DNA from: a virus
Lineage: Duplodnaviria; Caudoviricetes
Length of the DNA stretch: 61,949 nucleotides
Reading direction: 5' to 3' (one strand)
IMG/VR virus record: IMGVR_UViG_3300015245_000719
Location: 1 to 61,949 of that record
The position numbers were made by a program, and so were the translations under genes. Shown here piece after piece: positions 1 to 61,949 of this stretch. Below the pieces are notes generated by a model. The model ran no database searches. It saw only the letters and a program-made list of their open reading frames with translations, and was not told the origin of the DNA. How positions within the stretch are numbered: the stretch's first letter is position 1; the number at the start of each line of letters is the position of its first letter.

Positions 1-219
1 ATGCGCGCCCTCCTCTCCATCCTTACCCTCGCGCTCGCGAGTTGCGCCAGCGTGGACAGCGTGGATCTGAGCAAGGTTGACCAGGCGTGCGGGCGCGCGT
101 GCACCCAGGACTACTCTACCTGCAACGACAAGTGGAGCTTCACGCCGGTCATGCGCCACAACGAATGCGTCGGCGCGCTAAAGGCATGCGTCTCGACGTG
201 CCCGTCCCGTCACTCCTGA
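1..219 (+). CDS. Small Cys-rich lipoprotein
   Basis: Hydrophobic signal ending in lipobox LAS|C, then six more Cys. Converges on the giant gene with a 10-nt overlap. Upstream context is outside the window. Confidence 0.7.
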   Translation: MRALLSILTLALASCASVDSVDLSKVDQACGRACTQDYSTCNDKWSFTPVMRHNECVGALKACVSTCPSRHS

Positions 220-3200
220 GTATCTTCCCTCGGCGGCCTGAGTAGGGACGCCACCTCGCCGCGCAGCGGTCGCGGCGCCAGCTTGATACTGCGGACGTCC
301 GGCGACATGCCGGCGAGCTGGAGGCGCCTGCGCATGGCCTGCGGCGTGATCACGATCGGCATGGTCGGGTTGGACTTGTTCCACGAGGCGATCTTCCGGC
401 GCACGCTCTCGATGTCGTCCCGGTCTCCGCTCCTGATGGCGTTCACGAACTCGTCCATCAAGGCGGACTTGGTAACGGCGATGAAGTTCTCGTCGTTCCG
501 GATCTCCCCCGTCACCCTCTGGCGATCAGCCACCGCGTTCGGATTGAACCCGGCCGCCTTGCCGACCGCCTCGAGCGGCGAGACCTTCGCCGTGAACTGG
601 CCGCGGGTGTCGCGCGCCTCGCCGCGGGCGAGCATTTCCGACCCCTTCACGAAGTTCTGAGCGGCCGTAGGCAGCGCGCTCTTGGCCGCGCCCAGGAAGT
701 CGCCATGGAAGGCGCGCTCGAGGCCCGTGGCGGCCCCGTAGAGCAGCCCTGCGGCCGGACCGATCAGGTCCCGGACATCCTTGAACTTGTCCGTCTCGCT
801 CACCTTGGCGAAGGCGGTCCCGGGGATCAGGTTGCCCATGGAGAGCCGCTGGCTGACGTCGAACGGGCTCACCGCGCTCGGGAGCCCCTGGACGAAGGCG
901 TTCCCGAGGAACTGGCCCAGGATCCTCTTCGACTGCTTGTCGAGCCACTTCTTGCTGTTGGTCGTCAGGCCGAGGTCGGGGAAGCGCTGACCGATCGTGT
1001 CGATCAGGTCCTCCAGGTCCTCGGCGAATGGCAGTCCCTCGACGCCGGCGGCGAGCAGGAGCAGCACGACCATGTAGACGCGTTGTTGCATTGGCATGCG
1101 GTGCAGCAGCTCGAGCACGTTGATGCTGAACTGCTTGAACGTCATCAGCGTGGACCCGAGCGCGCCGCGGCCCAACACCGGCCTGTTGCCCTTGTTGTAA
1201 AGGAACTGCGTCTCGTAGACGGCGTTCTCGGCGAACTTGTGCGGATCCCCCAACTGCTCGTTGGCCTCAGCGATCTTGTGGGCAGCGATGTAGGCCACGC
1301 GCCGGTTGAACGTCTCGGCGTATCCGAACATGGAACCCCACGCTTTGAGGAAGGATTCCGAATACTTGTTGCCCGCGAGCTTCGAGCCAGAGGCCACGCC
1401 CATCATTTGAAACACCTCTTGCGAGGCGGTCGTTCCGTCCTCCTCGGCCTTGCGAAGGTTGTCCCACAGGCGCCCGGTATGCACGAAGTCGCCGTTCAGT
1501 TTCTTCGAGAACGGGTCGAGTACGGCGTCCTTCGCCGCTCCGGTCAGGCGTGCAAGCACGTCTGGCAGGGATGCGAACTTCGTTAGGAACGGCCCCGTGA
1601 TAAGCGGAGTCTGAGTCAGGTTCGTGACGGCGGACGCGAGCGAGCCACCGATGAAGTGGAAGAACAGGTAGCCGCGCAGCTTGTGAGCCTCTTCCACCGG
1701 GTCGCGCAGGTACTTGTAGAGCGAGACCGCGTGGTCGCGCAGGTCGCCGTCCTCGATGTCCATGACGGCCTTCCCCATTCCAGGGAAGTTGTCGTTCGCG
1801 CTGGCGGCGCGCGAGTTCGTCATGATGAAGTCGGCCAGACCGCGGTAGGCGTCCTGCGAGAAGCCTGGCACGCCCTTCCGGTTAATGAATCGCTTCATCA
1901 TGGACCGGCTGGAGAACAGCTCCTTGTACGCCTCCTGGTACACCTCGTCATTCGCCACGCCCAGGTGCTCCGCGAATAGCTCTAGCGCGTCCAGGTTGAG
2001 CCCGTCGTACATGCGGAACGAGTTCTTGCTGATCGTGCCGGTCTCGATCTTGTACGCGTTAGGGAACTTGGCGCGCATGCGCGTCTCTTCGCGGTTCGAC
2101 TTGATGTTTGCCACGTGGCTCGTCAGGCCCTCGTGCAGGGAGAAGTGAGACGAGTTGCCGTCCTCGTAGTCCTTCTGCGTCTTGTACACCGCGACGTAGT
2201 GCGTTCCGAAGCGCGACAGCGGGAAGTAACCCTGATTGGACAGCTCGTTCACACGCTGAACGAGCTCTCCGATCTTGGCTACGCTCTTCTGGTCGGCGCG
2301 GACGGACGCCTTCAACTGCTCTACCCTGAACTCGAAGCCGGGCGGCTGCGCCTGCCGCAAGGTGTCGATGTTGCCCTTGGCCTCGGCGATGCGCTCCCCG
2401 AGCTGGAGCTCGATGTCGGCCGCGAAGTCCTCCATGTTGAGGTCCCTGTTCATGCTGACGCCAGTTTTCTTCGCCTCGCGCGCGATGAACGAATTAGCCT
2501 GCGTCTCGAGGGCTTGACGGACGGACGCATGCGCCTCGTGGTACATGCGGACCTGGGGCTCGGTGAGTGGCGTGAGAACCTTGTCGCCGTCCGGCGTGTT
2601 CACCGTGGGGCCGGAGCGAAGCTGCTCGTCCGAGAACACCTTGTTCAGCAGCGTGCCGTGCAGGAGGTACTGCGATGCGGCGTCGGCGTCCTTGCGGTTG
2701 ATGCCCTGCAACCATCCGCGCTTGAACCACGTCGGCGCTACCTTCTCGGCAGCGCTGGCGTTACGCCAGATGTCGGAGAGGAAGTTCTGCCCCCACTCGA
2801 ACACGTGTCGGAACTGAGTGTTGTTCTTGGCGAGGTTGAACTGTGTGCCGATCGTCTTGCTCCACATGCCGACCTTCGAGTCGGACTTCGTAACCTCGTT
2901 GATCCAGTCTCCCATGCGGCTGTAGAGCGGGGAGTTTGAGAACGCGTCGGCGTCCGGCGCCAGGGAAGCTGGCGCGCCCTGCTCCACCGTGCGCGCTGCC
3001 GGCGCAAGGAACTGGCGGATGATCTCCGCGTCCGTGATCTTCTGCTTGGACAGGATGCCGTGGTCGCGCAGCCATTGCGTGATGGCCGCGATGGCGCGCC
3101 GGACGAACCCGAGCTTGGGTTCGGACTGAGCCATGATGGCCAGCAGCTCCTCGGCCATCCTCGAGCGGTTCTCGGGGGTGTTCGGCATCCCCTGGGCCTT

Positions 3201-6200
3201 GAGGAGAGCTGCTACCTGCGAGGCCCGCGCGGTGGCGATCTGATCCAGGATCTCGGCGAGGCCGCGACCGAAGGTCTTGCGCAGCCCGTAGTGCCCCTTG
3301 ACCTCGTGGACCAGCGTGAACTTGGCGCCCGCGGCGTCGAGGTTCTGAGCGACTAGGTACACCTTGCCGCCGAAGAACACGCCCCCTACGTCCGTGGCGT
3401 TCTCGCGCTCGATCTGCTCGCGCACCTGCTGAGGGAGGTCCGCCAGGGTGGCAACCACCTCGACGTCCGGAGCGTCCGTCCAGTTGGCCTTCAGGTCGTT
3501 CACGGCCTTCTGGACCTCCCACACCTGACCGGCCTTGTCCTGGGCGCCGCGCGAGAAGGCCGCGCCCTCATACTTCTTCTCGTACTTGGACATGAACTTC
3601 TGCGCGGTTGTGGTCTGCGACTCGTTGACGTACAGACCCTTTCGCTCCGCGACCCACTTGATCGCCGCCTTGATGCGGTCGGGGTCGCGCATGTTCACTC
3701 GGAACGAGCTCTTCCCCTGCGCTGCCAGGTCGCCGGTGATTGCCACCAGCTCCTTGCTCTCGTACAGCTTCTTCGCGCCCGGGACGCGCTGGATGATCAG
3801 GTCCACCCACGGGCCAGCCGAGTCACCGACGAAGCGGACCATGTTGTCGTTGCTCGCCACGCCAAGCTGCTCGACGCCCTGCATGTCCTGGTAGGACAGG
3901 CGGTCGCGGGCGAAGGATGGCGACGTGAGGTAGTCGTAGATGCCGTCCACGTACTGCGCACCGTAGCGCGCGCGGTTAGACAGGAACACGTCCTGGTTCT
4001 GGACCATGGACGGCGTGAAGTTCTTCGGCAGCAGCAGCCCTTGCCGGCGCTCTCCGCCCTTCATGGTGAAGGTCACCACGTCGCCTACGTTGTTGGCGGC
4101 GCCGTAGCCTGCCGGGATGTTCCCGAGAACGTAGTAGCGCATTTCGCGCGGCTTCTCCCCGCTGATCTCACCCTTCTGCGGCTTGAACAGGAAGTCGAGG
4201 TCGTCCGAGCTCGTGTCCCGGAGAGCCTGGTCCAGGATGTTGTCGCGGATGATCTTCGAGAGCGGGATGGACGCGCGCCTGTTCTCGTTGTTGATCATGA
4301 AGTTGATTACGAAGTTCGACGGCGACCACGGATTGCCAGCTGACGGGAGGTTCGATTTGATGCCGATGATCACGCCCTGTGGCAGCGCGCCGTCGTCAAG
4401 GGCGAGACGCGCGTGATAGCCGATCTTCATCTGGCGCAGGTTCGCCAGGGTGTTCCGGCGCACGCCCTCGAAGTTGGCGATCTTCTTCTGAGTCGCCTGG
4501 ACATGGGCCGTGAGGTCCCGGCGACGCGCGTCCGAAATTGTTTCGTCCTTTAGCTGGTCGTTCAGGCCGCCAGCCCCCTCGATCTTGTTGAACTCGGCGG
4601 CCTTTGCCTGCTCGAACGGAGCCGTGCGCTCGTCCTCGAGGGCCTGGAGGATTTGTTCCGGCGTGCGGCCGTTCAGAGCCTCAGCGATAGCGCTCTTGAC
4701 CTCCTCCGGGCTCGGCCTGGTGCCCTGGACGAACATAGACATGTGGGTGAGGCTGGACGGCCTGGTGAAGATGCTGGAGCCGTCCCCGGAGGTGAGCTCC
4801 TGCTCGTGCTCGGGGATCGCCTCGGTGTCCAGGTCGCGAACGACCAGCTTGTTCGTGCCGGATTCGTTCTTCATGTTGATGATGGCGTTGTAGGCGTGCT
4901 CGACCTGATCGTAGAAGTCCTTCTGGTCGGCGACGGACAGGAGCGCGACGCGTCCGCTTGCTGCGAGCGCAACGCCCTCAGTGGATTTCTCGTCTCCGAT
5001 CTCCACGTTCACGAAGTCGGCCACGTCCTCGTGCTCGCGCAGGTACTCGGTCACGGCCTCGTCGCCGTAGAGGTTGATGAAGTCGATCGCCTGGACGTCC
5101 GTGGCTGACGACTGCCCGCTGGTGGTGTTCGACAGCAGGCTAGTCATCTTCTTCTTGAGGACAGCCATAGGGCGCTTCTCGGACGGGAGCGCGGTAGCCA
5201 GGACCGTGTAGTCCGGGGCGACGATCTGACCGGTGCGGTGCACGCGGCCCAGGGTTTGCTGGAACACGCTGATGTCGCCGGCGGCCTGGAGGATGATCAT
5301 GTGCCGCGCGCGCTTGTCAGCGAATTCCACGGACGCGTGCATGCTGATGCCGGTCGAGCCGGCGGAGTTCAGGATCACTGCGTCGATTGACCCGTCGTTG
5401 AAGCCGCGGACTGTGCCAATGCGATCGGCCTCCTCCTTGTTCCGGTTGCTGAGGACAGCCTTCCCGGTGGAGTAGTCCACGATGTTCGTGCGGCCGGTGA
5501 TCTCCGACACGCGCAGGGGCCGCAGCTTCTTGCCGCCCGACTCAGTGAACTTGACGTACTTGCGCTCGGGGTTGCCGTTCGCGTCCTCGTTGCCGGTGAA
5601 GTAATAGCCGTACTGGTTCAGGCGCGACCGCATGTAGTCGATCGGCGAGGCGGAGAGCGGCGTCTCCAGCTTGCTGATGACCTCGGACGCCTCGGTGAAC
5701 ACCCGGACCAGGTGCGACGGCATGCGCGCCATGGGCACGCTGATCTCCAAAGCCTTGCCGCCATGGGGCGGCTTGTACTTGAATGCGCGCCGGCGCTCGA
5801 GCGCCTTCATCAGGAGGGGATTCCAGCTGTAGTCGTCGAGCGCGTCACCCTGCTGTAGGGCCATGGAGCCGATGTAGTGGTCGAGCGCGGACTCCATGGT
5901 GTTCTCCAGCGGGATGATCACCTTTTGGTTGGTGTTGAGCTGGTTGATAGCCTTGTCCACCGCCCGATCCGCCTTAGTGGCCAGGAGGAGCTGCTTGACG
6001 TAGTTGTGCACGACGGACGTGAACGGGGTGTGCGTCAGGCTTTGCTGCTCGCCCTTCTTGTTGCGCACGATCTCGCTGCCGGGCGGCAGAAGATCCTGGA
6101 GCCTGTCAGCGTTCTGCTTGAACCACTGAATGAACTCCCGGTCGGCCCTGACGATCGTGCGCAGGGCGTTCGTGGCCTCGTCCATCAGGCGCGTGTCGCG

Positions 6201-9200
6201 CGCCAGGTTCTCATCGTCCACCTCGAAGTTGACCTTGAGCATGGACATGTCCTTCTCGCGGCGGGACATCTGGCCGTCCTCGACCAGCATGTTCGCCAGC
6301 ACGCTCTGCATCTGCGGGCCGCCGGTCGAGAGCATTTCCACGAGCTGCGCCGGGTCCTGCGCCAGCAGGCCGATGTTCGTGCGCATGTAGATCGGCATGT
6401 TGTTCGTGCGCTTGGCGTAGGTCGCCGACAGGTACACGACGGGCGGCGCGTAATCTGAGAACTGCCCCTGCATCCACTCGCCGACGCCTGAGTCGCCGCT
6501 TGCATTGTGGGACTCGTCGAGGATCAGGACGGCCTTCCCGGTCGAGAACAGCTTCGCCAGCGCGGAGCGGCGCGCGTTCTCCTGGTTGATCTGCGCGTAG
6601 GTCGTGAAGATCGCCGAACGGCCCTCCGGGAGGGTGCCGGTATTGACGATATGCTCGACTCCCTGCTTCGCTGCGCCCTTCTTGTTCGTGAAGAGCTTCG
6701 TCTTGCCGCTCGGGTCGCGTGGGTCGATGACCTCGCCATCCGTGTTCGTGAGGAACGGCGAGATCTCCGGATGCCCGATCGCGATCATGTCGCGGTACAT
6801 GTCGCTGTACAGGGTGTCGCTGTAGGACATGAACACCGGAACCTTATCGTTGCGGATGGACCAGTTGATCAGGGAGGCGGCCTGCCGCCCCTTGCCGACG
6901 CCGGTAGCGTCTCCGATGATCATGCCGCGGCCGTCCTTCAGCTGAAGGACGGCGAGCGCGATGTTGTCGATCTGGTAGCCGGACAGGGCGTCGAACATCT
7001 TCTCCTTCGTCCCGTACCCGAGCTCCTTCTGCACGAAGTCGTCGATGCTCTCGGAGCCCTGCTCGTGGATCTTGTCCTCGGCCACGTCCAGGGCGTCGCG
7101 CAGCGCGCGCGCCTGGTTGCGCGGCACCAGGATGCCGAGGTTCTGTCCCTGCGACTTGCCCTCGTACACCGTCTGGTTGTTGTTGTCGTGCCCGACGTCG
7201 GAAGGAGACATGACCTTCGAGGGCGGGTACATCTTGTCGAGGATGTACACCTTCGCGTATTTCTGGATTCCCTCGATCGCCTCGCCGAAGCGCTGAGAGA
7301 CGATGCGCTTGAACTCGAGCACAGCTCGCGTGGCGTCTGCAACCTTGGCGCGAATGGCCTGCCAGACGTTCTCGAACACCTTGCGAAGCTGCTGGTAGAT
7401 GGTTGCATCGACGGTCCCGAGCGCTTCTTCGTACAGCTTCCTGCTGAACACGGCTCCTCCGCTGTCTTTCTCGCCGATGATCTTCTTGATCTCGTCGAAT
7501 TCTTTTGAAAAATCCAGGCCGAGCGAACGCTCAGCCGCGGTTACATTCGAGCTGCTTTTCGGTGCGCGCTTGCCACCTCCGCGAGGACCGCGTGGTGGGC
7601 CTTTCGGTCCGGGGTTGCCCTCGACGGGCGCCCCGGTCTTTTCGTCAGGTACTAGGACCGACTCATCGTTGAAGATGCGGTCGATGTCCTCCGGCGAGAG
7701 ACCTTCTAGGCCGGTATCGCTTCCAGAAACTCCGACAGGTCCAGGCTGCTGCTCGCCTCGATTGCTTCCTTCCGGAGCTCCGGGTTCGTTTCCGGTTCCG
7801 CCGACGCCGGATCCCCCGCTTGCACCAGGGTTCCCACCCGGCCGCTCGACATCAGCCCCTCCACCCACCCCTGCGGGAACTCCGCCCACAGGATGCTGTT
7901 TTCCTCCGCCTCGAGGTTCGTTTCGACGAGGGCCTTGGCCTCCTTCTTTCCCGCCTTCAGGAGCAGCGACTCCAGCTTCTCCCTGATTGCTTCCCGGTAC
8001 GGCTGGCCCTGCGGGACCACCAACGCCGCTGCGTGGCTCGGCCGGTCCAGCTTCGGAACCCACATTGGCGTTGCCGGTGACAACGGCTTCGCTTGCTCGT
8101 TTTGCGTCCTCGTACTGCCTGTAGAGTGCATCGTACCCCTCCGTTACGCTGTAATTTACGCGCGTGATCGTACCACTGGCCGGCGCAACCTGCGCGGAGC
8201 GCCCGCGGCCGGCAATCGTGATGACTCGAATCGGCCACGCCGCGCCTTGGCGCTCGTAGAAAGAGCCGTCTACCTCGAAGTGCGAAGCGACATTGTAGTG
8301 GCCGTAGAGCCAGTTGAAGAATGGTTTCTCCCGGGAGTTGATCTCCCCTGGAATCCTGTTGGCGCCGATGATCAGCACGGCGCGCCCCTTGTCGAACATG
8401 GCCTCGAGCGCCCGCGCGATGATCAGCTGGTCGATCCTCGTGACCTGGTAGCCGTCCGCGAGCGCGGGCGCCTCCAGCTTCCCGAACGGAGGATTCGCGA
8501 GCACCGCGTCGGCCTCGTCCTTGCCGAATACGTTCTCTTCCTTCGCCTTCACCGCGTCCTTCTGCGTGACGCGCGGGAAGCCGAGGAGCTTCAGATTGAG
8601 CGCCCTGTGCTCGTCCAGCTCGTTCGCGATGACGTTCTTGGGCGTCGCGGTGATGGTGAGCAGCCCGTTCCCGGCAGTGGGCTCGTACACCTTGGTATCG
8701 ACTCCAACGCGCGCGAGCAGCCCGGCCATGTAGGCGATCGGGAGCGGCGTCGAGTATTGCTGCAAGGACGAGCTGGTGGACGTGCGGATGTTCAGCTTCG
8801 GCTGCTTGCGGTACATATCCACCAGGTTGTCGAAGATGCCGCGCTCGTTCGTGCCGGTCGCGCGCCAGTCGATGATCTTCTGCGCGGCGAACTGTCCGAG
8901 GGCTGCCTCGAAGTCCTCCTGCCCCTTCTTCTGAAGGATCAGGTTGCCCTCTACCTCTGTGGGGTCGAGGCGGTGCGCTTGCGCTACCCAGGAGAGCAGG
9001 TCCTTGCCGCTCTCAGGGAACCATCCTTTTCGCAGGTGGAAGAACATGCTCTCGACCATGGAGTCGTTCTTGACCTCGGGGTATTGCACGAGGCCCATGT
9101 CCTCCATGATCTTGTCGATGCGGCCTGAGATCTCCTTGGCCTGCTCGCGCCCGACGGCAATCCTCATCTGCTCGACGTTCTTCGCGCCTTCCTTGACGCG

Positions 9201-12200
9201 CACACCCTCTGGAGTGAACTCCAGGCCAGCGAAGAAGTTCTTGTAGTCCTGGGCGAACAGGCGCCGCTCTTCAGCCTGCGGGTATGCGGTTCCCTTGTAG
9301 CCGTTCGTTTTCGTCATAGCTCCTTCTCGAACGAGAGGTCCGACGAGGTACGGCGATCCGCCCTTCACGAGGTCGAAGAGGTACGCTTCCTCTCCGCGCG
9401 CCACCATTTCTGCGCCCTTCGAGTAGTACGGGTCTGAGCCGTGATCCAGCTTTTGCGCTTCGTTGAGGTAGATGGTGTTCCGCAGCAGACCGCCGCGGTA
9501 TTCCGGGCTCTTCCAGTCAGAGGTCCCTTTCTCGTTCAGCCAGTTGAGGACGCGCTCGCGCGGTGGAACATTGCGGTTCTGGTAGTCGGCGTCTCCGACC
9601 AGGAGCTCGCGGACCTTCGCCTCCATCTTGGCGAAGTTGAAGTATTGGTTGAGAACGTGACGAAGCGCCTCTGAGTACAGCCTCGCTCCGTCCTGCTCGG
9701 AGTGGATCAAGTAGTGCTCGAGCGCGTGCATCCACTCGTGCGAGACGGTACCGTTCCCATTCGTCTTGGTGAGATTGATCACCTCTCCGCCGATGTGGCT
9801 GGTTTCGAAGTGGGCGGCGGCCTTGCTGATCTTCTGCCCGCGCGAGCCGAACGCCAGCGCGAGCTTCCCGCCGAGTCCAACCACCTTCGGGTCGATCCCG
9901 AGGTTGTCGGACATGTCCATCAGGGAGTCGTAGGCTAGGTTCAGGTTCTCCTGGCGCTCGAGCTGGTTGACCCACTCGCCGAACTCGACCTCGCGGAAGC
10001 CGAACGCGGACTTGAAGTCGGCCTCGTTGACGTTCTGGCCCTTTCGGTAGTCCTTCATCCCGACGCGGGTGATGTTCTCCAGGCGAGGCGGGACCTTCGG
10101 GTCCTTCTTGACCACGCGGTTCGTCTGGTCGATCTCGTTCTCGTTCGGCTGGAATGCTTTCAGGTAGTAGTCGAGCATCGCGTACAGATCGTTGCTCATC
10201 ATGCGCTGAAGCTCGCTGCCGAATTTCGTCGCGGTGTGCGTACTTCCGTAGCTATTCGCCTCGCCCTCTGTGAACGCTTCGTTCTTGATTGCAGCGTTCG
10301 CCTCGGCAACGTTCTTGGCGTCCTTCGTCAGCTCTTCCAGCTTGGAGAGCATCCCGATATAGCGCTCGGCCTGCGCCTTGACTTCGGAGTATTCCGTGTC
10401 GATCAACGCCTGCTTGAGGCTCTTGCCCCACCGCGTATTGCCCTGCTGGCCGCCGAAGCCTGGGCCTGCGAATTCGAGGAACGTTTTCAGCTTCTCGCGA
10501 ACAGCCTCGAGGTAGAGCATCGTCCCGAAGGTCGCGTCGGGGCGCTCGATCGTGAAGTGGTTCGCGACCTTCGCCTCGTCGATCAGCTTGTCGATGTCCT
10601 TCTCTCCCTCGCCGGTTGGCTCGGAGAGACGCAGAGTTCCGCCAGCAGGCTTGCCTCCGACGACGCCCGTGTCATGGATGTCGCTCTTCTGCGGCCGGTA
10701 CATCGTGTAGAGCTGGATGCGCGCGACGCCCTGCTCGGGCTGGAGCCGGTCCGTGACCTTGAAGCCCATCTTCTTCATCACGCTCTCGATGGGCTTCTGG
10801 TTCTCGACCGTCACGGACATCTGGACGATTCCCTCGTCGAGGATGGTTGCGCCGTCCTCGAAGGTGGGCGTGAGCTCGGCGGCGCCGTAGATATGATCGG
10901 TGAGCGCCTTGTTGTTGCGCTCGGCGATCATCTTCACCAACGGGTCCACCGGCGGCTTCGGCGCCTTCGGGGCCTTTGGCTCTTTCGGCGCCTTCGGTTC
11001 CTTGGGCGCCTTCGTCTCCTCCGGTGTGGCAGGCGGCTGCTCGCCGGGCGTCTCGGGTGTCGCCGGCGCCTCGGGCGTCGCGGGCGCGCCGGGCGCTTCT
11101 CCGCCGGTCACGCCCTCGTTGTTGCCGTGGATCTTCTTCGCGTTCTGTGCTACGCGCTCCAGGCGGTCCAGGTTCTCGCCGAACGGCGCCTCCTGGCCGA
11201 TGCGCTTGCGGATGTTCGCGGCCCGGCGCTCGTCGCCGATGCTGTCGTAGATCTTCGCGATGCTCTCGAGCCGCTGGTCGCGCTCGCTCAGTTGTACACC
11301 GCCGTTGGGTGCCTCCGCGGCGGGCGTGGCAGGCCCCCCTTCGACATGCTCCGGCGCTTCTGGTCCAGCGCTATTGCCACCGCCTGTTTGTCCGCTTTCT
11401 CCTTCCCGAACTTGTCCTGTGTCCGCTGGTACGTGTTCCCCTGGTGCAGCTCCTCGATGTTCTGGCCCACCACCTTGTTCGACGTTCCCTTCTCCAACGG
11501 CATTGCTCTCTCCCTGTGATTGCGGGGCCGCGCCGCCTTCAACGCCGGCGCCCTCCCCTTGTTGTTGGGTCCCGCCTTCCTGCGATTCAGCGGGCGCGCC
11601 CGGAGCTACAGGTTCCGCAGCCGGGGCCTCCGGTAGTTCCGGCGTCTGTTCGGCGCCGGCCGGTAGTCTCGGTGTCTTGCTGAATGTTCCCGCCGCGATG
11701 GCGGCCTTGAATTCCGGTACGGACAGCTGACGCATGCTGCCGAAACCTTTCCATCCCGCCTCGTAGTTCGCGAGGTAGCCCTTCTTGGCTGCGCGCGCGG
11801 ACTGGAAGCCGACCATGATCTTGTACTCGTCGTGATCGCCGCTCTCGGGGTCCACCTGGTCGATGGCGAACACGGTCGAGCTGTTCGGGTGCGGCCCGAT
11901 GAACACGTCCACCTTGTCGCCGTCGCTGCCGACAGTGCCCTCGATCTCGCCGTAGTGGTTGGCCATCGTGACGGACCACTCCTTGCCGGTCTTGTCCGTC
12001 CCGCGGCGCACGCTCCCCTTCGGGTTCTCTATAGCGATGTCGAGACCGTGGAAGTTGACGACGCCCTTGTTGTACTTGCCGGTATCCTTCTCCTCCTCGG
12101 TGGGGTTCTTGTCGGTGAATCCTGCGGCGTTCTCGACGTCCGCCTTCGTAGGCGCGCCCTGCTCGGGCGCCGCCGGAGCTGCTGGCGCGGGCTCGGCTTG

Positions 12201-13802
12201 CGGAGGTGTCTCCGCAGCTGGTGCCGGAGCTGGCGGCGGAGGCGGAGCGGCGTGCTCGCCGCCGCCCGTCATCGCACCGAAGCCGGCGCCGGTCGGGGCC
12301 GCGGCAATAGCGCTCCCGATGGAGTTGTTCCATACGCCATCCATCAGGTCCTTGCCTGGGTTCGCGTGCTGCTGCTCCGCTACGTTCGAGAGGAACTGCT
12401 CGAACCATCCCTGCGTGAGCTCGGTTGGCGTCTCGATCGCGAGGCCGTGCATCGCCTCCTTGAAGCGCGTCATGCCCGAGCCGCCGCGCGTCATCACCTT
12501 CGCGACCTGGGAGCCGACGTAGCCATCGAAGCCTGCGCCAAGGAGCGCGGTAGCCGCGCCGACCTGCCACAGGGTTTGGATGCCGGCGGAGTTCGAGATC
12601 TCGGCGCGCGCCTTCGCGCGGTCGCCGTGGGACTTCACGAGCGCAGCCTGGTACTCCGGAGCCTGCTCGAGCACGCTCTCCGGGAGCTTCGCGATGGAGT
12701 CCTCGACCTGCTGCCCCTGCTGGCCGCCGGCGATCAGGCCCTCGCCCGCGCCCCCGAGTGCGATGGCGCTGTACGTCGCAGCCTTGATCGCCGCCTTCTC
12801 TGCGGCTGCCCTCGCTGCGAGGGCCGACAGGCCCAACGTCTGCGACTTCGCGAGGGACGTGCGGAAGGCGACAGTTGCGGCGAACTTCGCGCCGACGCCC
12901 GCCACCGGGAGCGTAGCCAACGTGGACGGCAGCGAGTTGACGATGCCAGAGTAGTACGCGCGCGGATCTGACCACGCCTCTCCGAAGGTCTCGCCCTTCT
13001 GGCTCGAGATCCATTCTTTCTGCGACGCGTCGCGCATGTCCGGCGACAGCTTGTCCCCGTAGTAGTCGGAGACGTCCTGCATGATGCCAGACAGGCTACG
13101 GCCAAGATGCTCTTCCGAGAGCCGGTTGATCTCGCCGCCGCTCACCTTGTCGGCGGCGTATGAGAGCCCCTGCACGGCCTGCGCTGACCCCTGGCCGAGC
13201 AGGTTCAGGGTGTCAGAAATAATGCCCGGTTTTTCTGACGGAGCAGCCTTGACTGGCTCCTCCGGGTCCGCTACGAAGTCGGTGAACGCGCCGGACTGCG
13301 CCGGCCCGGCGATGTTGCGGTTGACGCCGGCGACGTACTGCGGCACAGAAACGCCGTTGCCGTCGCGGATGTGCCCCATGCGGCTCACGTCGCCGCCGTA
13401 CTGGTCGATCAGCTTGGGGTCGGTGAAGTAGGCGGCCGTCTGCGCGTCGGGGTTGCTCGGGTAGCGGTCGGCGTTCTGCTTGATCAGCTTCGCGGCGGCG
13501 CGCGCGTTGTCGTTCGGGTCGTCGATGTTGCCGTCGGGCATGAGGCCGCCGAACGTGGCGGGCATGACCTGGAAGCCGCCGCGTGCGCCGTTGACGCTCG
13601 TGCGCGGGTTGCGCCCGCTCGAGCTCTCCATCTGCCAGTGCGCGAGGACGCGCTGAGGATCTGCGCCCTCTTCCTTCGCGATGCGGATTACGTCATCGCG
13701 CGTGATGCTCGTGGGGGTCTGAGCCTGCGATACGGGGGAAGAGACCGGCGCGTCGGGCGAGCCTGGGACGTTCTCGACGAAATCGGTGAAGCCGGTTGAC
13801 AT
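210..13802 (-). CDS. Giant DarB-like polyvalent virion protein (~4530 aa): lytic transglycosylase, PPase-like, LPD1 peptidase, N6-adenine MTase, Strawberry-notch helicase, zincin, PLxRFG domains
   Basis: Start moved to ATG 13802 (GGGAG upstream). Motifs: MESS...GGFQVMPATF; IENPKGS...HYGEIEGT.G.DGDKVDVFIG; VEFGEW...HEWMH; EPTAGNG...NPPF; GDATGVGKGR...DESH; HEVKGH; YFPLSRFG. Confidence 0.92.
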   Translation of the reverse strand: MSTGFTDFVENVPGSPDAPVSSPVSQAQTPTSITRDDVIRIAKEEGADPQRVLAHWQMESSSGRNPRTSVNGARGGFQVMPATFGGLMPDGNIDDPNDNARAAAKLIKQNADRYPSNPDAQTAAYFTDPKLIDQYGGDVSRMGHIRDGNGVSVPQYVAGVNRNIAGPAQSGAFTDFVADPEEPVKAAPSEKPGIISDTLNLLGQGSAQAVQGLSYAADKVSGGEINRLSEEHLGRSLSGIMQDVSDYYGDKLSPDMRDASQKEWISSQKGETFGEAWSDPRAYYSGIVNSLPSTLATLPVAGVGAKFAATVAFRTSLAKSQTLGLSALAARAAAEKAAIKAATYSAIALGGAGEGLIAGGQQGQQVEDSIAKLPESVLEQAPEYQAALVKSHGDRAKARAEISNSAGIQTLWQVGAATALLGAGFDGYVGSQVAKVMTRGGSGMTRFKEAMHGLAIETPTELTQGWFEQFLSNVAEQQHANPGKDLMDGVWNNSIGSAIAAAPTGAGFGAMTGGGEHAAPPPPPAPAPAAETPPQAEPAPAAPAAPEQGAPTKADVENAAGFTDKNPTEEEKDTGKYNKGVVNFHGLDIAIENPKGSVRRGTDKTGKEWSVTMANHYGEIEGTVGSDGDKVDVFIGPHPNSSTVFAIDQVDPESGDHDEYKIMVGFQSARAAKKGYLANYEAGWKGFGSMRQLSVPEFKAAIAAGTFSKTPRLPAGAEQTPELPEAPAAEPVAPGAPAESQEGGTQQQGEGAGVEGGAAPQSQGESNAVGEGNVEQGGGPEHRGAAPGEHVPADTGQVREGESGQTGGGNSAGPEAPEHVEGGPATPAAEAPNGGVQLSERDQRLESIAKIYDSIGDERRAANIRKRIGQEAPFGENLDRLERVAQNAKKIHGNNEGVTGGEAPGAPATPEAPATPETPGEQPPATPEETKAPKEPKAPKEPKAPKAPKPPVDPLVKMIAERNNKALTDHIYGAAELTPTFEDGATILDEGIVQMSVTVENQKPIESVMKKMGFKVTDRLQPEQGVARIQLYTMYRPQKSDIHDTGVVGGKPAGGTLRLSEPTGEGEKDIDKLIDEAKVANHFTIERPDATFGTMLYLEAVREKLKTFLEFAGPGFGGQQGNTRWGKSLKQALIDTEYSEVKAQAERYIGMLSKLEELTKDAKNVAEANAAIKNEAFTEGEANSYGSTHTATKFGSELQRMMSNDLYAMLDYYLKAFQPNENEIDQTNRVVKKDPKVPPRLENITRVGMKDYRKGQNVNEADFKSAFGFREVEFGEWVNQLERQENLNLAYDSLMDMSDNLGIDPKVVGLGGKLALAFGSRGQKISKAAAHFETSHIGGEVINLTKTNGNGTVSHEWMHALEHYLIHSEQDGARLYSEALRHVLNQYFNFAKMEAKVRELLVGDADYQNRNVPPRERVLNWLNEKGTSDWKSPEYRGGLLRNTIYLNEAQKLDHGSDPYYSKGAEMVARGEEAYLFDLVKGGSPYLVGPLVREGAMTKTNGYKGTAYPQAEERRLFAQDYKNFFAGLEFTPEGVRVKEGAKNVEQMRIAVGREQAKEISGRIDKIMEDMGLVQYPEVKNDSMVESMFFHLRKGWFPESGKDLLSWVAQAHRLDPTEVEGNLILQKKGQEDFEAALGQFAAQKIIDWRATGTNERGIFDNLVDMYRKQPKLNIRTSTSSSLQQYSTPLPIAYMAGLLARVGVDTKVYEPTAGNGLLTITATPKNVIANELDEHRALNLKLLGFPRVTQKDAVKAKEENVFGKDEADAVLANPPFGKLEAPALADGYQVTRIDQLIIARALEAMFDKGRAVLIIGANRIPGEINSREKPFFNWLYGHYNVASHFEVDGSFYERQGAAWPIRVITIAGRGRSAQVAPASGTITRVNYSVTEGYDALYRQYEDAKRASEAVVTGNANVGSEAGPAEPRSGVGGPAGPAVPGSNQGEAGVAAPEGGKEGGQGPRRNEPRGGGKQHPVGGVPAGVGGGADVERPGGNPGASGGSGVGGTGNEPGAPEGSNRGEQQPGPVGVSGSDTGLEGLSPEDIDRIFNDESVLVPDEKTGAPVEGNPGPKGPPRGPRGGGKRAPKSSSNVTAAERSLGLDFSKEFDEIKKIIGEKDSGGAVFSRKLYEEALGTVDATIYQQLRKVFENVWQAIRAKVADATRAVLEFKRIVSQRFGEAIEGIQKYAKVYILDKMYPPSKVMSPSDVGHDNNNQTVYEGKSQGQNLGILVPRNQARALRDALDVAEDKIHEQGSESIDDFVQKELGYGTKEKMFDALSGYQIDNIALAVLQLKDGRGMIIGDATGVGKGRQAASLINWSIRNDKVPVFMSYSDTLYSDMYRDMIAIGHPEISPFLTNTDGEVIDPRDPSGKTKLFTNKKGAAKQGVEHIVNTGTLPEGRSAIFTTYAQINQENARRSALAKLFSTGKAVLILDESHNASGDSGVGEWMQGQFSDYAPPVVYLSATYAKRTNNMPIYMRTNIGLLAQDPAQLVEMLSTGGPQMQSVLANMLVEDGQMSRREKDMSMLKVNFEVDDENLARDTRLMDEATNALRTIVRADREFIQWFKQNADRLQDLLPPGSEIVRNKKGEQQSLTHTPFTSVVHNYVKQLLLATKADRAVDKAINQLNTNQKVIIPLENTMESALDHYIGSMALQQGDALDDYSWNPLLMKALERRRAFKYKPPHGGKALEISVPMARMPSHLVRVFTEASEVISKLETPLSASPIDYMRSRLNQYGYYFTGNEDANGNPERKYVKFTESGGKKLRPLRVSEITGRTNIVDYSTGKAVLSNRNKEEADRIGTVRGFNDGSIDAVILNSAGSTGISMHASVEFADKRARHMIILQAAGDISVFQQTLGRVHRTGQIVAPDYTVLATALPSEKRPMAVLKKKMTSLLSNTTSGQSSATDVQAIDFINLYGDEAVTEYLREHEDVADFVNVEIGDEKSTEGVALAASGRVALLSVADQKDFYDQVEHAYNAIINMKNESGTNKLVVRDLDTEAIPEHEQELTSGDGSSIFTRPSSLTHMSMFVQGTRPSPEEVKSAIAEALNGRTPEQILQALEDERTAPFEQAKAAEFNKIEGAGGLNDQLKDETISDARRRDLTAHVQATQKKIANFEGVRRNTLANLRQMKIGYHARLALDDGALPQGVIIGIKSNLPSAGNPWSPSNFVINFMINNENRRASIPLSKIIRDNILDQALRDTSSDDLDFLFKPQKGEISGEKPREMRYYVLGNIPAGYGAANNVGDVVTFTMKGGERRQGLLLPKNFTPSMVQNQDVFLSNRARYGAQYVDGIYDYLTSPSFARDRLSYQDMQGVEQLGVASNDNMVRFVGDSAGPWVDLIIQRVPGAKKLYESKELVAITGDLAAQGKSSFRVNMRDPDRIKAAIKWVAERKGLYVNESQTTTAQKFMSKYEKKYEGAAFSRGAQDKAGQVWEVQKAVNDLKANWTDAPDVEVVATLADLPQQVREQIERENATDVGGVFFGGKVYLVAQNLDAAGAKFTLVHEVKGHYGLRKTFGRGLAEILDQIATARASQVAALLKAQGMPNTPENRSRMAEELLAIMAQSEPKLGFVRRAIAAITQWLRDHGILSKQKITDAEIIRQFLAPAARTVEQGAPASLAPDADAFSNSPLYSRMGDWINEVTKSDSKVGMWSKTIGTQFNLAKNNTQFRHVFEWGQNFLSDIWRNASAAEKVAPTWFKRGWLQGINRKDADAASQYLLHGTLLNKVFSDEQLRSGPTVNTPDGDKVLTPLTEPQVRMYHEAHASVRQALETQANSFIAREAKKTGVSMNRDLNMEDFAADIELQLGERIAEAKGNIDTLRQAQPPGFEFRVEQLKASVRADQKSVAKIGELVQRVNELSNQGYFPLSRFGTHYVAVYKTQKDYEDGNSSHFSLHEGLTSHVANIKSNREETRMRAKFPNAYKIETGTISKNSFRMYDGLNLDALELFAEHLGVANDEVYQEAYKELFSSRSMMKRFINRKGVPGFSQDAYRGLADFIMTNSRAASANDNFPGMGKAVMDIEDGDLRDHAVSLYKYLRDPVEEAHKLRGYLFFHFIGGSLASAVTNLTQTPLITGPFLTKFASLPDVLARLTGAAKDAVLDPFSKKLNGDFVHTGRLWDNLRKAEEDGTTASQEVFQMMGVASGSKLAGNKYSESFLKAWGSMFGYAETFNRRVAYIAAHKIAEANEQLGDPHKFAENAVYETQFLYNKGNRPVLGRGALGSTLMTFKQFSINVLELLHRMPMQQRVYMVVLLLLAAGVEGLPFAEDLEDLIDTIGQRFPDLGLTTNSKKWLDKQSKRILGQFLGNAFVQGLPSAVSPFDVSQRLSMGNLIPGTAFAKVSETDKFKDVRDLIGPAAGLLYGAATGLERAFHGDFLGAAKSALPTAAQNFVKGSEMLARGEARDTRGQFTAKVSPLEAVGKAAGFNPNAVADRQRVTGEIRNDENFIAVTKSALMDEFVNAIRSGDRDDIESVRRKIASWNKSNPTMPIVITPQAMRRRLQLAGMSPDVRSIKLAPRPLRGEVASLLRPPREDTQE
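7706..8131 (-). CDS. Overprinted 141-aa protein nested in the +1 frame of the giant gene
   Basis: GGAGGGG 5 nt before ATG. Genome-typical codons (CTG, GAG, AAG, ATC) in this frame while host-frame third positions become A/T-rich. Helical, globular-looking sequence. Confidence 0.65.
   Translation of the reverse strand: MHSTGSTRTQNEQAKPLSPATPMWVPKLDRPSHAAALVVPQGQPYREAIREKLESLLLKAGKKEAKALVETNLEAEENSILWAEFPQGWVEGLMSSGRVGTLVQAGDPASAEPETNPELRKEAIEASSSLDLSEFLEAIPA
11288..11503 (-). CDS. Overprinted 71-aa basic phage protein (MPLxKG...KQAVAIAL type) nested in the +1 frame of the giant gene
   Basis: AGGGAGAG SD before ATG 11503. MPLEKGTSNKVVGQNIEEL...KQAVAIAL matches a small phage protein pattern I recall as a stand-alone gene (DUF6496-like). 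Confidence 0.75.
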   Translation of the reverse strand: MPLEKGTSNKVVGQNIEELHQGNTYQRTQDKFGKEKADKQAVAIALDQKRRSMSKGGLPRPPRRHPTAVYN

Positions 13803-13866
13803 CTTGTTCTTCTCCCGGCCTGCGCTGCGCAAAGGCGCGCGCCGTCACCGCGGTAGTTGATCTTCC

Positions 13867-13898
13867 ACTCTACCGGGCGACGCAGTGTTACCTAAATC
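13867..13898 (-). promoter_or_regulatory. Putative late promoter, class A, upstream of the giant gene
   Basis: gatttaggtaacactgcgtcgcccggtagagt is 21/32 identical, ungapped, to the element upstream of the capsid gene. Confidence 0.55.
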
Positions 13899-15678
13899 AG
13901 GGTTTCAGAGCCCTCTCGCGCACTGCCTCTTGATTCACGAGGCCGGAATACCTCTCCATGGCTGCCTTGTGGGCTGCCTGGAGTTTCGCGATCTCGGCGC
14001 GAACACGTGCGGCGCCGGCATAGTCGTACTTCAGCGCGCTGTTGTTGATGTCATGCAGCTTGCCATTGGCCTCAGAGATAGATTTCCGCAGGCTATCAAC
14101 TTCCTGCCCTGCTGCCTCTGCCTCTTTAGGCGACGCCACGCGAGGCGGCGGCGGCTTCGGCAGGCTGGCCTGGACTGGCGCCGGAGCTGCCGCTGGTGTT
14201 GCGGCCGGCGCCGGTGCGCGCGCTGCCGCGGGGGGCGCTGCGGGGCCGGGCTGCGGAGCTGCCACGGCCGGCTTGGCGACGGGGCTGATTCCGTACACGA
14301 CCTCGTTGCGGCCCTTCCCGTAGCGCACGGCGTTCCACTGCTGGCCGTTCAGCATCGCGACGCCGACCTTCGCGTCCGGGTCGCCGTCCTGGATGGCCTC
14401 GGCGATCTTGACGGCCTCCGGAGCGTTCTTCCCTAGCGCGTCGTTGTTGATGAAGAGCGACTGCGCGACGCCGGCGGTCTTGGATTGGTCGTAGGGCTTC
14501 ACTTCCTTGCCGAGAGCTGCTTCGTTCTGACGCGCCGTAGCGTTGCGCCCGACGAGCGTCATGATCTGCGAGATACCCTTCGTCTGCTCTTGCGACATGC
14601 GTCCTTCGCGCCCTCCGGCGCTCTTGACATTTGTCTCGCCGGTCTTGAGGTTCGTGGTCACGATGTCGCCATTGCGATTCATCGAGGTCGAGTACCGGTT
14701 GCCCTCCTGGAGTTTGTTGACCGTGCCGGTCGGGCCGATCTGGTACACGTCCTCGTCCGTCTTGAACGCCTTGATTCCGGGCGGCGCAATGACGCCAAGC
14801 GCCATAGCAGCGTGGAGCATGTCGAAGCCCTGGAACGGGCGCTGCGAGCCATCCGGCATCACTGAGAGCCCGCTGTACTTCCCTGCGCCGTCGTAGCGCA
14901 GGCTGCCCGGGGCGACGCGCCATGTCCCGTTGGCGTTCGCGATCTCCTCGAGCTTTCTGGTGTTCGTTGGGTCCATCATCGCCTGGTGCGCGAGCTGGCC
15001 GAACCCCTCCTTCTCCAGCATGTCCTTCGTCTGTATGATCTGCTGCGCGCGCCCGGCGTCTCCGCGCTGGTTCGCTTTCTGCGCGAGGACGTCGAGTAGC
15101 CCTGCACGCCCACCAGCCGGTTGGCCGGGGGCGGCGGGCGCCGCCGCCGCAGGCATGGATGGCCGCGGCGGGGTGGGGAGAGCTGTACCTGGCTGGCCGG
15201 CGACCGGCGCGGCCACGGAGGCGTCAGGCTTGGGTGCCTGTGGCGCCGGCGCGGCAGGGATGGGTGCTGGCGATGCCTGGAGGGTCACCCCGGGCACTGC
15301 GCTCGGGGGCATGGGTTGCGCGGGAGCTGGCGCCGGAACTGCTGGAGCCGCGGCAGGAGCGCCTTCCGGCGCGGCCTCCGGGGCAGCGACAGGCGCGGCG
15401 GCTGCTGGCGCAGCCTGGGGCTGCTGGAAGCCAGGGTAGCCCGGCGCCGCGGCCTTGTAGTAATCCGCCGTCGCGCCACGTTCCTCTGCCTCAGCGGCAC
15501 GTTGCCGCTGGAGCTGGTCGGCCTGGTCGCGTCCGATGTCGAGCCGCTGGCGCGCAGCGGCGACGTCCGCCTGACGACCTTCCTGCTCGGTATCGAAGCG
15601 CTCCTCCTCCTGCCGGTAGTCGCGCGCCGACTTCAGCGCATGACCGGCGTAGGAGAGCCCGCTGAGGCTGAGACCCAT
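13897..15678 (-). CDS. Pro/Ala-rich internal virion (ejection) protein
   Basis: 593 aa directly upstream of the giant gene; PAPA-rich linkers and coiled-coil ends. Confidence 0.7.
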   Translation of the reverse strand: MGLSLSGLSYAGHALKSARDYRQEEERFDTEQEGRQADVAAARQRLDIGRDQADQLQRQRAAEAEERGATADYYKAAAPGYPGFQQPQAAPAAAAPVAAPEAAPEGAPAAAPAVPAPAPAQPMPPSAVPGVTLQASPAPIPAAPAPQAPKPDASVAAPVAGQPGTALPTPPRPSMPAAAAPAAPGQPAGGRAGLLDVLAQKANQRGDAGRAQQIIQTKDMLEKEGFGQLAHQAMMDPTNTRKLEEIANANGTWRVAPGSLRYDGAGKYSGLSVMPDGSQRPFQGFDMLHAAMALGVIAPPGIKAFKTDEDVYQIGPTGTVNKLQEGNRYSTSMNRNGDIVTTNLKTGETNVKSAGGREGRMSQEQTKGISQIMTLVGRNATARQNEAALGKEVKPYDQSKTAGVAQSLFINNDALGKNAPEAVKIAEAIQDGDPDAKVGVAMLNGQQWNAVRYGKGRNEVVYGISPVAKPAVAAPQPGPAAPPAAARAPAPAATPAAAPAPVQASLPKPPPPRVASPKEAEAAGQEVDSLRKSISEANGKLHDINNSALKYDYAGAARVRAEIAKLQAAHKAAMERYSGLVNQEAVRERALKP

Positions 15679-16601
15679 TACGCCGCCCTACGAGGCCGGG
15701 AGAACGACGGGAGCTTCCCACGCCGCGCTACAGGCGCGGTACGCAGGTTGTTGGCAGGCTTGCCGTCCAGACCGTTGCCGGCGGTGTCCTGACCCGCGAA
15801 GGACGGGACCATGCGACCGCTTGAGGTGACTCCGGTTGAAGGGACGCCGCCTGGCTGCGAGAGCGGGATTGGCGCGTTGCCACCGAGCAGGCCGCCGTTT
15901 CCGCCGTTGGCCGGCGCGGACGTGTTGGCCTCGTTCCCGAGCGGCTTGACGACGCGGCCTTTGTCCGAGCCGTGACGATTCACTTTGCCGCCGGACGCAT
16001 ACCCGTTTTCTTGCGCCATGCCGCCGGTCACCGCGCCGCCAGACTTCAGGCCGCCCTCGAAGCGCAGACCAAGCCGCGCGCGCGAGCCGGCTTTGCCTGG
16101 CGAGTCCTTGTGCTGCTCCATGTACGCGTGCGTCGATTCGCCATCTGCCTTCGCAGCAGCCTTCTCCACGCCCGGGTGCTTGACCGCTCCCTGGATCCAC
16201 TTGTCGCCGCCGACTTGACCGCCCTTGGCGTACCGGCGCCCGACGTCCATCTTGTTCTGCTCGACGTCTGACATGGCCTTGCCTGCGGACGTGCTCATGT
16301 TCCCGCGGGGAGCACCACCTGTGGCTGCGACGCCCACCGTCATCGGGGTGCCCTTGATGATCTTCCCCTGCTTCGGGGCAGCGGAGCTGCGCGGCGTCTC
16401 GCTCGCGTAGCCTGCTTTCCCCTCCTGCCCGGCTGGCGGAGTTCCGGCGCGGATGCCCTTCATCGGCGTGATCTCCTTGGTGTTCTGCTTGGGGGCTGCG
16501 CCGGAGGTCGTGACCGCGCGATGCGGTGCGGACGGCATGGCGACGCCGCGAAGAGGCGGAACGTGGCCGTCGGTCTGGTCTGGTTTTGAGTGCTTCTTCA
16601 T
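15678..16601 (-). CDS. Basic low-complexity putative internal virion protein with xxGGxV repeats
   Basis: AAGGAGAA SD; YAKGGQV, LKSGGAV, YASGGKV and KWIQGAVKHPG motifs; stop overlaps next start. Confidence 0.65.
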   Translation of the reverse strand: MKKHSKPDQTDGHVPPLRGVAMPSAPHRAVTTSGAAPKQNTKEITPMKGIRAGTPPAGQEGKAGYASETPRSSAAPKQGKIIKGTPMTVGVAATGGAPRGNMSTSAGKAMSDVEQNKMDVGRRYAKGGQVGGDKWIQGAVKHPGVEKAAAKADGESTHAYMEQHKDSPGKAGSRARLGLRFEGGLKSGGAVTGGMAQENGYASGGKVNRHGSDKGRVVKPLGNEANTSAPANGGNGGLLGGNAPIPLSQPGGVPSTGVTSSGRMVPSFAGQDTAGNGLDGKPANNLRTAPVARRGKLPSFSRPRRAA

Positions 16602-16617
16602 GTGCTTCTCCTTGAAA

Positions 16618-17001
16618 TTAGTTGCCCGTGTTCTTCTCGATCACGAGCTCGTCCTCGAGCGCTTCCTTCGGCAAGCCGTGCGTGTTGTGGATGCAGTACA
16701 TCACCGTGTTGTCCTCGAGTGCGACGAACTTGTGGAAGCATCCGGCCAGGATCTTGATCCCGGTCGGCGCCACGAAGTCTCCGATAAACTTGTCGTCGCG
16801 CCACGCGCGCACTGCGCCGGTCGCGAGCATCGACGTATGGTCGTAGGTGTGCTTGTGCCCTGGCACGCCGTAGCCTTGCTTCTTGAGCTGGATCTGGCGG
16901 ATGTAGATGCCGTCCGCATCGTCGTAGATCTCCACGAGCTCGGGCTGCTCAGCGACGGGGAGCGCTTCGGACATATCGGGTGCTGCGATCTCAGAACGCA
17001 T
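16618..17001 (-). CDS. Cupin-fold metal-binding protein
   Basis: Start at ATG 17001. GHKHTYDH and a distal AGCFHKF give the cupin His pattern. Confidence 0.75.
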   Translation of the reverse strand: MRSEIAAPDMSEALPVAEQPELVEIYDDADGIYIRQIQLKKQGYGVPGHKHTYDHTSMLATGAVRAWRDDKFIGDFVAPTGIKILAGCFHKFVALEDNTVMYCIHNTHGLPKEALEDELVIEKNTGN

Positions 17002-17560
17002 TGCCCACCCCGCGCGTCTTGATGTCGGCGACCAGGTGAACGCGCGGCGTAGCTCCGCGGTTGTGCACCTCATGCTCCTTCGTGTAGTCCACCCACCATA
17101 CCTCGCCGCTCTTCATGTTCACGCTCTCGTCGCCGCAGATGAACTCCGACTTGTCGTTGCTCGCGAGGACGAGGTGGAACCTGTCGTAGTACGCCGCAGA
17201 TCCGCCGGTGTCGCTGTGCCGGTCGATCTTTCCGCCGGCCGCCAGCTTGTTGATCATCACGCGCCCAAGCCGCTCGCCCTCGACCTCATGCATCAGGTCG
17301 AAGATAACAGGGCGGATTTCGTGCCCCAAGCTGTTCATCGCTGGCTCGTCGAAGCACTCGAACGGATCGGCCTCCGGTACGCGCGTGTCGAGCCAGGGAC
17401 GCTTGTCCGGGAAGCGAAGGTAGATCGTGTCCACGTCACCGAACTTGGTGTTCGGGTAATTCTTCCAGAACGTGTCGAGTTCGAACAGCTCCGGCTGATC
17501 CTTGAGGGCGGCCATGATGCGGCCCGCGGGAGCGTGGAATGGGAGGCGCTTGATGTTCAT
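16991..17560 (-). CDS. 2OG-Fe(II) oxygenase, Asp/Asn beta-hydroxylase (protein hydroxylase) family
   Basis: GGKIDRHSD (HxD), RFHLVL, GEVWW...HEVHN (distal His), RVHLVAD (2OG-binding Arg). Confidence 0.85.
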   Translation of the reverse strand: MNIKRLPFHAPAGRIMAALKDQPELFELDTFWKNYPNTKFGDVDTIYLRFPDKRPWLDTRVPEADPFECFDEPAMNSLGHEIRPVIFDLMHEVEGERLGRVMINKLAAGGKIDRHSDTGGSAAYYDRFHLVLASNDKSEFICGDESVNMKSGEVWWVDYTKEHEVHNRGATPRVHLVADIKTRGVGNAF

Positions 17561-18879
17561 TAGTCCCTCACTCCGCCCTGCGGGACGTTGAATCGGTTCG
17601 CGTCCGGGCGACGCAGAATCAGCTGGCGAAGCTGCTCCTTCTGAGCCGGCGACATGGGACGCTGCGCGGTCATCCCCTGGCTCGTGCGCTCGGGCTGAGC
17701 CTCGGGCGCGCGTGGCACCGAGTTCGGGTCATCCTCGTCGTCGAGGCGCTTGATGGCCACCTGCGTTTGCGCGCTGATTCCGCCGCTGGCGAGCTTCGTG
17801 GTCGGCTCGACGTGCACGCCGTTCTTCATCTTGCTGCCCTTCGGCAGACCGCCGAGGTTCATGCGGTCGAGCTTCTTCAGGCCGATCTTCTTGGTCGCCT
17901 TCGCGTTCATGACGTACTCTCCATTGGAGAGCGCGCCCGGCCTGCCCGCGATGCTCACGGGAATAGAATCACTGGTGCCTGTACCTGGGCCTTTCACACT
18001 GCCGCCCTTGAGGTAGTCGTGCGTTCGGCTCGGCGGACGGGGCAGCCGCACACGCCCCCCCTTCTTGTACGCTCCGGACCCCGAGTAGTCCGCGTACACA
18101 GTGTTCGCGTCGTTGACGGCGCCGGTGTACACGTTGGGGTCGATGTTCCCCGATCCGACTCCGGAATTCGCCGGACTCGAGAACGACGGGAGCGAGACAC
18201 CTTTCGAGAGAGAGCCCACCGCGCCGGCGAGCTGCCCGACGCCTGCGGCTTCGTTCGCCAGGATGTCAGACGAGCGCGCCGCGTTCGCGCCGGCAATTCC
18301 GGCCGCGCTCGCCGCGCCGTTCTCGGCGCTTACAGCCGTACCCGGAAGGCCCTTACCTACGTCTGCCGCGGCGATTTTGGCGTTCAGCCCATACGCGCGC
18401 TCCGCTTCGCGCGCGGTATTCGCCGCGCCCGCGACGGAGCCAGCTTTGGCGATGGAGTTCATGCGCTCCTGCTCCTGCGCATTCCCCGAGTCGGGTCGGA
18501 TCCCCAACTGGTCGTTCTGAAGCTGACGCGCCTTGTCGGCGTTGTCGTAGGCAGCGCCTACGGTCGAGCCGGCCTCTGCGGCCTTCTGTTCCTGCATCGC
18601 AGGAGAGCCAGCCTGCTGAGCGTCGTTGACGAGGCTCGACTCAAGAGGGCGATAGGTGCTCTTGTAGTAATCGAAAAGGTCCTGGGAATTCTTCGTCTGC
18701 GCGTCCGAAGCCCGAGCCGCAGCTTCGGAAGCATCGTTCTCCTGAGCAGACGGACCGCCGCTCTTCCCGCCAATAAGTCCCGTCTCCTTGGCGGCGATGA
18801 GCGCAGTCGAGCCTGCCGCTACCCACCCGGCAAATCCACGCTGAAACCGAAGGCTCCTTACCATGCGCTCTTTCCCCAT
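17560..18879 (-). CDS. Ejection/pilot protein with tape-measure-like C-terminal motif
   Basis: Ala/Gly-rich helical body; KGGSVKGPGTGTSDSIP...LSNGEYVM motif. Start could be 18882, 18879 or 18864. Confidence 0.72.
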   Translation of the reverse strand: MGKERMVRSLRFQRGFAGWVAAGSTALIAAKETGLIGGKSGGPSAQENDASEAAARASDAQTKNSQDLFDYYKSTYRPLESSLVNDAQQAGSPAMQEQKAAEAGSTVGAAYDNADKARQLQNDQLGIRPDSGNAQEQERMNSIAKAGSVAGAANTAREAERAYGLNAKIAAADVGKGLPGTAVSAENGAASAAGIAGANAARSSDILANEAAGVGQLAGAVGSLSKGVSLPSFSSPANSGVGSGNIDPNVYTGAVNDANTVYADYSGSGAYKKGGRVRLPRPPSRTHDYLKGGSVKGPGTGTSDSIPVSIAGRPGALSNGEYVMNAKATKKIGLKKLDRMNLGGLPKGSKMKNGVHVEPTTKLASGGISAQTQVAIKRLDDEDDPNSVPRAPEAQPERTSQGMTAQRPMSPAQKEQLRQLILRRPDANRFNVPQGGVRD

Positions 18880-18884
18880 CATTT

Positions 18885-18916
18885 CTTATACGCCAAGGGG
18901 CAAAGTGCGGCAAAAA
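18885..18916 (-). promoter_or_regulatory. Putative promoter, class B: TTGCCG-17-TATAAG
   Basis: Shares TTTTTGCCGCAC and GTATAA at identical spacing with 22470-22501. Confidence 0.55.
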
Positions 18917-19180
18917 CTACGGAGTATTCATTCGAGCAATCAAGGTATTGAGCGTGCGCTCGATGTCGCCCACGCGGGCAATGAGCTGATTCAGTTCCAC
19001 TGTCGTTGCGACATTGGTCCCGGTCCCGGCCGCGACGTCGATCCCAACCGACGGGCTAGGCACGCCCTTCGTGAGCGCGATCGCTCCCCCGACGCGTCCG
19101 GAGAAGATTTCGATGTTCTCCTTCAGGGCCTTGAGGATGGACGGGATTGGCAGCTGCGTGTCGATTCCAGGCTTCTTCAT
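18917..19180 (-). CDS. Small coiled-coil tail/virion protein (paralog 1)
   Basis: 87 aa, GAGGTAGG upstream; aligns with the next gene (SPSVGIDVA..TGTNVA). Confidence 0.75.
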   Translation of the reverse strand: MKKPGIDTQLPIPSILKALKENIEIFSGRVGGAIALTKGVPSPSVGIDVAAGTGTNVATTVELNQLIARVGDIERTLNTLIARMNTP

Positions 19181-19183
19181 GAC

Positions 19184-19591
19184 CTACCTCAGAAGGCTTC
19201 CTCCGACGGGGATCTCACCGAAGTACCACGCCCCGTATTCACCGTGGTCAGCCTGGTGCGAGAGAAGGAGTGCGTTGAACGCCTGATTTACGGTGATCGG
19301 AGCTACATTCGATGCCGCCGGCGATGGCGTCCCTGCGTTGAGCCTCGTGATCAGCGCGTTGAGCGCGCGCTCGATGTCCGCAACGCGACGGATAAGTTGA
19401 GTCAGCTCCGAGGTCTTGGCTACATTCGTGCCAGTTGCGCTCGCGACGTCGATTCCTACAGACGGAGACTTGAGCCCTTTGGTGGAGGAAATCTTCCCGC
19501 CGAGCCGCCCGGTCAAAATATCGACGGTCTCCTTCATGGCTCGAAGCACCACAAGAATAGGGCGCGAAAGGTCGATGTCTTGTTTCCGCAC
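19184..19591 (-). CDS. Small coiled-coil tail/virion protein (paralog 2)
   Basis: 135 aa; N-terminal ~87 aa homologous to 18917-19180. Confidence 0.75.
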   Translation of the reverse strand: MRKQDIDLSRPILVVLRAMKETVDILTGRLGGKISSTKGLKSPSVGIDVASATGTNVAKTSELTQLIRRVADIERALNALITRLNAGTPSPAASNVAPITVNQAFNALLLSHQADHGEYGAWYFGEIPVGGSLLR

Positions 19592-19597
19592 GGCTCA

Positions 19598-21409
19598 TTA
19601 CTGCTGGTCCATGGCCTTCGCGTTCTCCCCGAGCTGCACAGAGAATACGTCCACGTTGCCGAACACCTCGATTTCGTACATGTCCGACTTGTAGCCGCTG
19701 GTCATCTTGTGCACGTTTCGGTCTGTGAAGGAGCGGCCGTAACGCAGCTTGCCGTCCGCGTACACGTTGACGTTGACGAACCTCGTGGCGAGGGTGAGCG
19801 GAGAGCCCACCAGCCTGCTGCCGGCGAATGTAATCTCGCCATACGCGTCCCTGCCGATCTGACCACCTTCCTTGTTGGTGCTGAGAATGGTAGCGTTCGT
19901 CGCCTGGTTCTGCGCCAGGACAGCTTGCTGAGCAGCGCCAGCCTGCATAGCAGGGTAGTCTGCATCCACGCGGATCGCGCCGTAGTTCAGAGGCTTCTTC
20001 TCGAGGAGGATCTTCGACTTCCAGTCGAAGCCTACGTTGTTGTTCGGGTCAGAATCGAACTGCACGATGTCGCCGTTCACGATCAGATAGAGAAGGCCGG
20101 TCGTTGGGTCGAGCCATCGCCCGGTCGCGAAGTCAGTGAGTTGCCGAAGTCCGAAGTCTCCAGCCCGGTCAGTGACCAGGCCGGCTCCAGTCTGAACGCC
20201 GTTCAAGATGAACTTATTGAACCCGTGATAGAGCCCCTGGTAGATAGCGGCGAAAATTGTGTCGGGGAAGAATGTCGGCTTCCAGTTCTTTGCTAGGACG
20301 GTGGAGGACGTGACGATCTCCGCGGTGTCGGAGAGCGCGTTCGCAAGCCCGTTCGGCGAGGCGTACATGACACCCCATCCAACGTCAACGACGCTGCGCT
20401 TCGAGAGGCAAGGCTCCGGAACGCGCGCCTTGTTCGGCGCCATGGCGGATGGATTGCTCCCTGTGAACACGTATGGATTGGCGGTCGTGCACACGGCAAT
20501 AGAGCTGCCGTTCGCGGCCATGCCAACGATGGGGAAGTCCACGCTGTAGCGGTTGCCGATCGGCCACGCGTGCGGCTGGAATGGCTCGGAAATGCACAGC
20601 TGGTTGTTGACGAAGCCGGCCATGGAGCCGTTCGGGAGCGCGATCAGACCTTGCATCCCTGACGGAGGCATCGACCAGGTGGTGCTCGGGAGCACCGTGC
20701 CGCCGATCAACGTGACGTCGAGCGCCGCGTCGGCGAAGCTCGCGGTAGCGAGCGTGATACCGCTCGCCACAAGCAAGAACGACGAGGTGCCGTCGGTACC
20801 GGTGACGGTGCGGTAGAGGTTCTTCGTAGCGATCTGGAATGTACCGCCGCCAGGTTGCGTCACCTGCGGCAGGTTAACGTTCCAGGTCGCGTCCGACTTG
20901 CCAGTCCCGAGGACAGGGGCGCTAGGGGCGCCCTCCTCCCCCCACAGACTGACCAGCGTGTACACGTAGGCGCGGGTCTGATTCACCGCAACACCGCCGG
21001 TGATAGTGCCGATGGTGGGCGCTGTCGGGACGGGAACGCCGAGGGTGAACGACGCAAGTGGGTAGTTCGTCCCGATCCCCTGGGTCGCGTTGACGTCGTT
21101 CGTGACCTTGGGCTCGCTGTCGCCAGTGTAGTAATACCTGTTGAAAGCGTCGTTCGCGAGCTGGCTCTTCACGACGTCAACGTCGGTGATCCAGTGCAGC
21201 CAGTAATCGACGCTGAGGTAGTTGATCCTGTACATCGAGATCTTCGTACCGGCTTTGGTCGGCGTGACGACCTTCAGGGCCTTGCGGTAGGGCGAGATCA
21301 CTCCGTTCGTAGCGCGGCAGCCCTGGGCCTTCTGGCCGAGCTGCTGAGGAAGCAGGTGCGCGTCGAGCGCCGGCTTAATGCCCCCGAAAACGTTGAGCAG
21401 GATCCCCAT
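19598..21409 (-). CDS. Tail hub / DNA stabilisation protein (P22 gp10-like)
   Basis: 603-aa beta-rich protein; AYVYTLVSLWGEEGAPS, SEPFQPHAWP and PCLSKRSVV motifs; tail-module position. Confidence 0.75.
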   Translation of the reverse strand: MGILLNVFGGIKPALDAHLLPQQLGQKAQGCRATNGVISPYRKALKVVTPTKAGTKISMYRINYLSVDYWLHWITDVDVVKSQLANDAFNRYYYTGDSEPKVTNDVNATQGIGTNYPLASFTLGVPVPTAPTIGTITGGVAVNQTRAYVYTLVSLWGEEGAPSAPVLGTGKSDATWNVNLPQVTQPGGGTFQIATKNLYRTVTGTDGTSSFLLVASGITLATASFADAALDVTLIGGTVLPSTTWSMPPSGMQGLIALPNGSMAGFVNNQLCISEPFQPHAWPIGNRYSVDFPIVGMAANGSSIAVCTTANPYVFTGSNPSAMAPNKARVPEPCLSKRSVVDVGWGVMYASPNGLANALSDTAEIVTSSTVLAKNWKPTFFPDTIFAAIYQGLYHGFNKFILNGVQTGAGLVTDRAGDFGLRQLTDFATGRWLDPTTGLLYLIVNGDIVQFDSDPNNNVGFDWKSKILLEKKPLNYGAIRVDADYPAMQAGAAQQAVLAQNQATNATILSTNKEGGQIGRDAYGEITFAGSRLVGSPLTLATRFVNVNVYADGKLRYGRSFTDRNVHKMTSGYKSDMYEIEVFGNVDVFSVQLGENAKAMDQQ

Positions 21410-21420
21410 AGGTCACGACT

Positions 21421-22464
21421 CTATGGGGCTACTCTATCTGCCCGCAGGAACCCACCCTTATTGAGTCGGGTAATGATTGCTGAAACGATACCCGGAGCCC
21501 ACGTGAATGTGAGGTTACCTGGCGTCGCTCCGTTGACAACGTTCAAACGGAGTTCGAACGCAGGATTGATCGACTGCGCGCTACCTCCGCCGGTTGCAAT
21601 AATAACAGGGTTCGCAGGGCTCGCCTGGCTCTTAAAGGTGCAAGCAGCAGCCGATGAATTTCCTAGAACAAAACCCCATGCGCGACCACCGGCACCTGCT
21701 GGAATCGTAACTCCAACTTGGAGACCACACCCGCTCGAGCTCTGTGTGTCGAAGTCTACGAAGATAGAGACAACCCATTCCTCGTTAGCTGCCATCGGGA
21801 ATTGAAGATCTGTCTCAGTCTGAGTTGCGTTTGTGCTTGCGACTGAATGATCAGCTGTCAGTCTCTTAACGAAGGACGTCGGAGCTGACTTTGGAATCGC
21901 ATTCAGCAATACGAAGTTCGTGCCGTCGTACTTGAACATCGCCTCCTTCGGAATCTGACCAGCGAGCAACGCGGCTCCGCCGTTGAGCACGATCGTTGTC
22001 GCGCCCAATCCGTTCAGGTTTAGGGTCGGCGCGGCGACCGTGTTCGTGTTCGCCAGGGTGACGTGGTACACGATTCCGGTCACATACCCGCGAAGGACCG
22101 GCGAGTAAGTGCCGGTGTAGGTGTCGGTTCCCGAGCCCGTGACCGATACGTTTGCTTCCTGTTGGAACTGCTGTAGAGACTCCCTGATCAGCACGCAGCG
22201 CACCGTGTCGCCGTTCGAGTAGGCGAATGCGGTGGATCCGCCAACGCCTCTTCCGCCGGCCGGGATGACGAGGTTGCTCCCCGAGACGCCCGTGCAGATG
22301 AAGAACTCGAGCTGGTTCGAGGCGTTGACGATCGCCCCGTAGAGGTAGTCGCCAGCAGCCATTCCTGGGACCGCGGCCACGCTCGCTACCGGAAGCAGCA
22401 GGTCGGTAGCGAGGATGTTAGAGGTCAGGGTGGTGACGTAGTTGTTCGCGATTTTTTGGGCCAT
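21421..22464 (-). CDS. Tail fibre / receptor-binding protein
   Basis: N-terminal ANNYVTTL anchor, TNT..PTLNLNGLGA collar motif, compositionally distinct C-terminus. Confidence 0.75.
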   Translation of the reverse strand: MAQKIANNYVTTLTSNILATDLLLPVASVAAVPGMAAGDYLYGAIVNASNQLEFFICTGVSGSNLVIPAGGRGVGGSTAFAYSNGDTVRCVLIRESLQQFQQEANVSVTGSGTDTYTGTYSPVLRGYVTGIVYHVTLANTNTVAAPTLNLNGLGATTIVLNGGAALLAGQIPKEAMFKYDGTNFVLLNAIPKSAPTSFVKRLTADHSVASTNATQTETDLQFPMAANEEWVVSIFVDFDTQSSSGCGLQVGVTIPAGAGGRAWGFVLGNSSAAACTFKSQASPANPVIIATGGGSAQSINPAFELRLNVVNGATPGNLTFTWAPGIVSAIITRLNKGGFLRADRVAP

Positions 22465-22469
22465 CCCCT

Positions 22470-22501
22470 GTTATACAACTTTGTATAGGGTGCGGCAAAA
22501 A
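22470..22501 (-). promoter_or_regulatory. Putative promoter, class B: TTGCCG-17-TATAAC with overlapping palindrome
   Basis: -35 at 22493-22498, -10 at 22470-22475; palindrome TATACAA-CT-TTGTATA at 22472-22487. Confidence 0.55.
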
Positions 22502-22524
22502 AAGGCCCGCTCTCGGCGGGCCTT
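22497..22524 (-). terminator. Intrinsic terminator after the lysis genes
   Basis: AAGGCCCGC-cgaga-GCGGGCCTT followed by a T run on the minus strand. Confidence 0.8.
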
Positions 22525-22550
22525 AACGCATTGAACGGCCGGTGGTTCTT

Positions 22551-23135
22551 CTACTGCGTGCCCCCTGCCCTTGCTTCGAAAATGTCCCTGATCAGCGGCG
22601 CGACGTTCTTGATGGCCCGCTCACCGAACAGCACGACGAACACCAGCACGCTGGCCGTCATGAGGAGGCGGCTCTGCATTTCGGTCATGGCCCCGAGGCC
22701 GCCGGTCAGCCACAGGTAGTCCATGAACGCTGTCCCGTAGCCGATGATGATGCGCTGCGCCCCGCGCAAGAACAGCATGATCGGCCCGAGTACCGGGATG
22801 CCCTTCAGGTCGGAGGCGGTGCCCTCCAGCTCGGCGATGCGGTCCGTGAGCGCCTTGTCGGCGTCCAGGTCGGCCTGGGCATCGTCCTTGGCCCGCTGCG
22901 CCGCGACCTGCTCGAGCTGGACCTTGCTGTCCATGACCGCCTTCCTGAACTGTAGGGCGAGATTCGGGTCGGCGTTGATAGCTGACATCGCATCGTCCGA
23001 CGTCGCCTTGCCGGTGATGGCCTTTGCGATCTTGCATACGTCGTCCGCTACGGCACCTTTGGAAACGTCTCCGCCGATGAACAGATGCGTGATCTCGGGG
23101 ATTACTGACAGAATTGCGGGAATCAGGGCGAGCAT
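22551..23135 (-). CDS. Holin-like membrane protein
   Basis: Follows the endolysin; hydrophobic N-terminus, coiled coil and C-terminal TM segments. Confidence 0.6.
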   Translation of the reverse strand: MLALIPAILSVIPEITHLFIGGDVSKGAVADDVCKIAKAITGKATSDDAMSAINADPNLALQFRKAVMDSKVQLEQVAAQRAKDDAQADLDADKALTDRIAELEGTASDLKGIPVLGPIMLFLRGAQRIIIGYGTAFMDYLWLTGGLGAMTEMQSRLLMTASVLVFVVLFGERAIKNVAPLIRDIFEARAGGTQ

Positions 23136-23138
23136 GTC

Positions 23139-23558
23139 CTATGCCTCCGGGTTTTGAAAGTGCGGCATTTCCTTGAACGGTGCGCTCGGCGCGCCGTACC
23201 ACTTCAGACCCACGGCCATGCCGTGCTGGCCGATGATCTGCCAAACCGGGTGGTCCTCCCACACCAGTTTGCCGTTTTCGAGGATGGCGAGGTCGTAGGC
23301 TTCGGCGCAGGGCTGCGCGGCCTTGTCCATCGCGTTGTGCTTCGACTGTCCGCCCTTCGCGTTCGTGACGATCGGGCCGGGCTTCGAGCGCCCCTGCGCG
23401 TACAGCGCGTCCTGCTCGCTCGGGCTGCGGTAGGTGCACGTCAGGAACACGTGCACGCTTCGCTCGCGCAGCTCGTCGTTGTTCGCGAGCGCCGCCATGT
23501 GCTTGTAGTACAACTCCCGCACTGCGGGCGAAAGGTCCAATGGATCTCGTGATGCCAT
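23139..23558 (-). CDS. Endolysin, M15-family L-Ala-D-Glu peptidase
   Basis: YRS..EQDALYAQGR.KPG.IVTNA.GGQSKHN...AYD...EMPHFQ. Confidence 0.9.
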   Translation of the reverse strand: MASRDPLDLSPAVRELYYKHMAALANNDELRERSVHVFLTCTYRSPSEQDALYAQGRSKPGPIVTNAKGGQSKHNAMDKAAQPCAEAYDLAILENGKLVWEDHPVWQIIGQHGMAVGLKWYGAPSAPFKEMPHFQNPEA

Positions 23559-23567
23559 GTGCGTCTC

Positions 23568-25178
23568 CTACGCTTTGTAGCGTCCGTCGATGATGTTGAT
23601 GAGGGTTCTCTTGCCGTTCTGGTAGAGCAGCCCGTGGGTATGGAGCCACGAGCTCGGGCCGCGGTTGTACGAGAGGCGCAGGCGCGAGCTGGTGCCGACC
23701 TGGTACACGCCGTCCTCGATGCCCGGGCTATGGGCGTGCCCGATGAAGGTCTTGACGCCGATCTTCCCGAACGCCTTGCGCGTGCCGCGCGCTCCATTCG
23801 GCCCCACGTGCCCGTGGAATCCCATTTCCACCCCGAGCATGAAGAAGCTCTCGTCCTGGTGGAGGAACACGGTGTCCTGGTGCTTGAGCCACTGCTTTCC
23901 CCAATACGAGAAGATGTCGAGGGTGCTCGCGCCGCCGGTGCCCATCCTCGAGAGCTGGCACATGGCCACGTAGCTCTGCGCCCAAAAGATCGCGTTCTCT
24001 GGGTCCTTCTTCGGGTCGGTGTCGTTCACCCACCGCCACAGGTGGTCGTTCGGGTGGTTGGACGGAACCACCACGTTCTTCGTGTGTGCCGGCGTGTGCT
24101 CGTCCATGAAAGTGAAGCACTCCATCAGCTCGCGCGACACGTTGCCGGCGCCCGAGTGGTGCTTCACGTAGTTGATGACCGCCTTGTCGCGGTCGTGGTG
24201 GCTGCCGGAGTAGCAGTCGAAAACGTCGTGCCACACCAGAACCTCCGGCTTCAGGCTGTCTATGATGCCGCCATTGCCGAAGGTGGCCTTCACCACCTGC
24301 GGGTCCACGAACTTGACGTGCGTGTCGCCCATGACAAGCGCTGCTGCGCGCGGGACGCGCTTGTAGTCGTCTCCGCTGTACTCCCACTCCATGTCCATGA
24401 AGCTGCCGTTCCTGATGGCGTTGATCTGGCGCATGTGGAACAGCTCGCCCTCCTGCTCGAGGACGCACGCGCCGAACGTGTGGTGGTGCTCGCCTTTCTT
24501 CCCGGCCTTCGTCTGGAGGTAGTTCATCACCGTCACAGCGCCGGTGGTGGTGATGATCTTTGGCAGCTTGTGGCCGGGCGTCGCGACCGTCTTGAGCTCC
24601 AGCTTCGGGTGCCCGATGATGGCGCTCCTGCTCCCGCTGATCGTCTCGAACCCCTGGAGCGGGCTGCTCGCTGTCGGCTGCGTCTTGATGTCGCCGAGCA
24701 CGACGAGGTGCCGGTTGATCTCCCATCGCTGGTCGAGGATGTACGGAGCCAGCTCGGGCGCCCACCAGTCGTCGCTATTCGCCTTCTTCGACCAGATCGC
24801 CGTCGGGTTCTTGTACCGGTACGGGATGACGACGAGCTGCGCGTTCTTGTGCTTGCAGTAGGTCAGCAGCGACGCGAAGAACGCCTTGTTGATCGGGGTC
24901 GCGTTCTGCGCCGAGGTGATGACGTAGCGCTTGACGTCCCTCTTGTCGAACTTCAGCTTGCGGTGCAGCTTTTTCACCGTGGCGGTGTCGATGCCCTTCG
25001 CCTCGGCAGACTCGACTCCGACAGGGTTGTGCCCGTTCCAGCAGTACGTCCCGTTTCTTTTGTGCCCGCAACTCCAGCGCTGCTCTCCAGCTCTGCCGGT
25101 GCCGCGCTTCACGACGGGTTTCCCACACTTGGGACAGCTAGGCACGCTTCCCACCCTTGGCTTTCCAAACCGTGACAC
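23568..25178 (-). CDS. T5 A1-like calcineurin-fold metallophosphoesterase/nuclease with N-terminal Zn ribbon
   Basis: CPKC...C...C, YVITSAQNAT, and GDTH / HDVFD / SNH / HGH / GHAH metal motifs. Confidence 0.75.
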   Translation of the reverse strand: MSRFGKPRVGSVPSCPKCGKPVVKRGTGRAGEQRWSCGHKRNGTYCWNGHNPVGVESAEAKGIDTATVKKLHRKLKFDKRDVKRYVITSAQNATPINKAFFASLLTYCKHKNAQLVVIPYRYKNPTAIWSKKANSDDWWAPELAPYILDQRWEINRHLVVLGDIKTQPTASSPLQGFETISGSRSAIIGHPKLELKTVATPGHKLPKIITTTGAVTVMNYLQTKAGKKGEHHHTFGACVLEQEGELFHMRQINAIRNGSFMDMEWEYSGDDYKRVPRAAALVMGDTHVKFVDPQVVKATFGNGGIIDSLKPEVLVWHDVFDCYSGSHHDRDKAVINYVKHHSGAGNVSRELMECFTFMDEHTPAHTKNVVVPSNHPNDHLWRWVNDTDPKKDPENAIFWAQSYVAMCQLSRMGTGGASTLDIFSYWGKQWLKHQDTVFLHQDESFFMLGVEMGFHGHVGPNGARGTRKAFGKIGVKTFIGHAHSPGIEDGVYQVGTSSRLRLSYNRGPSSWLHTHGLLYQNGKRTLINIIDGRYKA

Positions 25179-25617
25179 GGCCGTTCAGATCCATCGAGTA
25201 GAAAGGCCCCGCGGTGTTCTCGTCGATCTTCGAGGCGGCCACGACCGCCTCCAGTGGGCTCAAGCCGAGGAACTTCATCGCGTACATCGCGACATCGCGC
25301 CCCGAGCCGATCGCCATGAATTTGTCCTTCAGAGGGAAGCGGAATAGCGCCTGGTCCAGCAGGAACATGCCTTTCGCAGTCAGCTCGAGCACCACGAAGT
25401 CCTCGCCCTCCTTCTTGGAGAACGCAGGTTCGTCCGTTGGCGTAGCGCCGCGCGAGAGCCACTTGATCACCTTGCTGGATCCTGTGCCACCGGCCTCGCC
25501 GTAGATGGACTCGCCGAAGTGGTGCAGCTTGTTCGACAGGAAGGCGAAGCTCCCGTCGTCTGAGGAGCATTTCGAGTCGGCCGCGATCTCGCGTCCGTTG
25601 CAGGCGACAGTAGTCAT
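25138..25617 (-). CDS. Ntn-hydrolase, HslV/proteasome-beta-like peptidase
   Basis: N-terminal M-T-T nucleophile, IAADS, AIGSG...A...AASKID..T.GP. Confidence 0.8.
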   Translation of the reverse strand: MTTVACNGREIAADSKCSSDDGSFAFLSNKLHHFGESIYGEAGGTGSSKVIKWLSRGATPTDEPAFSKKEGEDFVVLELTAKGMFLLDQALFRFPLKDKFMAIGSGRDVAMYAMKFLGLSPLEAVVAASKIDENTAGPFYSMDLNGRVTVWKAKGGKRA

Positions 25618-25625
25618 CGGTTGAG

Positions 25626-25655
25626 ATTATGCATCATTGCATAACCCACCGTAAA
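25626..25655 (-). promoter_or_regulatory. Promoter TTTACG-18-CATAAT with operator TTATGCA-N4-TGCATAA
   Basis: Palindrome at 25627-25644 matches the ATGC-N6-GCAT sites of the immunity region; no SD before ATG 25617. Confidence 0.6.
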
Positions 25656-25665
25656 GGGGGAAATG

Positions 25666-25878
25666 CTAATGCCGGATTACTGCTTGAACGCCGTGGTACG
25701 CAGCCGTGCCGGCCGCGGAGACCAGGGTGACCCATTTCGCGACGGCGCCGACGATCTTGAAGCTGCGCACCATGGCGTGAATGTCCAGCGTCAGCTCGGT
25801 GTTCTTCTTGACCTCGGCTTTGAGCTCTTCGAACTCGGTGCGGGTCACCGGCGCCCCGCCTGCTCGCCTTTCTTCCAT
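25666..25878 (-). CDS. Small coiled-coil plus single-TM protein (holin/antiholin-like)
   Basis: GGGAGG SD; 70 aa with hydrophobic C-terminal half. Confidence 0.6.
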   Translation of the reverse strand: MEERRAGGAPVTRTEFEELKAEVKKNTELTLDIHAMVRSFKIVGAVAKWVTLVSAAGTAAYHGVQAVIRH

Positions 25879-25888
25879 GACAACCTCC

Positions 25889-26560
25889 CTACCACCGAGC
25901 TACGCCGTGCGCGCGGTTGCGCAGGGCTGCCCGGGTGAATGATTTCGAGGACTCGACGCGGGCAACTGCGATCCCGTCGTCGAACAGCTTCTTGTGCGCG
26001 AGAGCGGCGTTGCCGTTGCTCCACGGCTGGCCAGTGATCATCTGCATGCGCGAGATCGCGCCGTGGCTGATCACCTCCAGGTAGCGCTCGAACGACCAAT
26101 CCGGCACGCCAGCTGTCTGCGCCCTGGTCGGCTTTTGGGCGATGTAGAAAAAGAGCGCATTGACGTTCCCTACGGGAACCGACGCCACGCTAGGAATAGG
26201 GAGCAGAAGTACCGTGTAGTCTCCCCTTCCGATGAACCTACATGGCCTCGTGCCTGTTTGGGTGAGCCAGAGCGGGTAGTCACGGAAAGCGTCCGCGCGC
26301 GTGATCGGGTGGATTTCCATGTTGTTGTACACGCCGTAGAGGACCTTCGCGATGGCGAAATTCGGGTCTACAGAGGTGAGCTGATACGCCTGCGTGTTCG
26401 CGATCAGCGCGAGAGGTGCTGACTGGTGAATGTCCACCCACGAGCGGTCGAAGAACTCGATCGCTGCGTCGCGAATCGCGTTGATGACCTGAAGCTCTGG
26501 CGCGCCCTGGACGTGCGGCATGACCTCCGGCAGGAACGCCTGGTAAGTGACGTTGGCCAT
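25889..26560 (-). CDS. Head-tail adaptor protein
   Basis: FLPEVMPHV.G.P....NAIRDAAIEF...QPWSN pattern; position after the capsid genes. Confidence 0.75.
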   Translation of the reverse strand: MANVTYQAFLPEVMPHVQGAPELQVINAIRDAAIEFFDRSWVDIHQSAPLALIANTQAYQLTSVDPNFAIAKVLYGVYNNMEIHPITRADAFRDYPLWLTQTGTRPCRFIGRGDYTVLLLPIPSVASVPVGNVNALFFYIAQKPTRAQTAGVPDWSFERYLEVISHGAISRMQMITGQPWSNGNAALAHKKLFDDGIAVARVESSKSFTRAALRNRAHGVARW

Positions 26561-27276
26561 TAGTAGGAGTCCGCGCTACCGATCGCTTGCGCCTGGCTCG
26601 CGGTCGGGTTGACTGGTGGAACGACCTTGGGCGAGGATCCCGCGCGCGATGGCGCGTCGCTGTCCGTCGTCGTCTTGGTCTTGGCGGACACGCCGAGGCT
26701 CGCGTTGAACGCCTCGAGGAAGAGGACCGCCCGCGGCGAGCTCACGAACTCGTCATCGCGCGACTCCGCGCGCCAGACCATGTAGTCCTCGATCACCGGC
26801 TTGTACACGTCGGCGATCGGGATCTGATCCGTCGTGATCGCCAGAGCCGTTGGACTCTTCGCCCATTGGCCGGTGAGGATTGTGGCCCCGGGCGCCTGCG
26901 GGTACACGTAGAAGGCCACCGGGTCGCGCGGATGGCGCATCCAGTTCTGCGAGACGTCGGCGGTGTCGAGGTGCCAGTTGACGTTGAAGGAGTCGAAGTC
27001 GTCCGGGTCGGCTTCCTTCACCGCCCTGCCCCCCTTGACGCGGACGATCTGCATCAGGCGGATAGCGCCGGAGGGGAGCTTCTGGAACGTTTCGCCAGCG
27101 GTGAGAGGGATGTCGCCGAAGAACGAGAAAAGGTCTGGCCGGCGGAGCGCGACCTCGTAGAGGGCGTCGTTCGCGTAGTCGATCAGGTCGGCGTCGGCGT
27201 AGCGCAGCGCGGTGACGTCGGTGTCCTGGAGGACGCCCCGCACGCCGGTCAAAAGCTGGCCTAGCGTGACAGCCAT
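26560..27276 (-). CDS. Head-tail connector protein
   Basis: LQD...RY..ADLIDY.NDA...RPD, FYVYP and DY..WRA.SRD motifs. Confidence 0.75.
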   Translation of the reverse strand: MAVTLGQLLTGVRGVLQDTDVTALRYADADLIDYANDALYEVALRRPDLFSFFGDIPLTAGETFQKLPSGAIRLMQIVRVKGGRAVKEADPDDFDSFNVNWHLDTADVSQNWMRHPRDPVAFYVYPQAPGATILTGQWAKSPTALAITTDQIPIADVYKPVIEDYMVWRAESRDDEFVSSPRAVLFLEAFNASLGVSAKTKTTTDSDAPSRAGSSPKVVPPVNPTASQAQAIGSADSY

Positions 27277-27282
27277 GGCCGC

Positions 27283-27693
27283 TTACCCCGCTTGCTTTTG
27301 GGCGAGGCCCTTGAGGTAGTTTCGGACCTGCACTTCGTCGTGCGTCGGGTCCAGCTTGACGTTCGCCTGCTTCGCGAAGGACTCGAGGCCCTTCATGTCG
27401 AGCTCGTCGAGGAACGCGAGCGGGTCCGCGTTCTTCTCCTCTTCGGCTACGGCTGGCGCCGAGGCGTCGGCGACGACCTGCGCGAGCAGAGCGCGGGACG
27501 CGTCGTCGTAGGGCTCGTAGGCCGAGTCGATCGCGAGCAACGTGCGGGCGTCGCCCTCGTCGGCCACGTCGGCGACGTGCTTGCTTGACGTCGCTGTCGG
27601 CTGGAAGTTGTACTCCCGGTAGTCAGGCTTCCCGGGGTAGGAGAACGTAACGAGCGACCCGCCGGGCCGCTCGTACTTGCATCGGATCAACAT
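27283..27693 (-). CDS. Conserved-looking head-module hypothetical protein
   Basis: 136 aa, CAGGAG SD, co-oriented in the head operon. Confidence 0.65.
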   Translation of the reverse strand: MLIRCKYERPGGSLVTFSYPGKPDYREYNFQPTATSSKHVADVADEGDARTLLAIDSAYEPYDDASRALLAQVVADASAPAVAEEEKNADPLAFLDELDMKGLESFAKQANVKLDPTHDEVQVRNYLKGLAQKQAG

Positions 27694-27719
27694 GCCAGAC
27701 TCCTGTCAGGCGACGCTGC

Positions 27720-28391
27720 TTACGCGCCGAAAACTTGGTTGCGGTAGCGCGCGGTGAGGCCCACGACGATGGAAATGCAGGTCCAGGTCAGGCCGTTGTC
27801 GGCCGTGGTCTGCGCGGTCGTGGTGTTCCACTCCGGCTGCGACGCGATCGGCGAGCTGACTGTGCCGCCGCCGCCCGTGACCTTGAACATGGAGCCGTTG
27901 GCCAGGGTGATGGTGTCGCCGGTCTGGTACACGGTGCTCGGCTGCCAGGCGCCCTTCAGGGCTCCCGAGGCGGTCGGTGTGGTTGCCGTTGCCGGGCCGG
28001 TTTGCGCCAGGACCAGGAGGAATCGGTCGTAGGGCTTCGAGGTCAGGCGCGGTGTGTCCACGCCGGTCGGGCGGAACTCGCCGCCGGCCTTCGACTGCGC
28101 GCCGGTCGTCGCCAGAAGGACCGGTCCGAGAAGTGCCGTTCCGGCTGCGTTCGCGATGCCCACCTGGAGCACGGCGGTAGGAGCCGCGTTCGAGTCCAGC
28201 GAGTCCAGGTCGAGGATCAGGTCCTCGAGCACCGTGTTCGCCGGCAGCTTGACCATCTGGAAGGTGTCGTTCAGCACCAGGGCGCCCACGAGGGCGATAG
28301 GCGCGCGAACCGACACTGCTTGACCGGCCTGTGAAAGGCTGACCGGCGGACGTGCCCCTTGGGATTGGGGGCTCTTGTAGGCTGTGGACAT
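27720..28391 (-). CDS. Capsid decoration protein with a CBM5/12-like insertion
   Basis: Immediately after the capsid gene; WQPSTVYQTGD...FKVT.GG...PEW...DNGLTW aromatic module. Confidence 0.65.
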   Translation of the reverse strand: MSTAYKSPQSQGARPPVSLSQAGQAVSVRAPIALVGALVLNDTFQMVKLPANTVLEDLILDLDSLDSNAAPTAVLQVGIANAAGTALLGPVLLATTGAQSKAGGEFRPTGVDTPRLTSKPYDRFLLVLAQTGPATATTPTASGALKGAWQPSTVYQTGDTITLANGSMFKVTGGGGTVSSPIASQPEWNTTTAQTTADNGLTWTCISIVVGLTARYRNQVFGA

Positions 28392-28436
28392 GTTGCTTTC
28401 TCCTGAAAAATGGTCTCGTCGTCGCTACGGCTCGGA

Positions 28437-29561
28437 TTACGGAGCCACCGCGGCCACGTCGTTCGCGATCACGCCGAAGTCGTTCTGGCCGTTCGCGGTC
28501 GTGAACGTGCACTTCTTGATGCCGAAGATCGTGTTGGTGCTGATCACGATTTCGTTCCCGTTGTCACGGGTCTCCTCGTGCCAGTCGAACCGCAGGCCGG
28601 TGCCCGGCGAGCCGAAGGCGCACACTGCCGCCTGCGAGCCGAGGAAGAGGCCACGCACGGCGGAGACGTTTGCGCCCGCGCCGTAGTTGTTGAACTGGAT
28701 GAGCGCCTTGTGGCTCTGGAGCACGACGTTGTTGTACATGCCCAGGGCGCCGTTGAAGATCGGGTTCTTGCGACCCTCGGCAGCAGCCGCAGCCTTCTGG
28801 ATGTCGAGCCACTGGCCGGCGGAGCTGTTCGTCCGCAGGTCGAACTCCATCCAGGGGTTCATCAGGTAGACGAAGTGGTCCTCGCCGTCGATCTTGATCG
28901 GCTGGATCTGCGGGATCTGCGTGGTGCCCCCGCCCATCATGTAGGCAGTTGCGAGCAGCCGGTCGATGACCGTCAGGTTCAGCTTGTCGGCCGCGACCAT
29001 CGCGTTCGCCGCGGTTGGTGCGCCGGCGGCGTTGTACTGTTTCAGGTGGTTCGTGTCGGGCGACGTCAGCGGGTTGTTTGCGAACCCGGTGTAGGTCGTC
29101 GCGAACACGTAGTCGGTGTTGACTCCGCGCGCGCCCGAGAGGTACATGAAAAACAGTTCGTCGAACACCCGCGCCCACCAGTCGGCCTGGCGCTTCTTGC
29201 TGATCTGCCGGATGTCGTGGAGCGTGCGCTTGCGCGTCATACGGCCACCGCCGTTGACACCGCCGCGCATTTGGTCCACGTACACGTTGTCCGTGTAGAA
29301 CTTCAGGTCCTCTTCGAGACCTTCGAGGGTGTTGTCGCCCTCGACTGGCTGCATCGCCAGCTGCATGTTCAGGTCGTACACGATCTGCTCGCCAGCGTCC
29401 GACTCGAGGTCGGTGAGCATGTGGACAGGCGCCGACGCGTCCGCGCCGTAGCCCATCATCTTCTTGTTGAAGTAGCTGGTGCGGCCGATGTCCACGGCGA
29501 GCGCCGCGGAATACTTCTTGACCGCTTTCGGATCGTTGAGGCCGACGATTGTCTTTGACAC
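28437..29561 (-). CDS. Major capsid protein, N4-gp56 family
   Basis: GTG start with AAGGAG SD; VEGDNTLEG.EE.L.F.TD...IDQ.R-type motif, YLSGARG, NPIF.GALGMYN, GIKK..F...DFGVI. Confidence 0.92.
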   Translation of the reverse strand: MSKTIVGLNDPKAVKKYSAALAVDIGRTSYFNKKMMGYGADASAPVHMLTDLESDAGEQIVYDLNMQLAMQPVEGDNTLEGLEEDLKFYTDNVYVDQMRGGVNGGGRMTRKRTLHDIRQISKKRQADWWARVFDELFFMYLSGARGVNTDYVFATTYTGFANNPLTSPDTNHLKQYNAAGAPTAANAMVAADKLNLTVIDRLLATAYMMGGGTTQIPQIQPIKIDGEDHFVYLMNPWMEFDLRTNSSAGQWLDIQKAAAAAEGRKNPIFNGALGMYNNVVLQSHKALIQFNNYGAGANVSAVRGLFLGSQAAVCAFGSPGTGLRFDWHEETRDNGNEIVISTNTIFGIKKCTFTTANGQNDFGVIANDVAAVAP

Positions 29562-29655
29562 GGGTGCGTCTCCTTGAATTTTCCAAGGTGGTCGCACTCA
29601 TGCGCTTCCGATCCTTGCTGCGTGGCGCCCTTTCGAGAGCGCCGGTTACCATTGA

Positions 29656-29687
29656 AGCCTACCCTAACGGGCAGAGTTCCCTAAATC
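29656..29687 (-). promoter_or_regulatory. Putative late promoter, class A, upstream of the capsid gene
   Basis: gatttagggaactctgcccgttagggtaggct matches 13867-13898. Confidence 0.55.
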
Positions 29688-29869
29688 TTGCTGCGGTCCT
29701 GCTTGTTCGGCGGAGTCAGCTTCACGCTATGCGGCGCCGTCACTACGATTCGAGCTCCAGAACCCCCACGCTTTTTCCCGAGCGCGATGTGAATCTCGCA
29801 CCCTTCGGAAGATGGCGGGACCGTCGCGACGACGGCCTCGCCAACCTTCAGGTCGCAGGACATGCCCAT
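29681..29869 (-). CDS. CsrA/RsmA-like small protein
   Basis: 62 aa; LKVGEAVV...I.I.LG.....ARIVVTAP.SVKL parallels CsrA RRVGETL...VRIGVNAPKEV. Confidence 0.55.
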   Translation of the reverse strand: MGMSCDLKVGEAVVATVPPSSEGCEIHIALGKKRGGSGARIVVTAPHSVKLTPPNKQDRSKI

Positions 29870-29873
29870 GGCA

Positions 29874-30875
29874 CTATTGCGCCAGGTACCGCGCGCGCTG
29901 ATCTGCTGTCAGGCGCGCGATGGCATTTTCGTACTCCATGCCCTCGAGCTCGTCGATCTTCGCGAACTCGTTCTTCGTGTCGATGTTGTCCGCAGCCGCC
30001 GGCTTGCCAGCCAGCGTCTCGGGAAGATCCACGCTCGCGATCTGCGGCGCGGGCTTGCCGGGCTTCGCCTCGGTCGCGTTTGCCACTGGCGCTCCGATGC
30101 CGAACAGCTTGCGCACTTCGCGGCCGGCGGCGTTCAAGAACTGCATGTCGCCGTAGTCCTTGAACTGCGGGTCGGAGTACATCGTCTCGAGCTGCGCCTG
30201 CATTGCGGCCCACACGCGCGGGTCATCGCGGATGATCTCGTTCCCTGGCGTCCTGAAGAACGATTCCTGGCGCGCGGCCCACGCTGCCTCCTCGTTCGCC
30301 ACGGTGTTCTGCTGAGCCATGTCGCTCTGGAGTTTCGAGCGCGACAGCTTGTCGTTCTCGATCATGAACTCCGCGGTCTTGACCTCGCCGTCCTCGAAGC
30401 GCTTGGCGAGCGCAGCTTGCGCTGCGGCGTGCTCTTCGTCGGTGACCGTCTTGGCGCTCACCTTCGCGAGCGTGGGGTTCGGGTCCTGTGCATCCGGAAT
30501 CCCGTCGTCGGCGCCTTGCGCCGGCGCAACAGCAGCGGGCTTCGCAGCCTCTCCTGGTTTCGCCGCAGCGGCGGCTTCGGCGGCCTTTGCAGCGTCCGCA
30601 GCCTTCGCGGCCTCTGCCGCCTTCGCTGCGTCCGCCGCTTTCGCCGCCTCCGCGGCTTCGGCCGTCTCTTTCGCGCGCGCTGCTTCAGCAGCAGCTTTCA
30701 GGTCCGTGTCTACGAACTCGGACGGCCCTTTGTCGTCCAGCTCGGCGCCGATCGCTTCGCGCTCGGCCGGGCTCATCATAGCGAGTTCCGCCTCGGTGTA
30801 ACCGGCCGGTGCCTCGACAACGGTTTCGTTCTCTTCTTCCTGCGCAGCTTTCGCCGCGGCTCCTGTCGCGCTCAT
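29874..30875 (-). CDS. Capsid scaffolding protein
   Basis: Acidic and helical, KAAEAAKAADAA repeats, C-terminal YE.AIARLT.DQRARYL. Confidence 0.8.
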   Translation of the reverse strand: MSATGAAAKAAQEEENETVVEAPAGYTEAELAMMSPAEREAIGAELDDKGPSEFVDTDLKAAAEAARAKETAEAAEAAKAADAAKAAEAAKAADAAKAAEAAAAAKPGEAAKPAAVAPAQGADDGIPDAQDPNPTLAKVSAKTVTDEEHAAAQAALAKRFEDGEVKTAEFMIENDKLSRSKLQSDMAQQNTVANEEAAWAARQESFFRTPGNEIIRDDPRVWAAMQAQLETMYSDPQFKDYGDMQFLNAAGREVRKLFGIGAPVANATEAKPGKPAPQIASVDLPETLAGKPAAADNIDTKNEFAKIDELEGMEYENAIARLTADQRARYLAQ

Positions 30876-30891
30876 GTGCTTGTCCTCATGG

Positions 30892-31308
30892 TCAATAATC
30901 GTCCTCGATTAAACGAAGAACCAGGGCTACCAGTTCGTCATCGTCAAGTTCCATTGATACAGGATCATCCAAAGTGACGGAAATCCCAGGGAACTCGACC
31001 TGCACGCGCCCCGGCGCGATGTGCCGCACGACGCCAGAGGGCAAAAACTCGCGCTTTTTGCGCTGTTTCTTGCGCTTTCCAGGCGTCCCGCCGCCAGTTG
31101 GCCCGGGCGGCAGCTGAAACACCGACGGTGGCGGCGTGACGTCGATCGGGAGCGCGCCGTCGCCCTGCGGGCTGAAATAGCGCGGCCCGTAGTAGAACTC
31201 GGCGAAAAACCGGTGGCCGAAGTAGCCGCCACCGGTCGCATCCTGGCCGACGCCGCCGAAGTAGCGCGGCCCGTAGTAGACCGCGCCGAAAAAGGCGCGC
31301 CCGAACAC
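30892..31308 (-). CDS. Hypothetical protein with duplicated FFxxxYYGPRYF motif
   Basis: 138 aa, GTG start tightly after the previous stop; basic patch and acidic DDDELVAL tail. Confidence 0.6.
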   Translation of the reverse strand: MFGRAFFGAVYYGPRYFGGVGQDATGGGYFGHRFFAEFYYGPRYFSPQGDGALPIDVTPPPSVFQLPPGPTGGGTPGKRKKQRKKREFLPSGVVRHIAPGRVQVEFPGISVTLDDPVSMELDDDELVALVLRLIEDDY

Positions 31309-31309
31309 G

Positions 31310-32896
31310 TTACGTCACGTCTGTAGTGACCGCGGAGCGGTTTCCGCTAGCGTCCACGGTCGCGGTGATGCGGTTCTTCGTGTCCGCGAGGTCGCGGAAG
31401 TGGACCGTGGTGGTCGCCATGCCGTCAGCCTTACCGGCGAGGGCGGAATTCCACAGGCGCGCGGCCTGACGCGCGGTGAACGTGCCATCCACCACCTCGT
31501 CCCAAACGGCGTGGACCGCTCCGACGGTGAGCGCCATGGCATCGCCGGTCGCAGCCGGTGCCGCAGGCAGATTCGTGGTCTTGGAGTTGATTGCCGCGAT
31601 GTCCGCCGCCAGCGAGGCGCCAGCCGGCGCTCCGAGACGGGTGTAGATAGCGCCCGCGCCCGTGTTCACGTCCGTCAGAATGGTGCCCGTGTCGGACTTG
31701 ATCGCCGCGATGTCTGCGGAGACCGAAGCTCCCGCCGGCGCGCCCAGGCGAACGAAGGCATCGCCGGTGATGAAGTCGGTAAGGCGCTTGCCGATGCTGC
31801 CTGCGGTCGTCAGCGCGCTGGTCAGCGCGTCCCAAATGGCTTGGACACCGGCACCAGACAGAGCGTAGCCGGTCTTGTCGTTGTTCGTCCCTACCGTGAC
31901 CGCTCCTCCCGAAAGCGTAATCGACGCGGACGCCAGGCGAGAGCTCACCGTGGCGTTGAGGTTGTTGCCGACGATGTTTCCTGCCGAGCCAGCACCGTAT
32001 GCTCCAGGGAGCGCGGTCAACCATGGGTCGCCAGCGGACCCGGCGCCGTTCAGCGCCGCGCCGGTCGTCCCTGCGGTCAGGTGACCCGAGAGAACAGCGT
32101 CCCAAACGGCGTTGGTCACTGCCGCGGACGTGAGGTCGTTGAAGCCGGTGATGTTCGTGGTCTTGGCCAGCACCAGCGGGGTCGAGGTGGCGTTGAAGTC
32201 CTGCCCCGAGCCTGCCTTCACGAGGGTCAGGCCGTTCCCGTTGCCGCTCCCGTTGACCTTCATCCCGTCGTTGCCGGACACCGTGGTCGTGCCGCCCGCG
32301 GTGATGTTCGCACCCTCGGCAGCTCCGTTCGTGGTCGCCGCGCCGGCGCCGCCGGTCGCTTTGATCGCCGCGGCAGCGGTACCGCCGCCCGTGGTTGAGG
32401 CTGCTCCGCCAGCCAGCGTCAGCGCCGCGGTCGCTGCCGCAGCTCCAGCTGCGGCCGTGCCGTTGATGGTGACCGCCGCGTTCGTTCCGGCGATGAACAC
32501 CCCGCCGGCTGCGCCCGGGGTCGCGTTCGGCAGCGCCGTGAGGCCCGCGCGCACGCTGTCCGAGAGGTCAACTGCGTGCTCGGCGCTCGCGTTGCCGTAG
32601 GTCTCGATGATGAACATCTGGTCCTCGACCGCCTTCGTCGCGGAATCGACCACCGTGATCATGACCTGTGCGGCCTGCATTTCGGTCGCGGTAAGGCTGA
32701 AGTCCCACATCGCGCCATTACCCATAGTAATAGCGGTCGGCAGGTTGGTGACGTTCGCAGCGGCGCCGCCGTCCTTGGAGATCTTCACGTCGCCAGCGGC
32801 CGGCGTCCAGTCCGCGCTCACGGCGAAGTCCACCACCGCGCGCTTGATGACCGGTACATAGATATGGCGTGCGACGCCGTATTTGGAAAGGAACAT
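31310..32896 (-). CDS. Ala/Gly/Thr-rich fibre-like virion protein
   Basis: 528 aa; three A(V/I)WD repeats and two RLGAPAGASxxADIAAI repeats. Confidence 0.7.
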   Translation of the reverse strand: MFLSKYGVARHIYVPVIKRAVVDFAVSADWTPAAGDVKISKDGGAAANVTNLPTAITMGNGAMWDFSLTATEMQAAQVMITVVDSATKAVEDQMFIIETYGNASAEHAVDLSDSVRAGLTALPNATPGAAGGVFIAGTNAAVTINGTAAAGAAAATAALTLAGGAASTTGGGTAAAAIKATGGAGAATTNGAAEGANITAGGTTTVSGNDGMKVNGSGNGNGLTLVKAGSGQDFNATSTPLVLAKTTNITGFNDLTSAAVTNAVWDAVLSGHLTAGTTGAALNGAGSAGDPWLTALPGAYGAGSAGNIVGNNLNATVSSRLASASITLSGGAVTVGTNNDKTGYALSGAGVQAIWDALTSALTTAGSIGKRLTDFITGDAFVRLGAPAGASVSADIAAIKSDTGTILTDVNTGAGAIYTRLGAPAGASLAADIAAINSKTTNLPAAPAATGDAMALTVGAVHAVWDEVVDGTFTARQAARLWNSALAGKADGMATTTVHFRDLADTKNRITATVDASGNRSAVTTDVT

Positions 32897-32897
32897 G

Positions 32898-33620
32898 TCA
32901 GTGCCTCATGTGCGAAAGGACGCCGCGACACACGCCGCGAACGTTGCGCTCGAGCTCCGGGTACGTGATGGTGGGACCGCCGCCCGAGCCGGCTTCCTTG
33001 TACGTGGCAATGAACGCGATGGAGTCGGTAACGCTTCCGGTAACGGTGATGCTCGTTGCCGTAGTGAGCGTGGACGTCACCAGGCGAGTGCCCATGGCGC
33101 CCGTCATGAAGTTAGCTCCGTCCTGCTGCTCGCGCTGGAGCGTGAACGTGTTGCCGAACGTGTGCACGATCGTTCCGCTGGAATCCTCGCAGCTGAAACC
33201 GATCAGAAGCTCGTTGGTGACCGTGGTCGTGATGCTCGGCGACGTGTACGGACTCGTCGAGTCCACGTTGCCGCCGCTTTGGTCCAGCGGAGCTGTCGTG
33301 TCCGCGCCGGTGATCTCGACACCGAAGATCGTCGCGTAGGTGGCGGAGCTAAGGTTGATGGTCTGCGTGTGGCTCGCCCCGCCCGTCCCGTTGATCTTCT
33401 GGTCCTGCCTGCCGTCGGAGCCCGCTCCCGATGTCTGCGTCGTCCCGATCTGCGCGTAGGTGTTCCCTTTGGCGTCGCTCCAGCTCGAGAACTTGCCGGT
33501 GCCGAAGGCACCGCCCAACCAGAACGTGCTTCCGCTAACCTGAGTCGTGACTCCGGGAGTCGTTACGAAAGTAGCGGAGCCAGTCGAGGCAGTTGCCGTC
33601 GAGCCGATCGCGATGGCCAT
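32898..33620 (-). CDS. Thr/Ser/Gly-rich beta-sandwich virion protein
   Basis: 240 aa, tightly coupled in the operon. Confidence 0.65.
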   Translation of the reverse strand: MAIAIGSTATASTGSATFVTTPGVTTQVSGSTFWLGGAFGTGKFSSWSDAKGNTYAQIGTTQTSGAGSDGRQDQKINGTGGASHTQTINLSSATYATIFGVEITGADTTAPLDQSGGNVDSTSPYTSPSITTTVTNELLIGFSCEDSSGTIVHTFGNTFTLQREQQDGANFMTGAMGTRLVTSTLTTATSITVTGSVTDSIAFIATYKEAGSGGGPTITYPELERNVRGVCRGVLSHMRH

Positions 33621-33621
33621 G

Positions 33622-33999
33622 TCACACCAGCGTCAGCGTGCCGCTCGCGATCTGGAGCGGTTGCGGATTGTCGAAACGAACCTTGAACAGAGCACCCTGC
33701 GGAACGAACGGCGTGCCGTCGCCCGTCTGTACGGACGCCTTGAAGAACCAGTTGCGCGTCGGGTTCCCGGCCTTGTCGAACAGGCCGGGGCCGATCCCCG
33801 CCGCGCCGAATTGGTCGAAGGTGGCTCCGCCGTCGCGGCTGATCCACTGCGAGAACACGAAAGTCGCGTTCGCCGGGAACGCGGAGAACGTGACCTGGAG
33901 CCCGAGCTCGCTGAAGGCGACCGGAGCCTGGCGCGCAGGGGTCTCGAAGCTCCCGACGGGGATGCTGGTCTGCGGGATCTGGAAGGAGTTGGCGGCCAT
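33622..33999 (-). CDS. Hypothetical beta-rich protein
   Basis: 125 aa; TAATG overlap with the portal stop; ISRDGGATF Asp-box-like motif. Confidence 0.65.
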   Translation of the reverse strand: MAANSFQIPQTSIPVGSFETPARQAPVAFSELGLQVTFSAFPANATFVFSQWISRDGGATFDQFGAAGIGPGLFDKAGNPTRNWFFKASVQTGDGTPFVPQGALFKVRFDNPQPLQIASGTLTLV

Positions 34000-36770
34000 T
34001 ACTTCTTCTCCGCAGGCTTCCCATCGCCTTCGTGGTTCACCTCGAACTCGATGTTGCCGGTCTGCTTGTTCTTCACGATCTTGCCCGTGCGGCGCCCGCT
34101 ACCGCCCTGCGGATGGACGTGCACGGCGATGTTGAGCGGCTGGCCCGAGGCGCCCGTCTGCTCTTTCGATGCCTGCTCCTGCTTCGCCTGCTGGTCCTTC
34201 AGCTCCTTGGCGTGCTTGTCCTGGAGAGCCTTGCTCTCCTTGTCGGCCTTATCCTTCGCCGCCGTCTCGTCCTTCACGCGCTTTTCCTCCGATGCCTGCT
34301 TTTCCTTAGCCTGCTTGTCGGCGAGCGCCGCCTGGTCCTTGCGCGCTGCCTCGTCCTGTTGGCGCTGCTTCTCCGCGTCCTTCGTCGTGCGGTCGCGCTC
34401 GCCCTTGTGGAAGTCAACCTGCGACTGGAGGGCCGCGAGCTGGTCGGCGGTCTCGCCGGCGGCAGCCGTCGCCTCGATGTTCGCGCCGGCTTGGATGCGC
34501 GCGACCTCGATCTCGGAGGCGCCCTTGTCGGCTGCGCCCTTCGTCTCCGCTGCCGCCTTGATCTCGGCGACCTTGATCTCGGTCTCGGCCTTCTTGTCGA
34601 TCTCGTAGCGCCGGTTCTGAATTTCCTGACGGTTCTTGTTGATCTCCTCGTTGAGGGTGGCCTGGTCGATGCGCGCCTTGTCCTCGACCGCGCGCAGCTT
34701 CGCTTCCATTTCGCCTCGGACCTTGCCGTCCACGCCCAGGGTCGGGATCTCCGCGCGGATGCGCTCGGCCTCCGCCGTCGTCTTGTCGATCTTCGATTGC
34801 TTCTCTGCGAACTCGAGCTGGATGGCCTTCTGCGCGACGGCCGCTTTCTGCTGGTCGGCCTGCGCCTGCTCCGTCGCGCGCTGCTTGTCGGCTGGCGTCA
34901 TCTGCTCGGGCGGTGGCATTTCGCCGTTGATCTTGCGGATGCGCGCGACCAGCTCGTTCTTGCCCGGGAAGTCGGACAGGTCCACCACCGCGTCGAGCAG
35001 CTTGATGGAGATCTGTGGGTCCATCTTCGACACGGCGTCCATGAGCGATTCGTACATGGCCTGCTTCATCGTGTCGCGGAAGTCCTGCTCCGAGACGATG
35101 TAGTCCATCTGCGTCGCCGTGATGTCGTTGAGGCCGCCCTCCTGGTTGATGTCGTGCCACTGGATCGCGCCGCGGTCGCCCGTGATGCGGATCGCCATCG
35201 GCTGATCAATGAACTGCTCGGCAACGGACAAAAGGATCTCGCCAGCGTGCTGCCGCGCCTGGCGGATGTTGTCGAACAGCTCGGCCGAGACGACCGAGCC
35301 CTGCGTCTGCTTGGCCAGCACCGCGCGGCCCGAGATCGCATTGGTGTCGCGCCCAAGATTCTCGGACGTGACCCCTGAAATTTCCTGAATGTGCAGCCCG
35401 TCGTGCTCGACCAGCTTGACCTGCTCTTCGGCGAGCGCAGTCTCCGTGTGGATGTCGAAGCGCGCCTTCGGCGTGTCGAGAAGCAGCTGAGCATCCGGCC
35501 GTGCCACTTCATCGCGCATGGATTCCCAATCCTGGACCGCGTTGCGGTCGGCGATAATGCGGGTCGAGGACAGCAGGAACAGCGCCTTCGAGTAGCGCTT
35601 GTTCAAATCCTCCTGCGGGTCGCGGCAGTTGCGCACCACGCCGTATGGCTCGTGGAACTTGCCCTTGCGGTACGCCCAAAGCGGGATGAACGGGAACCGG
35701 TTGTGGTGGTACGGCGAGCACATGTTCTGCAACAGCGTGTTCTCGCAGAACACCGCGCAGTAGACCTGCATGACCACAGCGTCGTAGACCGAGGCGACGC
35801 CGTCGCTGATCTCGTTGTTCAGCTCGAACATCATCCGCTGGTTCTTCAGGTTCACGATGCGGCCGTGGTGCCTGCCGCCGCTCACCTTCTGCCCCTTCGT
35901 CGGGAGTCGGTACCAGCATTCGACCAGGCGGACGCGCTCGCGCCGGTTGTTGACCTGCGTGCTCACGAAATCGGTGTAGCTCGGGATGCCGAGAGCGTTC
36001 CCGTGCCGGTCGCGGTGCGAGAAGCGCTGCCCGAGGTAGAACTCGTCGTCGTCGTTGGTCGTGAGGTCCGTACTCACGCTCGTCGCGCAGGTCTTGAGCT
36101 CCATCGCGCGGTTCGGGAACATCGCTTGCCCGATGTCGAGGTCGATCCACTTTGACCGGAACACGTAGCGCCAGTCGGAGGTGTCCTTCTTCGTGCCCAG
36201 GGCGTCGTACCACATGTTCCGCCACGACTCCTGGCCGAGGTAGATCGGCATTTCCTGGTTGTCGCCGCGGACTCCGACCTCGATCCAGCCCAGGCCGGAG
36301 ATAAACGCCTCGCGTGAGGCGTCGGAGAAGGCGAATTGACCCTTGGAGACGTCGTTGATGTACTTCATGACGTCTTTCTTCATCTGCGCGCTTGCTTCCT
36401 GCCCCTTCTTGCGCGGCAGCACGTTGAAATCGACGCGCGTGCGCCGCTCCGTGCCGATCAGCCAGTCGATGACGGGCTTGGTCTTGTTGAAAACGAGCGC
36501 GGCCTGCCCTACGTCCTCGAGTGCGCGCCTGTCCTCCGCGGTGAACTGGTCGCCGTGGTAGAAGCACTCGTCAATGTCCATATCCAGGCGCACGAGGGAC
36601 TGCGCCTCGCGTGCTTGGACCCACCACTCCAGGATCTTGCGGAAGATCTCCTGGTTCTGCTCCGACTCCATCGGGTTCTTGGCCGGCCCGGTGTTCGAAG
36701 TGCGCTCGGCGATGAGCGGCTTCGCGGTCTTGGACCAGTCGGGATAGCGAGTGCGGGTAGCGGACGACAT
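33999..36770 (-). CDS. Portal protein (P22-like) with long C-terminal coiled coil
   Basis: FYHGDQF, LVFNKTKP, GLGWIEVG, FPFIP, DPQ.DLNKR.SK, SGRAVLAKQ.QG motifs. Confidence 0.9.
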   Translation of the reverse strand: MSSATRTRYPDWSKTAKPLIAERTSNTGPAKNPMESEQNQEIFRKILEWWVQAREAQSLVRLDMDIDECFYHGDQFTAEDRRALEDVGQAALVFNKTKPVIDWLIGTERRTRVDFNVLPRKKGQEASAQMKKDVMKYINDVSKGQFAFSDASREAFISGLGWIEVGVRGDNQEMPIYLGQESWRNMWYDALGTKKDTSDWRYVFRSKWIDLDIGQAMFPNRAMELKTCATSVSTDLTTNDDDEFYLGQRFSHRDRHGNALGIPSYTDFVSTQVNNRRERVRLVECWYRLPTKGQKVSGGRHHGRIVNLKNQRMMFELNNEISDGVASVYDAVVMQVYCAVFCENTLLQNMCSPYHHNRFPFIPLWAYRKGKFHEPYGVVRNCRDPQEDLNKRYSKALFLLSSTRIIADRNAVQDWESMRDEVARPDAQLLLDTPKARFDIHTETALAEEQVKLVEHDGLHIQEISGVTSENLGRDTNAISGRAVLAKQTQGSVVSAELFDNIRQARQHAGEILLSVAEQFIDQPMAIRITGDRGAIQWHDINQEGGLNDITATQMDYIVSEQDFRDTMKQAMYESLMDAVSKMDPQISIKLLDAVVDLSDFPGKNELVARIRKINGEMPPPEQMTPADKQRATEQAQADQQKAAVAQKAIQLEFAEKQSKIDKTTAEAERIRAEIPTLGVDGKVRGEMEAKLRAVEDKARIDQATLNEEINKNRQEIQNRRYEIDKKAETEIKVAEIKAAAETKGAADKGASEIEVARIQAGANIEATAAAGETADQLAALQSQVDFHKGERDRTTKDAEKQRQQDEAARKDQAALADKQAKEKQASEEKRVKDETAAKDKADKESKALQDKHAKELKDQQAKQEQASKEQTGASGQPLNIAVHVHPQGGSGRRTGKIVKNKQTGNIEFEVNHEGDGKPAEKK

Positions 36771-36778
36771 TTCCGCTC

Positions 36779-37156
36779 CTAGTGCAGCGTGATCAGGCGC
36801 TTGCCGTGGTCAAACTCGGCTTGGAGAGGCGCGCCCAGGCGCTCGAGCTCGGCTTCGGAGGGCTCGGGGGCCATCTTCACCAGGTCCTCAAGGCACTCGA
36901 GGATCACGTCGGCGATGTTCTTGGCCGCCTGGCGCTCGTTGTGCATGCCGAAGTGGTCCGCGATGCGCGCAGACTGCGCGACAAGGAACGGGATCTCGGC
37001 GTACTTCCACGCGGCCGACAGGCAGATGACGAACGCGGACTTCGTTCCGAGGTGCTGGCGCAGCAGGCACATGGCAGGCTCGCCATTCACCCACTGGAAG
37101 GAGACGATGAAGCCCTTGAGTTGCCGCGTTTTCGCGATGAATTTGCGGCTGAGCAT
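36779..37156 (-). CDS. Hypothetical protein between terL and portal
   Basis: 125 aa, co-oriented, fills the gap. Confidence 0.65.
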   Translation of the reverse strand: MLSRKFIAKTRQLKGFIVSFQWVNGEPAMCLLRQHLGTKSAFVICLSAAWKYAEIPFLVAQSARIADHFGMHNERQAAKNIADVILECLEDLVKMAPEPSEAELERLGAPLQAEFDHGKRLITLH

Positions 37157-37187
37157 CCCCTATTGAACCTCGCGCGGCCAATGTGCC

Positions 37188-38609
37188 CTAAACCGTTCGC
37201 CAGTTCCGCCGGGACGGGAGACCGGAGCGCTGCGCCGGTTGGTAGGCGGCGATCTGCATCCCGGTCAGCACGAAGTAGCGCATGCAGTCCATCAGGTGAT
37301 CGCGCTTCTTGACAATCAGCCCCTTCTCGTCGCGGTGGTACAGCGGGAACTCCTGCTGCCAGTTCGGGCACGCCTTGCGGAACACCTTGATACGTCCAGT
37401 CGAGAGCCGGCTCCAGGTCTCGTGGATGCCGGCGTCCACCGCGTTGTTGGCGTTCACGAGGTTCATGCCCTCGCCCTGGTAGACGGTCATCAGCTGCTCG
37501 CCGTCCTTCTGGCTCCGGCCGTTCGCGCTCGGGTCGATGCAGCCCGGGATCCACACCCCGCGCGCCTTGACCGCGCTCGCGTGCAGCGGCGGCTCCTTCT
37601 GGCCCTCGTAATACTCGGAGTAGAAGTAGATCGTGTCCGACTCCTGGTCGATCGCGCCCCACAGCGCCGCGGTTTTCTTCCAGCCAACGTCGAAGGCGAA
37701 CGCCTTGCGCCAGGCGCGCGGGACCGGGAAGTCGTCCACCAGGACCTCGTCCATGATGACCGGGAAGATGCGGCCCGACCCGATCACCGGGATGCCCTTC
37801 GAGCGCGCGTCGCGCTCCGCCGGCGTGTATGACTTCCACATTTCGTCCTTCATACGCTCGGTCAGGTGCGGCACGTCGTCCCACGTGATGCCGAGAAGGA
37901 ACTTGTGGTCAGGCAGCGGCTTCTCCATGAACGCGAAGATGACATCCCCGATGCCGCGAAGTGGCGTGAACGTGCACATGATCATGCCGTTCACCGTCAT
38001 GGTCCGAGTCAAGCACTCCGAGTAGATGTCCTGCGGCGGCTCTTCGTCCAACCAGATCAAGTCCTGCTCTGTGCCCTGGAAGGACTCGCGCTTCTGGTCG
38101 TAGGACTTGAAGGTCAGGTACGAGAGACCCCCGGAGACGTGGCGCACGACCACCTGGTCAACGGCCTCCGCGACGTTCCGCTTGGGCGTGTACCGGACAA
38201 TGTGCTCCGCGCGAATGAGCCCGGTACCGAAGCTGCCCCACTCGCCAAGGAGCTTCTTCTGCAAGATGTCGCGCACGGTTAGGGATGTGTCGCCCGCGCA
38301 CCACGCCTTGATCGGGCGCTTGAACACGCGCCCGGGCCACCACTTCGGGTAGACGCCGGTCAGGTGGCACGCGGTCTCGTAGCCGCCGATGCCCTCGGTC
38401 TTGCCGACGCGGTTGGCCGCCATGGCCATGCGCTCGAGCTTCGAGGTGCCAGCGGTGAAGAACTCCAGCGACTTCGGGTAGAGCTCCCGGCGCAGCGGTC
38501 CCTCGTCCGGGTAGTACCAGTCGATGCGGTTGGTCTTGCGGCGCCGGATGGCCTCCTGCAAAAACAGGGCCTCCTGCGCCTTCGGCGAAAGGTCTGCGAT
38601 CAGGCTCAT
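37188..38609 (-). CDS. terL: Terminase large subunit
   Basis: Walker A AANRVGKT, Walker B IWLDEEP, motif III TFTP, nuclease FDVG...DHLMDCMRY. Confidence 0.95.
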   Translation of the reverse strand: MSLIADLSPKAQEALFLQEAIRRRKTNRIDWYYPDEGPLRRELYPKSLEFFTAGTSKLERMAMAANRVGKTEGIGGYETACHLTGVYPKWWPGRVFKRPIKAWCAGDTSLTVRDILQKKLLGEWGSFGTGLIRAEHIVRYTPKRNVAEAVDQVVVRHVSGGLSYLTFKSYDQKRESFQGTEQDLIWLDEEPPQDIYSECLTRTMTVNGMIMCTFTPLRGIGDVIFAFMEKPLPDHKFLLGITWDDVPHLTERMKDEMWKSYTPAERDARSKGIPVIGSGRIFPVIMDEVLVDDFPVPRAWRKAFAFDVGWKKTAALWGAIDQESDTIYFYSEYYEGQKEPPLHASAVKARGVWIPGCIDPSANGRSQKDGEQLMTVYQGEGMNLVNANNAVDAGIHETWSRLSTGRIKVFRKACPNWQQEFPLYHRDEKGLIVKKRDHLMDCMRYFVLTGMQIAAYQPAQRSGLPSRRNWRTV

Positions 38610-38610
38610 G

Positions 38611-38796
38611 TCAGTGGAGGAGCGGGTCCTCGTCGAGCTCGCCGAAGAGCGGGACCGGATCGTTTGCGTCGGTGTCGAGCCAGGAGATCACCCCGCACTC
38701 GCTCGGGTGCTGGTTGCAGCTCTTCCCGAGCTCGAGCAGGTCGCTGAAGCTGTTGCAGGTCTCCCCGCACTGGTCGCACTTGCAGGGGAATTTCAT
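38611..38796 (-). CDS. Small Cys-rich protein
   Basis: 61 aa, MKFPCKCDQCG..., TGATG coupling to the upstream gene. Confidence 0.55.
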   Translation of the reverse strand: MKFPCKCDQCGETCNSFSDLLELGKSCNQHPSECGVISWLDTDANDPVPLFGELDEDPLLH

Positions 38797-39224
38797 CAGC
38801 CCTGCCCCAGGCTCAAGGCGAGCGTTGTCGGCTTGTGGAGGATCGCGTCGCGCGCGCCGCTCATGGAAATCATCTTTCCGTATAGCGGCGAGCACAGCCG
38901 CCCGGCGACGGCGTTCAGGAACCTCGCGCGGGCGTTGCGATCTATGTTCCGCCTGCAAAACGCCTGATACTCGGCGCGGTGCGCTGGAATCTCTTCGGCG
39001 AGACGGAAATTCGGGTCCGCGATGTAGCGGCGCCACCAGATAGTCGGCTCCCCGCGCTGGCGCCATCCGTGCACTTTCTCGTGAGCCATCAGGTCGAGCG
39101 AAATATCCGCGTCCTCGGGGTTGTAGATCGTGTCGTCCCAAGCGAAGATGACCGGCTGCCCGGCAACGTGGAACTCGGCGTCGATCTCCTTCCACAGTGG
39201 GGGCCTGGCGATGACGATCTTCAT
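38796..39224 (-). CDS. Zincin-like metallopeptidase-fold protein
   Basis: 142 aa from ATG 39224; AHEKVH...EEIPAH (HExxH plus distal Glu). Confidence 0.65.
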   Translation of the reverse strand: MKIVIARPPLWKEIDAEFHVAGQPVIFAWDDTIYNPEDADISLDLMAHEKVHGWRQRGEPTIWWRRYIADPNFRLAEEIPAHRAEYQAFCRRNIDRNARARFLNAVAGRLCSPLYGKMISMSGARDAILHKPTTLALSLGQG

Positions 39225-39397
39225 CAGCGGTCCAGGAAGGTGATCCAATAGCCGTGGCTGAGCAGGTCGTGCCGGTTGACCTGGCCACTGTCGTTTTCGA
39301 CAAGCGCCTCGCCATTGAAAATGGCGAGGCACACTCCTTCGTAGCCCCACGAGCTCGACTGGATCTTGCACGGGCGCGGGAATGGAATGGCGTTCAT
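39224..39397 (-). CDS. Small hypothetical protein (57 aa)
   Basis: Read manually (MNAIPFPRPCKIQ...WITFLDR); TGATG coupling. Confidence 0.5.
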   Translation of the reverse strand: MNAIPFPRPCKIQSSSWGYEGVCLAIFNGEALVENDSGQVNRHDLLSHGYWITFLDR

Positions 39398-39428
39398 TCG
39401 TCGGCCCCGTCCATGCGGCGTCCGGTGT

Positions 39429-39788
39429 TCATATCAGGTAGATCGGAGCGAGGACACCGAAGCAGGTGAACGCAGCCCCGGTCCAGTCCTGCTCCGCGCC
39501 CTTGGGGTCGGGGCCTGCGTTCCAGAGGAAGTAGCCGATGAACATCGGCACCGGAAGCCAGAACCACGCGCCGTAGGCGACCATGACCGCGGCGGTGACG
39601 CCCTGGCACCCGACGGCCGCGACGTGCCCGGCAGTCTCCTTCGTGTTCGGGTCCCGGACCGGAGCCGTGTACGGCGTCTCGAGTACGGGGTGGTCCTGGA
39701 AGCCCGGATGCATCGTGTCGTTCGCCGCGCGCGCGGGCAGCACGAAGAGCAGCAGAGCTACGACGAGGCTAGTGCAAAGAGCCCTCAT
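39429..39788 (-). CDS. Membrane protein with signal peptide
   Basis: AAGGAGA SD; signal ending ARA; two or more hydrophobic segments. Confidence 0.65.
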   Translation of the reverse strand: MRALCTSLVVALLLFVLPARAANDTMHPGFQDHPVLETPYTAPVRDPNTKETAGHVAAVGCQGVTAAVMVAYGAWFWLPVPMFIGYFLWNAGPDPKGAEQDWTGAAFTCFGVLAPIYLI

Positions 39789-40389
39789 GTGTTTCTCCTT
39801 GTTGTTGTTTTTCTGCGGAGACTTTCTCGGGCAGCGCGAACACGCCGTCCGGTCCCGGGATGAGGTCGATGGACGCCCGCTCGTCGATGAGCCGCTTGAT
39901 GCGGTTGTCCAGCTCCTCGTTGGTGAGGCCCTTCAGCTCGTGCTCGATGGTGATGCGCTTCTCGTCGGTGAACATGGCGTGCCGGCGGCCCAGGAGCTCG
40001 AGGGCCTTGTTCGCGCCCTGCGCGTTGAACTCCCACTCCCCTGTCGGCATGTTCTCGACCTTACCGGTCTCGGGATTCAGGCGCCGCTCGAACACAGGCT
40101 CCTTCTGCATGCACCGCTCGACCACCTCGACCAGGCGCTCCTCGACGTACTTGGCGCTTGAGACCGCGCGCCGGGACAGCTCGGCGAGCCGCGTGTCGAT
40201 CGCCGTGGCGATCTCCGGGACGCGGAGCATGCGCGCCCCGACCGTGCTGGCGGTCTCCTCGCTCCAGGTGCCGACGCGCCGCACTGCCGCCGCGGCGTCG
40301 AGGTCAACGGTGTACTCCTCGACGAAGCGCAGCTCCTTGTCCGTGAGGACCCGCTGAAATCCGGTGGTCAGGTCGCCGGGTTTAGGCAC
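39769..40389 (-). CDS. terS: Terminase small subunit
   Basis: GTG start with GGAGG SD; LTDKELRFVEEY.VDLDA..A.RR.G HTH and ANKALELLGR..AMFTD. Confidence 0.88.
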   Translation of the reverse strand: MPKPGDLTTGFQRVLTDKELRFVEEYTVDLDAAAAVRRVGTWSEETASTVGARMLRVPEIATAIDTRLAELSRRAVSSAKYVEERLVEVVERCMQKEPVFERRLNPETGKVENMPTGEWEFNAQGANKALELLGRRHAMFTDEKRITIEHELKGLTNEELDNRIKRLIDERASIDLIPGPDGVFALPEKVSAEKQQQGETHEGSLH

Positions 40390-40700
40390 GCGGAACCCCT
40401 CCGGAAAAAAGCCGCCGGAAAAAAGAGACGACCCGCCGAAAAAAAATCCCGCGTGGGACTGACACCCCATCGTGGGGTACCCGGAGAGATTTTCCCTTCA
40501 GACCCCTAGCCCCCACCCCCCACCCACCCCGCCCTCGCTCTTGACCGCGCGCGCGCTCGGGCAGTAGGAAACCTGCGAGCCGGAGCTGCGTGCGTGCCTC
40601 GGGCTGTCGAGTTGTAGATTTCGATGTCGGCATACGTTTCAACAAGTCTTTCGGCAAGGCTCTCCCGGCACCGCGCGCAAGTCGTTGACCTGCATCGCGT

Positions 40701-40726
40701 GTTGTAGAAATACACATTTCTACAAC
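40701..40726. repeat. Perfect 11-bp inverted repeat GTTGTAGAAAT-acac-ATTTCTACAAC
   Basis: Seen directly; related half-sites at 40611-40620 and 40950-40959. Confidence 0.8.
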
Positions 40727-40945
40727 TTGAGGCCGAATAGTCACTTTTGCACCACTTTGGGGCATCCAGAACACGCTAGGCGCCTCGATCCCACCTCGGT
40801 TGATACCCCGGCACGAGGCACCTATGCATAGAAGTCGCACATCCAGACGCACGCGGAGGCGAGGCAGGAGCGACCTAAAACCGTCAGTTTCATAGGCCGA
40901 GCGTGGCAGAGTTGGCAGGGTGACGCAATTTATTTCAATCCACTA

Positions 40946-40975
40946 TTGCATTTCTACAAGTCATTGGTATATCAT
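40946..40975 (+). promoter_or_regulatory. Early sigma70-like promoter TTGCAT-18-TATCAT
   Basis: AT-rich upstream tract; lies just before the first early gene. Confidence 0.6.
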
Positions 40976-41019
40976 TTTCGCATAGGCCGAGCCATCCACC
41001 ACTGCACAAGGAGACGCAC

Positions 41020-41157
41020 ATGAAAGACACGATCTGGCTGGACACGGACGGGCAAGACGAGCGTGATGATCTGCATAGCGCGCGAGGCATCATCAACGCG
41101 CTCGCCGTTAGCGTGGTCTTGTGGTTGCTGATGTACGCACTCACGGCGTTGCACTGA
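41020..41157 (+). CDS. Small single-TM early protein (45 aa)
   Basis: AAGGAG SD; read manually. Confidence 0.6.
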   Translation: MKDTIWLDTDGQDERDDLHSARGIINALAVSVVLWLLMYALTALH

Positions 41158-41166
41158 GAGCGCGCC

Positions 41167-41382
41167 ATGGCAATGCTCACACACTTGCGCGCACGTGGTT
41201 TCGATCTCTCGAAGCACGTGCCATTCACGAAACTCTACAACGTGCGCTGCTCCTCCTGCGTCGCGATGGTCATCAACAGCACCGCGACGCACGAACGCGG
41301 TTGCCCCAACGCGATGTCGGAGTGCAACGGCTGCAACGCACTCATCCCGACCAATCAACGCTACTGCGCGGAGTGCCAATGA
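41167..41382 (+). CDS. Zn-finger early protein
   Basis: CSSC...HERGC...CNGC...CAEC. Confidence 0.65.
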   Translation: MAMLTHLRARGFDLSKHVPFTKLYNVRCSSCVAMVINSTATHERGCPNAMSECNGCNALIPTNQRYCAECQ

Positions 41383-41401
41383 CAACATTGGGAGAGATCA
41401 G

Positions 41402-41680
41402 ATGAACACGAAACATACGCAAGGACCGTGGATTGTGGACACGCAAGCCAAAACTATCTACAGCCCCTCAGAAGATACGACGGTCGCAAGCGTCGGAGAA
41501 GCTGATTCGCACGGAGCTTTCCCGGAAGCTGATGCCCGCCTGCTCGCTGCCGCGCCCGAGTTGCTCGCCGCATTGCAATGGGCAATCGACGAACTGTGCG
41601 AGGCATGGGATGAACCGCGCGAGAAAGCTATCCCTGCCCATGTACTCGCCGCCATCGCCAAGGCGACGGAGCGCGCATGA
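41402..41680 (+). CDS. Early protein, TPGPW...ANARLIAAAPELL family
   Basis: GGGAGA SD; HTQGPW and ADARLLAAAPELL. Confidence 0.75.
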   Translation: MNTKHTQGPWIVDTQAKTIYSPSEDTTVASVGEADSHGAFPEADARLLAAAPELLAALQWAIDELCEAWDEPREKAIPAHVLAAIAKATERA

Positions 41681-42021
41681 CCACTTACAACGACGACACC
41701 AACACGACCATGCCGGAGTGGATTGCAGCGCGCGCGTTGACTTGGGTGCGCACGCACTACGTCGCATACGTCACATCTGGCAGCGAGATCGTTGCGCAAG
41801 TGTGGCGCACGGGACTCGACCGTGGACTGACTTCTAAGCAGCGCGACGAGGAAACGCTCGCGAACGCGCACCTGATAGCAGCAGCGCGCGAGTTGCGCAG
41901 CGCGCTTCGGGTGATGGTGAATCACGCGCAGGAGACGTATCCGCACTTCGAGAGCGAGCGTGGACAGCGCGACATCGCAGCAGCGATTGCTGCGCTCCGC
42001 AAGTCGGAGGACGGCCAGTGA
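41677..42021 (+). CDS. Early protein with ANAHLIAAA motif
   Basis: ATGA coupling; shared motif. Confidence 0.7.
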   Translation: MTTYNDDTNTTMPEWIAARALTWVRTHYVAYVTSGSEIVAQVWRTGLDRGLTSKQRDEETLANAHLIAAARELRSALRVMVNHAQETYPHFESERGQRDIAAAIAALRKSEDGQ

Positions 42022-42317
42022 ACGGCTACACACCGGGACCGTGGAAGGTCAGCGCATTGGGCAGTGGGTTGCTGATAGAGAACGCAGCGGGCTACGTGAT
42101 CGCAAGGATTTCCGTACTACTCGCATATCGGAGACAGCATCGAGCCAACGCTCGCCTGATCGCGGCCGCACCGGAGTTGCTCCAAGCGCTGCAATCCTTG
42201 TCCGAGTACGTCTACCGCGACATGGAAAGCAATGCGCCGAATTGGGCGCCCATGGACGTGCCTGAATACGCCGCAGCGAGCGCTGCCCTCGCCAAAGCCA
42301 AGTGGGGAGCCGCGTGA
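42018..42317 (+). CDS. Early protein, TPGPW...ANARLIAAAPELL family
   Basis: GTGA coupling; YTPGPW and ANARLIAAAPELL. Confidence 0.75.
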   Translation: MNGYTPGPWKVSALGSGLLIENAAGYVIARISVLLAYRRQHRANARLIAAAPELLQALQSLSEYVYRDMESNAPNWAPMDVPEYAAASAALAKAKWGAA

Positions 42318-42487
42318 ACAACTGCGCATGGTTCGCCCTCTGCCGTAGCGCCGCGACCACCACGCGACCACACCCGATCCTTGGGAATGTTCCCATCTGC
42401 ACGCGATGCAACTCGAAGATGGATCGCATCGAGGCGATGCCGCGCGCGACTGCCACACCCGAAGTCAACCACAGGAGACCAGCATGA
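42314..42487 (+). CDS. Small Zn-binding protein
   Basis: C.WFALC...HPILG.VPIC.RC; GTGA coupling. Confidence 0.6.
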   Translation: MNNCAWFALCRSAATTTRPHPILGNVPICTRCNSKMDRIEAMPRATATPEVNHRRPA

Positions 42488-42915
42488 AACGCACGCTTAT
42501 CGAATCCCTCAAGCACGTCCGCGACCAAGCACGCGCCGACAAACTCGGCGCGATGGGGCGCGGAGGCTGCGTCTACGAGGACCGCGACACGGGACGCCAC
42601 TGCGGCATCGGCTGCCTCATGCCACGCGACCTTCTCGACAGGATTCACGCCGCTGACGTGAACCTACTCCCCCTCACTGTCCTCGTGTTCGAGGACCTGG
42701 GGATCGCCGACTTCCTGCGCGACAACGGCCTCACCAAACTCGAAGCGAAGGCCGTCCAGCAGGCGCACGACAAGGAAGCACTCGCAGACAAGGACGACGG
42801 CGGGAACCGCGTAGCCACGACCTTCCCCGACGAACTCGACGGTGTGATCGCCGAACTCGAACGCCAAGGCAGTACGCACTACCGCGACACCTTTTTCTCA
42901 ACCACCTGCGCATAG
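42484..42915 (+). CDS. Early protein with CxY...CxIGC motif (paralog 1)
   Basis: CAGGAG SD; GCVYED...HCGIGCL...QQAHD. Confidence 0.7.
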   Translation: MKRTLIESLKHVRDQARADKLGAMGRGGCVYEDRDTGRHCGIGCLMPRDLLDRIHAADVNLLPLTVLVFEDLGIADFLRDNGLTKLEAKAVQQAHDKEALADKDDGGNRVATTFPDELDGVIAELERQGSTHYRDTFFSTTCA

Positions 42916-42939
42916 CGGGTAACGAAAGGAGCAGGAGCA

Positions 42940-43110
42940 ATGCAGAACATCGACATCAAGATCAACGGCAACCTCGCCACGCTCACCATCGACCTCAGCA
43001 AGAACTTAGGGCCGAGCAAGAGCGGCAAGTCCACGATCATCGCCACCACCGGGGGCAACGTGACGATTCCGGGGACGAGCGTGAAGTTGGGACTCAACGC
43101 CTACAAGTAG
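42940..43110 (+). CDS. Small beta protein with SKSGK motif (56 aa)
   Basis: Double AGGAG SD; IDLSKNLGPSKSGKSTIIATTGGN; read manually. Confidence 0.75.
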   Translation: MQNIDIKINGNLATLTIDLSKNLGPSKSGKSTIIATTGGNVTIPGTSVKLGLNAYK

Positions 43111-43166
43111 GGACCCATTCCTCAAGCGCGCCCTTTGAAAGGAGGGGCGCTTACGAAATGAGTCCC
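43110..43166 (+). other. Long GAAA-capped hairpin, possible RNase III site
   Basis: GGGACCCATT..AAGCGC.CCCTTT-gaaa-GGAGGG-GCGCTT..AATGAGTCCC; no U tract. Confidence 0.55.
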
Positions 43167-43188
43167 ACCCACTGAAAGGAGAACGGCA

Positions 43189-43578
43189 ATGCGAACACTC
43201 AGAGAGACGATCACCCACATCCGCGACGAGGCGGTAGCGGGGCGCCTTGGCGCTCACGACGCCGAGGGCTGCGTGTACGAGGACGACCGTGGCCGCAAGT
43301 GCGCCATCGGTTGTCTCCTCACCCTCGACCAACTCACCTTCATCCACACGCACCACCTCAACTCTGGCTGCGGTGCGCCCCACCTCGAAGATGAACTCCA
43401 CTTCGTCGCCGATCTCGGTCTCGAAGTGGATCAGGCGCAAGCCCTGCAACACCTCCACGACGAGGACGACATGCCGCGCTTGATCCGCCGCCTCGACTCC
43501 ATACTCGCCGAAGGCGAGGGCACGCTGCGCGCCAACGGACTCAACGTGTGGTTCAACCTGGGCGGGCTGCGGACATGA
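43189..43578 (+). CDS. Early protein with CxY...CxIGC motif (paralog 2)
   Basis: AAGGAG SD; GCVYED...KCAIGCL...QHLHD. Confidence 0.75.
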   Translation: MRTLRETITHIRDEAVAGRLGAHDAEGCVYEDDRGRKCAIGCLLTLDQLTFIHTHHLNSGCGAPHLEDELHFVADLGLEVDQAQALQHLHDEDDMPRLIRRLDSILAEGEGTLRANGLNVWFNLGGLRT

Positions 43579-44042
43579 GAAAGCCTGTCAAGAACATGGC
43601 GGGCGAGACGCTGCTCACCCTCGACGTGAAGCTGTCCGTAGCGATTGGCGTCGCGATCGACGAGAGCGCGCCGCTCACGCGTGACGGCATCGCCGAACTG
43701 ACGCGGGATTACCTGCGACAACTCACAGTTGCGGAACTGCGCGGATTCGTCATCGACTCCGTGTCCGTCATCGACCCCGTGCACACCGACCTGCTCGACC
43801 GCGAAGGGGGCCATCCGCTTGGCGAATGGCAGTCCTTCCGCGACAGCAGCACGCGCGCGAACCCCACCATCACCGTAACCGTGTGGGGAGGCTCCGTGCA
43901 GGACGTGTGCGGCCTTCGGCCCGGAGCCACCGTCTACATTCACGACTACGACGTTGACTGCTGCGACGACAGCGAACTCGAAACGGACGACGAGGGCGAG
44001 AAGTACGTCCTCACCGTCTACCGTGGCGGAGAGTCCGCATGA
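43575..44042 (+). CDS. Hypothetical early protein
   Basis: ATGA coupling; ITVTVWGGSVQDV...HDYD motif. Confidence 0.65.
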   Translation: MRKPVKNMAGETLLTLDVKLSVAIGVAIDESAPLTRDGIAELTRDYLRQLTVAELRGFVIDSVSVIDPVHTDLLDREGGHPLGEWQSFRDSSTRANPTITVTVWGGSVQDVCGLRPGATVYIHDYDVDCCDDSELETDDEGEKYVLTVYRGGESA

Positions 44043-44443
44043 GCAACCTACGCGGCTACGCGAAAGCAATCAGCCTCGCGACAGGCGTCACCGATCCGAA
44101 CGTGCTGGCCGAGATCGAGGCAGTCATGCGTCACACGATATTCCATTCCACGCTCGACTGGCAGACAGCGCGCGAGCTACAGGAGGGAGCGCGGCAGGCG
44201 TACACCGTCTACCGGCAGATGAGGAAGCTACCGCCCGATACCCAGGGGAGGAACAAGGAGCGTGCTGAGTGGGCTGGCAAGGCCCTGCACACATTCCGGA
44301 GCGCCACGGACTCCGACTTCCACGACGCTGCGTGCGATCTGCTCTGCGACCTTATGCACTGGTGCGACGAGGAAGGATTCAAGTTCGACAGTGAACTGCG
44401 CCGCGCTCGTGAGAACTACGCAGCCGAAACCCAACCCGACTAA
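44039..44443 (+). CDS. Hypothetical early protein
   Basis: ATGA coupling; DLLCDLMHWCD...A.ENY.AE motif. Confidence 0.7.
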   Translation: MSNLRGYAKAISLATGVTDPNVLAEIEAVMRHTIFHSTLDWQTARELQEGARQAYTVYRQMRKLPPDTQGRNKERAEWAGKALHTFRSATDSDFHDAACDLLCDLMHWCDEEGFKFDSELRRARENYAAETQPD

Positions 44444-44461
44444 CTCAAGGAGCAAATCCGC

Positions 44462-44845
44462 ATGTGCATCGACTATCACCGCACCATCACACTTCGCAAG
44501 CCGCGCACCGTCTACAAGGTGGTGCGCGTGTCGCGCAGCGGGAGGTTCCTCTCGCCGATGCCTGTAAAGAACCGCGACCCCCAATCTGGATACGATGGCC
44601 CCGTAGGGGAGGTGCTTCAGTACACCCTTCGCAAGAAGATGACCGCCCCCTTCCTCGACACGGCTGGCTTCTATTGCTTCCGTAGATTCAAGGAGGCAGA
44701 CGGTTGGAGGTATGGCCGCCAGTACGCTGTTCTCGTTTGCAGCGTCCCCGCTGGCGCTCAACTCAGGGGCAGCACTGACTTCGACGGAAAGCTGGCCGTC
44801 TCCGCCCTAACGCCTCTGCGCGTAGCGAAGAAGGGGAAGTCATGA
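44462..44845 (+). CDS. Hypothetical early protein
   Basis: AAGGAG SD; MC...VYKVV...GFYCF pattern. Confidence 0.65.
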   Translation: MCIDYHRTITLRKPRTVYKVVRVSRSGRFLSPMPVKNRDPQSGYDGPVGEVLQYTLRKKMTAPFLDTAGFYCFRRFKEADGWRYGRQYAVLVCSVPAGAQLRGSTDFDGKLAVSALTPLRVAKKGKS

Positions 44846-45426
44846 GCGCCTCCATCATCAACACCAACTGCGTGGAGGGTCTGATCTGCCCGAAGTGCAA
44901 GCACAGCGGGCGCTTCTTCATCGACGCCACCGCACAGGTTACGGTAGAGCCGCAAGGCGTCATCGACGTTAGCGACTTCACCTGGGACGAGGACTCGGCG
45001 ATCACCTGCCCCAAGTGCGATCACTGCAACACCGTTCTCATGTTCCACGAGGACGCGATCCCCGACAACAAACCAGCGCGCGCGCAATTCCTGCAAGACG
45101 TCATGACCACAGCCATCGAGGGCGGCGTCTCGTATTGGGCGCTCGCCAACAACGTAAAGCGCGGAGGCGACGACGGTCTCGACTACCTCTCCTACGAGCT
45201 GTGCGACATGGAGGAGGACGAGGAGACGCGGACATGGGATCGAGTTGACCCCGCCGTGATCGAGCTAGGCATCAAGCGCCTGATCGACGGCAAGGTCAAG
45301 GTCCGCATGGACATCATCGGTTCCATCGCAGCAGGGAGCGCACAGAACGACGCGGGGAATATCGACGCGACCTGCGCCGACTGCATCGTTCAGGCTGCCA
45401 TCTTCAACGACATCATATTCGGGTGA
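44842..45426 (+). CDS. Zn-ribbon fused hypothetical protein
   Basis: Two CPKC motifs; TAIEGGVSYWA...IDA.CAD.IVQ.A.F.DIIFG C-terminal domain. Confidence 0.7.
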   Translation: MSASIINTNCVEGLICPKCKHSGRFFIDATAQVTVEPQGVIDVSDFTWDEDSAITCPKCDHCNTVLMFHEDAIPDNKPARAQFLQDVMTTAIEGGVSYWALANNVKRGGDDGLDYLSYELCDMEEDEETRTWDRVDPAVIELGIKRLIDGKVKVRMDIIGSIAAGSAQNDAGNIDATCADCIVQAAIFNDIIFG

Positions 45427-45429
45427 GCC

Positions 45430-45657
45430 ATGGGCGGAATCGACAGATACGAAGCTGAGAACATCGCGGAGCGCGCCGCAGACAAGGCGCTTCGCGAGGC
45501 CAAGAGCGACGCAGACTTCGAGCTACAGCGCGCGCTTCGCGACATTCGCTCCGAAATGGCGCGCGAGATTCGCGAGGCTGTCAGCGAGGCTGTCAGCGAG
45601 GCTGTCAGCGAGGCGATCCGCCATCACGTCTACAAACGTCATCAGGTAGAGGAGTAG
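45430..45657 (+). CDS. Small coiled-coil protein
   Basis: 75 aa including (EAVS)x3. Confidence 0.6.
   Translation: MGGIDRYEAENIAERAADKALREAKSDADFELQRALRDIRSEMAREIREAVSEAVSEAVSEAIRHHVYKRHQVEE
45572..45614 (+). repeat. 12-bp tandem repeat GCGAGGCTGTCA, ~3.6 copies
   Basis: Seen directly; in frame. Confidence 0.9.
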
Positions 45658-45660
45658 CGC

Positions 45661-45900
45661 ATGTTGATCAACGAGTTTGTGCACCAAATCACGCGTCTTG
45701 CGCTCGCGTGCGGAGACGTGGAGGTCGTGATCGACGACGGGATGAGCGACCGTTTGAGCGTCATCGAGCGCGTCGAATCCGCTATCTGCACGCACAACGG
45801 AGGCGAGAGACGGATCGTGGTCTCCGTTGTTCGCAAAAACGAGCAGGCCGGAGTGAAAGTAAAAGGCTTTAGCGACGGACATTACGGAGAACTGACATGA
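45661..45900 (+). CDS. Hypothetical protein
   Basis: GAGGAG SD; 79 aa. Confidence 0.6.
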   Translation: MLINEFVHQITRLALACGDVEVVIDDGMSDRLSVIERVESAICTHNGGERRIVVSVVRKNEQAGVKVKGFSDGHYGELT

Positions 45901-46223
45901 CCTATTCCTGCTGCGACTTCACCGACGACGTATTCAACGCATTCGAGAAGGGCGGTGTCGTCAACCACGAGACGTGCGACTACGGCGACAACCTCGACCA
46001 AAACGGGCAACTCCTGCTCGACGCCTTCTACGCCTATTTCCCCACGAAGGACTCGACCAACATGGAGCGCGCGGAAGCGGCGTTGAAGCACCTGACGGCG
46101 GCGCGCGACCTGCTCAAGGCCGCTGGAGCGGACCGCACGCTAGAGTGCGTGCGCCACGCCATCAGCAGCGCCAAGGGCGGTGTGCGTGCTGCGCAGTACC
46201 GGGACAGGAGGGCCAGCAGGTGA
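45897..46223 (+). CDS. Hypothetical protein
   Basis: ATGA coupling; 108 aa. Confidence 0.65.
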   Translation: MTYSCCDFTDDVFNAFEKGGVVNHETCDYGDNLDQNGQLLLDAFYAYFPTKDSTNMERAEAALKHLTAARDLLKAAGADRTLECVRHAISSAKGGVRAAQYRDRRASR

Positions 46224-46519
46224 GCGTCAAGCTGGAGAAGGAAATCACCCGCGAGACCAACCTTCGGTGCAAGGGCCGCAAGATCATGATGACCCTCGGA
46301 CCGAGCGCCATCACGTTCTGGCTGAAGGGCAAGCGCGAGACGTTCACCCTCACGCTGGAGGAAGCATTCACGCGCTCTACCTTCGGCATGGAGCGCGCCG
46401 TAATCGAGCAGGCGCGCGCTCCTGGCCGAGACCCGATGCTTGTGACGCCACGCGTGGAGCAGCAGGTAGACGTTGCCGCCTTGGAACAGTGCATGAAGGA
46501 CCTCAACAATGCTCGCTGA
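46220..46519 (+). CDS. Hypothetical protein
   Basis: GTGA coupling with AGGAGG SD; 99 aa. Confidence 0.6.
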   Translation: MSVKLEKEITRETNLRCKGRKIMMTLGPSAITFWLKGKRETFTLTLEEAFTRSTFGMERAVIEQARAPGRDPMLVTPRVEQQVDVAALEQCMKDLNNAR

Positions 46520-46916
46520 GGCCGCACTGTGCATGGCGTTGAACATTTACCACGAGGCCGACCTGCTGCACGAGCCGTTTTCTGGCCGTCTCGCAATCGG
46601 TTTCGTCACGAAGAACCGCGCAGACCTGCATGGGACGACGGTCTGTTGGGAGGTCATGCGCTACAAGCAGTTCTCGTGGACGCTCGACCCGATGAACCTT
46701 CGCGCGATCCCCGGCGGGCAGGCGTGGAACGAATCCATCCAGGCCGCGGAGCTAGTGCTCTCCGGACTTCCAGACATCACCAGCGGCGCCACGCACTTCC
46801 ACGCGACCTACGTCAGCCCGGTGTGGATCAAGGGAATGCGCCGCATCGGACGATTCGGCAGTCACATTTTCTACAAGGAGAAGTCCGTCATACATGCCTT
46901 CGGGAAACTTCAATGA
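46509..46916 (+). CDS. SleB-like cell wall hydrolase (Hydrolase_2)
   Basis: NIYHEA, VT.NR, KQFSW, GATHFHA.YV.P.W, G.HIFY. Confidence 0.88.
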   Translation: MLAEAALCMALNIYHEADLLHEPFSGRLAIGFVTKNRADLHGTTVCWEVMRYKQFSWTLDPMNLRAIPGGQAWNESIQAAELVLSGLPDITSGATHFHATYVSPVWIKGMRRIGRFGSHIFYKEKSVIHAFGKLQ

Positions 46917-47482
46917 GCGAAGGCAAGGCCAGAGTGCCGACCGAGAAGGAGCGCAAGCGCCTGTTCGAGCTGGAGAGCGCGCAGCTTCGCAACACCGCGA
47001 TGCTGTACCTCAGCTACGGCTGCGGACTACGCGTGCACGAGATCGCCAAGCTGAACCTCGGGAGCGTGATCGACGAGGACGGCGACGTAATCGACTCGTT
47101 CTCCATCAACGGCAAAGGCGAGAAGGTGCGCGACGTGTACCTGAACAACAAGAAGGTGCGCGACGCGCTGGCCGAGTACGTGGCCCACCTCCGAACGAAG
47201 GGCGACGTGTACCTCGACCGCCCCCTATTCATGTCGTATCGGCGCGAGCGGATGTCTCCGAACACTTTGCAGCAGGTGTTCGCGTGGATGTACGAGCGCG
47301 CCGGACTGAAGGGATGCAAGTCGCACAGCGGACGGCGCTACTTCGCGACGAAGCTGCTGAACGAAGGCATCGACATCAGGAGCGTGCAGGCCCTAATGGG
47401 GCACGCGAACATCAACCAGACCGCCGAGTACGCCGACACCGATCCGGTGAAGCTGAAAGCGGTCGTTGCAAAGGTGATCTGA
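46913..47482 (+). CDS. Tyrosine recombinase, catalytic domain only (189 aa)
   Basis: GLRVHE (R), GKG.K (K), HSGRR (HxxR), MGH, AEY (Y); ATGA coupling. Confidence 0.88.
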   Translation: MSEGKARVPTEKERKRLFELESAQLRNTAMLYLSYGCGLRVHEIAKLNLGSVIDEDGDVIDSFSINGKGEKVRDVYLNNKKVRDALAEYVAHLRTKGDVYLDRPLFMSYRRERMSPNTLQQVFAWMYERAGLKGCKSHSGRRYFATKLLNEGIDIRSVQALMGHANINQTAEYADTDPVKLKAVVAKVI

Positions 47483-47484
47483 CC

Positions 47485-47880
47485 ATGGCATTGAGCAAGC
47501 ACGACATCATCCGGTGGCTTGAGGACCTTCCCTCGGACACCTTCGTCGGCATCGACGACGGCGGTCTCGCCCTGGTGGTGGTAGGCGACACCCAGGAGAT
47601 CGAATCCACCGCGGCCTACCTCGAAGTTGGAGGGTTCCCGTTGAAGCCTGAAGCCCTACCCCTACGCGACCAACTGCGGTCAGCGAGGGACGCGCTGTTC
47701 CCGAGGGACGACAACGCGCTTGGCTGCGGGAAAAAGAAACGCTACATCGACTGCACCGAAGCCGAGCGCGTGAGGAACACGCGCGCACGCGTTACGGGCC
47801 TTCAGCTTTGGAAGTACGAGTGCTCAGAATGCAGCGGATGGCACCTATCCAAACTACAACCAGCACAGGACAACCGATGA
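47485..47880 (+). CDS. Hypothetical protein with C-terminal Zn motif
   Basis: CGKKKRY...YECSECSGWHLS. Confidence 0.65.
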   Translation: MALSKHDIIRWLEDLPSDTFVGIDDGGLALVVVGDTQEIESTAAYLEVGGFPLKPEALPLRDQLRSARDALFPRDDNALGCGKKKRYIDCTEAERVRNTRARVTGLQLWKYECSECSGWHLSKLQPAQDNR

Positions 47881-48131
47881 CACGCAAGCTGACCAACGAG
47901 CAAATCCACGAGATCCACGCGCATCTGTGCGGCACCTGCGGCGTCAGCATCGACAGCGAGCTGGAGCCGCTTGGCCTCACCGAGGACGACCTCACCATAG
48001 AGGACCTTCGGGAGATCGACGAGGCGATGATGGTCTGCCCGAACTGCGGCTGGTGGTGCGACACGGACGAATTCGGCGACAACGAGGAGTCCGGTGAGCT
48101 GTGGTGCGACGAGTGTCTGAGGGACAGGTAG
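47877..48131 (+). CDS. Acidic Zn-finger protein
   Basis: LCGTC...CPNCGWW...CDEC; ATGA coupling. Confidence 0.65.
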   Translation: MTRKLTNEQIHEIHAHLCGTCGVSIDSELEPLGLTEDDLTIEDLREIDEAMMVCPNCGWWCDTDEFGDNEESGELWCDECLRDR

Positions 48132-48367
48132 TGACTGATCTAATCAGACCGATTCGCGAGGCGCCCCCTGTTGCGCCCGAGCCCCAGGCCATCAAGAGGC
48201 TGCTGAAGGAATACGGCGTGAAGCGGGCGAGCGCCGCGCGCATCTGCGGCGTGACCGAGCCGCACTTCAACCGCTACTGCCTTCCGCGCACAAGTGCATG
48301 GCACAAGGAGATCCCGCTTCTGCGTTGGAACGAACTCGTGCGGCGCGTGCAGGAGCTCGCCAAGTGA
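48131..48367 (+). CDS. Small HTH protein
   Basis: GVKRASAARICGVTEPHFNRY Xre-like HTH. Confidence 0.65.
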   Translation: MTDLIRPIREAPPVAPEPQAIKRLLKEYGVKRASAARICGVTEPHFNRYCLPRTSAWHKEIPLLRWNELVRRVQELAK

Positions 48368-48370
48368 GCG

Positions 48371-48910
48371 TCATCCTCTACGTTGGCGGGATCGCTCTGT
48401 TTGGCGTGGTTGTCGCCCTCCTCGTGCCCCGGCGCAAAGTGCATCGCCCAGGCGACGCCAAGCGGCCACCTCGCTAGAGGGCATCCTGTACCGTGGGTAG
48501 CGCGTGGACTGCCCCGAGATCACGATGGACCCGCGCGCTTCGAGTACGTCCAGTTCCGCCTGCACCATCCGACGCGTCACCTTCTCCTTGCAGATAATCG
48601 CCAGCACGAGCCGGATGTCGCGGTTCGACACCGGGCGCGGCGCGTTCATGATGGTCTCGACCACCACCTGCTTGCAGAATGGGAGCGACGCGGCTTGAAG
48701 GAGCTGCGGCGAGGGAGCGAAGCGGTAGCACTTCCCGTGGTGCCAGTTGTCCACGCGGCTGGACGTGAGCAGGCCCAGGCCCGCTAGGTACTGACACTCC
48801 TTCGATGCTGCTGGCCGTTTGGTGCCCGCAGGCATCACCTCCAGCAGCTCGCGAACCAGGCGCGGCTTACCGTCCTGGAAGATCCTGACGATGTTCTTTC
48901 TGACTGTCAT
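48371..48910 (-). CDS. Tandem winged-helix protein, candidate late regulator
   Basis: Two wHTH-like units (CQYLAGLGLL, ELDVLEARGSI); located after rusA. Confidence 0.55.
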   Translation of the reverse strand: MTVRKNIVRIFQDGKPRLVRELLEVMPAGTKRPAASKECQYLAGLGLLTSSRVDNWHHGKCYRFAPSPQLLQAASLPFCKQVVVETIMNAPRPVSNRDIRLVLAIICKEKVTRRMVQAELDVLEARGSIVISGQSTRYPRYRMPSSEVAAWRRLGDALCAGARGGRQPRQTERSRQRRG

Positions 48911-49334
48911 TGTTCTTCTTGTTTTCCAGTCGTTGAAGATGCACTTCGAGCCTGCCGTCCTTGACGACCATCAGCTCACCCTCGGGCGTGACGCCCCACT
49001 CACCAGCCAGGAGGAACACCTCGCTGTCATCACCGAACGCGACGCCCTTCAGCGCGTCCAGCAAAGCCTTGCCGCAGAAGTTGTCGAGGTCGCGGCGTCT
49101 CCGGTCGGGCGGGTAGAGCTCGACCGCGAGCTGCACGCGGCCCGGCAGCGGCAGGCCCGGGACGTGGGCGAGCAGCGCGCGGACCCACTCCTTGTACTTC
49201 CGTCCGCCGGCTGAGATCACCATGCGGTTTCTGAACTTCCGGTAGTACGTGTTCGTGCTCGGCGGGAACGGCAGCGTGAACCAATGCCCTCCTTCGAGGA
49301 GGGCACGCTGTTCCGCTGTGCTGAAGGCGCTCAC
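48867..49334 (-). CDS. rusA: RusA-family Holliday junction resolvase
   Basis: LPFPPSTN.YYR, PPDRRRRDLDN..KALLDAL...DDS; GTG start overlapping the upstream stop. Confidence 0.88.
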   Translation of the reverse strand: MSAFSTAEQRALLEGGHWFTLPFPPSTNTYYRKFRNRMVISAGGRKYKEWVRALLAHVPGLPLPGRVQLAVELYPPDRRRRDLDNFCGKALLDALKGVAFGDDSEVFLLAGEWGVTPEGELMVVKDGRLEVHLQRLENKKNNDSQKEHRQDLPGR

Positions 49335-49876
49335 GCGAACTCGAGGTCGAGCTGGCCGCGCAGCTCCGCGGCGCGCTGCTTCGCTGCTCCGATCACCCGG
49401 GCCGCGGTCGAGGCGGCACGTTCCCGCAGGCATTCGAGCGCCCGGGACAGGTGCGGCCAGATGAGGTTGCGAGATCCCTGGAAGGTCGGGCGGCGAAGGA
49501 GTGTCTGGAACTGCACGTCGGTCAGCCCGAGCCAGCCAAGCCACATGGAGCGTGACTTCCGGTAGTAGTCCTCGGTCAGGAACCGGGCGGCGGCGATCGC
49601 CTCCTCGTCGGGCTCCTGGACCACAGGGGTCTCCACGGCGTTCACAGCGCGCCCTGCGCCGCCCCCGGGTCCCTCGCCCTGGTCGAGCACGCTGAACTCC
49701 AGGCCCAGGTCCAGGAACGCCTGTTGGAACACGAACCCGGCCAGCTTCTTGTACCCCGCATCGTTCCTGCCCGGGTCCCGGTCCGCAGCTCCGCTCTCGC
49801 TGATCTGGCCGGTGAACCGTCCCGGTCCGAACGCCCCGGCAAGCCCTGCCACGCTACCCTTCACCACCTGTCCCAT
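49331..49876 (-). CDS. Hypothetical protein (181 aa)
   Basis: GAGGAGG SD; LAGFVFQQAFLDL...AARFL...WL pattern. Confidence 0.6.
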   Translation of the reverse strand: MGQVVKGSVAGLAGAFGPGRFTGQISESGAADRDPGRNDAGYKKLAGFVFQQAFLDLGLEFSVLDQGEGPGGGAGRAVNAVETPVVQEPDEEAIAAARFLTEDYYRKSRSMWLGWLGLTDVQFQTLLRRPTFQGSRNLIWPHLSRALECLRERAASTAARVIGAAKQRAAELRGQLDLEFA

Positions 49877-49890
49877 CGTCACCCTCCTCG

Positions 49891-50145
49891 AAAAGTTATC
49901 CACAGTTTGAAAAATCAAATCCCGCCCGGTCGCGCGCCCTCGCGCGCCAGAACGGGCGCTAGGGGGTTATAGGGGGGTTCGGCGCGCGCGGTTCGGCGCG
50001 GTTCGGCGCGCTGTAGAATCAACGACTTAACCCTATTCGGCGCGATTCGGCGCACTATTCGGCGCACATTACAAATCAAGGACTTAACCCTATTCGGCGC
50101 ACCCCTACGAGTAGTATGGTTATTCATTTTTGCTCATTTTTTAAG
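49891..50145. promoter_or_regulatory. Putative replication origin: DnaA box, two IHF sites, TTCGGCGC iterons, AT-rich flank
   Basis: TTATCCACA at 49896-49904; AATCAA-N4-TTA at 50017 and 50074 inside a 27-bp direct repeat; seven TTCGGCGC copies; directly downstream of primase-helicase. Confidence 0.7.
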
Positions 50146-50160
50146 CACCTCGCCAGCACC

Positions 50161-52197
50161 CTAGACCGACTTCTTGACGAGGCGAGAAGGTGTCCTCGTG
50201 AACACCTCCTTGAGCTTGCGATCGGGCGTCCTGAACTGGCCGCGGTGCACCCTCCCCTCGTCCACGAGCCGAAGCAGCACGCGCGCTAGGGCGTCCGGCC
50301 CTAGCCCCTTGGGGAAGTCCTGCACCAACCTCATGGAGTGGAAGGCGGTGTAGTGGCCGTTGATGGCGGTGTTGACGACGATCCCGTTCTTGTCGCAGTA
50401 GTCCAGGCAGGCGATCACCTGCGCGTCCTGAGAGCTCGTCCTGATCGCGTCGGCAGCCTGCTTGCCCACGTTCTCGCGCTCACCGGCCAGGATCGGCACG
50501 CCCTCGATCCACTCTAGGGTCACGGGCGCCGCGCGCGGCCCCAGGTTCGCCTTGGCGTGATAGAGGGTCATCGTGCCCGCTTCCTCGTCTGGAATGAGCG
50601 CCAGGCGCGACCGGACGCTGTTGTGCCAGGCGGTGCTGCCCGAGTAGGCTTCCGGGTCGGCCCGGGCTCCGTTCTTCGCGCTCTCCTTGTTGATGTGCGC
50701 GAGGAGCAGCACGGCCCTCTTGGGGCGGGCGAGGCGGCTCCGCAGAGAGCGGATGAACGCCCGCACGCGCGGGCGCTTGATCTCGTCGTCGTCGAACGCG
50801 TCGGAGGCGTTGTCCACGATCACGAGGCCCCCATCGACCAGCCGTTCGACCAGCTCCGAGAGCGCGGCCATCATCGGGGTCTCGAGGTCGGCCGAGAGCA
50901 TTGCGCCGCGGCGGTCCCGGTGCAGGGCGGAATCCAGGTCAGAGGCATCCAGCACGGACAAGCGCCCCTTCAGCTCGTTCGGGTCGATGTCCAGGCTTAT
51001 GCAGATGCGAAACACCCGGTTCCTGATGATCTGCGCGCCGTCCTCGGCCGAGAAGAACAGCACCGGGGCTGCGCGGGTTTCGATCCCGAACACCGGGCGC
51101 CCGAGCGCGACGTGCACGGCGATCAGGAGCGCGATGTAGGACTTCCCTCCCCCGCCGTGCCCGGCGAGGAGCGTCACCTCGCCCTCGGGAATCCAGTCGT
51201 GCACGAGGTAGCGCTGCGGCTCCTCGCGGTCCAGAGCGTCGAGGCTCACGATGTACTGCTCCAGGCCCTCGATCTTCGGGGGCTCAAGCGGCACGGCAAC
51301 GTGATTTCGTTCTTCGTGCGTGCGCTTGACCGATGCGATAGTGGTGTTCAGCTCCGCGTCGGAGAGCGACTGCGGGTTGTTCGCGTTCCAGTCATCCAGA
51401 ATCTTCTTCGTCTCGCGGAGCGACAGCCCACGTTGAAACGCGGTTCCCGCCAGGGACGCAGCGGCGTTGTTCCGCCCGCCCACCGGCACCTGCTGGTCGA
51501 AGCGCGCTGGCTCGTGCACGCGGTCCGCGTCGAAGCCGGCGAGGTTCCCCTTCCCTACTGGCGTAGCGGCTCCGATGTTCGCGCGCCGGTAGCCCTCGAT
51601 CGCAGCGACCTGCGCGGCCTCGAGCATGGGAAGATCGGACGCAGTGACGTGGTTGATCTCGGGGTCGATCTCGTCCGTGTAGTAATTGCCCGAGCTGTGC
51701 CGCGAGCCGCCGGCGACGACGTAGCCTCCCAGGCCGCGCGTGTCGATCTTCGCGTGCGGGTCGGCGCTGTTCCGGATCTCGACGAATGGGTTGCGCCGAT
51801 AGTAGAAGTGCATGCCCTTGCCGGTCTTGACGCGCCAGGGCGTGTGCGGAAGGCTCGTGCGGCACCAGCTCACCGACTCCGCGCTGTCCGCGTCCACGAC
51901 GATCAGCTCGCCGCAGGCAAGGCCGATGTTCGCTTCGGGCCACTGCGTCCACCACGCGCGCACCATCGACTCGGTGGGCGCCTCGGTCTGGTACGGCTTC
52001 CATGCGACGCGCGGCTGCTTAGGCCATTCGGCTGTCGCCTCCGCTATGTCCCCTTCGAAACGGTCCTTGATAATCCATACAGGTGGCGCCTCGCCGTAGG
52101 CCCCGAGCGGGAAGATATGCAGTCCCTTATCCAGTAGCTCAAGGGCGCGCTCCATGAGGAGGCCCTTGTTTTGCTCTTTTGAATCAGGGGTATGCAT
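50161..52197 (-). CDS. Primase-polymerase / PriCT / RecA-family (AAA_25) helicase fusion
   Basis: ANIGLACG.LIVVDAD, TGKGMHFYY, DTRG.GGYVV, GGRNN, GHGGGGKS, LVIVDN, SGSTAW.NSVR. Confidence 0.9.
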   Translation of the reverse strand: MHTPDSKEQNKGLLMERALELLDKGLHIFPLGAYGEAPPVWIIKDRFEGDIAEATAEWPKQPRVAWKPYQTEAPTESMVRAWWTQWPEANIGLACGELIVVDADSAESVSWCRTSLPHTPWRVKTGKGMHFYYRRNPFVEIRNSADPHAKIDTRGLGGYVVAGGSRHSSGNYYTDEIDPEINHVTASDLPMLEAAQVAAIEGYRRANIGAATPVGKGNLAGFDADRVHEPARFDQQVPVGGRNNAAASLAGTAFQRGLSLRETKKILDDWNANNPQSLSDAELNTTIASVKRTHEERNHVAVPLEPPKIEGLEQYIVSLDALDREEPQRYLVHDWIPEGEVTLLAGHGGGGKSYIALLIAVHVALGRPVFGIETRAAPVLFFSAEDGAQIIRNRVFRICISLDIDPNELKGRLSVLDASDLDSALHRDRRGAMLSADLETPMMAALSELVERLVDGGLVIVDNASDAFDDDEIKRPRVRAFIRSLRSRLARPKRAVLLLAHINKESAKNGARADPEAYSGSTAWHNSVRSRLALIPDEEAGTMTLYHAKANLGPRAAPVTLEWIEGVPILAGERENVGKQAADAIRTSSQDAQVIACLDYCDKNGIVVNTAINGHYTAFHSMRLVQDFPKGLGPDALARVLLRLVDEGRVHRGQFRTPDRKLKEVFTRTPSRLVKKSV

Positions 52198-52224
52198 GTA
52201 TGCTTGATTTTATTCCGGGAAGGT

Positions 52225-52440
52225 CTACAATCTGCGCAACGGTCGGGAGATCAGGACGCTTGGGTCAGATTTCATGACACGATCATATAGAGTGAGCAGC
52301 GTTGAGCCGACGGAGTACCGCGGCTCGCTCCCGGAGCGCATCCGACTCACCGTTGATTGGCTGCATCCGAGTGCCGCGGCTAGAGAACGTTCGGTGTACC
52401 CGCCACGCTCGAGTAAATACGGGATGATTTTTTCGAACAT
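52225..52440 (-). CDS. Cro-like HTH regulator
   Basis: TERSLAAALGCSQSTVSRM..G.EPRYS.G; promoter TTGACG-17-TATTTT at 52452-52480. Confidence 0.82.
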   Translation of the reverse strand: MFEKIIPYLLERGGYTERSLAAALGCSQSTVSRMRSGSEPRYSVGSTLLTLYDRVMKSDPSVLISRPLRRL

Positions 52441-52479
52441 GAACGTTGTCCAAAATACAGGAGTCCGTAGTGTTCGTCA

Positions 52480-52493
52480 ATGCACAGTTGCAT
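52480..52493. promoter_or_regulatory. Operator ATGCA-N4-TGCAT between the divergent regulators
   Basis: Palindrome abutting the leftward -35. Confidence 0.7.
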
Positions 52494-52511
52494 AACGGGA
52501 GAGCAAACCAA

Positions 52512-52928
52512 ATGGCTAAAGCCACGCAAGAGCCGGAGCTTGGCCCGCTCGCGAGAAGCCTCGCTCGCTTGATGGCCAGTCATCTGGTGAAGGGAAAGCC
52601 GATTTCTGCGAATGAGCTGTCGAAGCGGAGCAAGGTTCCGCAATCGACGATCACCAGGATGCTCTCGGGGTATGTGACAGATCCCCGCGCGAGCTCGCTG
52701 GAGCGGATCGCTGCTTACTTCAACGTCACGCTCGCCGCGTTGCGCGGTGAGGATGTAGTGCCGGTTGTCGCCGGTCAGCAGCTACTTCACCGGCTCTCGC
52801 CGGACGAGCTCGAGCTGCTGATGATCTACCGTTCCGCGAACCCCACGGGGCAGGTCGCCATCGCCGGCGCTGCCTCGGGGATCGCAAGCGGCGTAAAAGC
52901 CGCGGAGGTAGTTAAGAAGATACGCTAG
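52512..52928 (+). CDS. CI-like Xre repressor without an S24 autoprotease domain
   Basis: GGGAGAG SD; SANELSKRSKVPQSTITRMLSG...P....LERIAAYFNVT; divergent from the cro-like gene. Confidence 0.85.
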   Translation: MAKATQEPELGPLARSLARLMASHLVKGKPISANELSKRSKVPQSTITRMLSGYVTDPRASSLERIAAYFNVTLAALRGEDVVPVVAGQQLLHRLSPDELELLMIYRSANPTGQVAIAGAASGIASGVKAAEVVKKIR

Positions 52929-52931
52929 TAG

Positions 52932-53132
52932 TTAGGCAACCTTCGGAACGAGTCGAAGCACAAAGCCGCCTACCAGGGCGGCTTTTTGTTGCGGGTACTT
53001 CACCGCGATGCACTGCGCCGTTGCGATGATCGACTCTTGTACGTGCGGTAGCGCACCGCGGTAGGTCTGAATCAGCTCCGCTTCCTGCGGAGTCAGTAAT
53101 CTCATTTCTGCCAAGATTTTTCTTACGCCCAC
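52932..53132 (-). CDS. Stand-alone paralog of the repressor C-terminal domain, candidate antirepressor
   Basis: GGGAGG SD plus GTG 53132; LTPQEAELIQTYRGA aligns with repressor LSPDELELLMIYRSA. Confidence 0.65.
   Translation of the reverse strand: MGVRKILAEMRLLTPQEAELIQTYRGALPHVQESIIATAQCIAVKYPQQKAALVGGFVLRLVPKVA
52962..52990 (+). terminator. Intrinsic terminator for the repressor transcript
   Basis: AAAGCCGCC-taccag-GGCGGCTTT followed by TTGTT. Confidence 0.7.
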
Positions 53133-53223
53133 GACCGCCTCCCGTGTTGAAGGTGAACCAGCAAACTCCGTAGTTATTGTGGTTGCTGTGGTGTCGCTAG
53201 ATTGCGACACTCTCGTCATTGGG

Positions 53224-53252
53224 AATCTACGCCCAAGGTATGCCAGTGTCAA
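53224..53252 (-). promoter_or_regulatory. Sigma70 promoter TTGACA-17-TAGATT
   Basis: Consensus -35; oriented toward 52932-53132. Confidence 0.7.
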
Positions 53253-53296
53253 CAGTCCGCTCGGCGATTACCTTACAGAAAGGTTTCATTTGTTTC

Positions 53297-53350
53297 ATGC
53301 GCTAATGCAAATACGCATTGACGGTGACCACGTCCTATGCGAACATGCAT
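53297..53350 (+). promoter_or_regulatory. Rightward promoter (TTGACG, extended -10) flanked by ATGC-N6-GCAT operators
   Basis: Operators at 53305-53318 and 53337-53350, imperfect copy at 53297-53310. Confidence 0.65.
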
Positions 53351-53353
53351 TGC

Positions 53354-53929
53354 ATGAGAGGGACACTCGCGAAGCGCATCAGGATGATGTGCAAAGAGAT
53401 CGGACCAACGATCTCGAAGAAAGCAGCTAAGAAGCTCTGGCGCTCAATCGTTCGCGGAAATAGTGCCAGCGAACCGAAGTCTCTCCCTACGAGGGGTGTA
53501 AGGAAAACACTACACGCCTTTCTCGGTTTCCGCGGCTTCCCGGATCACAACGATCCCTCGTGCACCTTCGAGGAGCGTCGCCAGTGGGAGCCAGGCCCCG
53601 TCATCACCGTCCGATCCATCTACGGCGGGATGGTTCCCGCGGGCCGCAGACTACCTCCAAAGCCTGACGAAACGTCAGAGAAGAAACGTGACGGATTCAC
53701 GGACGCCAGCACCCGCAAGGGTCTCCTGGAGCGTCTGGACGACCGCCAGAAGCAGCTCAGTTCCTTCTTCGAGCGGTTCGTAGCCGTATTCGCAGCAAAG
53801 GCGAGCACACCCGGGAAAGCGCACGTCAAGAAGGCGCCACGAGTGTACCCGCATTCATCCACGCGGCAGCACACGCGCCTCGCGCGTCGCATCGCCCGCG
53901 CCTACCCCGAGCACTTCACCGTCCACTGA
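53354..53929 (+). CDS. Basic hypothetical protein
   Basis: First gene after the promoter; start uncertain (53354 leaderless or 53384/53387). Confidence 0.5.
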   Translation: MRGTLAKRIRMMCKEIGPTISKKAAKKLWRSIVRGNSASEPKSLPTRGVRKTLHAFLGFRGFPDHNDPSCTFEERRQWEPGPVITVRSIYGGMVPAGRRLPPKPDETSEKKRDGFTDASTRKGLLERLDDRQKQLSSFFERFVAVFAAKASTPGKAHVKKAPRVYPHSSTRQHTRLARRIARAYPEHFTVH

Positions 53930-53931
53930 CC

Positions 53932-54468
53932 ATGCCAAGAGAACGTATGCCACACCAAGACCACACCGCCGACACCATGGGCTACGAGTGCGCGACCCCG
54001 CAGCAGCTCAGCGCCACAGAGGACGCCAAGAACACCGTCTCCGCTGCGGAGGAGAGCGCCCGCATGATCGCGGACGTCATGCTCGACATGGCCGCCACGC
54101 TGGAGAAAGCGCAGAGCCAGATCGGCAAGCCGCACACGCCCGACGTCGGGCTCACCGGCAGGTTGATGAAGGACGCGGGAAGGTACCTCATCGGCTCCGA
54201 CGTGTCGGTCAGCAATGCATTTATGGGCCACCCCAAATCCAAGTGCCGCGAGTACGTCAATAGCGAAATCGGCTACCGCCTCGGGGGCGAGATCGCCAAG
54301 AAGCTGAACCTCGATCTCTCGCCGAAGCGCGACGAGTACCACTGCGACTGGTATGCGACCGGCTGGAGCACAACGTTCACCGCCAGAGTCTACGTCCTCA
54401 CCGATTCCGAACTTCGCGCACTGATCTACGACGCGATCAAGCGCGCCACCACACCAGGGAGCCTCTAA
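53932..54468 (+). CDS. Hypothetical protein
   Basis: 178 aa, abuts the next gene; start uncertain. Confidence 0.6.
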   Translation: MPRERMPHQDHTADTMGYECATPQQLSATEDAKNTVSAAEESARMIADVMLDMAATLEKAQSQIGKPHTPDVGLTGRLMKDAGRYLIGSDVSVSNAFMGHPKSKCREYVNSEIGYRLGGEIAKKLNLDLSPKRDEYHCDWYATGWSTTFTARVYVLTDSELRALIYDAIKRATTPGSL

Positions 54469-55224
54469 ATGGCAGTCAGTCTCGCAAGTCTGAAGAGGGG
54501 TCGCAACGTCCGGCCGCCCCGCATCGTCATCTACGGACCGCACGGCCTGGGCAAGTCATCGTTCGGCGCGAGCGCGCCGGCCCCGGTGTTCATCCAGACC
54601 GAGGACGGCCTGGGCACGCTGGACGTGACGTCATTCCCGCTCGCGCAGACCTTCGCCGACGTGAACGGCGCGCTGTCCACGCTCTACACCGACGACCACG
54701 AGTTCAGCACCGTGGTCATCGACTCCGCCGATTGGCTCGAACCGCTCATCTGGAAAGAGACCTGCGCGCTTCACGGCAAGGCCGACATCGAGGAGTTCGG
54801 CTACGGCAAGGGCTACGGATTCGCGCTCGACCAGTGGCGCAGCGTGCTCAGCGGTCTCAACGCTCTGCGCGACACGAAGAACATGGCCTCCATCGTCACC
54901 GCGCACTGCCAGATCAAGCGCTTCGACTCACCCGAGGTCGAGCCCTACGACCGCTACACGCCGAAGCTGCATAACTCGGCCTCCGCGCTGTTGCAGGAGT
55001 GGGCCGACGCGGTGTTCTTCACCAACTGGAAAACCGTCATCCAGAAGGAGGACGTCGGCTTCAACAAGAAGGTGGCGCGCGGCGTCACCACCGGGCAACG
55101 GATGATGTACACGACCGAGAAGCCCGCGTACCTCGCCAAGAACCGATACAGCCTCCCCGAGGAAATGGATCTCTCGTGGCAGGCATTCGCCGACGCGCTC
55201 ACCGCCTCGGCCGCGCAAACGTAA
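54469..55224 (+). CDS. Sak4-like AAA_24 ssDNA-annealing ATPase
   Basis: IYGPHGLGKSS, VVIDSADWLE, GYGKGY, EWADAVFF, AKNRY.LP. Confidence 0.9.
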   Translation: MAVSLASLKRGRNVRPPRIVIYGPHGLGKSSFGASAPAPVFIQTEDGLGTLDVTSFPLAQTFADVNGALSTLYTDDHEFSTVVIDSADWLEPLIWKETCALHGKADIEEFGYGKGYGFALDQWRSVLSGLNALRDTKNMASIVTAHCQIKRFDSPEVEPYDRYTPKLHNSASALLQEWADAVFFTNWKTVIQKEDVGFNKKVARGVTTGQRMMYTTEKPAYLAKNRYSLPEEMDLSWQAFADALTASAAQT

Positions 55225-55256
55225 CCCTTTCACCACAACAGGAGCTCAGCACAGCA

Positions 55257-55775
55257 ATGGCAAATCTCACAGGTTTCGATGCAAGCACCAAGGGCGACAT
55301 GCTCGACTTCGACGCTTTCCCCGAGTGCAAGGCGCTCGGGATGATGGTCGCGTCGCAGATGAAGCCCACGAAGGACGGCACGGGCCAGTACCTCGAGTGC
55401 GAATTCTCGGTGCTCGACGGCCCGCACAAAGGTCGGCGCCTGTGGACGCGCCTCAACCTCGTCAACAAGAACAAGCAGGCCGTGGACATCGCCGAGCGCG
55501 AGCTGGCCGCGATCTGCAAGGCCGTCGGCAAGCCGCGACCGAGCGATTCGAACGAGCTGCACAGCATCCCCCTGCTGCTCGACATCGGCTACGAGCCCGC
55601 CAAGGCCGCCGACCCGGTGAAGAACAAGCCGGCGCGCAAGGCGGAGAACTACTTCAAGGGCTACCACCCCGCCTCCGCCGCGGCGCAGGTGAGCGCCGCC
55701 GCCACCACGGCTCCGGTCCCGCAGGCTCCGGCGGCTCCGGCCCCGCGTCCCTCGACTCCGCCCTGGGCGAAGTAA
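55257..55775 (+). CDS. DUF669-type single-stranded DNA-binding protein
   Basis: MKPTK.GTG.YL..EF.VLDGP.KGR.LW.RLNL; PPWAK tail; follows Sak4. Confidence 0.85.
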   Translation: MANLTGFDASTKGDMLDFDAFPECKALGMMVASQMKPTKDGTGQYLECEFSVLDGPHKGRRLWTRLNLVNKNKQAVDIAERELAAICKAVGKPRPSDSNELHSIPLLLDIGYEPAKAADPVKNKPARKAENYFKGYHPASAAAQVSAAATTAPVPQAPAAPAPRPSTPPWAK

Positions 55776-55782
55776 AGGTCAC

Positions 55783-55850
55783 GCCCCGCGCCTGCCGCAC
55801 ACCGTAACGCCGGTTTCCTTCCTTTCCCGGCGGTGCGCAGGTCGCGGGGC
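55783..55850 (+). other. Long intergenic hairpin
   Basis: GCCCCGCG-CCTG-CGCAC ... GTGCG-CAGG-CGCGGGGC with inner CGCCGG/CCGGCG. Confidence 0.55.
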
Positions 55851-55874
55851 TCCCACTAAAGCCAGGAGGCTTAC

Positions 55875-56243
55875 GTGAGAAACATGATTCTGTATCTGCT
55901 CTACACCATGGCGGTGTGGCTAGGCGTGGTGGCGCTCATCTTGATATGCGCGCAGGCCGCCAAGGCGGACACGATGTTCGTCAAGAACGGCGGCGGCGGA
56001 TGGATGGTGCTGTTCGAGCACAAGTGCACCATCAAGGAGTTGGACGCCGAGGGCCGGAAGGAAGTGTACTCGTTCACCCGCGACGAGGAATTCTTCGGCT
56101 GTTGGGCTCTGGTGGACGGGCTGGTCACCGTCTACTGGATGGACGGCGACACCACTGTCGCGCCGTTCTCGCAGTTCAGGACGCTCCAGCCGTGGATGAT
56201 TCCCTATCAAGAGTACCTGGAAGTCCATGCGCCGGCTCGCTGA
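55875..56243 (+). CDS. Exported hypothetical protein
   Basis: AGGAGG SD; signal ending AKA; C...FFGCW motif. Confidence 0.7.
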   Translation: MRNMILYLLYTMAVWLGVVALILICAQAAKADTMFVKNGGGGWMVLFEHKCTIKELDAEGRKEVYSFTRDEEFFGCWALVDGLVTVYWMDGDTTVAPFSQFRTLQPWMIPYQEYLEVHAPAR

Positions 56244-56335
56244 CATCGCCGCCGCTATTTTCTGCGCGCCGAGCCGCGTGCTCGACTCGTTCTTCGGTCT
56301 GATCGAAACCTACAAACGCATGAGGGGGTTCTGAA

Positions 56336-56470
56336 ATGCCACCGCTTTTTCTTCGCTACGTCTGGTACATCCCGTTCCTCTCCGCCGTGTGGCTAACCAA
56401 GCGTGACACACAGGAGATCTACACGCGGGGGTTCTACATCTTCGGCGTCCGGGTGGGCGTGTGGTCGTGA
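56336..56470 (+). CDS. Small hydrophobic protein (44 aa)
   Basis: GAGGGGG SD; read manually; GTGA-coupled to the next gene. Confidence 0.45.
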   Translation: MPPLFLRYVWYIPFLSAVWLTKRDTQEIYTRGFYIFGVRVGVWS

Positions 56471-57003
56471 GGGTCATCTACGCCATCCTCGTCTACGTCG
56501 CCGTCATCGTGGCGATAGTGTTCGGCGCTTCGAGCGTCGCGCACGCCGACACCTGGGTATCGCTCGGAGGCGTCTCGCATCACTTCGAGCGCTCCACGCC
56601 GCACAACGAGGAGAACTACGGCATCGGCCTCGAGCAGGACACCAGCGTTGCGCACCTGCGGCTGATCGTCGGCGAGTACAAGAATTCCTTCTGGCGGGAG
56701 TCGTTCTACGCCGGCTTCTCCTACACGCCGCTGTCGTTGGGGCCTGTGCGCTTCGGCCTCATGGGAGCAGCCCTAACAGGCTACGGGAACATGACCTGCG
56801 AGACGCACCAGTCTGGACCAACCGCCACCGCGAGCCCAATGACCACCACCACCACGAGCTGTGCCTACCACGAGCGCGTGCGCGCCTACGGCGTCCCGTT
56901 CGCGCAGATCGAGGGCGAGCGCTTCGGGGTCAACATGCTCGCCGCTCCGCCCATCGCAGGCAAGGGCGGCGTCGTGGCCGTCCAGTTCAAGGTGAAGTTC
57001 TGA
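56467..57003 (+). CDS. PagP-like outer-membrane beta-barrel protein
   Basis: Signal peptide (AHA), SHHF...NE.NYGIG, YKNS...YAG, LTGY, C-terminal VQFKVKF beta-signal. Confidence 0.65.
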   Translation: MRVIYAILVYVAVIVAIVFGASSVAHADTWVSLGGVSHHFERSTPHNEENYGIGLEQDTSVAHLRLIVGEYKNSFWRESFYAGFSYTPLSLGPVRFGLMGAALTGYGNMTCETHQSGPTATASPMTTTTTSCAYHERVRAYGVPFAQIEGERFGVNMLAAPPIAGKGGVVAVQFKVKF

Positions 57004-57254
57004 TGAAAGCGACAGTCGTGAACCTGGACGATACCCCGGTCGAGATCATCGCCGAGAGCATCAAGACCGTCGCGGATGGTGTCCGCAAGCTGCGCGCAGG
57101 GCCGCTCAGCGACCGCGCTCTGCTCCTGCTGATCCAGCACGCCGCGCCGCGCGATCGCCGCGGGCAGACCGTCTCTCTCGGAGAGATCAAGCGCGTGTTC
57201 GACGGGATAGACTCGCTCGAGCACGAGTACCTGAAGAAGAAGCCTAAGTCATGA
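57003..57254 (+). CDS. Hypothetical protein (83 aa)
   Basis: TGATG coupling; MKATVVNL...EYLKKKPKS. Confidence 0.65.
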   Translation: MKATVVNLDDTPVEIIAESIKTVADGVRKLRAGPLSDRALLLLIQHAAPRDRRGQTVSLGEIKRVFDGIDSLEHEYLKKKPKS

Positions 57255-57373
57255 GCGCGAAGCAGACCTACGACAAGAAGGACCCGCGCTTCCCGTGGAC
57301 CGCGCGTCAGCGCCGGCGCCTGACTGGCTCGCGCAAACAGCGCAAGGTCACGCGCCACGATAAGAAGCGCTGA
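57251..57373 (+). CDS. Small Arg/Lys-rich peptide (40 aa)
   Basis: Coupled at both ends (ATGA and TGATG); read manually. Confidence 0.5.
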   Translation: MSAKQTYDKKDPRFPWTARQRRRLTGSRKQRKVTRHDKKR

Positions 57374-58515
57374 TGGCCGCGCTACCCGAGAAGCAGTTCA
57401 CCACCGTTGTCAAGATCTACGAGCACTGGTCCAAGGCGACGAACCAGGACCCGAGGCCGCACCTGGGCGCGTCCATCATCGGCAAGGAATGCCGGCGCGC
57501 CCTTTGGTACGACTTCCGGTGGGCGACGCGGCGCGTGTTCGAGGGCCGCATGCTGCGCCTGTTCGACACGGGGCAGCGCGAAGAGGGGCGACTCGTCGCC
57601 GACCTGCGCAACGCTGGCGTGACGGTGTACGACCGCGATCCGGAGACCGGCAAGCAGTTCCGGTTCCTGGACCACGGAGGCCACTTCTCCGGCTCAATGG
57701 ACGCCTCGCTCAAGGGACTCGTCGAGGCGCCCTCCACCTGGCACGTAGGCGAGTTCAAGACCCACAACACCAAGTCGTTCGACGCGTTCAAGAAGAACGG
57801 GGTGAAGGCGTCAAAGCCGGTGCACTGGCACCAGATGAACACCTACATGGGCTGGTCCGGCATGAAGCGCGCCGCCTACTTCCCGGTATGCAAGGACAAC
57901 GACGAGATCGACCTCGAGCGCGTCGAGTTCGACAAGGACGCCTTCGAGCTGGACCGGGCCAAGGCCAAGACCATCATCGAGGCGCCGGAACCGCTCTCCA
58001 AGATCTCGGAGGACCCGTCCTTCTACGAGTGCAACCTCTGCGACCACAGGGGCACATGCCACGGCGGTCGTGCCCCGGCCATGAGCTGCCGCACCTGCGC
58101 GCACTCCACGCCGATCACCGACCAGCCTGCGCGCGAGGAAGCGCCCTGGGGCTGCGCTCGGTACGGGTGCTCCCTCAGCTACGCGGAACAGCTCAAGGGC
58201 TGCGTGACGCACGTGTTCATCCCCGCGCTGCTGCCCTGGGCCGAGCCGCTTGTGGCCGGCGACGATTGGGTGATCTACCGGAACAAGCTGAACGGCCGCA
58301 ACTTCTGCAACCACAGGCGCGTCGCTGACGAGCCCTTCCCTGATGGATTGGAAGGGGCGCTCGTCGAGCACGGCGTCATCTGCATGTACTCGAGCGCCGA
58401 GCTGAACGGCTGCCCGCCAAGGCTCGTCGGCGACCCGGGCGTGGACGCGCTCAAGGTCGAGGCTGACGCCACCGTCAAACCGCAACCACAGGAGATCGCA
58501 CGTGAACCCGCATGA
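57373..58515 (+). CDS. Cas4-like PD-(D/E)XK exonuclease with Fe-S/Zn cysteines
   Basis: LGAS.IG.EC.R.LWY.FRW, SGSMD, GEFKT, QMNTYM, CNLC.H...C, CRTC. Confidence 0.85.
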   Translation: MAALPEKQFTTVVKIYEHWSKATNQDPRPHLGASIIGKECRRALWYDFRWATRRVFEGRMLRLFDTGQREEGRLVADLRNAGVTVYDRDPETGKQFRFLDHGGHFSGSMDASLKGLVEAPSTWHVGEFKTHNTKSFDAFKKNGVKASKPVHWHQMNTYMGWSGMKRAAYFPVCKDNDEIDLERVEFDKDAFELDRAKAKTIIEAPEPLSKISEDPSFYECNLCDHRGTCHGGRAPAMSCRTCAHSTPITDQPAREEAPWGCARYGCSLSYAEQLKGCVTHVFIPALLPWAEPLVAGDDWVIYRNKLNGRNFCNHRRVADEPFPDGLEGALVEHGVICMYSSAELNGCPPRLVGDPGVDALKVEADATVKPQPQEIAREPA

Positions 58516-59218
58516 ACTCACCGGACTGATCAAAGCATTTCACGAAAACGCGGGCTTCGAGGAATTCCCAAAGATCCCGCGGCTGTCCCGCACGTGCACC
58601 GTGACCGAGAAGCTGGACGGCACGAACGCGCAAATCCTCATCGAGGAGCCTCTTCCCGGCGTGTTCGTCACGCGCTTCGGGTCGCGCTCCCGCTGGCTCA
58701 TGCCCGGAAAGGAGCACGACAACTACGGGTTCTGCGCGTGGGGCGACGCTCACCTTCAGCAACTCATCGCCGGGCTCGGAGCGGGACGCCACTACGGCGA
58801 GTGGTGGGGCGGCGGCATTCAACGCGGGTACGGCCTGAAGGAGAAGCGCTTCAGCCTCTTCAACACGGGCCGGTGGGCCGAGCCCGACGCAATCCTGGGC
58901 CTGGACGATCCGCGCACGCCAGCGCCGAAATGCTGCTCGGTAGTGCCGGTGATCTACGAGGGTCCGTTCGACACCGCTGCGGTCGATGCCGCGCTCGACG
59001 GCATGCGCCGCTGCGGCAGCTACGCGGCGCCTGGGTTCATGCGCCCCGAGGGCATCGTCGTGTACCACCACGCGATGAACGGCTACTTCAAGAAAACGCT
59101 GGAGAAGGACGCCGCTCCGAAATCCAACGCGTTCGACGACGCGCTATTCGACGGCATCCTCGAGTTCGGCAGGCACGCAGCCCAAGGCAGCGGTCGCGGT
59201 CGCGTGGAGCTGCCGTAG
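58502..59218 (+). CDS. ATP-dependent RNA ligase
   Basis: Motif I TEKLDGTN, III YGEWWG, IIIa FSLFN, IV EGIVV, V FKK. Confidence 0.85.
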   Translation: MNPHELTGLIKAFHENAGFEEFPKIPRLSRTCTVTEKLDGTNAQILIEEPLPGVFVTRFGSRSRWLMPGKEHDNYGFCAWGDAHLQQLIAGLGAGRHYGEWWGGGIQRGYGLKEKRFSLFNTGRWAEPDAILGLDDPRTPAPKCCSVVPVIYEGPFDTAAVDAALDGMRRCGSYAAPGFMRPEGIVVYHHAMNGYFKKTLEKDAAPKSNAFDDALFDGILEFGRHAAQGSGRGRVELP

Positions 59219-59399
59219 GAATTCCGCTGGACGGCCGCGCCCGGTCGTAGACGAGTACCCGTTTAGCGGCGGGGCTCTAAGGGCGCTAGGGGTTGACCGA
59301 TCCCCACGTGAACAAACCAAAACGGCTCTCAGTAGGCGTAGGTGGCGGCGCTAACTCTTGACCTTAGTTTTGGTCGCGTTGCCGCCACCGCCGCCGAAC
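59164..59399 (+). ncRNA. Candidate structured ncRNA or cis-element with two possible pseudoknots
   Basis: Closing stem, four internal stems and two crossing pairings found by hand; family not recognised. Confidence 0.5.
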
Positions 59400-59417
59400 G
59401 GACAACTGGAGATTTGA

Positions 59418-60011
59418 ATGAGCATAGTGAAGCGGTGGGGCATCGACATCGACGGCGTGATGTACCAATGGGACAAGACCGCGCGCTACATGTTGCGCGA
59501 GATCCTTCCGAACAGCCCCTACAAAAAAGACGGTCCGCTCGGGACCGAGTGCACGCACTGGAACTACATCCAGGACAACGTTCACGCCGACGACTGGAAA
59601 TGGCTGTGGAAGGAAGCCGTGCGGCTAGGGCTGTTCCGCCACGGGCATCTATATCCCGGAACGATCAAGGCGATCCGCAAGCTGGCAGAGCTAGGCGATG
59701 TCGTGGTGATCACGCACCGTCCGAAGCAGGCCGTAACGGACACGCTGGCGTGGTTGGCCTACCAGCAGCTCCCGCTCGCAGGCATTCACGTGCTGACGGA
59801 CCAAGAGCCGAAGTCAAGCGTCGTTCCGCAGTGCGACGTGTACCTGGACGACAAGCCGGAGAACTGCGAGGACCTTGCCGCGAACACGAAGGGCCGCGTG
59901 TTCATGTGGGACAGGCCGTGGAACCAGCACTCCACGTTCTCGCCGCGTATTCACTCGTGGGGCCAGTTCGAGCGTTGCGTGATGGACGTTTTCTACAGGA
60001 CTGGAACATGA
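59418..60011 (+). CDS. HAD-family 5'(3')-nucleotidase/phosphatase
   Basis: GIDIDGV, ITHR, YLDDKPEN, RPWN. Confidence 0.85.
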   Translation: MSIVKRWGIDIDGVMYQWDKTARYMLREILPNSPYKKDGPLGTECTHWNYIQDNVHADDWKWLWKEAVRLGLFRHGHLYPGTIKAIRKLAELGDVVVITHRPKQAVTDTLAWLAYQQLPLAGIHVLTDQEPKSSVVPQCDVYLDDKPENCEDLAANTKGRVFMWDRPWNQHSTFSPRIHSWGQFERCVMDVFYRTGT

Positions 60012-60466
60012 ACGCGCTCGACCAGAAGCTCAGCAACCCGAAAGACGTTATCGGCAGCGACAAGCTGCCTCTGCACCTTATCCCGACCCCGGCGCTCGCC
60101 GAGGTGGCGCTCGCCTTCCTCGAGGGCGCTCTCAAGTACGGCACCGCCAACTGGCGCGTCGCCGGAGTGCGCGCGTCCATCTACCGCAGCGCGGATCAGC
60201 GCCACGGGCAGAAGTGGTGGAACGGCCAGAACCGAGACCCCAAGACCAGGGTTCACCACCTCGCGTCCCTGATCGCCTGCTACATGATCGTGCTCGACGC
60301 GGAACTGGCTGGAAAGTTGACCGACGACCGTCCTCCGTCCTTGGACGCAGCGGCGCATATCGACGCGCTGGAGACCACCGTCAAGCACCTGAAGGAGCTG
60401 TTCAAGGAGCACAACCCGCACCACTACACGATCGCCGACACGCAGACCAAGCCGGAGCCAGCGTGA
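60008..60466 (+). CDS. dATP/dGTP diphosphohydrolase-like protein (DUF5664)
   Basis: NPKD.IG..K.PL.L.P, EGALKYG..NWR, HLA, DDRP; ATGA coupling. Confidence 0.8.
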   Translation: MNALDQKLSNPKDVIGSDKLPLHLIPTPALAEVALAFLEGALKYGTANWRVAGVRASIYRSADQRHGQKWWNGQNRDPKTRVHHLASLIACYMIVLDAELAGKLTDDRPPSLDAAAHIDALETTVKHLKELFKEHNPHHYTIADTQTKPEPA

Positions 60467-60759
60467 TGACGACGGACATCAACTTCATCGCGCGCCAGCA
60501 CCACGCCTGGGTGGAGCTCATGGGCTGGCACAAGAGCGGCACCGTACTAGAGCGGCTTGCCCTCGTCGCTTCTGAAGTAGGCGAAGCTGTCAACGAATGC
60601 AGGGGAGAGAAACCCACTCCGGCATTCGGCTCAGAGCTGGCAGACATAATTCTTCGCGTCCTAGATTTGGCCGAGTGCCACGGCATAGACATGGCCGAAG
60701 AGATCGGCGCGAAGATGGTCCTCAACGAGCATCGCGGAAATCGCGGACGCCTGAAGTGA
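60466..60759 (+). CDS. MazG-like NTP pyrophosphohydrolase
   Basis: LVASEVGEAVNE...ELADIILR.LDL...KM..N..R. Confidence 0.82.
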   Translation: MTTDINFIARQHHAWVELMGWHKSGTVLERLALVASEVGEAVNECRGEKPTPAFGSELADIILRVLDLAECHGIDMAEEIGAKMVLNEHRGNRGRLK

Positions 60760-61949
60760 ACCTCCGCGGCTACCAGCGTGAGGCCATCGACGGCCTCTAT
60801 ACGTGGTTCGCCTCGAAAGAGGGCAACCCGCTCCTCGTGCTCCCGACAGCGGCCGGGAAGAGCGTCATCCAGGCCAAGTTCACCCATGAGGCGATCGACC
60901 TGTACCCGAGTACCAGGGTCCTCCTGGTCTCGCACGTAAAGGAGCTGCTGGAGCAGAACACGCACAAGCTGCTTAAGATCTGGCCCGAGGCCCCCATCGG
61001 CATCTACAGCGCGGGGCTCGGCAGCCGCGACGTCGGCTACCAGATCACCGTGGCAGGCATCCAGAGCGTGCACCGCCGGGCCGCAGAGCTAGGCGCGTTC
61101 GACCTGGTGATGGTGGACGAGTGCCATCTGATCCCGCCGGCAGGCGACGGCATGTACCGGCGCTTCATGGTGGAGCAGCGCGCCCTCAACCCGAAGGTCA
61201 AGGTCATCGGCATGACGGCCACGCCCTACCGCCTGAAAACTGGACGGCTGGACAGTGGCGACGAGAAGCTGTTCGACGGCGTGGCCTACGAGGTGACCGT
61301 TCGCCGGCTGATTGACGAAGGCTTCCTGTCGAACCTGATCTCCAAGCGCGGCCTGGTCACGCCCGACCTGTCCGGCGTGGGCACGCGCGGCGGCGAGTTC
61401 ATCCCCGACCAGCTCAACGACGCCATGGACAAGGGCGCCCTCACCACCGCGGCGGCTGACGAAATCGAGAAGCTGTGCAAGGACCGCCGCAGCTGGATCA
61501 TCTTCTGCTCCGGGGTCGAGCACGCGCACCACGTCCGCGACGAGTTCCGCCGGCGCGGGTACGCCGCGCAGACCGTCACGGGCGATACACCGGACCGCGA
61601 GCGCGCTGACACGCTGGCTAAGTTCAAGTCCGGCGACATCCGCGTCCTCACGAACTGCGACGTCCTCACCACCGGATTCGACGCTCCGCCCATAGACGCT
61701 CTGATCATGCTGCGTCCCACGAAGAGCGCTGGCCTATACGTCCAGATCGTCGGCCGTGGGATGCGCCTCTCGCCGGAGACGGGTAAGAAGAACTGCCTCG
61801 TGCTCGACTTCGCCGGGAACATCGAGCGCCACGGCCCGATCGACCAGGTTCAGGTCCGCGACCGCCCCGGGCCTGGCGAGCCCGGCGTCACGGGAGCGCC
61901 AGTCAAGGCGTGCCCGGAGTGCCAGACCATCGTCCCTATCAGCGTCATG
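60756..61949 (+). CDS. SF2 DExH helicase (RadD/YejH-like), truncated at the window end
   Basis: Read manually: LRGYQ, PTAAGKS, DECH, TATP, VLTTGFD, QIVGRGMR, CPEC. Confidence 0.9.
   Translation, partial: MNLRGYQREAIDGLYTWFASKEGNPLLVLPTAAGKSVIQAKFTHEAIDLYPSTRVLLVSHVKELLEQNTHKLLKIWPEAPIGIYSAGLGSRDVGYQITVAGIQSVHRRAAELGAFDLVMVDECHLIPPAGDGMYRRFMVEQRALNPKVKVIGMTATPYRLKTGRLDSGDEKLFDGVAYEVTVRRLIDEGFLSNLISKRGLVTPDLSGVGTRGGEFIPDQLNDAMDKGALTTAAADEIEKLCKDRRSWIIFCSGVEHAHHVRDEFRRRGYAAQTVTGDTPDRERADTLAKFKSGDIRVLTNCDVLTTGFDAPPIDALIMLRPTKSAGLYVQIVGRGMRLSPETGKKNCLVLDFAGNIERHGPIDQVQVRDRPGPGEPGVTGAPVKACPECQTIVPISVM

Follow-up and report, generated by a model that had tools for sequence, protein, structure and literature searches.

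A candidate gene within the linker of a giant polyvalent gene

The window analyzed here, a stretch of 61,949 nucleotides of Caudoviricetes DNA, carries a giant gene with an interdomain linker of odd composition, which raises the question of whether the same bases also encode a separate protein. The host gene (210..13832, (-)) encodes a polyvalent protein of 4,540 aa with SLT, InPase, LPD1, putative N6-adenine methyltransferase (MTase), and Strawberry-notch (Sno)-type helicase domains and a long C-terminal region. SLT, InPase (E 1.5e-50), LPD1, AAA_34, and Helicase_C_4 all exceed the Pfam cut-offs, giving the combination of several effector domains with an LPD domain that defines a polyvalent protein. 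The gene closes the virion and ejection-protein module, and its neighbors encode internal virion, DNA transfer, head, portal, and terminase proteins. The putative methyltransferase domain (8133..9032, (-)) lies upstream of the nested open reading frame (ORF) and carries an NPPF motif (VLANPPFG); this region gave sub-threshold Pfam matches to N6_Mtase (E 0.061; 13.1 bits, cut-off 20.4) and MTS (E 0.099) and no sequence match to any solved structure, and the JGI names of two relatives are “predicted methyltransferase” and “predicted RNA methylase.” A weak promoter-like site, seen by consensus match alone (9 of 12 positions), falls at 8368-8395 (-). The helicase core, AAA_34 (6195..6986, (-); host aa 2283 to 2546), lies downstream of the low-complexity linker, which in the host frame is rich in G, P, E, and A (7713..8072, (-); host aa ~1921 to 2040).

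An earlier note on this DNA had claimed that a 141-aa ORF with a GGAGGGG Shine-Dalgarno sequence is hidden in the +1 frame of the linker, and the coordinates, the frame, and the 4-nt spacing bear this out. The nested ORF (7706..8131, (-)) consists of 141 codons plus TAG, begins with ATG, and specifies an acidic product, P0001 (computed pI 4.9). Its offset of 5,701 nt from the start of the giant ORF places it in the +1 frame, where it overlaps host residues 1901 to 2042; as a complete start-to-stop ORF enclosed by a longer same-strand ORF in another frame, it has the layout of an embedded gene. The GGAGGGG (8136..8142, (-)), 4 nt 5' of the nested ATG (8129 to 8131), would act as a Shine-Dalgarno-like signal. 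A conserved, folded domain occupies residues 23 to 141 (7709..8065, (-)), from the second methionine (MWVP) onward, while residues 1 to 22 are unconserved and have low pLDDT. The nested peptides that the note had quoted (YREAIREKLESLLLK and LDLSEFLEAI) and its run of host codons (GGA AGC AAT CAG GGA GAA GCT GGA GTC GCT GCT CC.) are present as given.

The predicted local drop in host-frame GC3 was also found. GC1/2/3 of the host frame is 0.82/0.65/0.475 in the overlap, compared with 0.63/0.43/0.86 over the whole giant gene (gene-wide GC3 0.859). For the nested frame, this amounts to a coding-like 0.65/0.475/0.82.

Open length and codon phase within the window

We next considered how often such a frame would be open by chance, using resampling of synonymous codons at five loci (the window, L004, L006, L007, and L009; 5,000 trials each). 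In the window, the +1 frame stayed open in 18% of the trials that resampled host codons (P ~0.18), and elsewhere in the giant gene the +1 frame is open over 140 and 200 codons; the length of the nested ORF is by itself unremarkable there and not significant. With the nested protein fixed instead, an open host frame in the window was mildly unlikely (P 0.09). The probability of an open +1 frame given the host protein fell as low as 0.0024 among the relatives of 37 to 49% GC (in L009), in which other +1 open stretches reach at most 62 to 66 codons. Among the 11 +1 open stretches of at least 80 codons, two have a coding-like GC phase, namely, the nested ORF and a stretch over host aa 743 to 848, and the repetitive P/A linker of the relative L004 has a similar phase (0.57/0.32/0.76) with a +1 product that is repetitive and not protein-like. 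GC phase by itself is thus not decisive, and it is the comparative evidence that decides. A 156-aa +1 ORF at 6938-7408 (-) was dismissed as a gene since its open stretch has a shadow-frame profile (GC2 0.86).

The nested product belongs to a small protein family

A phmmer search with P0001 against 1.84 billion representative proteins returned 14 matches at E<=1e-3, the best at 1.4e-28 with 53% identity. Thirteen of these are credible (98 to 220 aa); P0095 was discarded as a spurious repeat protein. A profile search at the same threshold (E<=1e-3) found 11 proteins, including eight new ones (P0103 to P0110). In the resulting family alignment of 30 rows, W24, P26, K52, L56, and F135 are invariant, and members of subgroup 2 are 24 to 34% identical to P0001. 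Four homologues are not embedded in giant genes, one of which (L015) is shown by its DNA to be a stand-alone gene; it shares 59 of 117 aligned residues with the window's product, and the differences by nested codon position are 40/35/63. Called family members number about two dozen among billions of database proteins, which fits the earlier claim that standard gene callers miss the nested gene.

Curated collections did not contain the family: P0001 had no match in Pfam-A (E<=0.01), PHROGs v4 (E<=0.01), or NCBIfam 20 (E<=1), and four other members together with L015 gave one weak Pfam row (E 0.014), below the cut-off. The domain does not occur in frame in the giants, as the family HMM, run on 87 giant proteins, had no match at E<=10. 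Phmmer returned no giant protein except the spurious P0095, the best blastp E values against 86 giants were 0.69 (P0001) and 0.48 (host linker), and a profile search for longer proteins (386 to 2000 aa) with the domain found none, which is weak evidence. No match was obtained by blastn of the region against GenBank phages or by tblastn, in which phages were queried with P0001 and P0094 and plasmids with P0001 and P0104. Genome contigs searched with the host segment yielded no relative, metagenome contigs searched with P0003 yielded one unrelated weak locus (L003) and nothing else, and viral contigs searched with the subgroup-1 alignment A2 yielded no match.

To the nested product AlphaFold2 (30-row alignment) assigned a confidently predicted helical fold, with a mean pLDDT of 88.5, a pTM of 0.77, and 106 of the 141 residues scoring at least 90; per-block pLDDT was 61 and 54 over the first 20 residues and 77 to 98 thereafter. 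Foldseek found no match to this model in PDB or BFVD at E<=0.001, a wide VIA-align search gave weak, nonsignificant death-fold-like rows (best Z 3.6), and the ESM Atlas had no usable match.

The embedded arrangement recurs in related giant genes

Of the related giant-gene loci for which DNA was available, 12 of 12 (GC 37 to 49%) carry a homologue in the same linker, nested in the giant gene's +1 frame; they are L016 (GC 0.41) and every one of the 11 IMG/VR loci that subgroup 2 retrieved (GC 0.37 to 0.49). The giants with an embedded homologue share the layout from LPD1 to AAA_34/Helicase_C_4. Their embedded homologues span 133 to 136 open codons inside giant ORFs whose open length ranges from 2,156 to more than 4,700 codons, and in 13 of 13 DNA loci the giant frame is open and the nested frame intact. 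All 12 embedded ORFs examined have GGAG 4 to 7 nt 5' of an in-frame ATG, although in subgroup 2 this GGAG-ATG falls inside a conserved host motif (ELWSRYV), so that its conservation could be host-driven. In all 12, an in-frame stop lies 0 to 5 codons 5' of the first ATG. L002 has an embedded ORF in the same place, for which homology to the family was not demonstrable (no hmmsearch match; hhalign E 0.013).

For relatives known as proteins, we threaded the host protein for its capacity to encode the family in the +1 frame; the procedure chooses the best synonymous codons, and a positive score shows compatibility alone. P0003, the closest relative (66% identity across 325 residues of the flanks), has a linker that is able to encode the family in +1: it scored 139, and shuffled versions scored 63 +/- 6.3 (z 12.1). 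This is on a par with the positive control, and the negative controls were at z 1.3 and 0.7. By this measure (z>=5), 31 of 87 related giants are compatible with encoding the family in +1.

Both frames are under selection

We then asked which of the two frames is conserved, a check that the earlier note had proposed. The selection test used nine non-redundant loci of subgroup 2 (from relatives L004 to L014), giving 36 pairs, while the window's own subgroup was represented by proteins and one stand-alone locus. Counted by host codon position 1/2/3, the upstream flank had 1482/759/4675 differences and the overlap had 1135/765/567; these counts are not independent events because the pairs are phylogenetically related. 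The substitution maximum in the overlap thus moves to the nested wobble position, and in these loci it is the nested frame that is conserved. The distance at sites that are host-synonymous and nested-nonsynonymous was 0.145 in the overlap and 1.26 to 1.78 in the flanks, a roughly 10-fold suppression, whereas sites that are host-nonsynonymous and nested-synonymous evolved about three times faster in the overlap (0.434) than in the flanks (0.12 to 0.17). The nested frame is under purifying selection; for the window itself, it is supported indirectly by the homologues and by the codon-position differences to L015.

The host frame is likewise selected to stay open. When the nested protein was fixed and codons were drawn by gene usage, none of the 5,000 trials per locus left the host frame open in the AT-richer relatives L004, L006, L007, and L009, where 9.2 to 10.6 stops were expected. 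In the stand-alone L015, the frame corresponding to the host frame has two stops within the domain.

One stretch of DNA, probably two proteins

Taken together, the protein family, the same frame and place in 12 other giants, the purifying selection, and the AlphaFold fold uphold the earlier claim of a real nested gene. We conclude that 7706-8131 (-) is very probably a genuine protein-coding gene in the +1 frame of the giant gene, with both frames translated. The gene would be a conserved one for a small, acidic, folded protein, and one stretch of DNA would encode both a linker and a separate protein. In the giant frame, ribosomes would connect the putative methylase to the helicase by a flexible linker rich in G, P, and E; other ribosomes, initiating at the internal GGAG-ATG, would yield a distinct acidic, helical product of about 120 to 141 residues. 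We infer independent initiation at the nested start; internal start sites within a translated ORF can be occluded, which counts against this scheme. The nested frame would set most of the sequence, its wobble position being the first base of the host codons and kept G/C-rich. A G/C-rich first base leaves the host frame without stops and makes it read Gly, Ala, Pro, Glu, and Arg, so that the linker composition and the low host GC3 are probably for the most part by-products of a giant frame that runs through a small gene. The earlier note had regarded the linker as such a by-product. Its low complexity, the relaxed constraint on the host frame, and the family members outside giants agree with this, but the selection that keeps the host frame open does not.

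The conserved domain might alternatively be joined by frameshifting to an isoform of the giant protein and not be made separately, either by a +1 shift near residue 1900, yielding an N-terminal product that runs through the MTase domain and ends at the nested TAG, or by initiation at the nested ATG and a −1 shift into the helicase part. Such joining is suggested by L015 and P0102, which carry the domain and a homologue of the post-linker host sequence in one frame (in reversed order in P0100), and by the nested stop, which overlaps the host GLEGL codons directly before LSPEDIDRIF. However, in 6 of 6 representative loci no X XXY YYZ heptamer occurs within the last 63 nt of the nested frame, and there is no conserved homopolymer run of at least 5. 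The start signal and the closely preceding in-frame stop of all 12 embedded ORFs point to initiation within the nested frame, and since the host frame is held open against expectation, the unshifted giant product is evidently made. To our knowledge, two consecutive programmed shifts would be unprecedented, and we consider frameshifting in either version unlikely.

Far less probable still are two readings in which the nested frame has no product. A linker poor in hydrophobic residues cannot yield +1 stops, and codons with G/C in first position and relaxed third positions mimic coding, so that the frame could be open by chance; the window's own resampling, its other long open stretches, and the nonsense +1 product of the L004 linker are in keeping with this. 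Such an accident is extremely improbable given homologues to E 1e-28, the homologous stand-alone gene L015, the same arrangement at 37 to 49% GC with the low probability of an open frame in L009, the switch of the substitution phase to the nested frame, and the predicted fold. The frame might also be a decaying, unexpressed relic, with an ancestral in-frame domain shifted by compensating indels and the linker as its shifted reading, and indeed the GC phase of the overlap fits the nested and not the host frame and in-frame versions of domain plus downstream motif occur elsewhere. Yet the out-of-frame layout is common to lineages with nested proteins only 24 to 34% identical to P0001, with the nested frame intact in all 13 DNA loci, purifying selection is ongoing (0.145 versus 1.26 to 1.78), and our searches found no giant protein with the domain in frame; we give a relic just as little credence.

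A host-frame motif accompanies the nested gene

Directly after the linker, the host frame encodes LSPEDIDRIF (7671..7700, (-); aa 2045 to 2054). This motif is present in 30 of the 31 giants compatible with the nested family and in 3 of the 56 other giants. Three non-embedded homologues carry the domain in frame with host-type post-linker sequence: in L015 and P0102 the domain comes first, and in P0100 the post-linker sequence comes first and the domain forms the C-terminal end. This co-occurrence and these fusions are the sole hints relevant to the earlier note's idea that the product may be a chaperone or inhibitor of the flanking enzymes. As a tentative guess, P0001 may bind the giant protein at the LSxxD[IL]DxIF region directly after the linker, as its partner or as an assembly factor, and the overlap would then guarantee coexpression of the two proteins. 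Complex prediction for the nested protein and the 100-residue host segment after the linker scored 0.00, which speaks neither for nor against binding, and the AlphaFold model of the L015 fusion protein (mean pLDDT 76) has no bearing on docking.

Comparison with known systems

In phage lambda, Rz1 is a complete small +1 gene with its own start signal within the larger same-strand gene Rz, and the two products are thought to act together. In the same way, the window's small gene is fully enclosed by a larger phage gene on its strand, reads in the +1 frame of that gene, and has its own putative start signal. Unlike Rz, the host here is a 4,540-aa polyvalent protein, and the overlapped segment is a disordered interdomain linker. 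P0001 differs from the Rz/Rz1 products in being a predicted soluble, acidic helical domain, with no relationship to them in sequence or fold, and, as it contains no cysteine, it has no lipobox of the kind that marks an Rz1-type lipoprotein.

DarB of phage P1 is a virion-packaged methylase-helicase anti-restriction protein. The host protein resembles it in its methylase-helicase dyad (with the methylase putative here), its very large size, and the position of its gene beside virion and ejection-protein genes. We know of no embedded gene in darB. The account of polyvalent proteins by Iyer et al. (2017; PMC5512222), in the passages drawn on here, mentions DarB 7 times and describes the methylase-helicase dyad and the Sno-like ATPase; the window's host gene corresponds to these proteins in its SLT, InPase, LPD1, methylase-helicase dyad (methylase putative), and Strawberry-notch-type helicase. 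In those passages an out-of-frame embedded gene is absent; the paper has no instance of “frameshift” or of “overlapping gene,” and “nested” refers there to a hairpin structure alone.

As in the overprinted genes treated in the consulted parts of Pavesi (2021; PMC8227390), Sabath (2012; PMC3494269), and Delaye (2008; PMC2268670), two proteins share one DNA, and one frame is compositionally odd and less constrained. In textbook overprinting, the new frame gives a novel accessory protein within an old gene, whereas here the newer frame appears to be the linker that fuses two parts of the giant protein; the existence of stand-alone homologues suggests that the embedded gene is the older of the two. 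This apparent greater age reverses the usual story and suggests a route by which large multidomain genes could be fused across small ones. One origin of overlaps described in the same parts of Delaye (2008; PMC2268670) is stop-codon loss between contiguous genes in different frames.

A second candidate embedded gene

The giant gene contains a second candidate, P0111 (71 aa; 11288..11503, (-)), likewise in the +1 frame; the G/P/E/A linker in which it lies follows the InPase domain. It has GGAGAG 4 nt before its ATG and a coding-like GC phase (0.62/0.49/0.88), and it matches phrog_2423 (PHROG 2423; E 2.1e-12). Its score against Pfam DUF6496 is 15.5 bits, less than the cut-off of 24, and so does not demonstrate DUF6496 membership. 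Homologues of P0111 are stand-alone in five loci and embedded in +1 in giant ORFs in two.

Giant polyvalent genes may thus have been assembled by threading a long frame through preexisting small genes, such that the −1 frame of each small gene would supply a disordered interdomain linker and the small gene would still be translated as a partner; we hold it quite conceivable, if slightly more doubtful than not, that this happened at least twice here. If so, fusion by overprinting would have occurred at least twice in the window's gene (7706-8131 and 11288-11503) and would be widespread: the first family would be involved in 31 of 87 related giants, and the second in 2 of 7 related loci.

The nested gene adds a conserved protein family, hidden from standard annotation, to a class of giant phage proteins with a supposed role in conflicts between phage and host, and it offers a concrete case in which the odd composition of a linker is explained by a second underlying code. 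Linkers with inverted codon-position GC in giant phage genes therefore merit a search for embedded genes, and supposedly silent mutations in such linkers would not be silent.

A +1 frame in the linker of a polyvalent protein gene

The window record is a provirus of 61,949 nt with an estimated completeness of 99%. Its minus strand contains a single ORF of 4,540 codons (13832 to 210), in which Pfam recognizes SLT (residues 51-135), InPase (residues 580-712; E 1.5e-50), LPD1 (residues 1466-1537), AAA_34 (residues 2283-2546) and Helicase_C_4 (residues 2774-2984) domains. This domain set identifies the predicted product as a polyvalent protein, in the sense in which passages of Iyer et al. 2017 (PMC5512222) define the term. 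The giant gene ends a virion module (13897-40470, minus strand) comprising the terminase small and large subunits, portal, major head protein, structural proteins, a DNA transfer protein and an internal virion protein, a position compatible with a packaged or ejected giant protein.

The nested ORF (7706-8131, minus strand; 141 codons) lies in the +1 frame and overlies residues 1901-2042 of the giant (host) protein. The giant segment preceding it has an NPPF motif and yields only sub-threshold methylase matches (N6_Mtase, E 0.061, Pfam), so its “MTase” label is only probable. As an earlier note had claimed, a 141-aa +1 ORF with a GGAGGGG Shine-Dalgarno-like sequence is present here, the GGAGGGG being 4 nt ahead of the ATG. 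The drop in host-frame GC3 reported in that note was also correct: GC1/2/3 is 0.82/0.65/0.475 in the overlap versus 0.63/0.43/0.86 gene-wide, and 0.65/0.475/0.82 when the overlap is read in the nested frame. Only 2 of the 11 +1 open stretches of at least 80 codons in the giant gene have a coding-like phase, namely the nested ORF and the stretch at host residues 743-848; the remaining nine have a GC2 of 0.86 to 0.94.

The window sequence by itself is not decisive, because an open +1 frame is cheap in this gene and GC phase alone can mislead. When the host protein was held fixed and codons were redrawn from the gene's own usage (5,000 trials), the +1 frame was open by chance in 18% of resamplings, and elsewhere in the giant gene +1 open stretches extend up to 140 and 200 codons. 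A repetitive P/A linker in the related locus L004, which has a GC phase of 0.57/0.32/0.76 and a nonsensical, repetitive +1 product, cautions that GC phase over-calls embedded genes. In that linker (host residues 346-545, P/A-rich repeats of the type PAVSPAVSPAVS...), two +1 stretches stay open for 116 and 82 codons and show a coding-like phase, but their product is not protein-like. Just downstream of the nested gene, a 156-aa +1 ORF (6938-7408, minus strand) lies inside a 200-codon open stretch; its GC1/2/3 of 0.34/0.86/0.62 is a shadow-frame profile, so chance is the most likely origin of this ORF in a GC-rich gene.

The nested product belongs to a family of small acidic proteins

When 1.84 billion representative proteins were searched by phmmer with the 141-aa product, 14 matched at E<=1e-3, five of them at E<=1e-10 (best 1.4e-28, 53% identity), and 13 of the 14 are proteins of 98-220 aa. 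P0095 (2,043 aa), a repeat protein matched over a short SGDP-like stretch, was set aside. Extending the search by profile to a 5.8-billion-protein set, we obtained a list of 11 proteins (E<=1e-3), including eight new ones (P0103-P0110), all of 119-142 aa. In the resulting 30-row family alignment, W24, P26, K52, L56 and F135 are invariant, 11 further columns are nearly so, and every row is acidic (pI 4.05-4.94). Profile searches of Pfam, PHROG and NCBIfam gave no matching family for the nested product. With the 30-row alignment as input, AlphaFold2 gave a model with mean pLDDT 88.5 and pTM 0.77, in which residues 23-141 form a compact, mainly helical domain and residues 1-22 score low. In some lineages translation may really begin at the conserved MWVP (residue 23).

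The same arrangement is found in other giant genes

Searching IMG/VR with subgroup 2 of the family, the sister of the window's subgroup, gave 11 loci (L004-L014; GC 0.37-0.49), and searching with the family member P0104 gave L016 (GC 0.41). In all 12 loci, the homologue occupies 133-136 open codons from stop to stop, in +1 relative to a giant ORF whose own open frame spans 2,156 to more than 4,700 codons; stops cut the third frame into pieces of 16-48 codons. The layout of these giants matches that of the window's giant (LPD1 ... AAA_34/Helicase_C_4). Across the overlap the host-frame product is in each case a G/T/P/E/R-rich linker, bordered on the left by a conserved (F/Y)(D/E)(E/Q)LWSRYV segment and on the right by a GGLS.(1-5 residues)[LI][DE].[IL]F motif, most commonly GGLSDLDLDxIF. 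In the AT-rich L009 (gene GC3 0.20), every +1 open stretch other than the homologue is shorter than 75 codons.

Both frames are maintained, the nested frame more strongly

The linker contains a conserved protein-coding frame besides its own; both frames are maintained, the nested one under the stronger constraint. We compared nine non-redundant subgroup 2 loci (L008 and L010, 100% identical to L006 and L009, were left out) in 36 pairs, which are phylogenetically related and hence not independent. The flanks show the usual pattern, in which differences are concentrated at host codon position 3 (positions 1/2/3: 1482/759/4675 upstream and 510/324/1322 downstream), and the maximum in the overlap is at host position 1, the nested wobble position (1135/765/567). 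Distances for changes silent in the host frame and altering the nested frame were 1.26 and 1.78 in the upstream and downstream flanks and 0.145 in the overlap; for the converse class they were 0.12, 0.17 and 0.434. Strong purifying selection thus acts on the nested frame in these loci, and the host frame in the overlap is relaxed, yet not free. In the window's own lineage, the sole DNA comparison, with the homologue in L015, showed 59 of 117 aligned residues identical and differences of 40/35/63 by nested codon position.

The host frame is also maintained across the overlap. In the reciprocal resampling, which held the nested protein constant and drew its codons from the usage of the gene (5,000 trials; the window and four relatives), the host frame was open by chance in 0/5,000 trials for each of L004, L006, L007 and L009, where 9.2-10.6 stops are expected, and in a fraction of 0.09 for the GC-rich window. 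Nested GC3 is 0.68-0.78 in genomes with an ordinary GC3 of 0.20-0.47, as expected if the nested wobble base were recruited for host-frame codons beginning with G or C. In the stand-alone L015 homologue, the equivalent of the host frame has two stops inside the domain. Since the nested wobble base is the first base of the host codon, keeping it G/C would remove host stops and force host codons to Gly, Ala, Pro, Glu and Arg, which would account for the amino-acid composition of the linker as well as for the low GC3 of the host frame.

Distribution of the domain and its association with a post-linker motif

The family HMM gave no match at E<=10 in 87 giant proteins, indicating that the nested domain is not in frame in these giants. 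We then asked whether a giant's protein sequence can encode the family in +1 with free synonymous choice, a threading test that is permissive by design, shows compatibility rather than presence, and was calibrated by shuffles and controls. The window linker, with its own row excluded from the profile, scored 134 as positive control (shuffles 55 +/- 6.6, z 12.1), and two negative controls gave z values of 1.3 and 0.7. P0003, the closest giant relative (66% identical across 325 flanking residues), scored 139 (shuffles 63 +/- 6.3, z 12.1). Gapped four-block threading reached z>=5 in 31 of the 87 giants (range 5.8-12.8; others <=4.6), and the motif [LI][ST].{1,5}[DE][LI][DE].[LI][FILV] is present in 30 of these 31 versus 3 of the other 56.

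Apparently non-embedded homologues number four: that of L015, checked at the DNA level, and P0102, P0100 and P0090, judged from their protein sequences. In L015, a 6.7-kb Chloroflexi MAG contig with an unrelated setting, the homologue (3027-3653, plus strand; 208 aa) continues in frame from the domain into TGLEGLTKEDIDRI...KTGAPEE...LGLDLSAEIAEIRRIL, a stretch corresponding to the host-frame sequence that follows the linker in the window. Neighbouring ORFs on this contig include one of 711-775 aa on the opposite strand. P0102 likewise carries these two motifs after the domain, and in P0100 the order is reversed, with the motifs ahead of the domain. P0090 (211 aa) carries a different, helical N-terminal extension of 90 residues that does not resemble a shadow frame, which makes a further non-embedded architecture probable. 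Co-occurrence of the post-linker motif with the nested family, together with the three fusions, tentatively suggests that the nested product might bind the post-linker segment of the giant; it could be an assembly factor, chaperone or regulator.

The in-frame fusions also bear on whether a frameshift links the nested domain to the giant frame. Although they lend this some support, no X XXY YYZ heptamer was found in the last 63 nt of the nested frame in any of six loci, nor a homopolymer run common to the six, and the host frame is itself maintained; we therefore regard a frameshift as very unlikely and independent initiation as the better reading. All 12 embedded ORFs examined have GGAG 4-7 nt ahead of an in-frame ATG and a stop 0-5 codons upstream of the first ATG. 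In subgroup 2 the GGAG-ATG signal overlaps the conserved host ELWSRYV segment, and its conservation there is thus not independent evidence. Under independent initiation, the nested protein would start at the internal GGAG-ATG as a separate product.

A second embedded ORF and a proposed origin of the overlaps

The other coding-like +1 stretch of the giant gene contains a 71-codon ORF (11288-11503, minus strand), with GGAGAG 4 nt ahead of its ATG, in the G/P/E/A linker that follows InPase. Host GC3 is down to 0.41 here, and the ORF has a coding-like GC phase of 0.62/0.49/0.88. Its product, P0111, matches phrog_2423 (E 2.1e-12) and, below threshold only, Pfam DUF6496. Relatives occur at seven IMG/VR loci. 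In two of them the relative sits in +1 within giant ORFs (2,098 and 2,283 codons; L019, whose giant has LPD38, and L021), and the other five are stand-alone, either as small genes (L017, L018) or as the N-terminus of open frames of 152-270 codons (L020, L022, L023).

Phages are known to have genes embedded in +1, as in Rz/Rz1. Overprinting is well covered in review (PMC8227390); full-text literature searches yielded no account of embedded genes within polyvalent proteins, and supplementary files may list such ORFs. Homologues of both embedded families also occur outside giant genes, and the host-frame linkers have no relatives beyond composition, so the small genes look older than the linkers. 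Apparently, the giant frame was extended across pre-existing small genes; one recognized way for overlaps to arise, given in the abstract of PMC2268670, is that the stop separating contiguous genes in different frames is lost.

At the same methylase-helicase junction, a more distant giant gene (L002; giant flanks 37-40% identical) has a 155-codon +1 ORF (4758-5222, plus strand), with AAGGAG preceding its ATG and a local host GC3 of 0.28-0.46. It gave no match to the nested family by hmmsearch and an E value of 0.013 by hhalign, and may be a very divergent family member or an independent case.

Follow-up and report, generated by a model that had tools for sequence, protein, structure and literature searches.

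A small phage gene of the DUF6496-like family lying out of frame within a giant polyvalent-protein gene

The window analysed here, a whole stretch of 61,949 nucleotides from a tailed-phage record, carries a 216-base open reading frame (ORF) inside the last gene of a late structural operon. This ORF is, with a probability of roughly 0.8, an intact and functional member of a small phage protein family, nested in the +1 frame within an inter-domain linker of the giant gene. The arrangement is best read as an independently translated embedded gene, by analogy with lambda Rz1 within Rz. The family assignment is carried by homology searches, and the two reading frames are distinguished by codon usage, by the substitution pattern among relatives and by recurrence of the same register in other loci.

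The embedded ORF and its host gene

The features of the region are as follows.

210..13832, minus strand: host ORF, gene of a DarB-like polyvalent virion protein of 4540 aa with SLT, InPase, LPD1 and SNF2-type helicase domains
11697..12095, minus strand: InPase domain, giant-protein residues 580-712, the last recognisable domain ahead of the linker
11313..11642, minus strand: giant-protein linker of low complexity (Gly/Glu/Gln/Pro/Ala), at about residues 731-840, which overlies the small gene; giant-frame GC3 0.27-0.57 vs about 0.9 elsewhere
11606..11608, minus strand: closest stop upstream in the frame of the small gene, a TAG 34 codons 5' of the ATG
11506..11514, minus strand: Shine-Dalgarno run GGGAGAGAG, with the GGAG core at 11513-11510, 6 nt ahead of the ATG of the 71-aa ORF
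11288..11503, minus strand: small gene of the DUF6496-like family (phrog_2423), 71 codons and a TGA stop, nested in the giant ORF in its +1 frame
11348..11503, minus strand: conserved core, residues 1-52, with an invariant Met-Pro start; predicted three-helix bundle
11291..11347, minus strand: basic tail, residues 53-71, not conserved; contains KGGLPRPPRRH; predicted disordered

An earlier note on this DNA had reported a 71-residue ORF with a strong Shine-Dalgarno sequence in the +1 frame at 11288-11503, and the analysis recovered it on the minus strand. The ORF runs from an ATG at 11503-11501 to a TGA at 11290-11288 and encodes the peptide MPLEKGTSNKVVGQNIEELHQGNTYQRTQDKFGKEKADKQAVAIALDQKRRSMSKGGLPRPPRRHPTAVYN. 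The T of this ATG coincides with the third position of an Asn codon in the giant frame. Its register relative to the 4540-aa ORF follows from the two starts (13832 - 11503 = 2329 = 3 x 776 + 1), and the TAG at 11608-11606 in the small frame means that the ORF cannot be a domain read in frame with the giant protein. A residue count gives the peptide a net charge of about +7. Structure prediction places helices at residues 9-21, 23-32 and 34-54, with a mean pLDDT of 86.1 and values of 95-97 in the blocks covering residues 11-50. No internal promoter or terminator was found within 11000-12200.

The giant gene is the final gene of its operon, and its neighbours encode internal virion proteins and DNA transfer proteins. 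A domain search of the giant ORF retrieved SLT, InPase, LPD1, AAA_34 and Helicase_C_4, together with DarB-like PHROG matches. Several unrelated effector and LPD domains thus share one polypeptide within a virion module, as is characteristic of polyvalent proteins. Translation from the internal Shine-Dalgarno sequence and ATG would give ribosomes an independent start and release a free 71-aa protein, while ribosomes coming from the giant gene's own start would read the overlap shifted by one base, giving a flexible linker.

Membership in a small phage protein family

The ORF had been taken in the earlier note for a stand-alone basic phage protein of unlikely chance origin, with full-length stand-alone homologs expected from BLASTp or HMMER, and the searches agree on each point. 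Thirteen small proteins (53-97 aa) match the 71-aa ORF with 57-68% identity and E values of 2.7e-14 to 4.8e-7; these values refer to a database of 5.8 billion, against which 16 candidate small proteins were scored and 13 fell at E <= 0.01. All 13 start with MPL, and 19 alignment columns are invariant between them and the 71-aa ORF. The profile of phrog_2423, a family for which PHROG gives no curated cut-off, matches the ORF at E 2.1e-12 with 47.9 bits, which places it in the family. The features that define the family in alignment A2 (an N-terminal Met-Pro followed by N15, E18, Q40 and A43) are all present. At E <= 0.001, at least 3000 cluster representatives matched in a profile search, and 217 among the matches listed reached E <= 1e-10.

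The Pfam family DUF6496 (PF20106) is a more distant match, as the 71-aa ORF scores 15.5 bits (E 0.023) vs a gathering cut-off of 24 bits. This alignment is nearly full length, with residues 8-54 falling on model positions 6-52 of 58. The close homologs P0006 and P0009, 61-64% identical to the 71-aa ORF, carry PF20106, and a fused homolog (L028) scores 26.2 bits against DUF6496. The 71-aa ORF therefore differs from other members of DUF6496 and phrog_2423 in its Pfam score and in being embedded out of frame, not stand-alone. It is the only copy of the family in a record rated 99% complete.

Weak tblastn matches were obtained to two small late genes, SP6 gp51 and gp35 of Escherichia phage vB_EcoP_B, each annotated directly after tail fibre or spike genes, and a further weak match follows a P22-like coat gene. 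A fold search of the PDB gave no match to the 71-aa protein at E <= 0.001, and in a viral fold library the only matches were small, uncharacterised phage proteins (lowest E 0.095). A full-text literature search for 'DUF6496' found no paper. Our guess is that the product may be a basic, three-helix head-module protein associated with polyvalent cargo proteins, the fold being that of the predicted model, and it may act as a module for virion incorporation or cargo handling.

The domain occupies a constrained position in longer proteins. It starts at or before residue 3 in 126 of 154 domain rows, in proteins of up to 1253 aa, and it is internal to a long protein in none of 150 representatives. 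Some family members fused in frame carry ART-PolyVal or LPD23, which are polyvalent domains. Since the domain is always N-terminal, with an invariant Met-Pro, it probably requires a free N terminus; such a requirement would account for the gene's persistence in another frame, where it is not absorbed as an internal domain.

The basic tail behaves differently from the core and varies across the family. An echo of its SKGGLPRPP segment in a 440-aa protein (17560-18882, given as 17560-18879 in the earlier note) was rejected as chance. The common KGG...LPRPP.R gives a BLASTP E value of 0.033 for that one pair, and no similarity was detected between the 440-aa protein and fused family members.

Recurrence of the arrangement and coding signals in the two frames

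An embedded small ORF was found in 15 of 82 related loci, in host ORFs of 776 to more than 2600 aa. The register is identical in all 15 (giant frame = small frame +2), the GC content of the loci ranges from 0.36 to 0.67, and the small ORFs end at ordinary stops with lengths typical of the family. Host ORFs carry LPD38, ART-PolyVal, Acb1/2H, GNAT and DarB-like domains. Embedding occurs in at least eight contexts with unrelated flanks, similarity being detected in 6 of 91 pairs upstream and 4 of 91 downstream. A Shine-Dalgarno core precedes 13 of 16 nested copies vs 36 of 58 stand-alone copies. None of the 73 inner branches in a tree of 77 peptides (46 columns) is well supported, so the tree does not tell a single origin of embedding from several. 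The embedded peptides of two loci (L018 and L034) gave no tblastn match among GenBank phages at E <= 0.001.

Over the overlap, codon usage is genome typical in the small frame and atypical in the giant frame. GC3 across the 71-aa ORF is 0.75-0.95 in the small frame, and giant-frame GC3 over 11522-11402 is 0.25-0.40 vs 0.8-1.0 in the flanking domains; it falls below 0.6 in only two stretches of the 13.6-kb ORF. Among 20 other alternative-frame ORFs (at least 40 aa) of the giant gene, only 8131..7706 and the partly overlapping 8238..7957 show the same reversal. This usage is consistent with the small frame being the older of the two.

Substitutions among relatives are distributed in the same sense. 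In 78 nested pairs, the small frame has a pS of 0.683 and a pN of 0.270 (pN/pS 0.40), vs a pN/pS of 1.62 in the giant frame; in 1485 non-nested pairs, the ratio is 0.32 in the small frame and 1.71 in the frame corresponding to the giant one. The 71-aa ORF itself gives a small-frame pS of 0.55 and pN of 0.16 against its relative L001, and a pN of 0.16 with a pS of 0.55-0.66 across its nearest embedded relatives. As judged from these aligned DNAs, purifying selection on the small frame is shown for the embedded loci.

Compared with its non-coding counterpart in non-embedded copies, the giant frame of nested copies is open and has fewer hydrophobic residues. It contains no stop in 13 of 13 nested DNAs vs a mean of 1.98 in non-nested DNAs, where 9 of 55 are stop free, a contrast that is partly circular because an open giant frame is the criterion for calling a locus nested. 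Among loci with a GC content below 0.46, the four nested ones have no stops and the seven others have 1 to 8. The share of C, W, F, Y, L, I and M among giant-frame residues is 0.062 in nested vs 0.163 in non-nested copies (p 6e-6, not an independent test because the sequences are related).

These data bear on whether the small ORF might be a relic, recently swallowed by the giant gene and no longer translated, so that only the giant frame matters now. The uninterrupted giant frame and the lack of a promoter-like site nearby would fit such a relic, although a promoter is unnecessary inside an operon. A relic is nevertheless unlikely, given that the start codon, the Shine-Dalgarno sequence and every one of the 19 invariant residues are intact in the sole family copy of a nearly complete record, that pN is well below pS in the small frame, that codon usage in the giant frame remains strongly atypical across the overlap, and that the embedded state is maintained in the 15 other loci.

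More improbable still is a frameshift-coupled product, in which a -1 slip near the 3' end of the small gene would join the DUF6496 N terminus to the downstream giant protein. The +1 offset of the small frame means that a -1 slip would connect the two, a G GGG GGC heptamer lies in register at codon 56 of the 71-aa ORF, and N-terminal fusions to polyvalent proteins do occur in frame elsewhere in the family. Runs of G are poor slippery sites, however, and in-register slippery heptamers are present in 5 of 14 embedded vs 19 of 55 stand-alone copies, at inconsistent positions; the feature that would mark a programmed -1 frameshift cassette, a conserved slippery heptamer in register close to where the upstream frame ends, was not found. 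The ordinary stops and family-typical lengths of the small ORFs also speak against a fusion product.

An artefact or chance, whether an open frame arising at random in DNA of high GC content or a domain of the giant protein pushed out of frame by two compensating assembly indels, can practically be dismissed: the genome is 64% GC with numerous long alternative-frame ORFs, and assembly errors do occur, as seen in the one contig retrieved by a metagenome scan (L088, a near-identical copy of the region, full of frame breaks and carrying no evolutionary information), but neither would account for the homolog E values, for an ORF that begins exactly at the family's Met-Pro-Leu behind a Shine-Dalgarno sequence with a stop 34 codons upstream, for a domain never internal to long proteins, for 15 independent loci in one register, or for a codon-usage reversal confined to so few of the alternative frames.

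Likely history, known systems and significance

The preferred reading, an embedded and independently translated family member, raises the question of how the giant gene came to enclose it. In the earlier note, the giant ORF was proposed to have expanded through fusion over a gene that once stood apart. This is consistent with codon usage and with the occurrence of separate, fused and embedded forms among relatives; an unfused ancestral state of the giant gene was not found in the 82 loci or in the viral-contig and metagenome scans, so that codon usage is the sole guide to the direction of evolution. A tblastn search with the giant protein matched 2 of the 82 loci, only across the overlapped stretch; blastn of the giant gene against phages retrieved one record, for the InPase part only; and a viral-contig scan with giant-protein residues 561-1110 found no relative. 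Read-through that fused the flanking genes across the older small gene is a plausible, and the most likely, history.

The note had further suggested that nested genes are general to polyvalent loci. Within this small-gene family, the 15 of 82 loci and the selection on the small frame support the suggestion. Beyond the family the searches gave it no support: the other +1 ORF, 8131..7706 in a second linker, has neither a detectable family nor a detectable homolog.

The closest known parallel is lambda Rz/Rz1, in which Rz contains Rz1 in its +1 frame; the counts in PMC6139136 are 182 for embedded, 228 for overlapped and 118 for separated systems, and a strong bias of gene callers against embedded spanin genes such as Rz1 is described there. 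In both cases a small ORF lies wholly within a larger phage gene on the same strand, in its +1 frame and with its own start signal, embedded and separated forms occur across different phages, and embedded copies are usually missed by callers. The two differ in their protein families and in role, which is lysis for Rz/Rz1 and a putative head or virion module here. Whereas the overlapped stretch of Rz encodes a structured periplasmic domain, the small gene in this phage lies over a low-complexity linker in a polyvalent gene of several kilobases, and its family has a third form, the in-frame N-terminal fusion.

The host ORF resembles the polyvalent proteins of Iyer et al. (2017, PMC5512222) in combining many unrelated domains (InPase, LPD1, SLT, a DarB-like helicase part) in a virion module, and that account considers InPase-bearing polyvalent proteins probably packaged into the virion. 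The main text of PMC5512222 contains neither 'overlap' nor 'frameshift' and uses 'nested' in a structural sense only, so an out-of-frame embedded gene is not part of the description given there. Literature searches on polyvalent proteins with overlapping genes, and on nested or out-of-frame small phage proteins, returned nothing describing the embedded arrangement. As in the viral overprinting treated in PMC8227390, two frames of one stretch would be read and an asymmetry in codon usage would mark the older one. Unlike there, the older and widespread gene is here the embedded small one, and the new reading is a featureless linker, not a new folded protein.

A conserved phage gene would thus escape standard gene callers in a sizeable share of the sampled loci that carry the family, 15 of 82, and gene-content comparisons and presence or absence calls for the DUF6496-like family would therefore be biased. 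The finding also bears on how giant polyvalent genes are assembled, with a linker that would be the out-of-register reading of an older gene, and it provides a dual-coding case in which primary and secondary frames can be separated by codon usage and substitution pattern at GC contents from 0.36 to 0.67. As a testable rule, the domain occurs either at an N terminus or in another reading frame, which suggests that its function depends on a free N terminus.

A broader reading joins these elements, and we regard it as speculative and rather doubtful. The DUF6496 domain would need its free Met-Pro N terminus and serve virion incorporation or cargo handling of polyvalent proteins, polyvalent genes would grow by read-through fusion with their neighbours, and the module, unable to be absorbed in frame, would persist as an embedded gene in another frame. 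This conserved island within giant genes that are otherwise unrelated would act as a hinge for recombinational exchange of cargo cassettes. Were the hinge and free-N-terminus reading true, polyvalent loci would regularly contain hidden embedded genes as part of their structure.

Position and family of the small ORF

The small ORF lies entirely within the giant ORF, on the same strand and in its +1 frame, one base off register. It encodes 71 residues, and the GGAG core of a purine-rich Shine-Dalgarno run, GGGAGAGAG, stands 6 nt 5' of its ATG. A stop codon closes its frame 34 codons upstream, so it cannot be a segment of the giant protein read in frame. The overprinted +1-frame ORF with Shine-Dalgarno signal that the earlier note had proposed at 11288-11503 is thus borne out, with the strand, which is minus, as the one correction.

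Features of the small ORF and its host gene
13832..210, minus strand: giant ORF, 4540 codons
11503-11501, minus strand: ATG of the small ORF
11290-11288, minus strand: TGA of the small ORF
11608-11606, minus strand: upstream stop in the small-ORF frame
Giant-protein residues 51-135: SLT domain
Giant-protein residues 580-712: InPase domain
Giant-protein residues 1466-1537: LPD1 domain
Giant-protein residues 2283-2984: SNF2-type helicase domains

These domains, and PHROG matches to DarB-like and other giant phage proteins, fit the polyvalent protein class as described in passages of Iyer et al. 2017 (PMC5512222). The listed start of the giant ORF is a TTG (13832); an ATG ten codons 3' on the minus strand (13802, MSTGF) may be the true start. 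The small ORF follows directly after the InPase domain, where the giant frame encodes low-complexity Gly/Glu/Gln/Pro/Ala sequence. The window is an entire provirus record (61,949 bases, completeness rating 99%), whose minus-strand genes encode terminase subunits, portal, structural proteins, a DNA transfer protein and an internal virion protein, with the giant gene last.

Alternative-frame ORFs are frequent in a genome of 64% GC, and the giant gene holds 21 ORFs of at least 40 codons in its two other frames. A chance origin of the small ORF, which the earlier note had thought unlikely, is nevertheless opposed by both homology and codon usage. The stand-alone homologs expected of a peptide search were found: of 16 candidate small proteins, 13 (53-97 aa) are 57-68% identical to the peptide, with E values of 2.7e-14 to 4.8e-7 (database size, 5.8 billion), and all of these start with Met-Pro-Leu at the position of the small-ORF start. 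All 19 invariant family columns are kept. The PHROG family phrog_2423, of unknown function, matches with an E value of 2.1e-12, and Pfam DUF6496 aligns over nearly the full length at 15.5 bits, below its cut-off of 24. A profile search with 78 family members retrieved at least 3000 cluster representatives at E <= 0.001, of which 217 reach E <= 1e-10.

AlphaFold2, run on a 78-row alignment, models residues 9-54 as a bundle of three helices followed by a flexible tail, with a mean pLDDT of 86.1 and blocks 11-50 at 95-97. No solved structure matched the predicted fold, and a fold search of a viral model library returned only uncharacterised small phage proteins. The resemblance of the tail to the 17560-18879 protein is treated as chance: the pairwise E value is 0.033 in a single comparison, the tail is not conserved across the family, and the protein shows no similarity to fused family members. 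That protein (17560-18882, minus strand; 440 aa; virion structural, phrog_8003) contains KKGGRVRLPRPP, and translation of the window in all six frames gives LPRPP only there and in the small-ORF tail. Its Gly-rich segment also matches tape-measure PHROGs.

Recurrence of the family in polyvalent loci

Scans with the family alignment yielded 80 viral and 2 genome loci, a sample biased to copies carrying the two peptide patterns used. The small gene stands alone in 58 of the 82, opens a protein of 142-1683 aa as an in-frame N-terminal fusion in 9, and is embedded in a same-strand ORF of 776 to more than 2600 codons in 15. Two embedded pairs are locally identical, so the embedded loci supply 13 distinct sequences besides that of the window. 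In all 15 loci the giant frame is the small frame +2, as in the window; stop codons interrupt the remaining alternative frame in 57 of 78 distinct DNAs (the first at codon 3 in 35 of the 57), which may be the reason for the single register. The embedded loci range in GC from 0.36 to 0.67, and a clear Shine-Dalgarno sequence precedes 13 of the 16 embedded copies (counting the window) versus 36 of 58 stand-alone genes. Their giant ORFs carry polyvalent-type domains (LPD38, ART-PolyVal, Acb1/2H, GNAT, DarB-like). Only 6 of 91 pairs of these ORFs show similarity (E <= 1e-5) upstream of the small gene, and only 4 of 91 downstream of it. Hits to the window giant protein occur in two of the 82 loci, solely over the overlapped stretch. 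This gives a conserved island in at least eight flank-unrelated polyvalent contexts.

Stand-alone copies sit in head and packaging modules. Twelve of 28 scanned neighbours match terminase, portal, major head, adaptor or virion structural PHROGs; the others comprise one methyltransferase, two unknown-function families and 13 without a match. In annotated records, the family gene comes after a P22-like coat gene or SP6-like tail fibre/spike genes.

Among 154 domain rows from the best 150 representatives, the first family residue falls at protein residue 3 or earlier in 126, of which 117 begin Met-Pro. A further 24 primary matches start 5-60 residues in; 22 of these, read by eye, have Met/Val-Pro at the implied family start and are probably over-extended start calls. 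The last four rows seem to come from four proteins matched a second time, weakly. We infer that the family needs a free Met-Pro N terminus, which would account for its never being an internal in-frame domain. Proteins of 250-1253 aa contribute 22 of the 154 rows, and LPD23 or ART-PolyVal is present in several of the long forms; among the fusion loci, ART-PolyVal matches lie above the Pfam cut-off in L017 and below it in L014. Four fused relatives (P0167, P0168, P0042 and P0079) share the N-terminal DUF6496 and a conserved C-terminal block (~VPGRTD...GQGNT.AG...LPGP) around variable middles with LPD23 or ART-PolyVal, which suggests fixed modules at both ends with interchangeable cargo between them. 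The family is therefore tied to polyvalent proteins in three ways, as N-terminal domain, as separate neighbour and embedded out of frame. Our guess is that the small protein is a virion-incorporation or cargo-handling module.

Codon usage and selection in the two frames

In the giant frame, third-codon-position GC (GC3) drops from 0.8-1.0 in the flanking domains to 0.25-0.40 over 11522-11402, where the small frame has 0.75-0.95. The raised +1-frame GC3 alone could follow from the high first-position GC of a Gly/Ala/Glu/Pro-rich stretch, but the drop in the giant frame's own GC3 would not. Codon usage points to the small frame as the older reading.

Giant-frame GC3 falls below 0.6 in only one other stretch of the 13.6-kb ORF, 8132-7503 (0.27-0.57). 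It holds a +1 ORF of 141 aa with an ATG start (8131..7706, minus strand), presumably the other overprinted gene of the earlier note, with the same GC3 reversal (0.82 versus 0.48 in the giant frame). No match to it was found in Pfam, PHROG, the protein database or phage tblastn; it could be another engulfed gene or simply a Gly-rich linker with odd codons. The suggestion that nested genes are general in polyvalent loci holds for the DUF6496-like family (15 of 82 loci); this second candidate, for which the searches made gave no homolog, does not extend it beyond that family.

Selection was analyzed over 46 gap-free codons. After removal of 10 of the 83 sequences because of indels, 68 distinct DNAs remained, of which 13 are embedded.

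Small-gene and giant-type frames in embedded and non-embedded copies
Measure; embedded; not embedded
Small-protein mean pairwise identity; 0.639; 0.663
Differences at small-frame third position; 47%; 54%
Small-frame pN/pS; 0.270/0.683 = 0.40 (78 pairs); 0.32 (1485 pairs)
Giant-type-frame pN/pS; 1.62; 1.71 (frame not coding)
DNAs without stop in giant-type frame; 13/13; 9/55 (mean 1.98 stops)
C/W/F/Y/L/I/M share, giant-type frame; 0.062; 0.163
G/E/Q/P/S/T/A/D/N share, giant-type frame; 0.739; 0.555

Compared with the same frame of non-embedded copies, the embedded giant frame stays open and has fewer hydrophobic residues (Mann-Whitney p of 6e-6 and 1.5e-7 for the two composition contrasts, with independence overstated among related sequences). 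The zero-stop contrast is partly circular, because an open giant frame defines embedded loci, but still holds in AT-rich loci, where openness by chance is unlikely: below a GC of 0.46, four embedded loci have no stops and seven others have 1-8. Between the window and its nearest embedded relatives, small-frame pS is 0.55-0.66 and pN 0.16. Inside groups of relatives, conservation of the small protein exceeds that of the domains flanking it in the giant protein; in embedded loci L018 and L062 it is 80% identical, against 40% for the upstream flank and 46% for the overlapped giant frame. Overall, these patterns identify the small frame as the reading under primary selection.

The small ORF is a real, conserved embedded gene, and on sequence evidence it is probably functional and translated on its own (probability about 0.8). 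That it persists in the window phage as an untranslated relic is unlikely, given its intact start signals, the low pN of its frame and the lack of a second family copy in the genome. A -1 slip that carried ribosomes from the small gene into the giant frame beyond it would yield a product resembling the in-frame fused relatives, and a G GGG GGC heptamer stands in register at codon 56; slippery heptamers are, however, not enriched (5/14 embedded versus 19/55) and share no common position. Chance or assembly error is contradicted by the homology, by the exact family start with its upstream stop and by 15 independent loci with the same arrangement.

Origin of the embedding and known counterparts

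For this embedded gene, the earlier note had proposed that the giant ORF grew by fusion across a formerly separate small gene. The codon usage, which marks the small frame as older, and the mostly stand-alone state of the family make such growth plausible. No relative with an unfused version of the window giant gene was found among the 82 loci or viral contigs. The same pathway is proposed for embedded spanin genes in passages of PMC6139136. One metagenome relative was found, a 3349-base contig (L088) with a near-identical copy of the giant gene (window about 10500-13800); its protein pieces switch among all three frames, which suggests an assembly of the same phage with many errors. On a 46-column tree with no well-supported branch, 9 changes suffice to place the embedded label, where shuffled labels take 13.2 on average (0/500 shuffles as low), and a single origin of the embedded state is compatible with this.

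The closest analogue is lambda Rz1 in Rz, likewise a small gene with its own start, in the +1 frame and entirely inside a larger phage gene. Rz/Rz1 pairs occur in embedded, overlapped and separated forms, and gene callers routinely miss the embedded copies, according to passages of PMC6139136. The small ORF differs in belonging to another family and process, in overlapping a featureless linker of the giant gene and in having in-frame N-terminal fusion as its third form; by analogy, it would be a new example of the Rz1-in-Rz kind of embedding. Searches found no paper on DUF6496 and no description of the arrangement in the literature on polyvalent proteins or overlapping and nested phage genes, on which supplementary files could bear; by term search, "overlap" and "frameshift" are absent from PMC5512222, supplements aside. 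The arrangement is a well-supported and widespread case of dual coding that gene callers leave unannotated by design, and the embedded gene informs on how giant polyvalent genes are assembled.

Follow-up and report, generated by a model that had tools for sequence, protein, structure and literature searches.

The repressor gene and the open reading frame that faces it

The window, which is the whole stretch of viral DNA that we analyzed (61,949 bases), contains a gene for a short repressor, P0001 (138 amino acids; 52512-52928, plus strand), preceded by the Shine-Dalgarno sequence GGGAGAG at 52497-52503. P0001 consists of an N-terminal HTH_3 domain (Pfam; residues 31-76, E = 1.1e-7), a linker, and a C-terminal helical tail at about residues 88-136, with the motif LSPDELELLMIYR. 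Neither Peptidase_S24 nor any other C-terminal family in Pfam matched P0001 at E ≤ 1, and the roughly 55 residues that follow the HTH domain are too few for a self-cleavage domain. An AlphaFold2 model of P0001 (mean pLDDT of 65.2) has helices at residues 12-26, 33-40, 44-54, 62-77, 88-94, 97-109, 111-125, and 130-136. A Foldseek comparison of this model with the PDB found nothing at E ≤ 0.001.

Divergent from the repressor gene is a gene for a Cro-like HTH protein of 71 amino acids (52225..52440, minus strand; phrog_6831 at E = 2.7e-11), and the next gene on that strand encodes a primase-helicase (50161-52197; Prim-Pol, PriCT_1, and AAA_25). When up to one mismatch is allowed, there are four operator-like sites in the record, three of them in this region. 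O1 (AATGCACAGTTGCATA, 52479..52494) lies between the repressor and the Cro-like gene and overlaps the -35 element of a leftward promoter-like site (TTGACG, 52480-52475). O2, a perfect AATGC-N6-GCATT at 53304-53319, and O3, at 53336-53351, lie before the rightward early operon. The 61,949-base record has no tRNAs. We did not find any anti-repressor family among the 32 ORFs that we scanned with PHROGs, nor an anti-repressor of the Rem/GfoA type in the record (the best tblastn match to Escherichia coli Rem had E = 0.079 over 19 residues).

The small ORF that converges on the repressor gene lies on the minus strand at 53132-52932. It would encode 66 amino acids, from a GTG at 53132 to a TAA stop codon at 52934-52932. 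It does not match any family, including any HTH family, in Pfam, PHROGs, or NCBIfam (for Pfam, at E ≤ 1 for the surrounding 106-residue frame and E ≤ 5 for the 66-residue form). The open frame around it runs from 53252 to 52932, and a 57-residue form would begin at an ATG at 53105. A Shine-Dalgarno-like hexamer, GGGAGG (53143-53138, minus strand), lies 5 bases before the GTG. This hexamer is part of codons for R-E-A, which are homologous to repressor codons for G-E-D (the repressor has GGTGAGGATGTAGTG at 52746-52760). Because the hexamer and the GTG are homologous to codons of the repressor's linker, they are not independent evidence for a start.

Among the six frames, the small ORF has the highest coding score, but at 0.079 bits per codon overall the signal is weak: 5.7% of windows from real genes do no better, and 3.9% of wrong-frame windows do at least as well. 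Its core scores 0.49, versus 0.36 for the repressor's tail. The G+C content by codon position is 0.66/0.39/0.63 in the small ORF and 0.45/0.65/0.47 in the upstream extension (53133-53252), which has a coding score of -0.65 and looks non-coding. We rejected a 106-residue form and a leaderless 95-residue form, as the extension resembles non-coding sequence and the TTG at 53252 is part of a -35 hexamer. At 64% G+C, this record has many open frames of about 100 codons. The 57-residue form is present in protein collections and the 66-residue form is in the ESM Atlas, so gene callers did call the ORF.

The small ORF seems to have its own promoter on the minus strand, with TTGACA (53252-53247), a 17-base spacer, and TAGATT (53229-53224), 85 bases upstream of the GTG; transcription is expected to start near 53217. 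On both strands of the record, this is the only match to at least 10 of the 12 positions of the sigma-70 consensus. Since shuffled records contain 1.28 such matches each, the count is not above chance, and it is the placement that is notable. No operator-like site overlaps this promoter (O2 and O3 are at least 52 bases upstream of its -35 element), and by eye we did not see an E. coli-type LexA box there. Just downstream of the expected start is a perfect inverted repeat, GTGTCGC-N6-GCGACAC (53191..53210), which occurs perfectly nowhere else in the record (predicted RNA fold of -11.8 kcal/mol, z = -3.15). Candidate roles are a 5' RNA hairpin and the binding site of a regulator.

Codons 47-60 of the small ORF contain a two-way terminator hairpin (52954..52993). 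On the plus strand, the hairpin is followed by TTTTTGTTG and ends the repressor's transcript (-25.9 kcal/mol, z = -3.72); on the minus strand, it is followed by a weaker TTTGTGCTT (-21.8 kcal/mol, z = -2.31). Because the repressor's terminator is within the 3' coding part of the ORF, the two transcripts must overlap. The ORF's transcript (about 230-270 nucleotides) has a predicted fold of -108.8 kcal/mol (z = -3.32), and 0 of 200 shuffled sequences fold as well. In Rfam, nothing reached the gathering level; one sub-threshold match had 21.3 bits, as compared to a gathering score of 59.

An earlier reading of this locus, made from the sequence alone, had described a repressor without a RecA-cleavable domain and, convergent to it, an ORF with no HTH domain and a TTGACA promoter of its own. 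We agree on all of these points. That reading also proposed an antisense overlap, which stands insofar as the transcripts overlap.

A helical tail shared among short regulators

Residues 13-43 of the small ORF align with residues 95-125 of P0001 (14 of 31 identical, 26.9 bits, E = 2e-5 by BLASTP), and the alignment quoted in the sequence-only reading is exact. The local alignment score is 57, versus 28.5 ± 5.1 for shuffled sequences, and 0 of 3,000 shuffles reached 57. In six-frame searches of the 62-kb record, the two proteins were each other's best non-self match, with E values of 0.002 and 0.010; the next-best matches had E values of 0.20 and 0.046. A further search gave the pair an E value of 0.009. 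A structural model of the small ORF (pLDDT of 63.3) has four helices (residues 4-12, 15-26, 29-45, and 47-65), which, in the predicted structures, correspond to the four helices of the repressor that follow its HTH domain. By eye, there are no identities upstream of the repressor's linker, and the likeness stops short of the HTH domain. These results support the view that the small ORF encodes a stand-alone homologue of the repressor's helical tail, without a DNA-binding domain.

The two sequences have diverged deeply. Their identity by codon position is 0.58/0.65/0.35, and just 7 of the 14 identical residues use the same codon. A 7-codon insertion forms the terminator hairpin and stays in frame. 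That the frame is open despite this divergence counts in favor of a real small gene. We considered whether the ORF might be a recent copy of its neighbor's tail and rejected this, as third codon positions are saturated and tails from elsewhere score equally high.

The flanks of the alignment are in register as well, with four extra identities (E.VV.V) 15 residues upstream and KAA and V.K at the C-terminus. This is suggestive of homology that runs on into the flanks; we do not claim a likeness beyond chance there.

As judged from its sequence, the shared segment recurs widely as a C-terminal module among short XRE repressors, including E. coli DicA. This unnamed module has the motif 'L[ST]P[DE]E..LL..YR', and we built a profile for it (A5). 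Since A5 includes a row for each of the small ORF and P0001, their matches to it are by construction; independent evidence for the likeness comes from pairwise scores of 44-63 between the ORF and tails that were found with profiles. At E ≤ 0.01, the tail profile had matches in 33 of 401 genomes. An HTH family precedes the tail in 15 of the 18 frames that we examined, and the small ORF deviates in having none. When sequence queries (P0001, DicA, or the tail profile) were compared to the PDB, no solved structure of the tail was found: DicA gave matches to its N-terminal domain only. Matches of the tail profile to 'LTPEQV' repeat proteins were rejected as an artifact of summing 10-residue matches.

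The ORF is not especially close to the tail next to it. Its score against the neighboring repressor's tail (57) ranks 4th of 25; tails from unrelated genomes score 61-63, and the neighbor's orthologue scores 73. The neighbor's tail, in turn, is nearer to at least 10 other tails than to the ORF. The sequence-only reading had held that the ORF encodes the repressor's own C-terminal domain: the homology to the tail stands, but the specificity to this repressor does not, because the module is family-wide. One genome (G416) has near-identical tails on different HTH domains, and two loci (L033 and L063) have adjacent pairs of paralogues with near-identical tails. As far as sequence comparison can tell, this distribution marks the tail as a mobile module that regulators with different DNA-binding domains have in common.

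Relatives of the ORF itself were not found. A HMMER search of 1.84 billion representatives (E ≤ 0.001) returned the ORF and one spurious match of 14 residues in a protein of 1,064 amino acids. A word search of 5.8 billion clusters returned nothing among proteins of 58-186 amino acids and only the ORF among those of 31-100 amino acids. With tblastn against GenBank phages, there were no matches at E ≤ 10 for the ORF or for the repressor's tail; matches of about 27 bits are invisible in a database of that size. In the ESM Atlas, the ORF's best feature score was 0.86 (with a bar of 0.9), and its structure matches had no family. The only close relative of the repressor is P0004 (76% identical), for which these searches found no called partner.

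Searches by DNA context gave a similar picture. The sequence-only reading had proposed synteny as a check on the pairing, and no second case emerged: we found no stand-alone tail within about 1.5 kb at any of 37 other loci that carry the tail. No viral contigs matched the repressor or alignment A1, and we obtained one weak HTH-only match in genome contigs and four, likewise weak and HTH-only, in metagenome contigs. A search of phage DNA matched only the Sak4-like gene, in 2 Synechococcus phage records. Across 53 viral loci with a Sak4-like gene, we did not find the tail or any relative of the repressor, the ORF, the Cro-like gene, the 203-residue gene, or the 178-residue gene. A pattern scan with the tail alignments also found nothing. 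By these searches, the small ORF is an orphan known from a single provirus.

What the small ORF might do

Our best explanation, which we hold tentatively and with some doubt, is that the small ORF is a genuine gene whose product pairs with the tail of the repressor and weakens repression. This reading draws on the homology and the matching helix layout, the repressor's lack of an S24 domain, the frame that has stayed open, the coding signal of the core, the promoter match, the calls by gene callers, and the analogy to SinI-SinR and AimX-AimC. The gene would encode, as a free-standing protein, the tail that short XRE-type repressors (similar to DicA and the Gifsy repressors) carry instead of a self-cleaving domain. 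The tail of the 138-residue repressor would be its self-association surface. The small protein has these helices too and lacks a DNA-binding domain; it would pair with that tail and form mixed complexes that are one DNA-binding domain short. Occupancy of the three operator-like sites would then drop, and the Cro-like/primase and Sak4/SSB operons would fire. Such an induction route would not need RecA-stimulated cleavage. Convergent transcription, running from the ORF's strong promoter into the terminator that both genes share and into the repressor gene, may reinforce the effect.

Several observations count against this explanation. The searches returned no relative of the ORF and no second locus with a stand-alone tail, the ORF is not especially close to its neighbor's tail, its overall coding score is weak, and the hexamer is not independent evidence for a start. 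No operator-like site overlaps the promoter, and an anti-repressor that is made continuously would undo lysogeny. Also, the hairpin lies inside the ORF, so a transcript that ends there would lack the stop codon.

The ORF may instead be what remains of the 3' part of a repressor gene after an inverted duplication long ago or a swap of modules, with no present function as a protein and a frame that is open by luck. We consider this unlikely, but a relic would explain why relatives are missing from the collections searched, why the hexamer and the GTG look inherited from linker codons, why the coding score is borderline, and why the repressor's terminator sits within the ORF. It would also fit with the abundance of long open frames in this G+C-rich record and with the lack of a comparable arrangement at the 37 other loci. 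However, about 200 bases have remained free of frameshifts and stop codons even though third-position identity is 0.35, and the alignment calls for length changes of whole codons only. The detectable likeness (by eye) stops before the HTH domain, the strongest promoter match in the record aims into the ORF, and the ORF's core scores as coding. That strong promoter match could also serve a device at the RNA level, in which the transcript, or convergent transcription itself, disturbs how the repressor gene is transcribed, how its transcript ends, or how stable its mRNA is; the frame would then be incidental. The predicted transcript is unusually structured, with a 5' hairpin and a two-way terminator that is common to the repressor gene, and the weak U-tract on the minus strand makes read-through into the repressor gene plausible. 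We nevertheless view an RNA device as very unlikely: no Rfam family matched; a search for RNA data on the locus came up empty; if termination works, then the overlap with the repressor's mRNA is the hairpin alone; and a recognizable protein sequence of the tail family, in frame, would be left unexplained.

Another role for a real protein would be as a decoy: produced in the lysogen, it would bind not to its own repressor but to other partners of the tail. By sequestering anti-repressors from co-resident or incoming phages, such a decoy might stabilize lysogeny; alternatively, its targets might be competing phages, whose tail-bearing repressors it would poison. A promoter under no recognizable operator would suit a decoy, and a self-contained unit with a promoter and a terminator is typical of genes that are expressed from prophages. 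That unrelated regulators have the tail in common (as in G416 and in the paralogue pairs at L033 and L063) fits a shared partner, and foreign tails resemble the ORF no less than its neighbor's tail does. Gifsy anti-repressors are described as acting on non-cognate repressors (PMC3121763). On the other side, we found no Rem/GfoA-type anti-repressor in the record, and the apparent orphan status of the ORF weighs on the decoy as it does on our best explanation. Overall, a decoy seems quite unlikely. Finally, the protein and the RNA could work together as a two-layer switch that arose from one duplicated module, with a free copy of the tail, expressed from the strongest promoter of the element, and an mRNA that is coupled to the repressor's terminator, the complement of which makes up the end of the ORF. 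The choice between read-through and termination at the shared hairpin would set both the production of a complete, stable tail mimic and antisense entry into the repressor gene, so that poisoning by the protein and interference by the RNA would be coupled in one convergent gene pair. We regard this as a long shot; if true, it would give RecA- and LexA-independent induction of a kind that is undescribed for DicA-type repressors.

Prophages commonly carry short repressors without a self-cleaving domain, and the function of the tail and the means of inactivation are known for just a few of them (Gifsy, Qin/DicA, and arbitrium phages). If the small ORF does pair with the repressor, then the DicA-type tail is an interaction surface, phages of proteobacteria gain a SinI-like anti-repressor that is a paralogue of its target, and stand-alone tails become a simple rule for finding such regulators in sequence data. 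The mobile tail module is also of interest for cross-talk among prophages that share a cell. If the ORF is a relic, then the locus is ordinary.

Comparison with known systems

Short repressors of the Gifsy/DicA type are reported to be switched off by small anti-repressors and not by cleavage (PMC3121763; PMC10448788), and GfoR and GfoA seem to form an A2B2 heterotetramer rather than a split dimer (PMC3121763). As described there, Gifsy, DicA, and RacR-type repressors have about 135 residues, an N-terminal HTH domain, and no cleavage site, and P0001 is similar, with 138 residues, an N-terminal HTH domain, and no self-cleavage domain. P0001 also shares the C-terminal LSPxELELL tail of E. coli DicA: residues 85-96 of DicA and 95-106 of P0001 (LSPKELELLELF against LSPDELELLMIY) are identical at 8 of 12 positions (E = 0.005). 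The small ORF and DicA share 8 of 22 residues (E = 0.008). The NCBIfam model for the transcriptional repressor DicA, NF007257, did not match P0001 at E ≤ 1; it matched the tail-bearing regulators of loci L028 (E = 2.2e-16, 59.9 bits) and L026 (E = 1.5e-14, 53.9 bits), both below its cut-off of 101. In contrast to the small ORF, the known anti-repressors of this group (GfoA, GftA, FsoA, and Rem) are encoded outside the immunity region and mostly controlled by LexA. Rem does not show any likeness to the tail.

In linear plasmid-like vibriophages, Qtip and related small-ORF modules are described as encoding proteins of about 80 amino acids that inactivate the repressor and cause induction independently of DNA damage (PMC10432266; bioRxiv 10.1101/2019.12.16.877910). 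The similarity to our locus is that a small phage protein is encoded near the repressor. We know of no report that Qtip-type proteins are copies of the repressor's own domain. Qtip-type proteins are reportedly accompanied by a dedicated transcription factor, which controls them.

In Bacillus subtilis, SinI is described as mimicking the oligomerization helices of SinR, and the SinI-SinR heterodimer stops DNA binding (PMC3163267). In this pair, as in SlrA/SlrR, the short HTH repressor self-associates through a helical segment at its C-terminus, and a protein of about 57 amino acids repeats that segment only. The sizes and the predicted helix-turn-helix layout of the tail match at our locus, and the small ORF, like a SinI-type tail mimic, is homologous to the tail (by the 14-of-31 alignment) and has no DNA-binding domain. 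The sequence-only reading had called the locus a SinR/SinI-like switch, and profiles do not bear out membership in the SinI family: Pfam's SinI (PF08671) was not matched by the ORF at E ≤ 5 or by P0001 at E ≤ 1, and SinI was absent from the 12 families listed for P0001. The gene order differs as well. The sinI gene is upstream of sinR, on the same strand, whereas the genes at our locus are convergent. Also, SinI and SinR are encoded on the Bacillus chromosome, and our locus is in a provirus, probably of Pseudomonadota.

The phage protein AimX reportedly binds AimC, a short XRE repressor, at its C-terminal oligomerization domain and blocks its dimerization (bioRxiv 10.1101/2025.11.23.689978). 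AimX replaces the second subunit of AimC, which prevents oligomerization and DNA binding, and the authors of that preprint liken this to SinI/SinR. The portion of the preprint that was available does not present AimX as homologous to the tail of AimC, whereas the likeness at our locus is in the sequence. AimX also differs in being from arbitrium phages of Bacillus and in being controlled by AimR/AimP. What AimX/AimC has in common with our proposal, as described so far, is a phage system in which a small helical anti-repressor acts against a short XRE-type repressor.

Immunity region and small ORF

The complete IMG/VR provirus record (61,949 bases, CheckV completeness 99, 63.7% G+C) has an immunity region with a primase-helicase gene (50161-52197, - strand; Prim-Pol, PriCT_1, and AAA_25) and a Cro-like HTH gene (52225-52440, -; 71 amino acids) to the left of the repressor gene (52512-52928, +; 138 amino acids, HTH_3 at residues 31-76). 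The small ORF (53132-52932, -) lies between the repressor gene and the rightward early operon, which encodes 203- and 178-amino-acid proteins without assigned function, a Sak4-like ATPase (54469-55224), SSB, a Cas4-type exonuclease, and others. Just 3 bases separate the stop codons of the repressor gene and the ORF. The ORF has 66 amino acids if it starts at GTG 53132, with GGGAGG five bases before, or 57 amino acids if it starts at ATG 53105; both forms are present among public gene calls.

The sequence-only reading proposed a SinR/SinI-like switch, with a repressor that lacks a self-cleaving domain and an ORF that lacks an HTH. Both absences hold: at E ≤ 1, neither Peptidase_S24 nor any other Pfam family covers the C-terminal third of the repressor, and the ORF has no family match in Pfam, PHROGs, or NCBIfam. 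The alignment that it quoted, between the ORF and the repressor's C-terminal helical segment (the tail), was reproduced exactly, with 14 identities in 31 residues (26.9 bits, E = 2e-5 by BLASTP). This likeness is real and beyond chance. The Smith-Waterman score is 57, while 3,000 shuffles gave 28.5 ± 5.1 and none of them reached 57. When all six frames of the record were searched, the two segments were mutual best non-self matches (E = 0.002 and 0.010; the runner-up matches had E = 0.20 and 0.046). AlphaFold2 models of modest confidence (mean pLDDT 65.2 for the repressor and 63.3 for the ORF) have four helices after the repressor's HTH domain and four in the ORF, at matching positions. A sequence search of PDB found no solved structure containing the tail, and Foldseek of the repressor model against PDB found nothing useful.

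The promoter-like site that had been assigned to the ORF is also there: TTGACA-17-TAGATT, at 53252..53224 (-), is the sole sigma-70 match of at least 10/12 on either strand of the record. Since shuffles yield 1.28 such matches per record, its placement is notable, not its count. A perfect inverted repeat (53191-53210), unique in the record, lies a short way past the expected start of transcription. We rejected a 106-amino-acid frame as the coding form: its start falls on the -35 hexamer, and codons 1-40 look noncoding. Operator-like 16-mers (AATGC-N6-GCATT, at most one mismatch) occur at 52479, overlapping the -35 of the leftward promoter-like site before the Cro-like gene, and at 53304 and 53336, preceding the rightward operon; none of these three overlaps the ORF's promoter-like site. 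Only one more such site occurs in the record, outside the immunity region: AATCCACTATTGCATT (one mismatch, window 40937-40952), in the gap that separates the small-terminase gene from the rightward genes. The palindromic TATGCATCATTGCATA (two mismatches, window 25628-25643) lies in one of the gaps of the structural block; both may be chance matches.

Several other features of the record were observed. The integrase gene (46529-47482, +) is in the middle of the record, not at either end, and there are no tRNA genes in the 61,949 bases. A single open frame of 4,540 amino acids (210-13832, -), with gene-like codon statistics and GC by position of 0.63/0.43/0.86, makes up one fifth of the provirus and is sited where the structural block ends. 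An ORF of the early-right operon (56461-57003, +) has a match in PHROGs (E = 9.8e-21) to a family whose annotation is PagP-like lipid A acylation protein. This ORF may be a lysogenic-conversion gene and fits a Gram-negative host.

The tail in other regulators

When 400 genomes from a single class were searched with a tail profile (A4), the matches included full-length short regulators in which this C-terminal motif is joined to HTH domains that differ widely (for example, '...LLLSPDEAALLDNYRRSPPEGKAAIKATSAALAQ' in locus L025). Two tail-bearing regulators match the NCBIfam model for DicA nearly end to end, including the tail, with scores below its cut-off. E. coli DicA (translated from K-12) has 'LSPKELELLELF' at the corresponding tail position, and it matches both the repressor (8/12, E = 0.005) and the small ORF (8/22, E = 0.008). 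Run against 401 genomes from the phylum, a wider profile (A5) had matches (E ≤ 0.01) in 33 of them, at a total of 39 places. We examined 22 of these places; the 17 left out were partial-motif matches in long frames (here, over 170 amino acids) and matches without a locus, and for three matches without an assigned locus, the stretch was retrieved separately. In 16 of the 22 places, a frame of 113-203 amino acids ends in the motif or has it close to its C-terminus; the rest were one frame cut by a contig end, one 88-amino-acid ORF, and four doubtful cases. An HTH family (HTH_3, HTH_19, or Phage_CI_repr) precedes the tail in 15 of the 18 frames scanned with Pfam. The tail is a family-wide module, which is the main change to the sequence-only reading.

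Some of these loci stand out. Besides the small ORF, we saw just one candidate for a stand-alone tail, the 88-amino-acid ORF (L042, 1456-1722, -; motif HRLSSDEAELLAQYRALTENDQVA). It has no Pfam HTH at E ≤ 0.001, and its setting is chromosomal, with no repressor alongside and with open frames of ~435 and 368 amino acids on its flanks. Two unrelated genomes have neighboring pairs of regulators (L033, 1024-1971, -; L063, 1216-2837, +) with near-identical tails, such as PSLTPDESTLLEAYRSTDEPGRAALLATAKAL versus ...LLDAYR...AKAV. The N-terminal Phage_CI_repr domains of the L033 pair have visibly diverged from each other, and no Pfam family was matched at E ≤ 0.001 by one partner of the L063 pair. This suggests partners in common, mixed oligomers, or gene conversion. 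Genome G416 has four A5 matches with an almost identical tail (L035, L062, and contigs C89 and C192); the two frames that we read end in ...AYRAADEAGRAALLITAKAMARKP after visibly different N-terminal sequences, so this tail behaves as a swappable module.

Comparison with 25 tail-bearing proteins showed that the ORF is not a close copy of the repressor's "own" C-terminal domain. The closest to the ORF was P0004 (score 73), a 76%-identical orthologue of its neighbor and the one close relative that we found for the repressor. Two unrelated regulators came next (63 and 61), and the neighbor itself was fourth (57). Conversely, the repressor's tail is closer to at least 10 other tails than to the ORF. 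By this ranking, the ORF belongs to the tail family as a stand-alone, diverged member that perhaps came from this repressor lineage, and the tail scoring gave no sign that the ORF is specific for the neighboring repressor. Synteny, which had been proposed as a check, did not bear out a recurring arrangement: none of 37 other tail-bearing loci has a second stand-alone tail within ~1.5 kb. At L015, the locus of the one distant full-length relative of the repressor, a nuclease-like gene is next, on the same strand. Neither profile and word searches of protein collections nor tblastn of GenBank phages detected relatives of the ORF, which is apparently an orphan.

Possible roles of the ORF

The most likely reading, which we hold tentatively, is that the ORF encodes a small tail-mimic protein that would pair with the repressor and lower repression. 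Close behind comes the view that the ORF is a relic of a repressor 3' end, which we consider somewhat less likely. Over 31 aligned codons, identity by codon position is 0.58, 0.65, and 0.35, and, of the 14 residues that agree, only 7 share a codon, so the two copies of the tail diverged anciently. About 200 bases of the ORF are still open, and the length differences required by the alignment are whole codons. This favors a coding ORF without proving it, as selection on the repressor side alone would give the same pattern. The ORF's coding score is the highest of the six frames, yet weak overall (0.079 bits/codon, as compared to 0.216 for the repressor and -0.221 for the Cro-like gene; the means are 0.64 in real-gene windows and -0.70 in wrong frames), and its core (residues 13-46) scores 0.49. 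The ORF's Shine-Dalgarno-like hexamer and GTG consist of codons that have homologues in the repressor's linker (the repressor gene reads GGTGAGGATGTAGTG at 52746-52760), so they are not independent evidence for its start. Within the repressor gene, GGTGAGGA (52746-52760, +), followed four bases on by GTG (Val83), marks the linker start, in the place of GGGAGG and GTG in the ORF. Speculatively, an internal start at Val83 would yield a tail-only product of ~56 amino acids.

Behind both the tail mimic and the relic, a protective or outward-acting decoy seems improbable, and an RNA-level device slightly more so. The predicted transcript of the ORF is unusually structured (z = -3.32), and the repressor's terminator hairpin (52954-52993) falls within codons 47-60 of the ORF, with a weaker U-tract next to it when read on the - strand.

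A tail-mimic anti-repressor would be of a kind that is already known. E. coli Rem shows no likeness to the tail, and tblastn found no counterpart of Rem in this record. Limited word searching found no published description of a stand-alone DicA-type tail, which is not proof that there is none. Short repressors of the Gifsy, DicA, and RacR types are reported to be inactivated not by cleavage but by small anti-repressors encoded elsewhere, which can also act on noncognate repressors (PMC3121763; PMC10448788). SinI is described as copying the oligomerization helices of SinR to form an inactive heterodimer (PMC3163267). In arbitrium phages, AimX, which is small and helical, reportedly keeps AimC, a short XRE repressor, from dimerizing by binding to its C-terminal oligomerization domain, and the authors draw the parallel to SinI (bioRxiv 10.1101/2025.11.23.689978).
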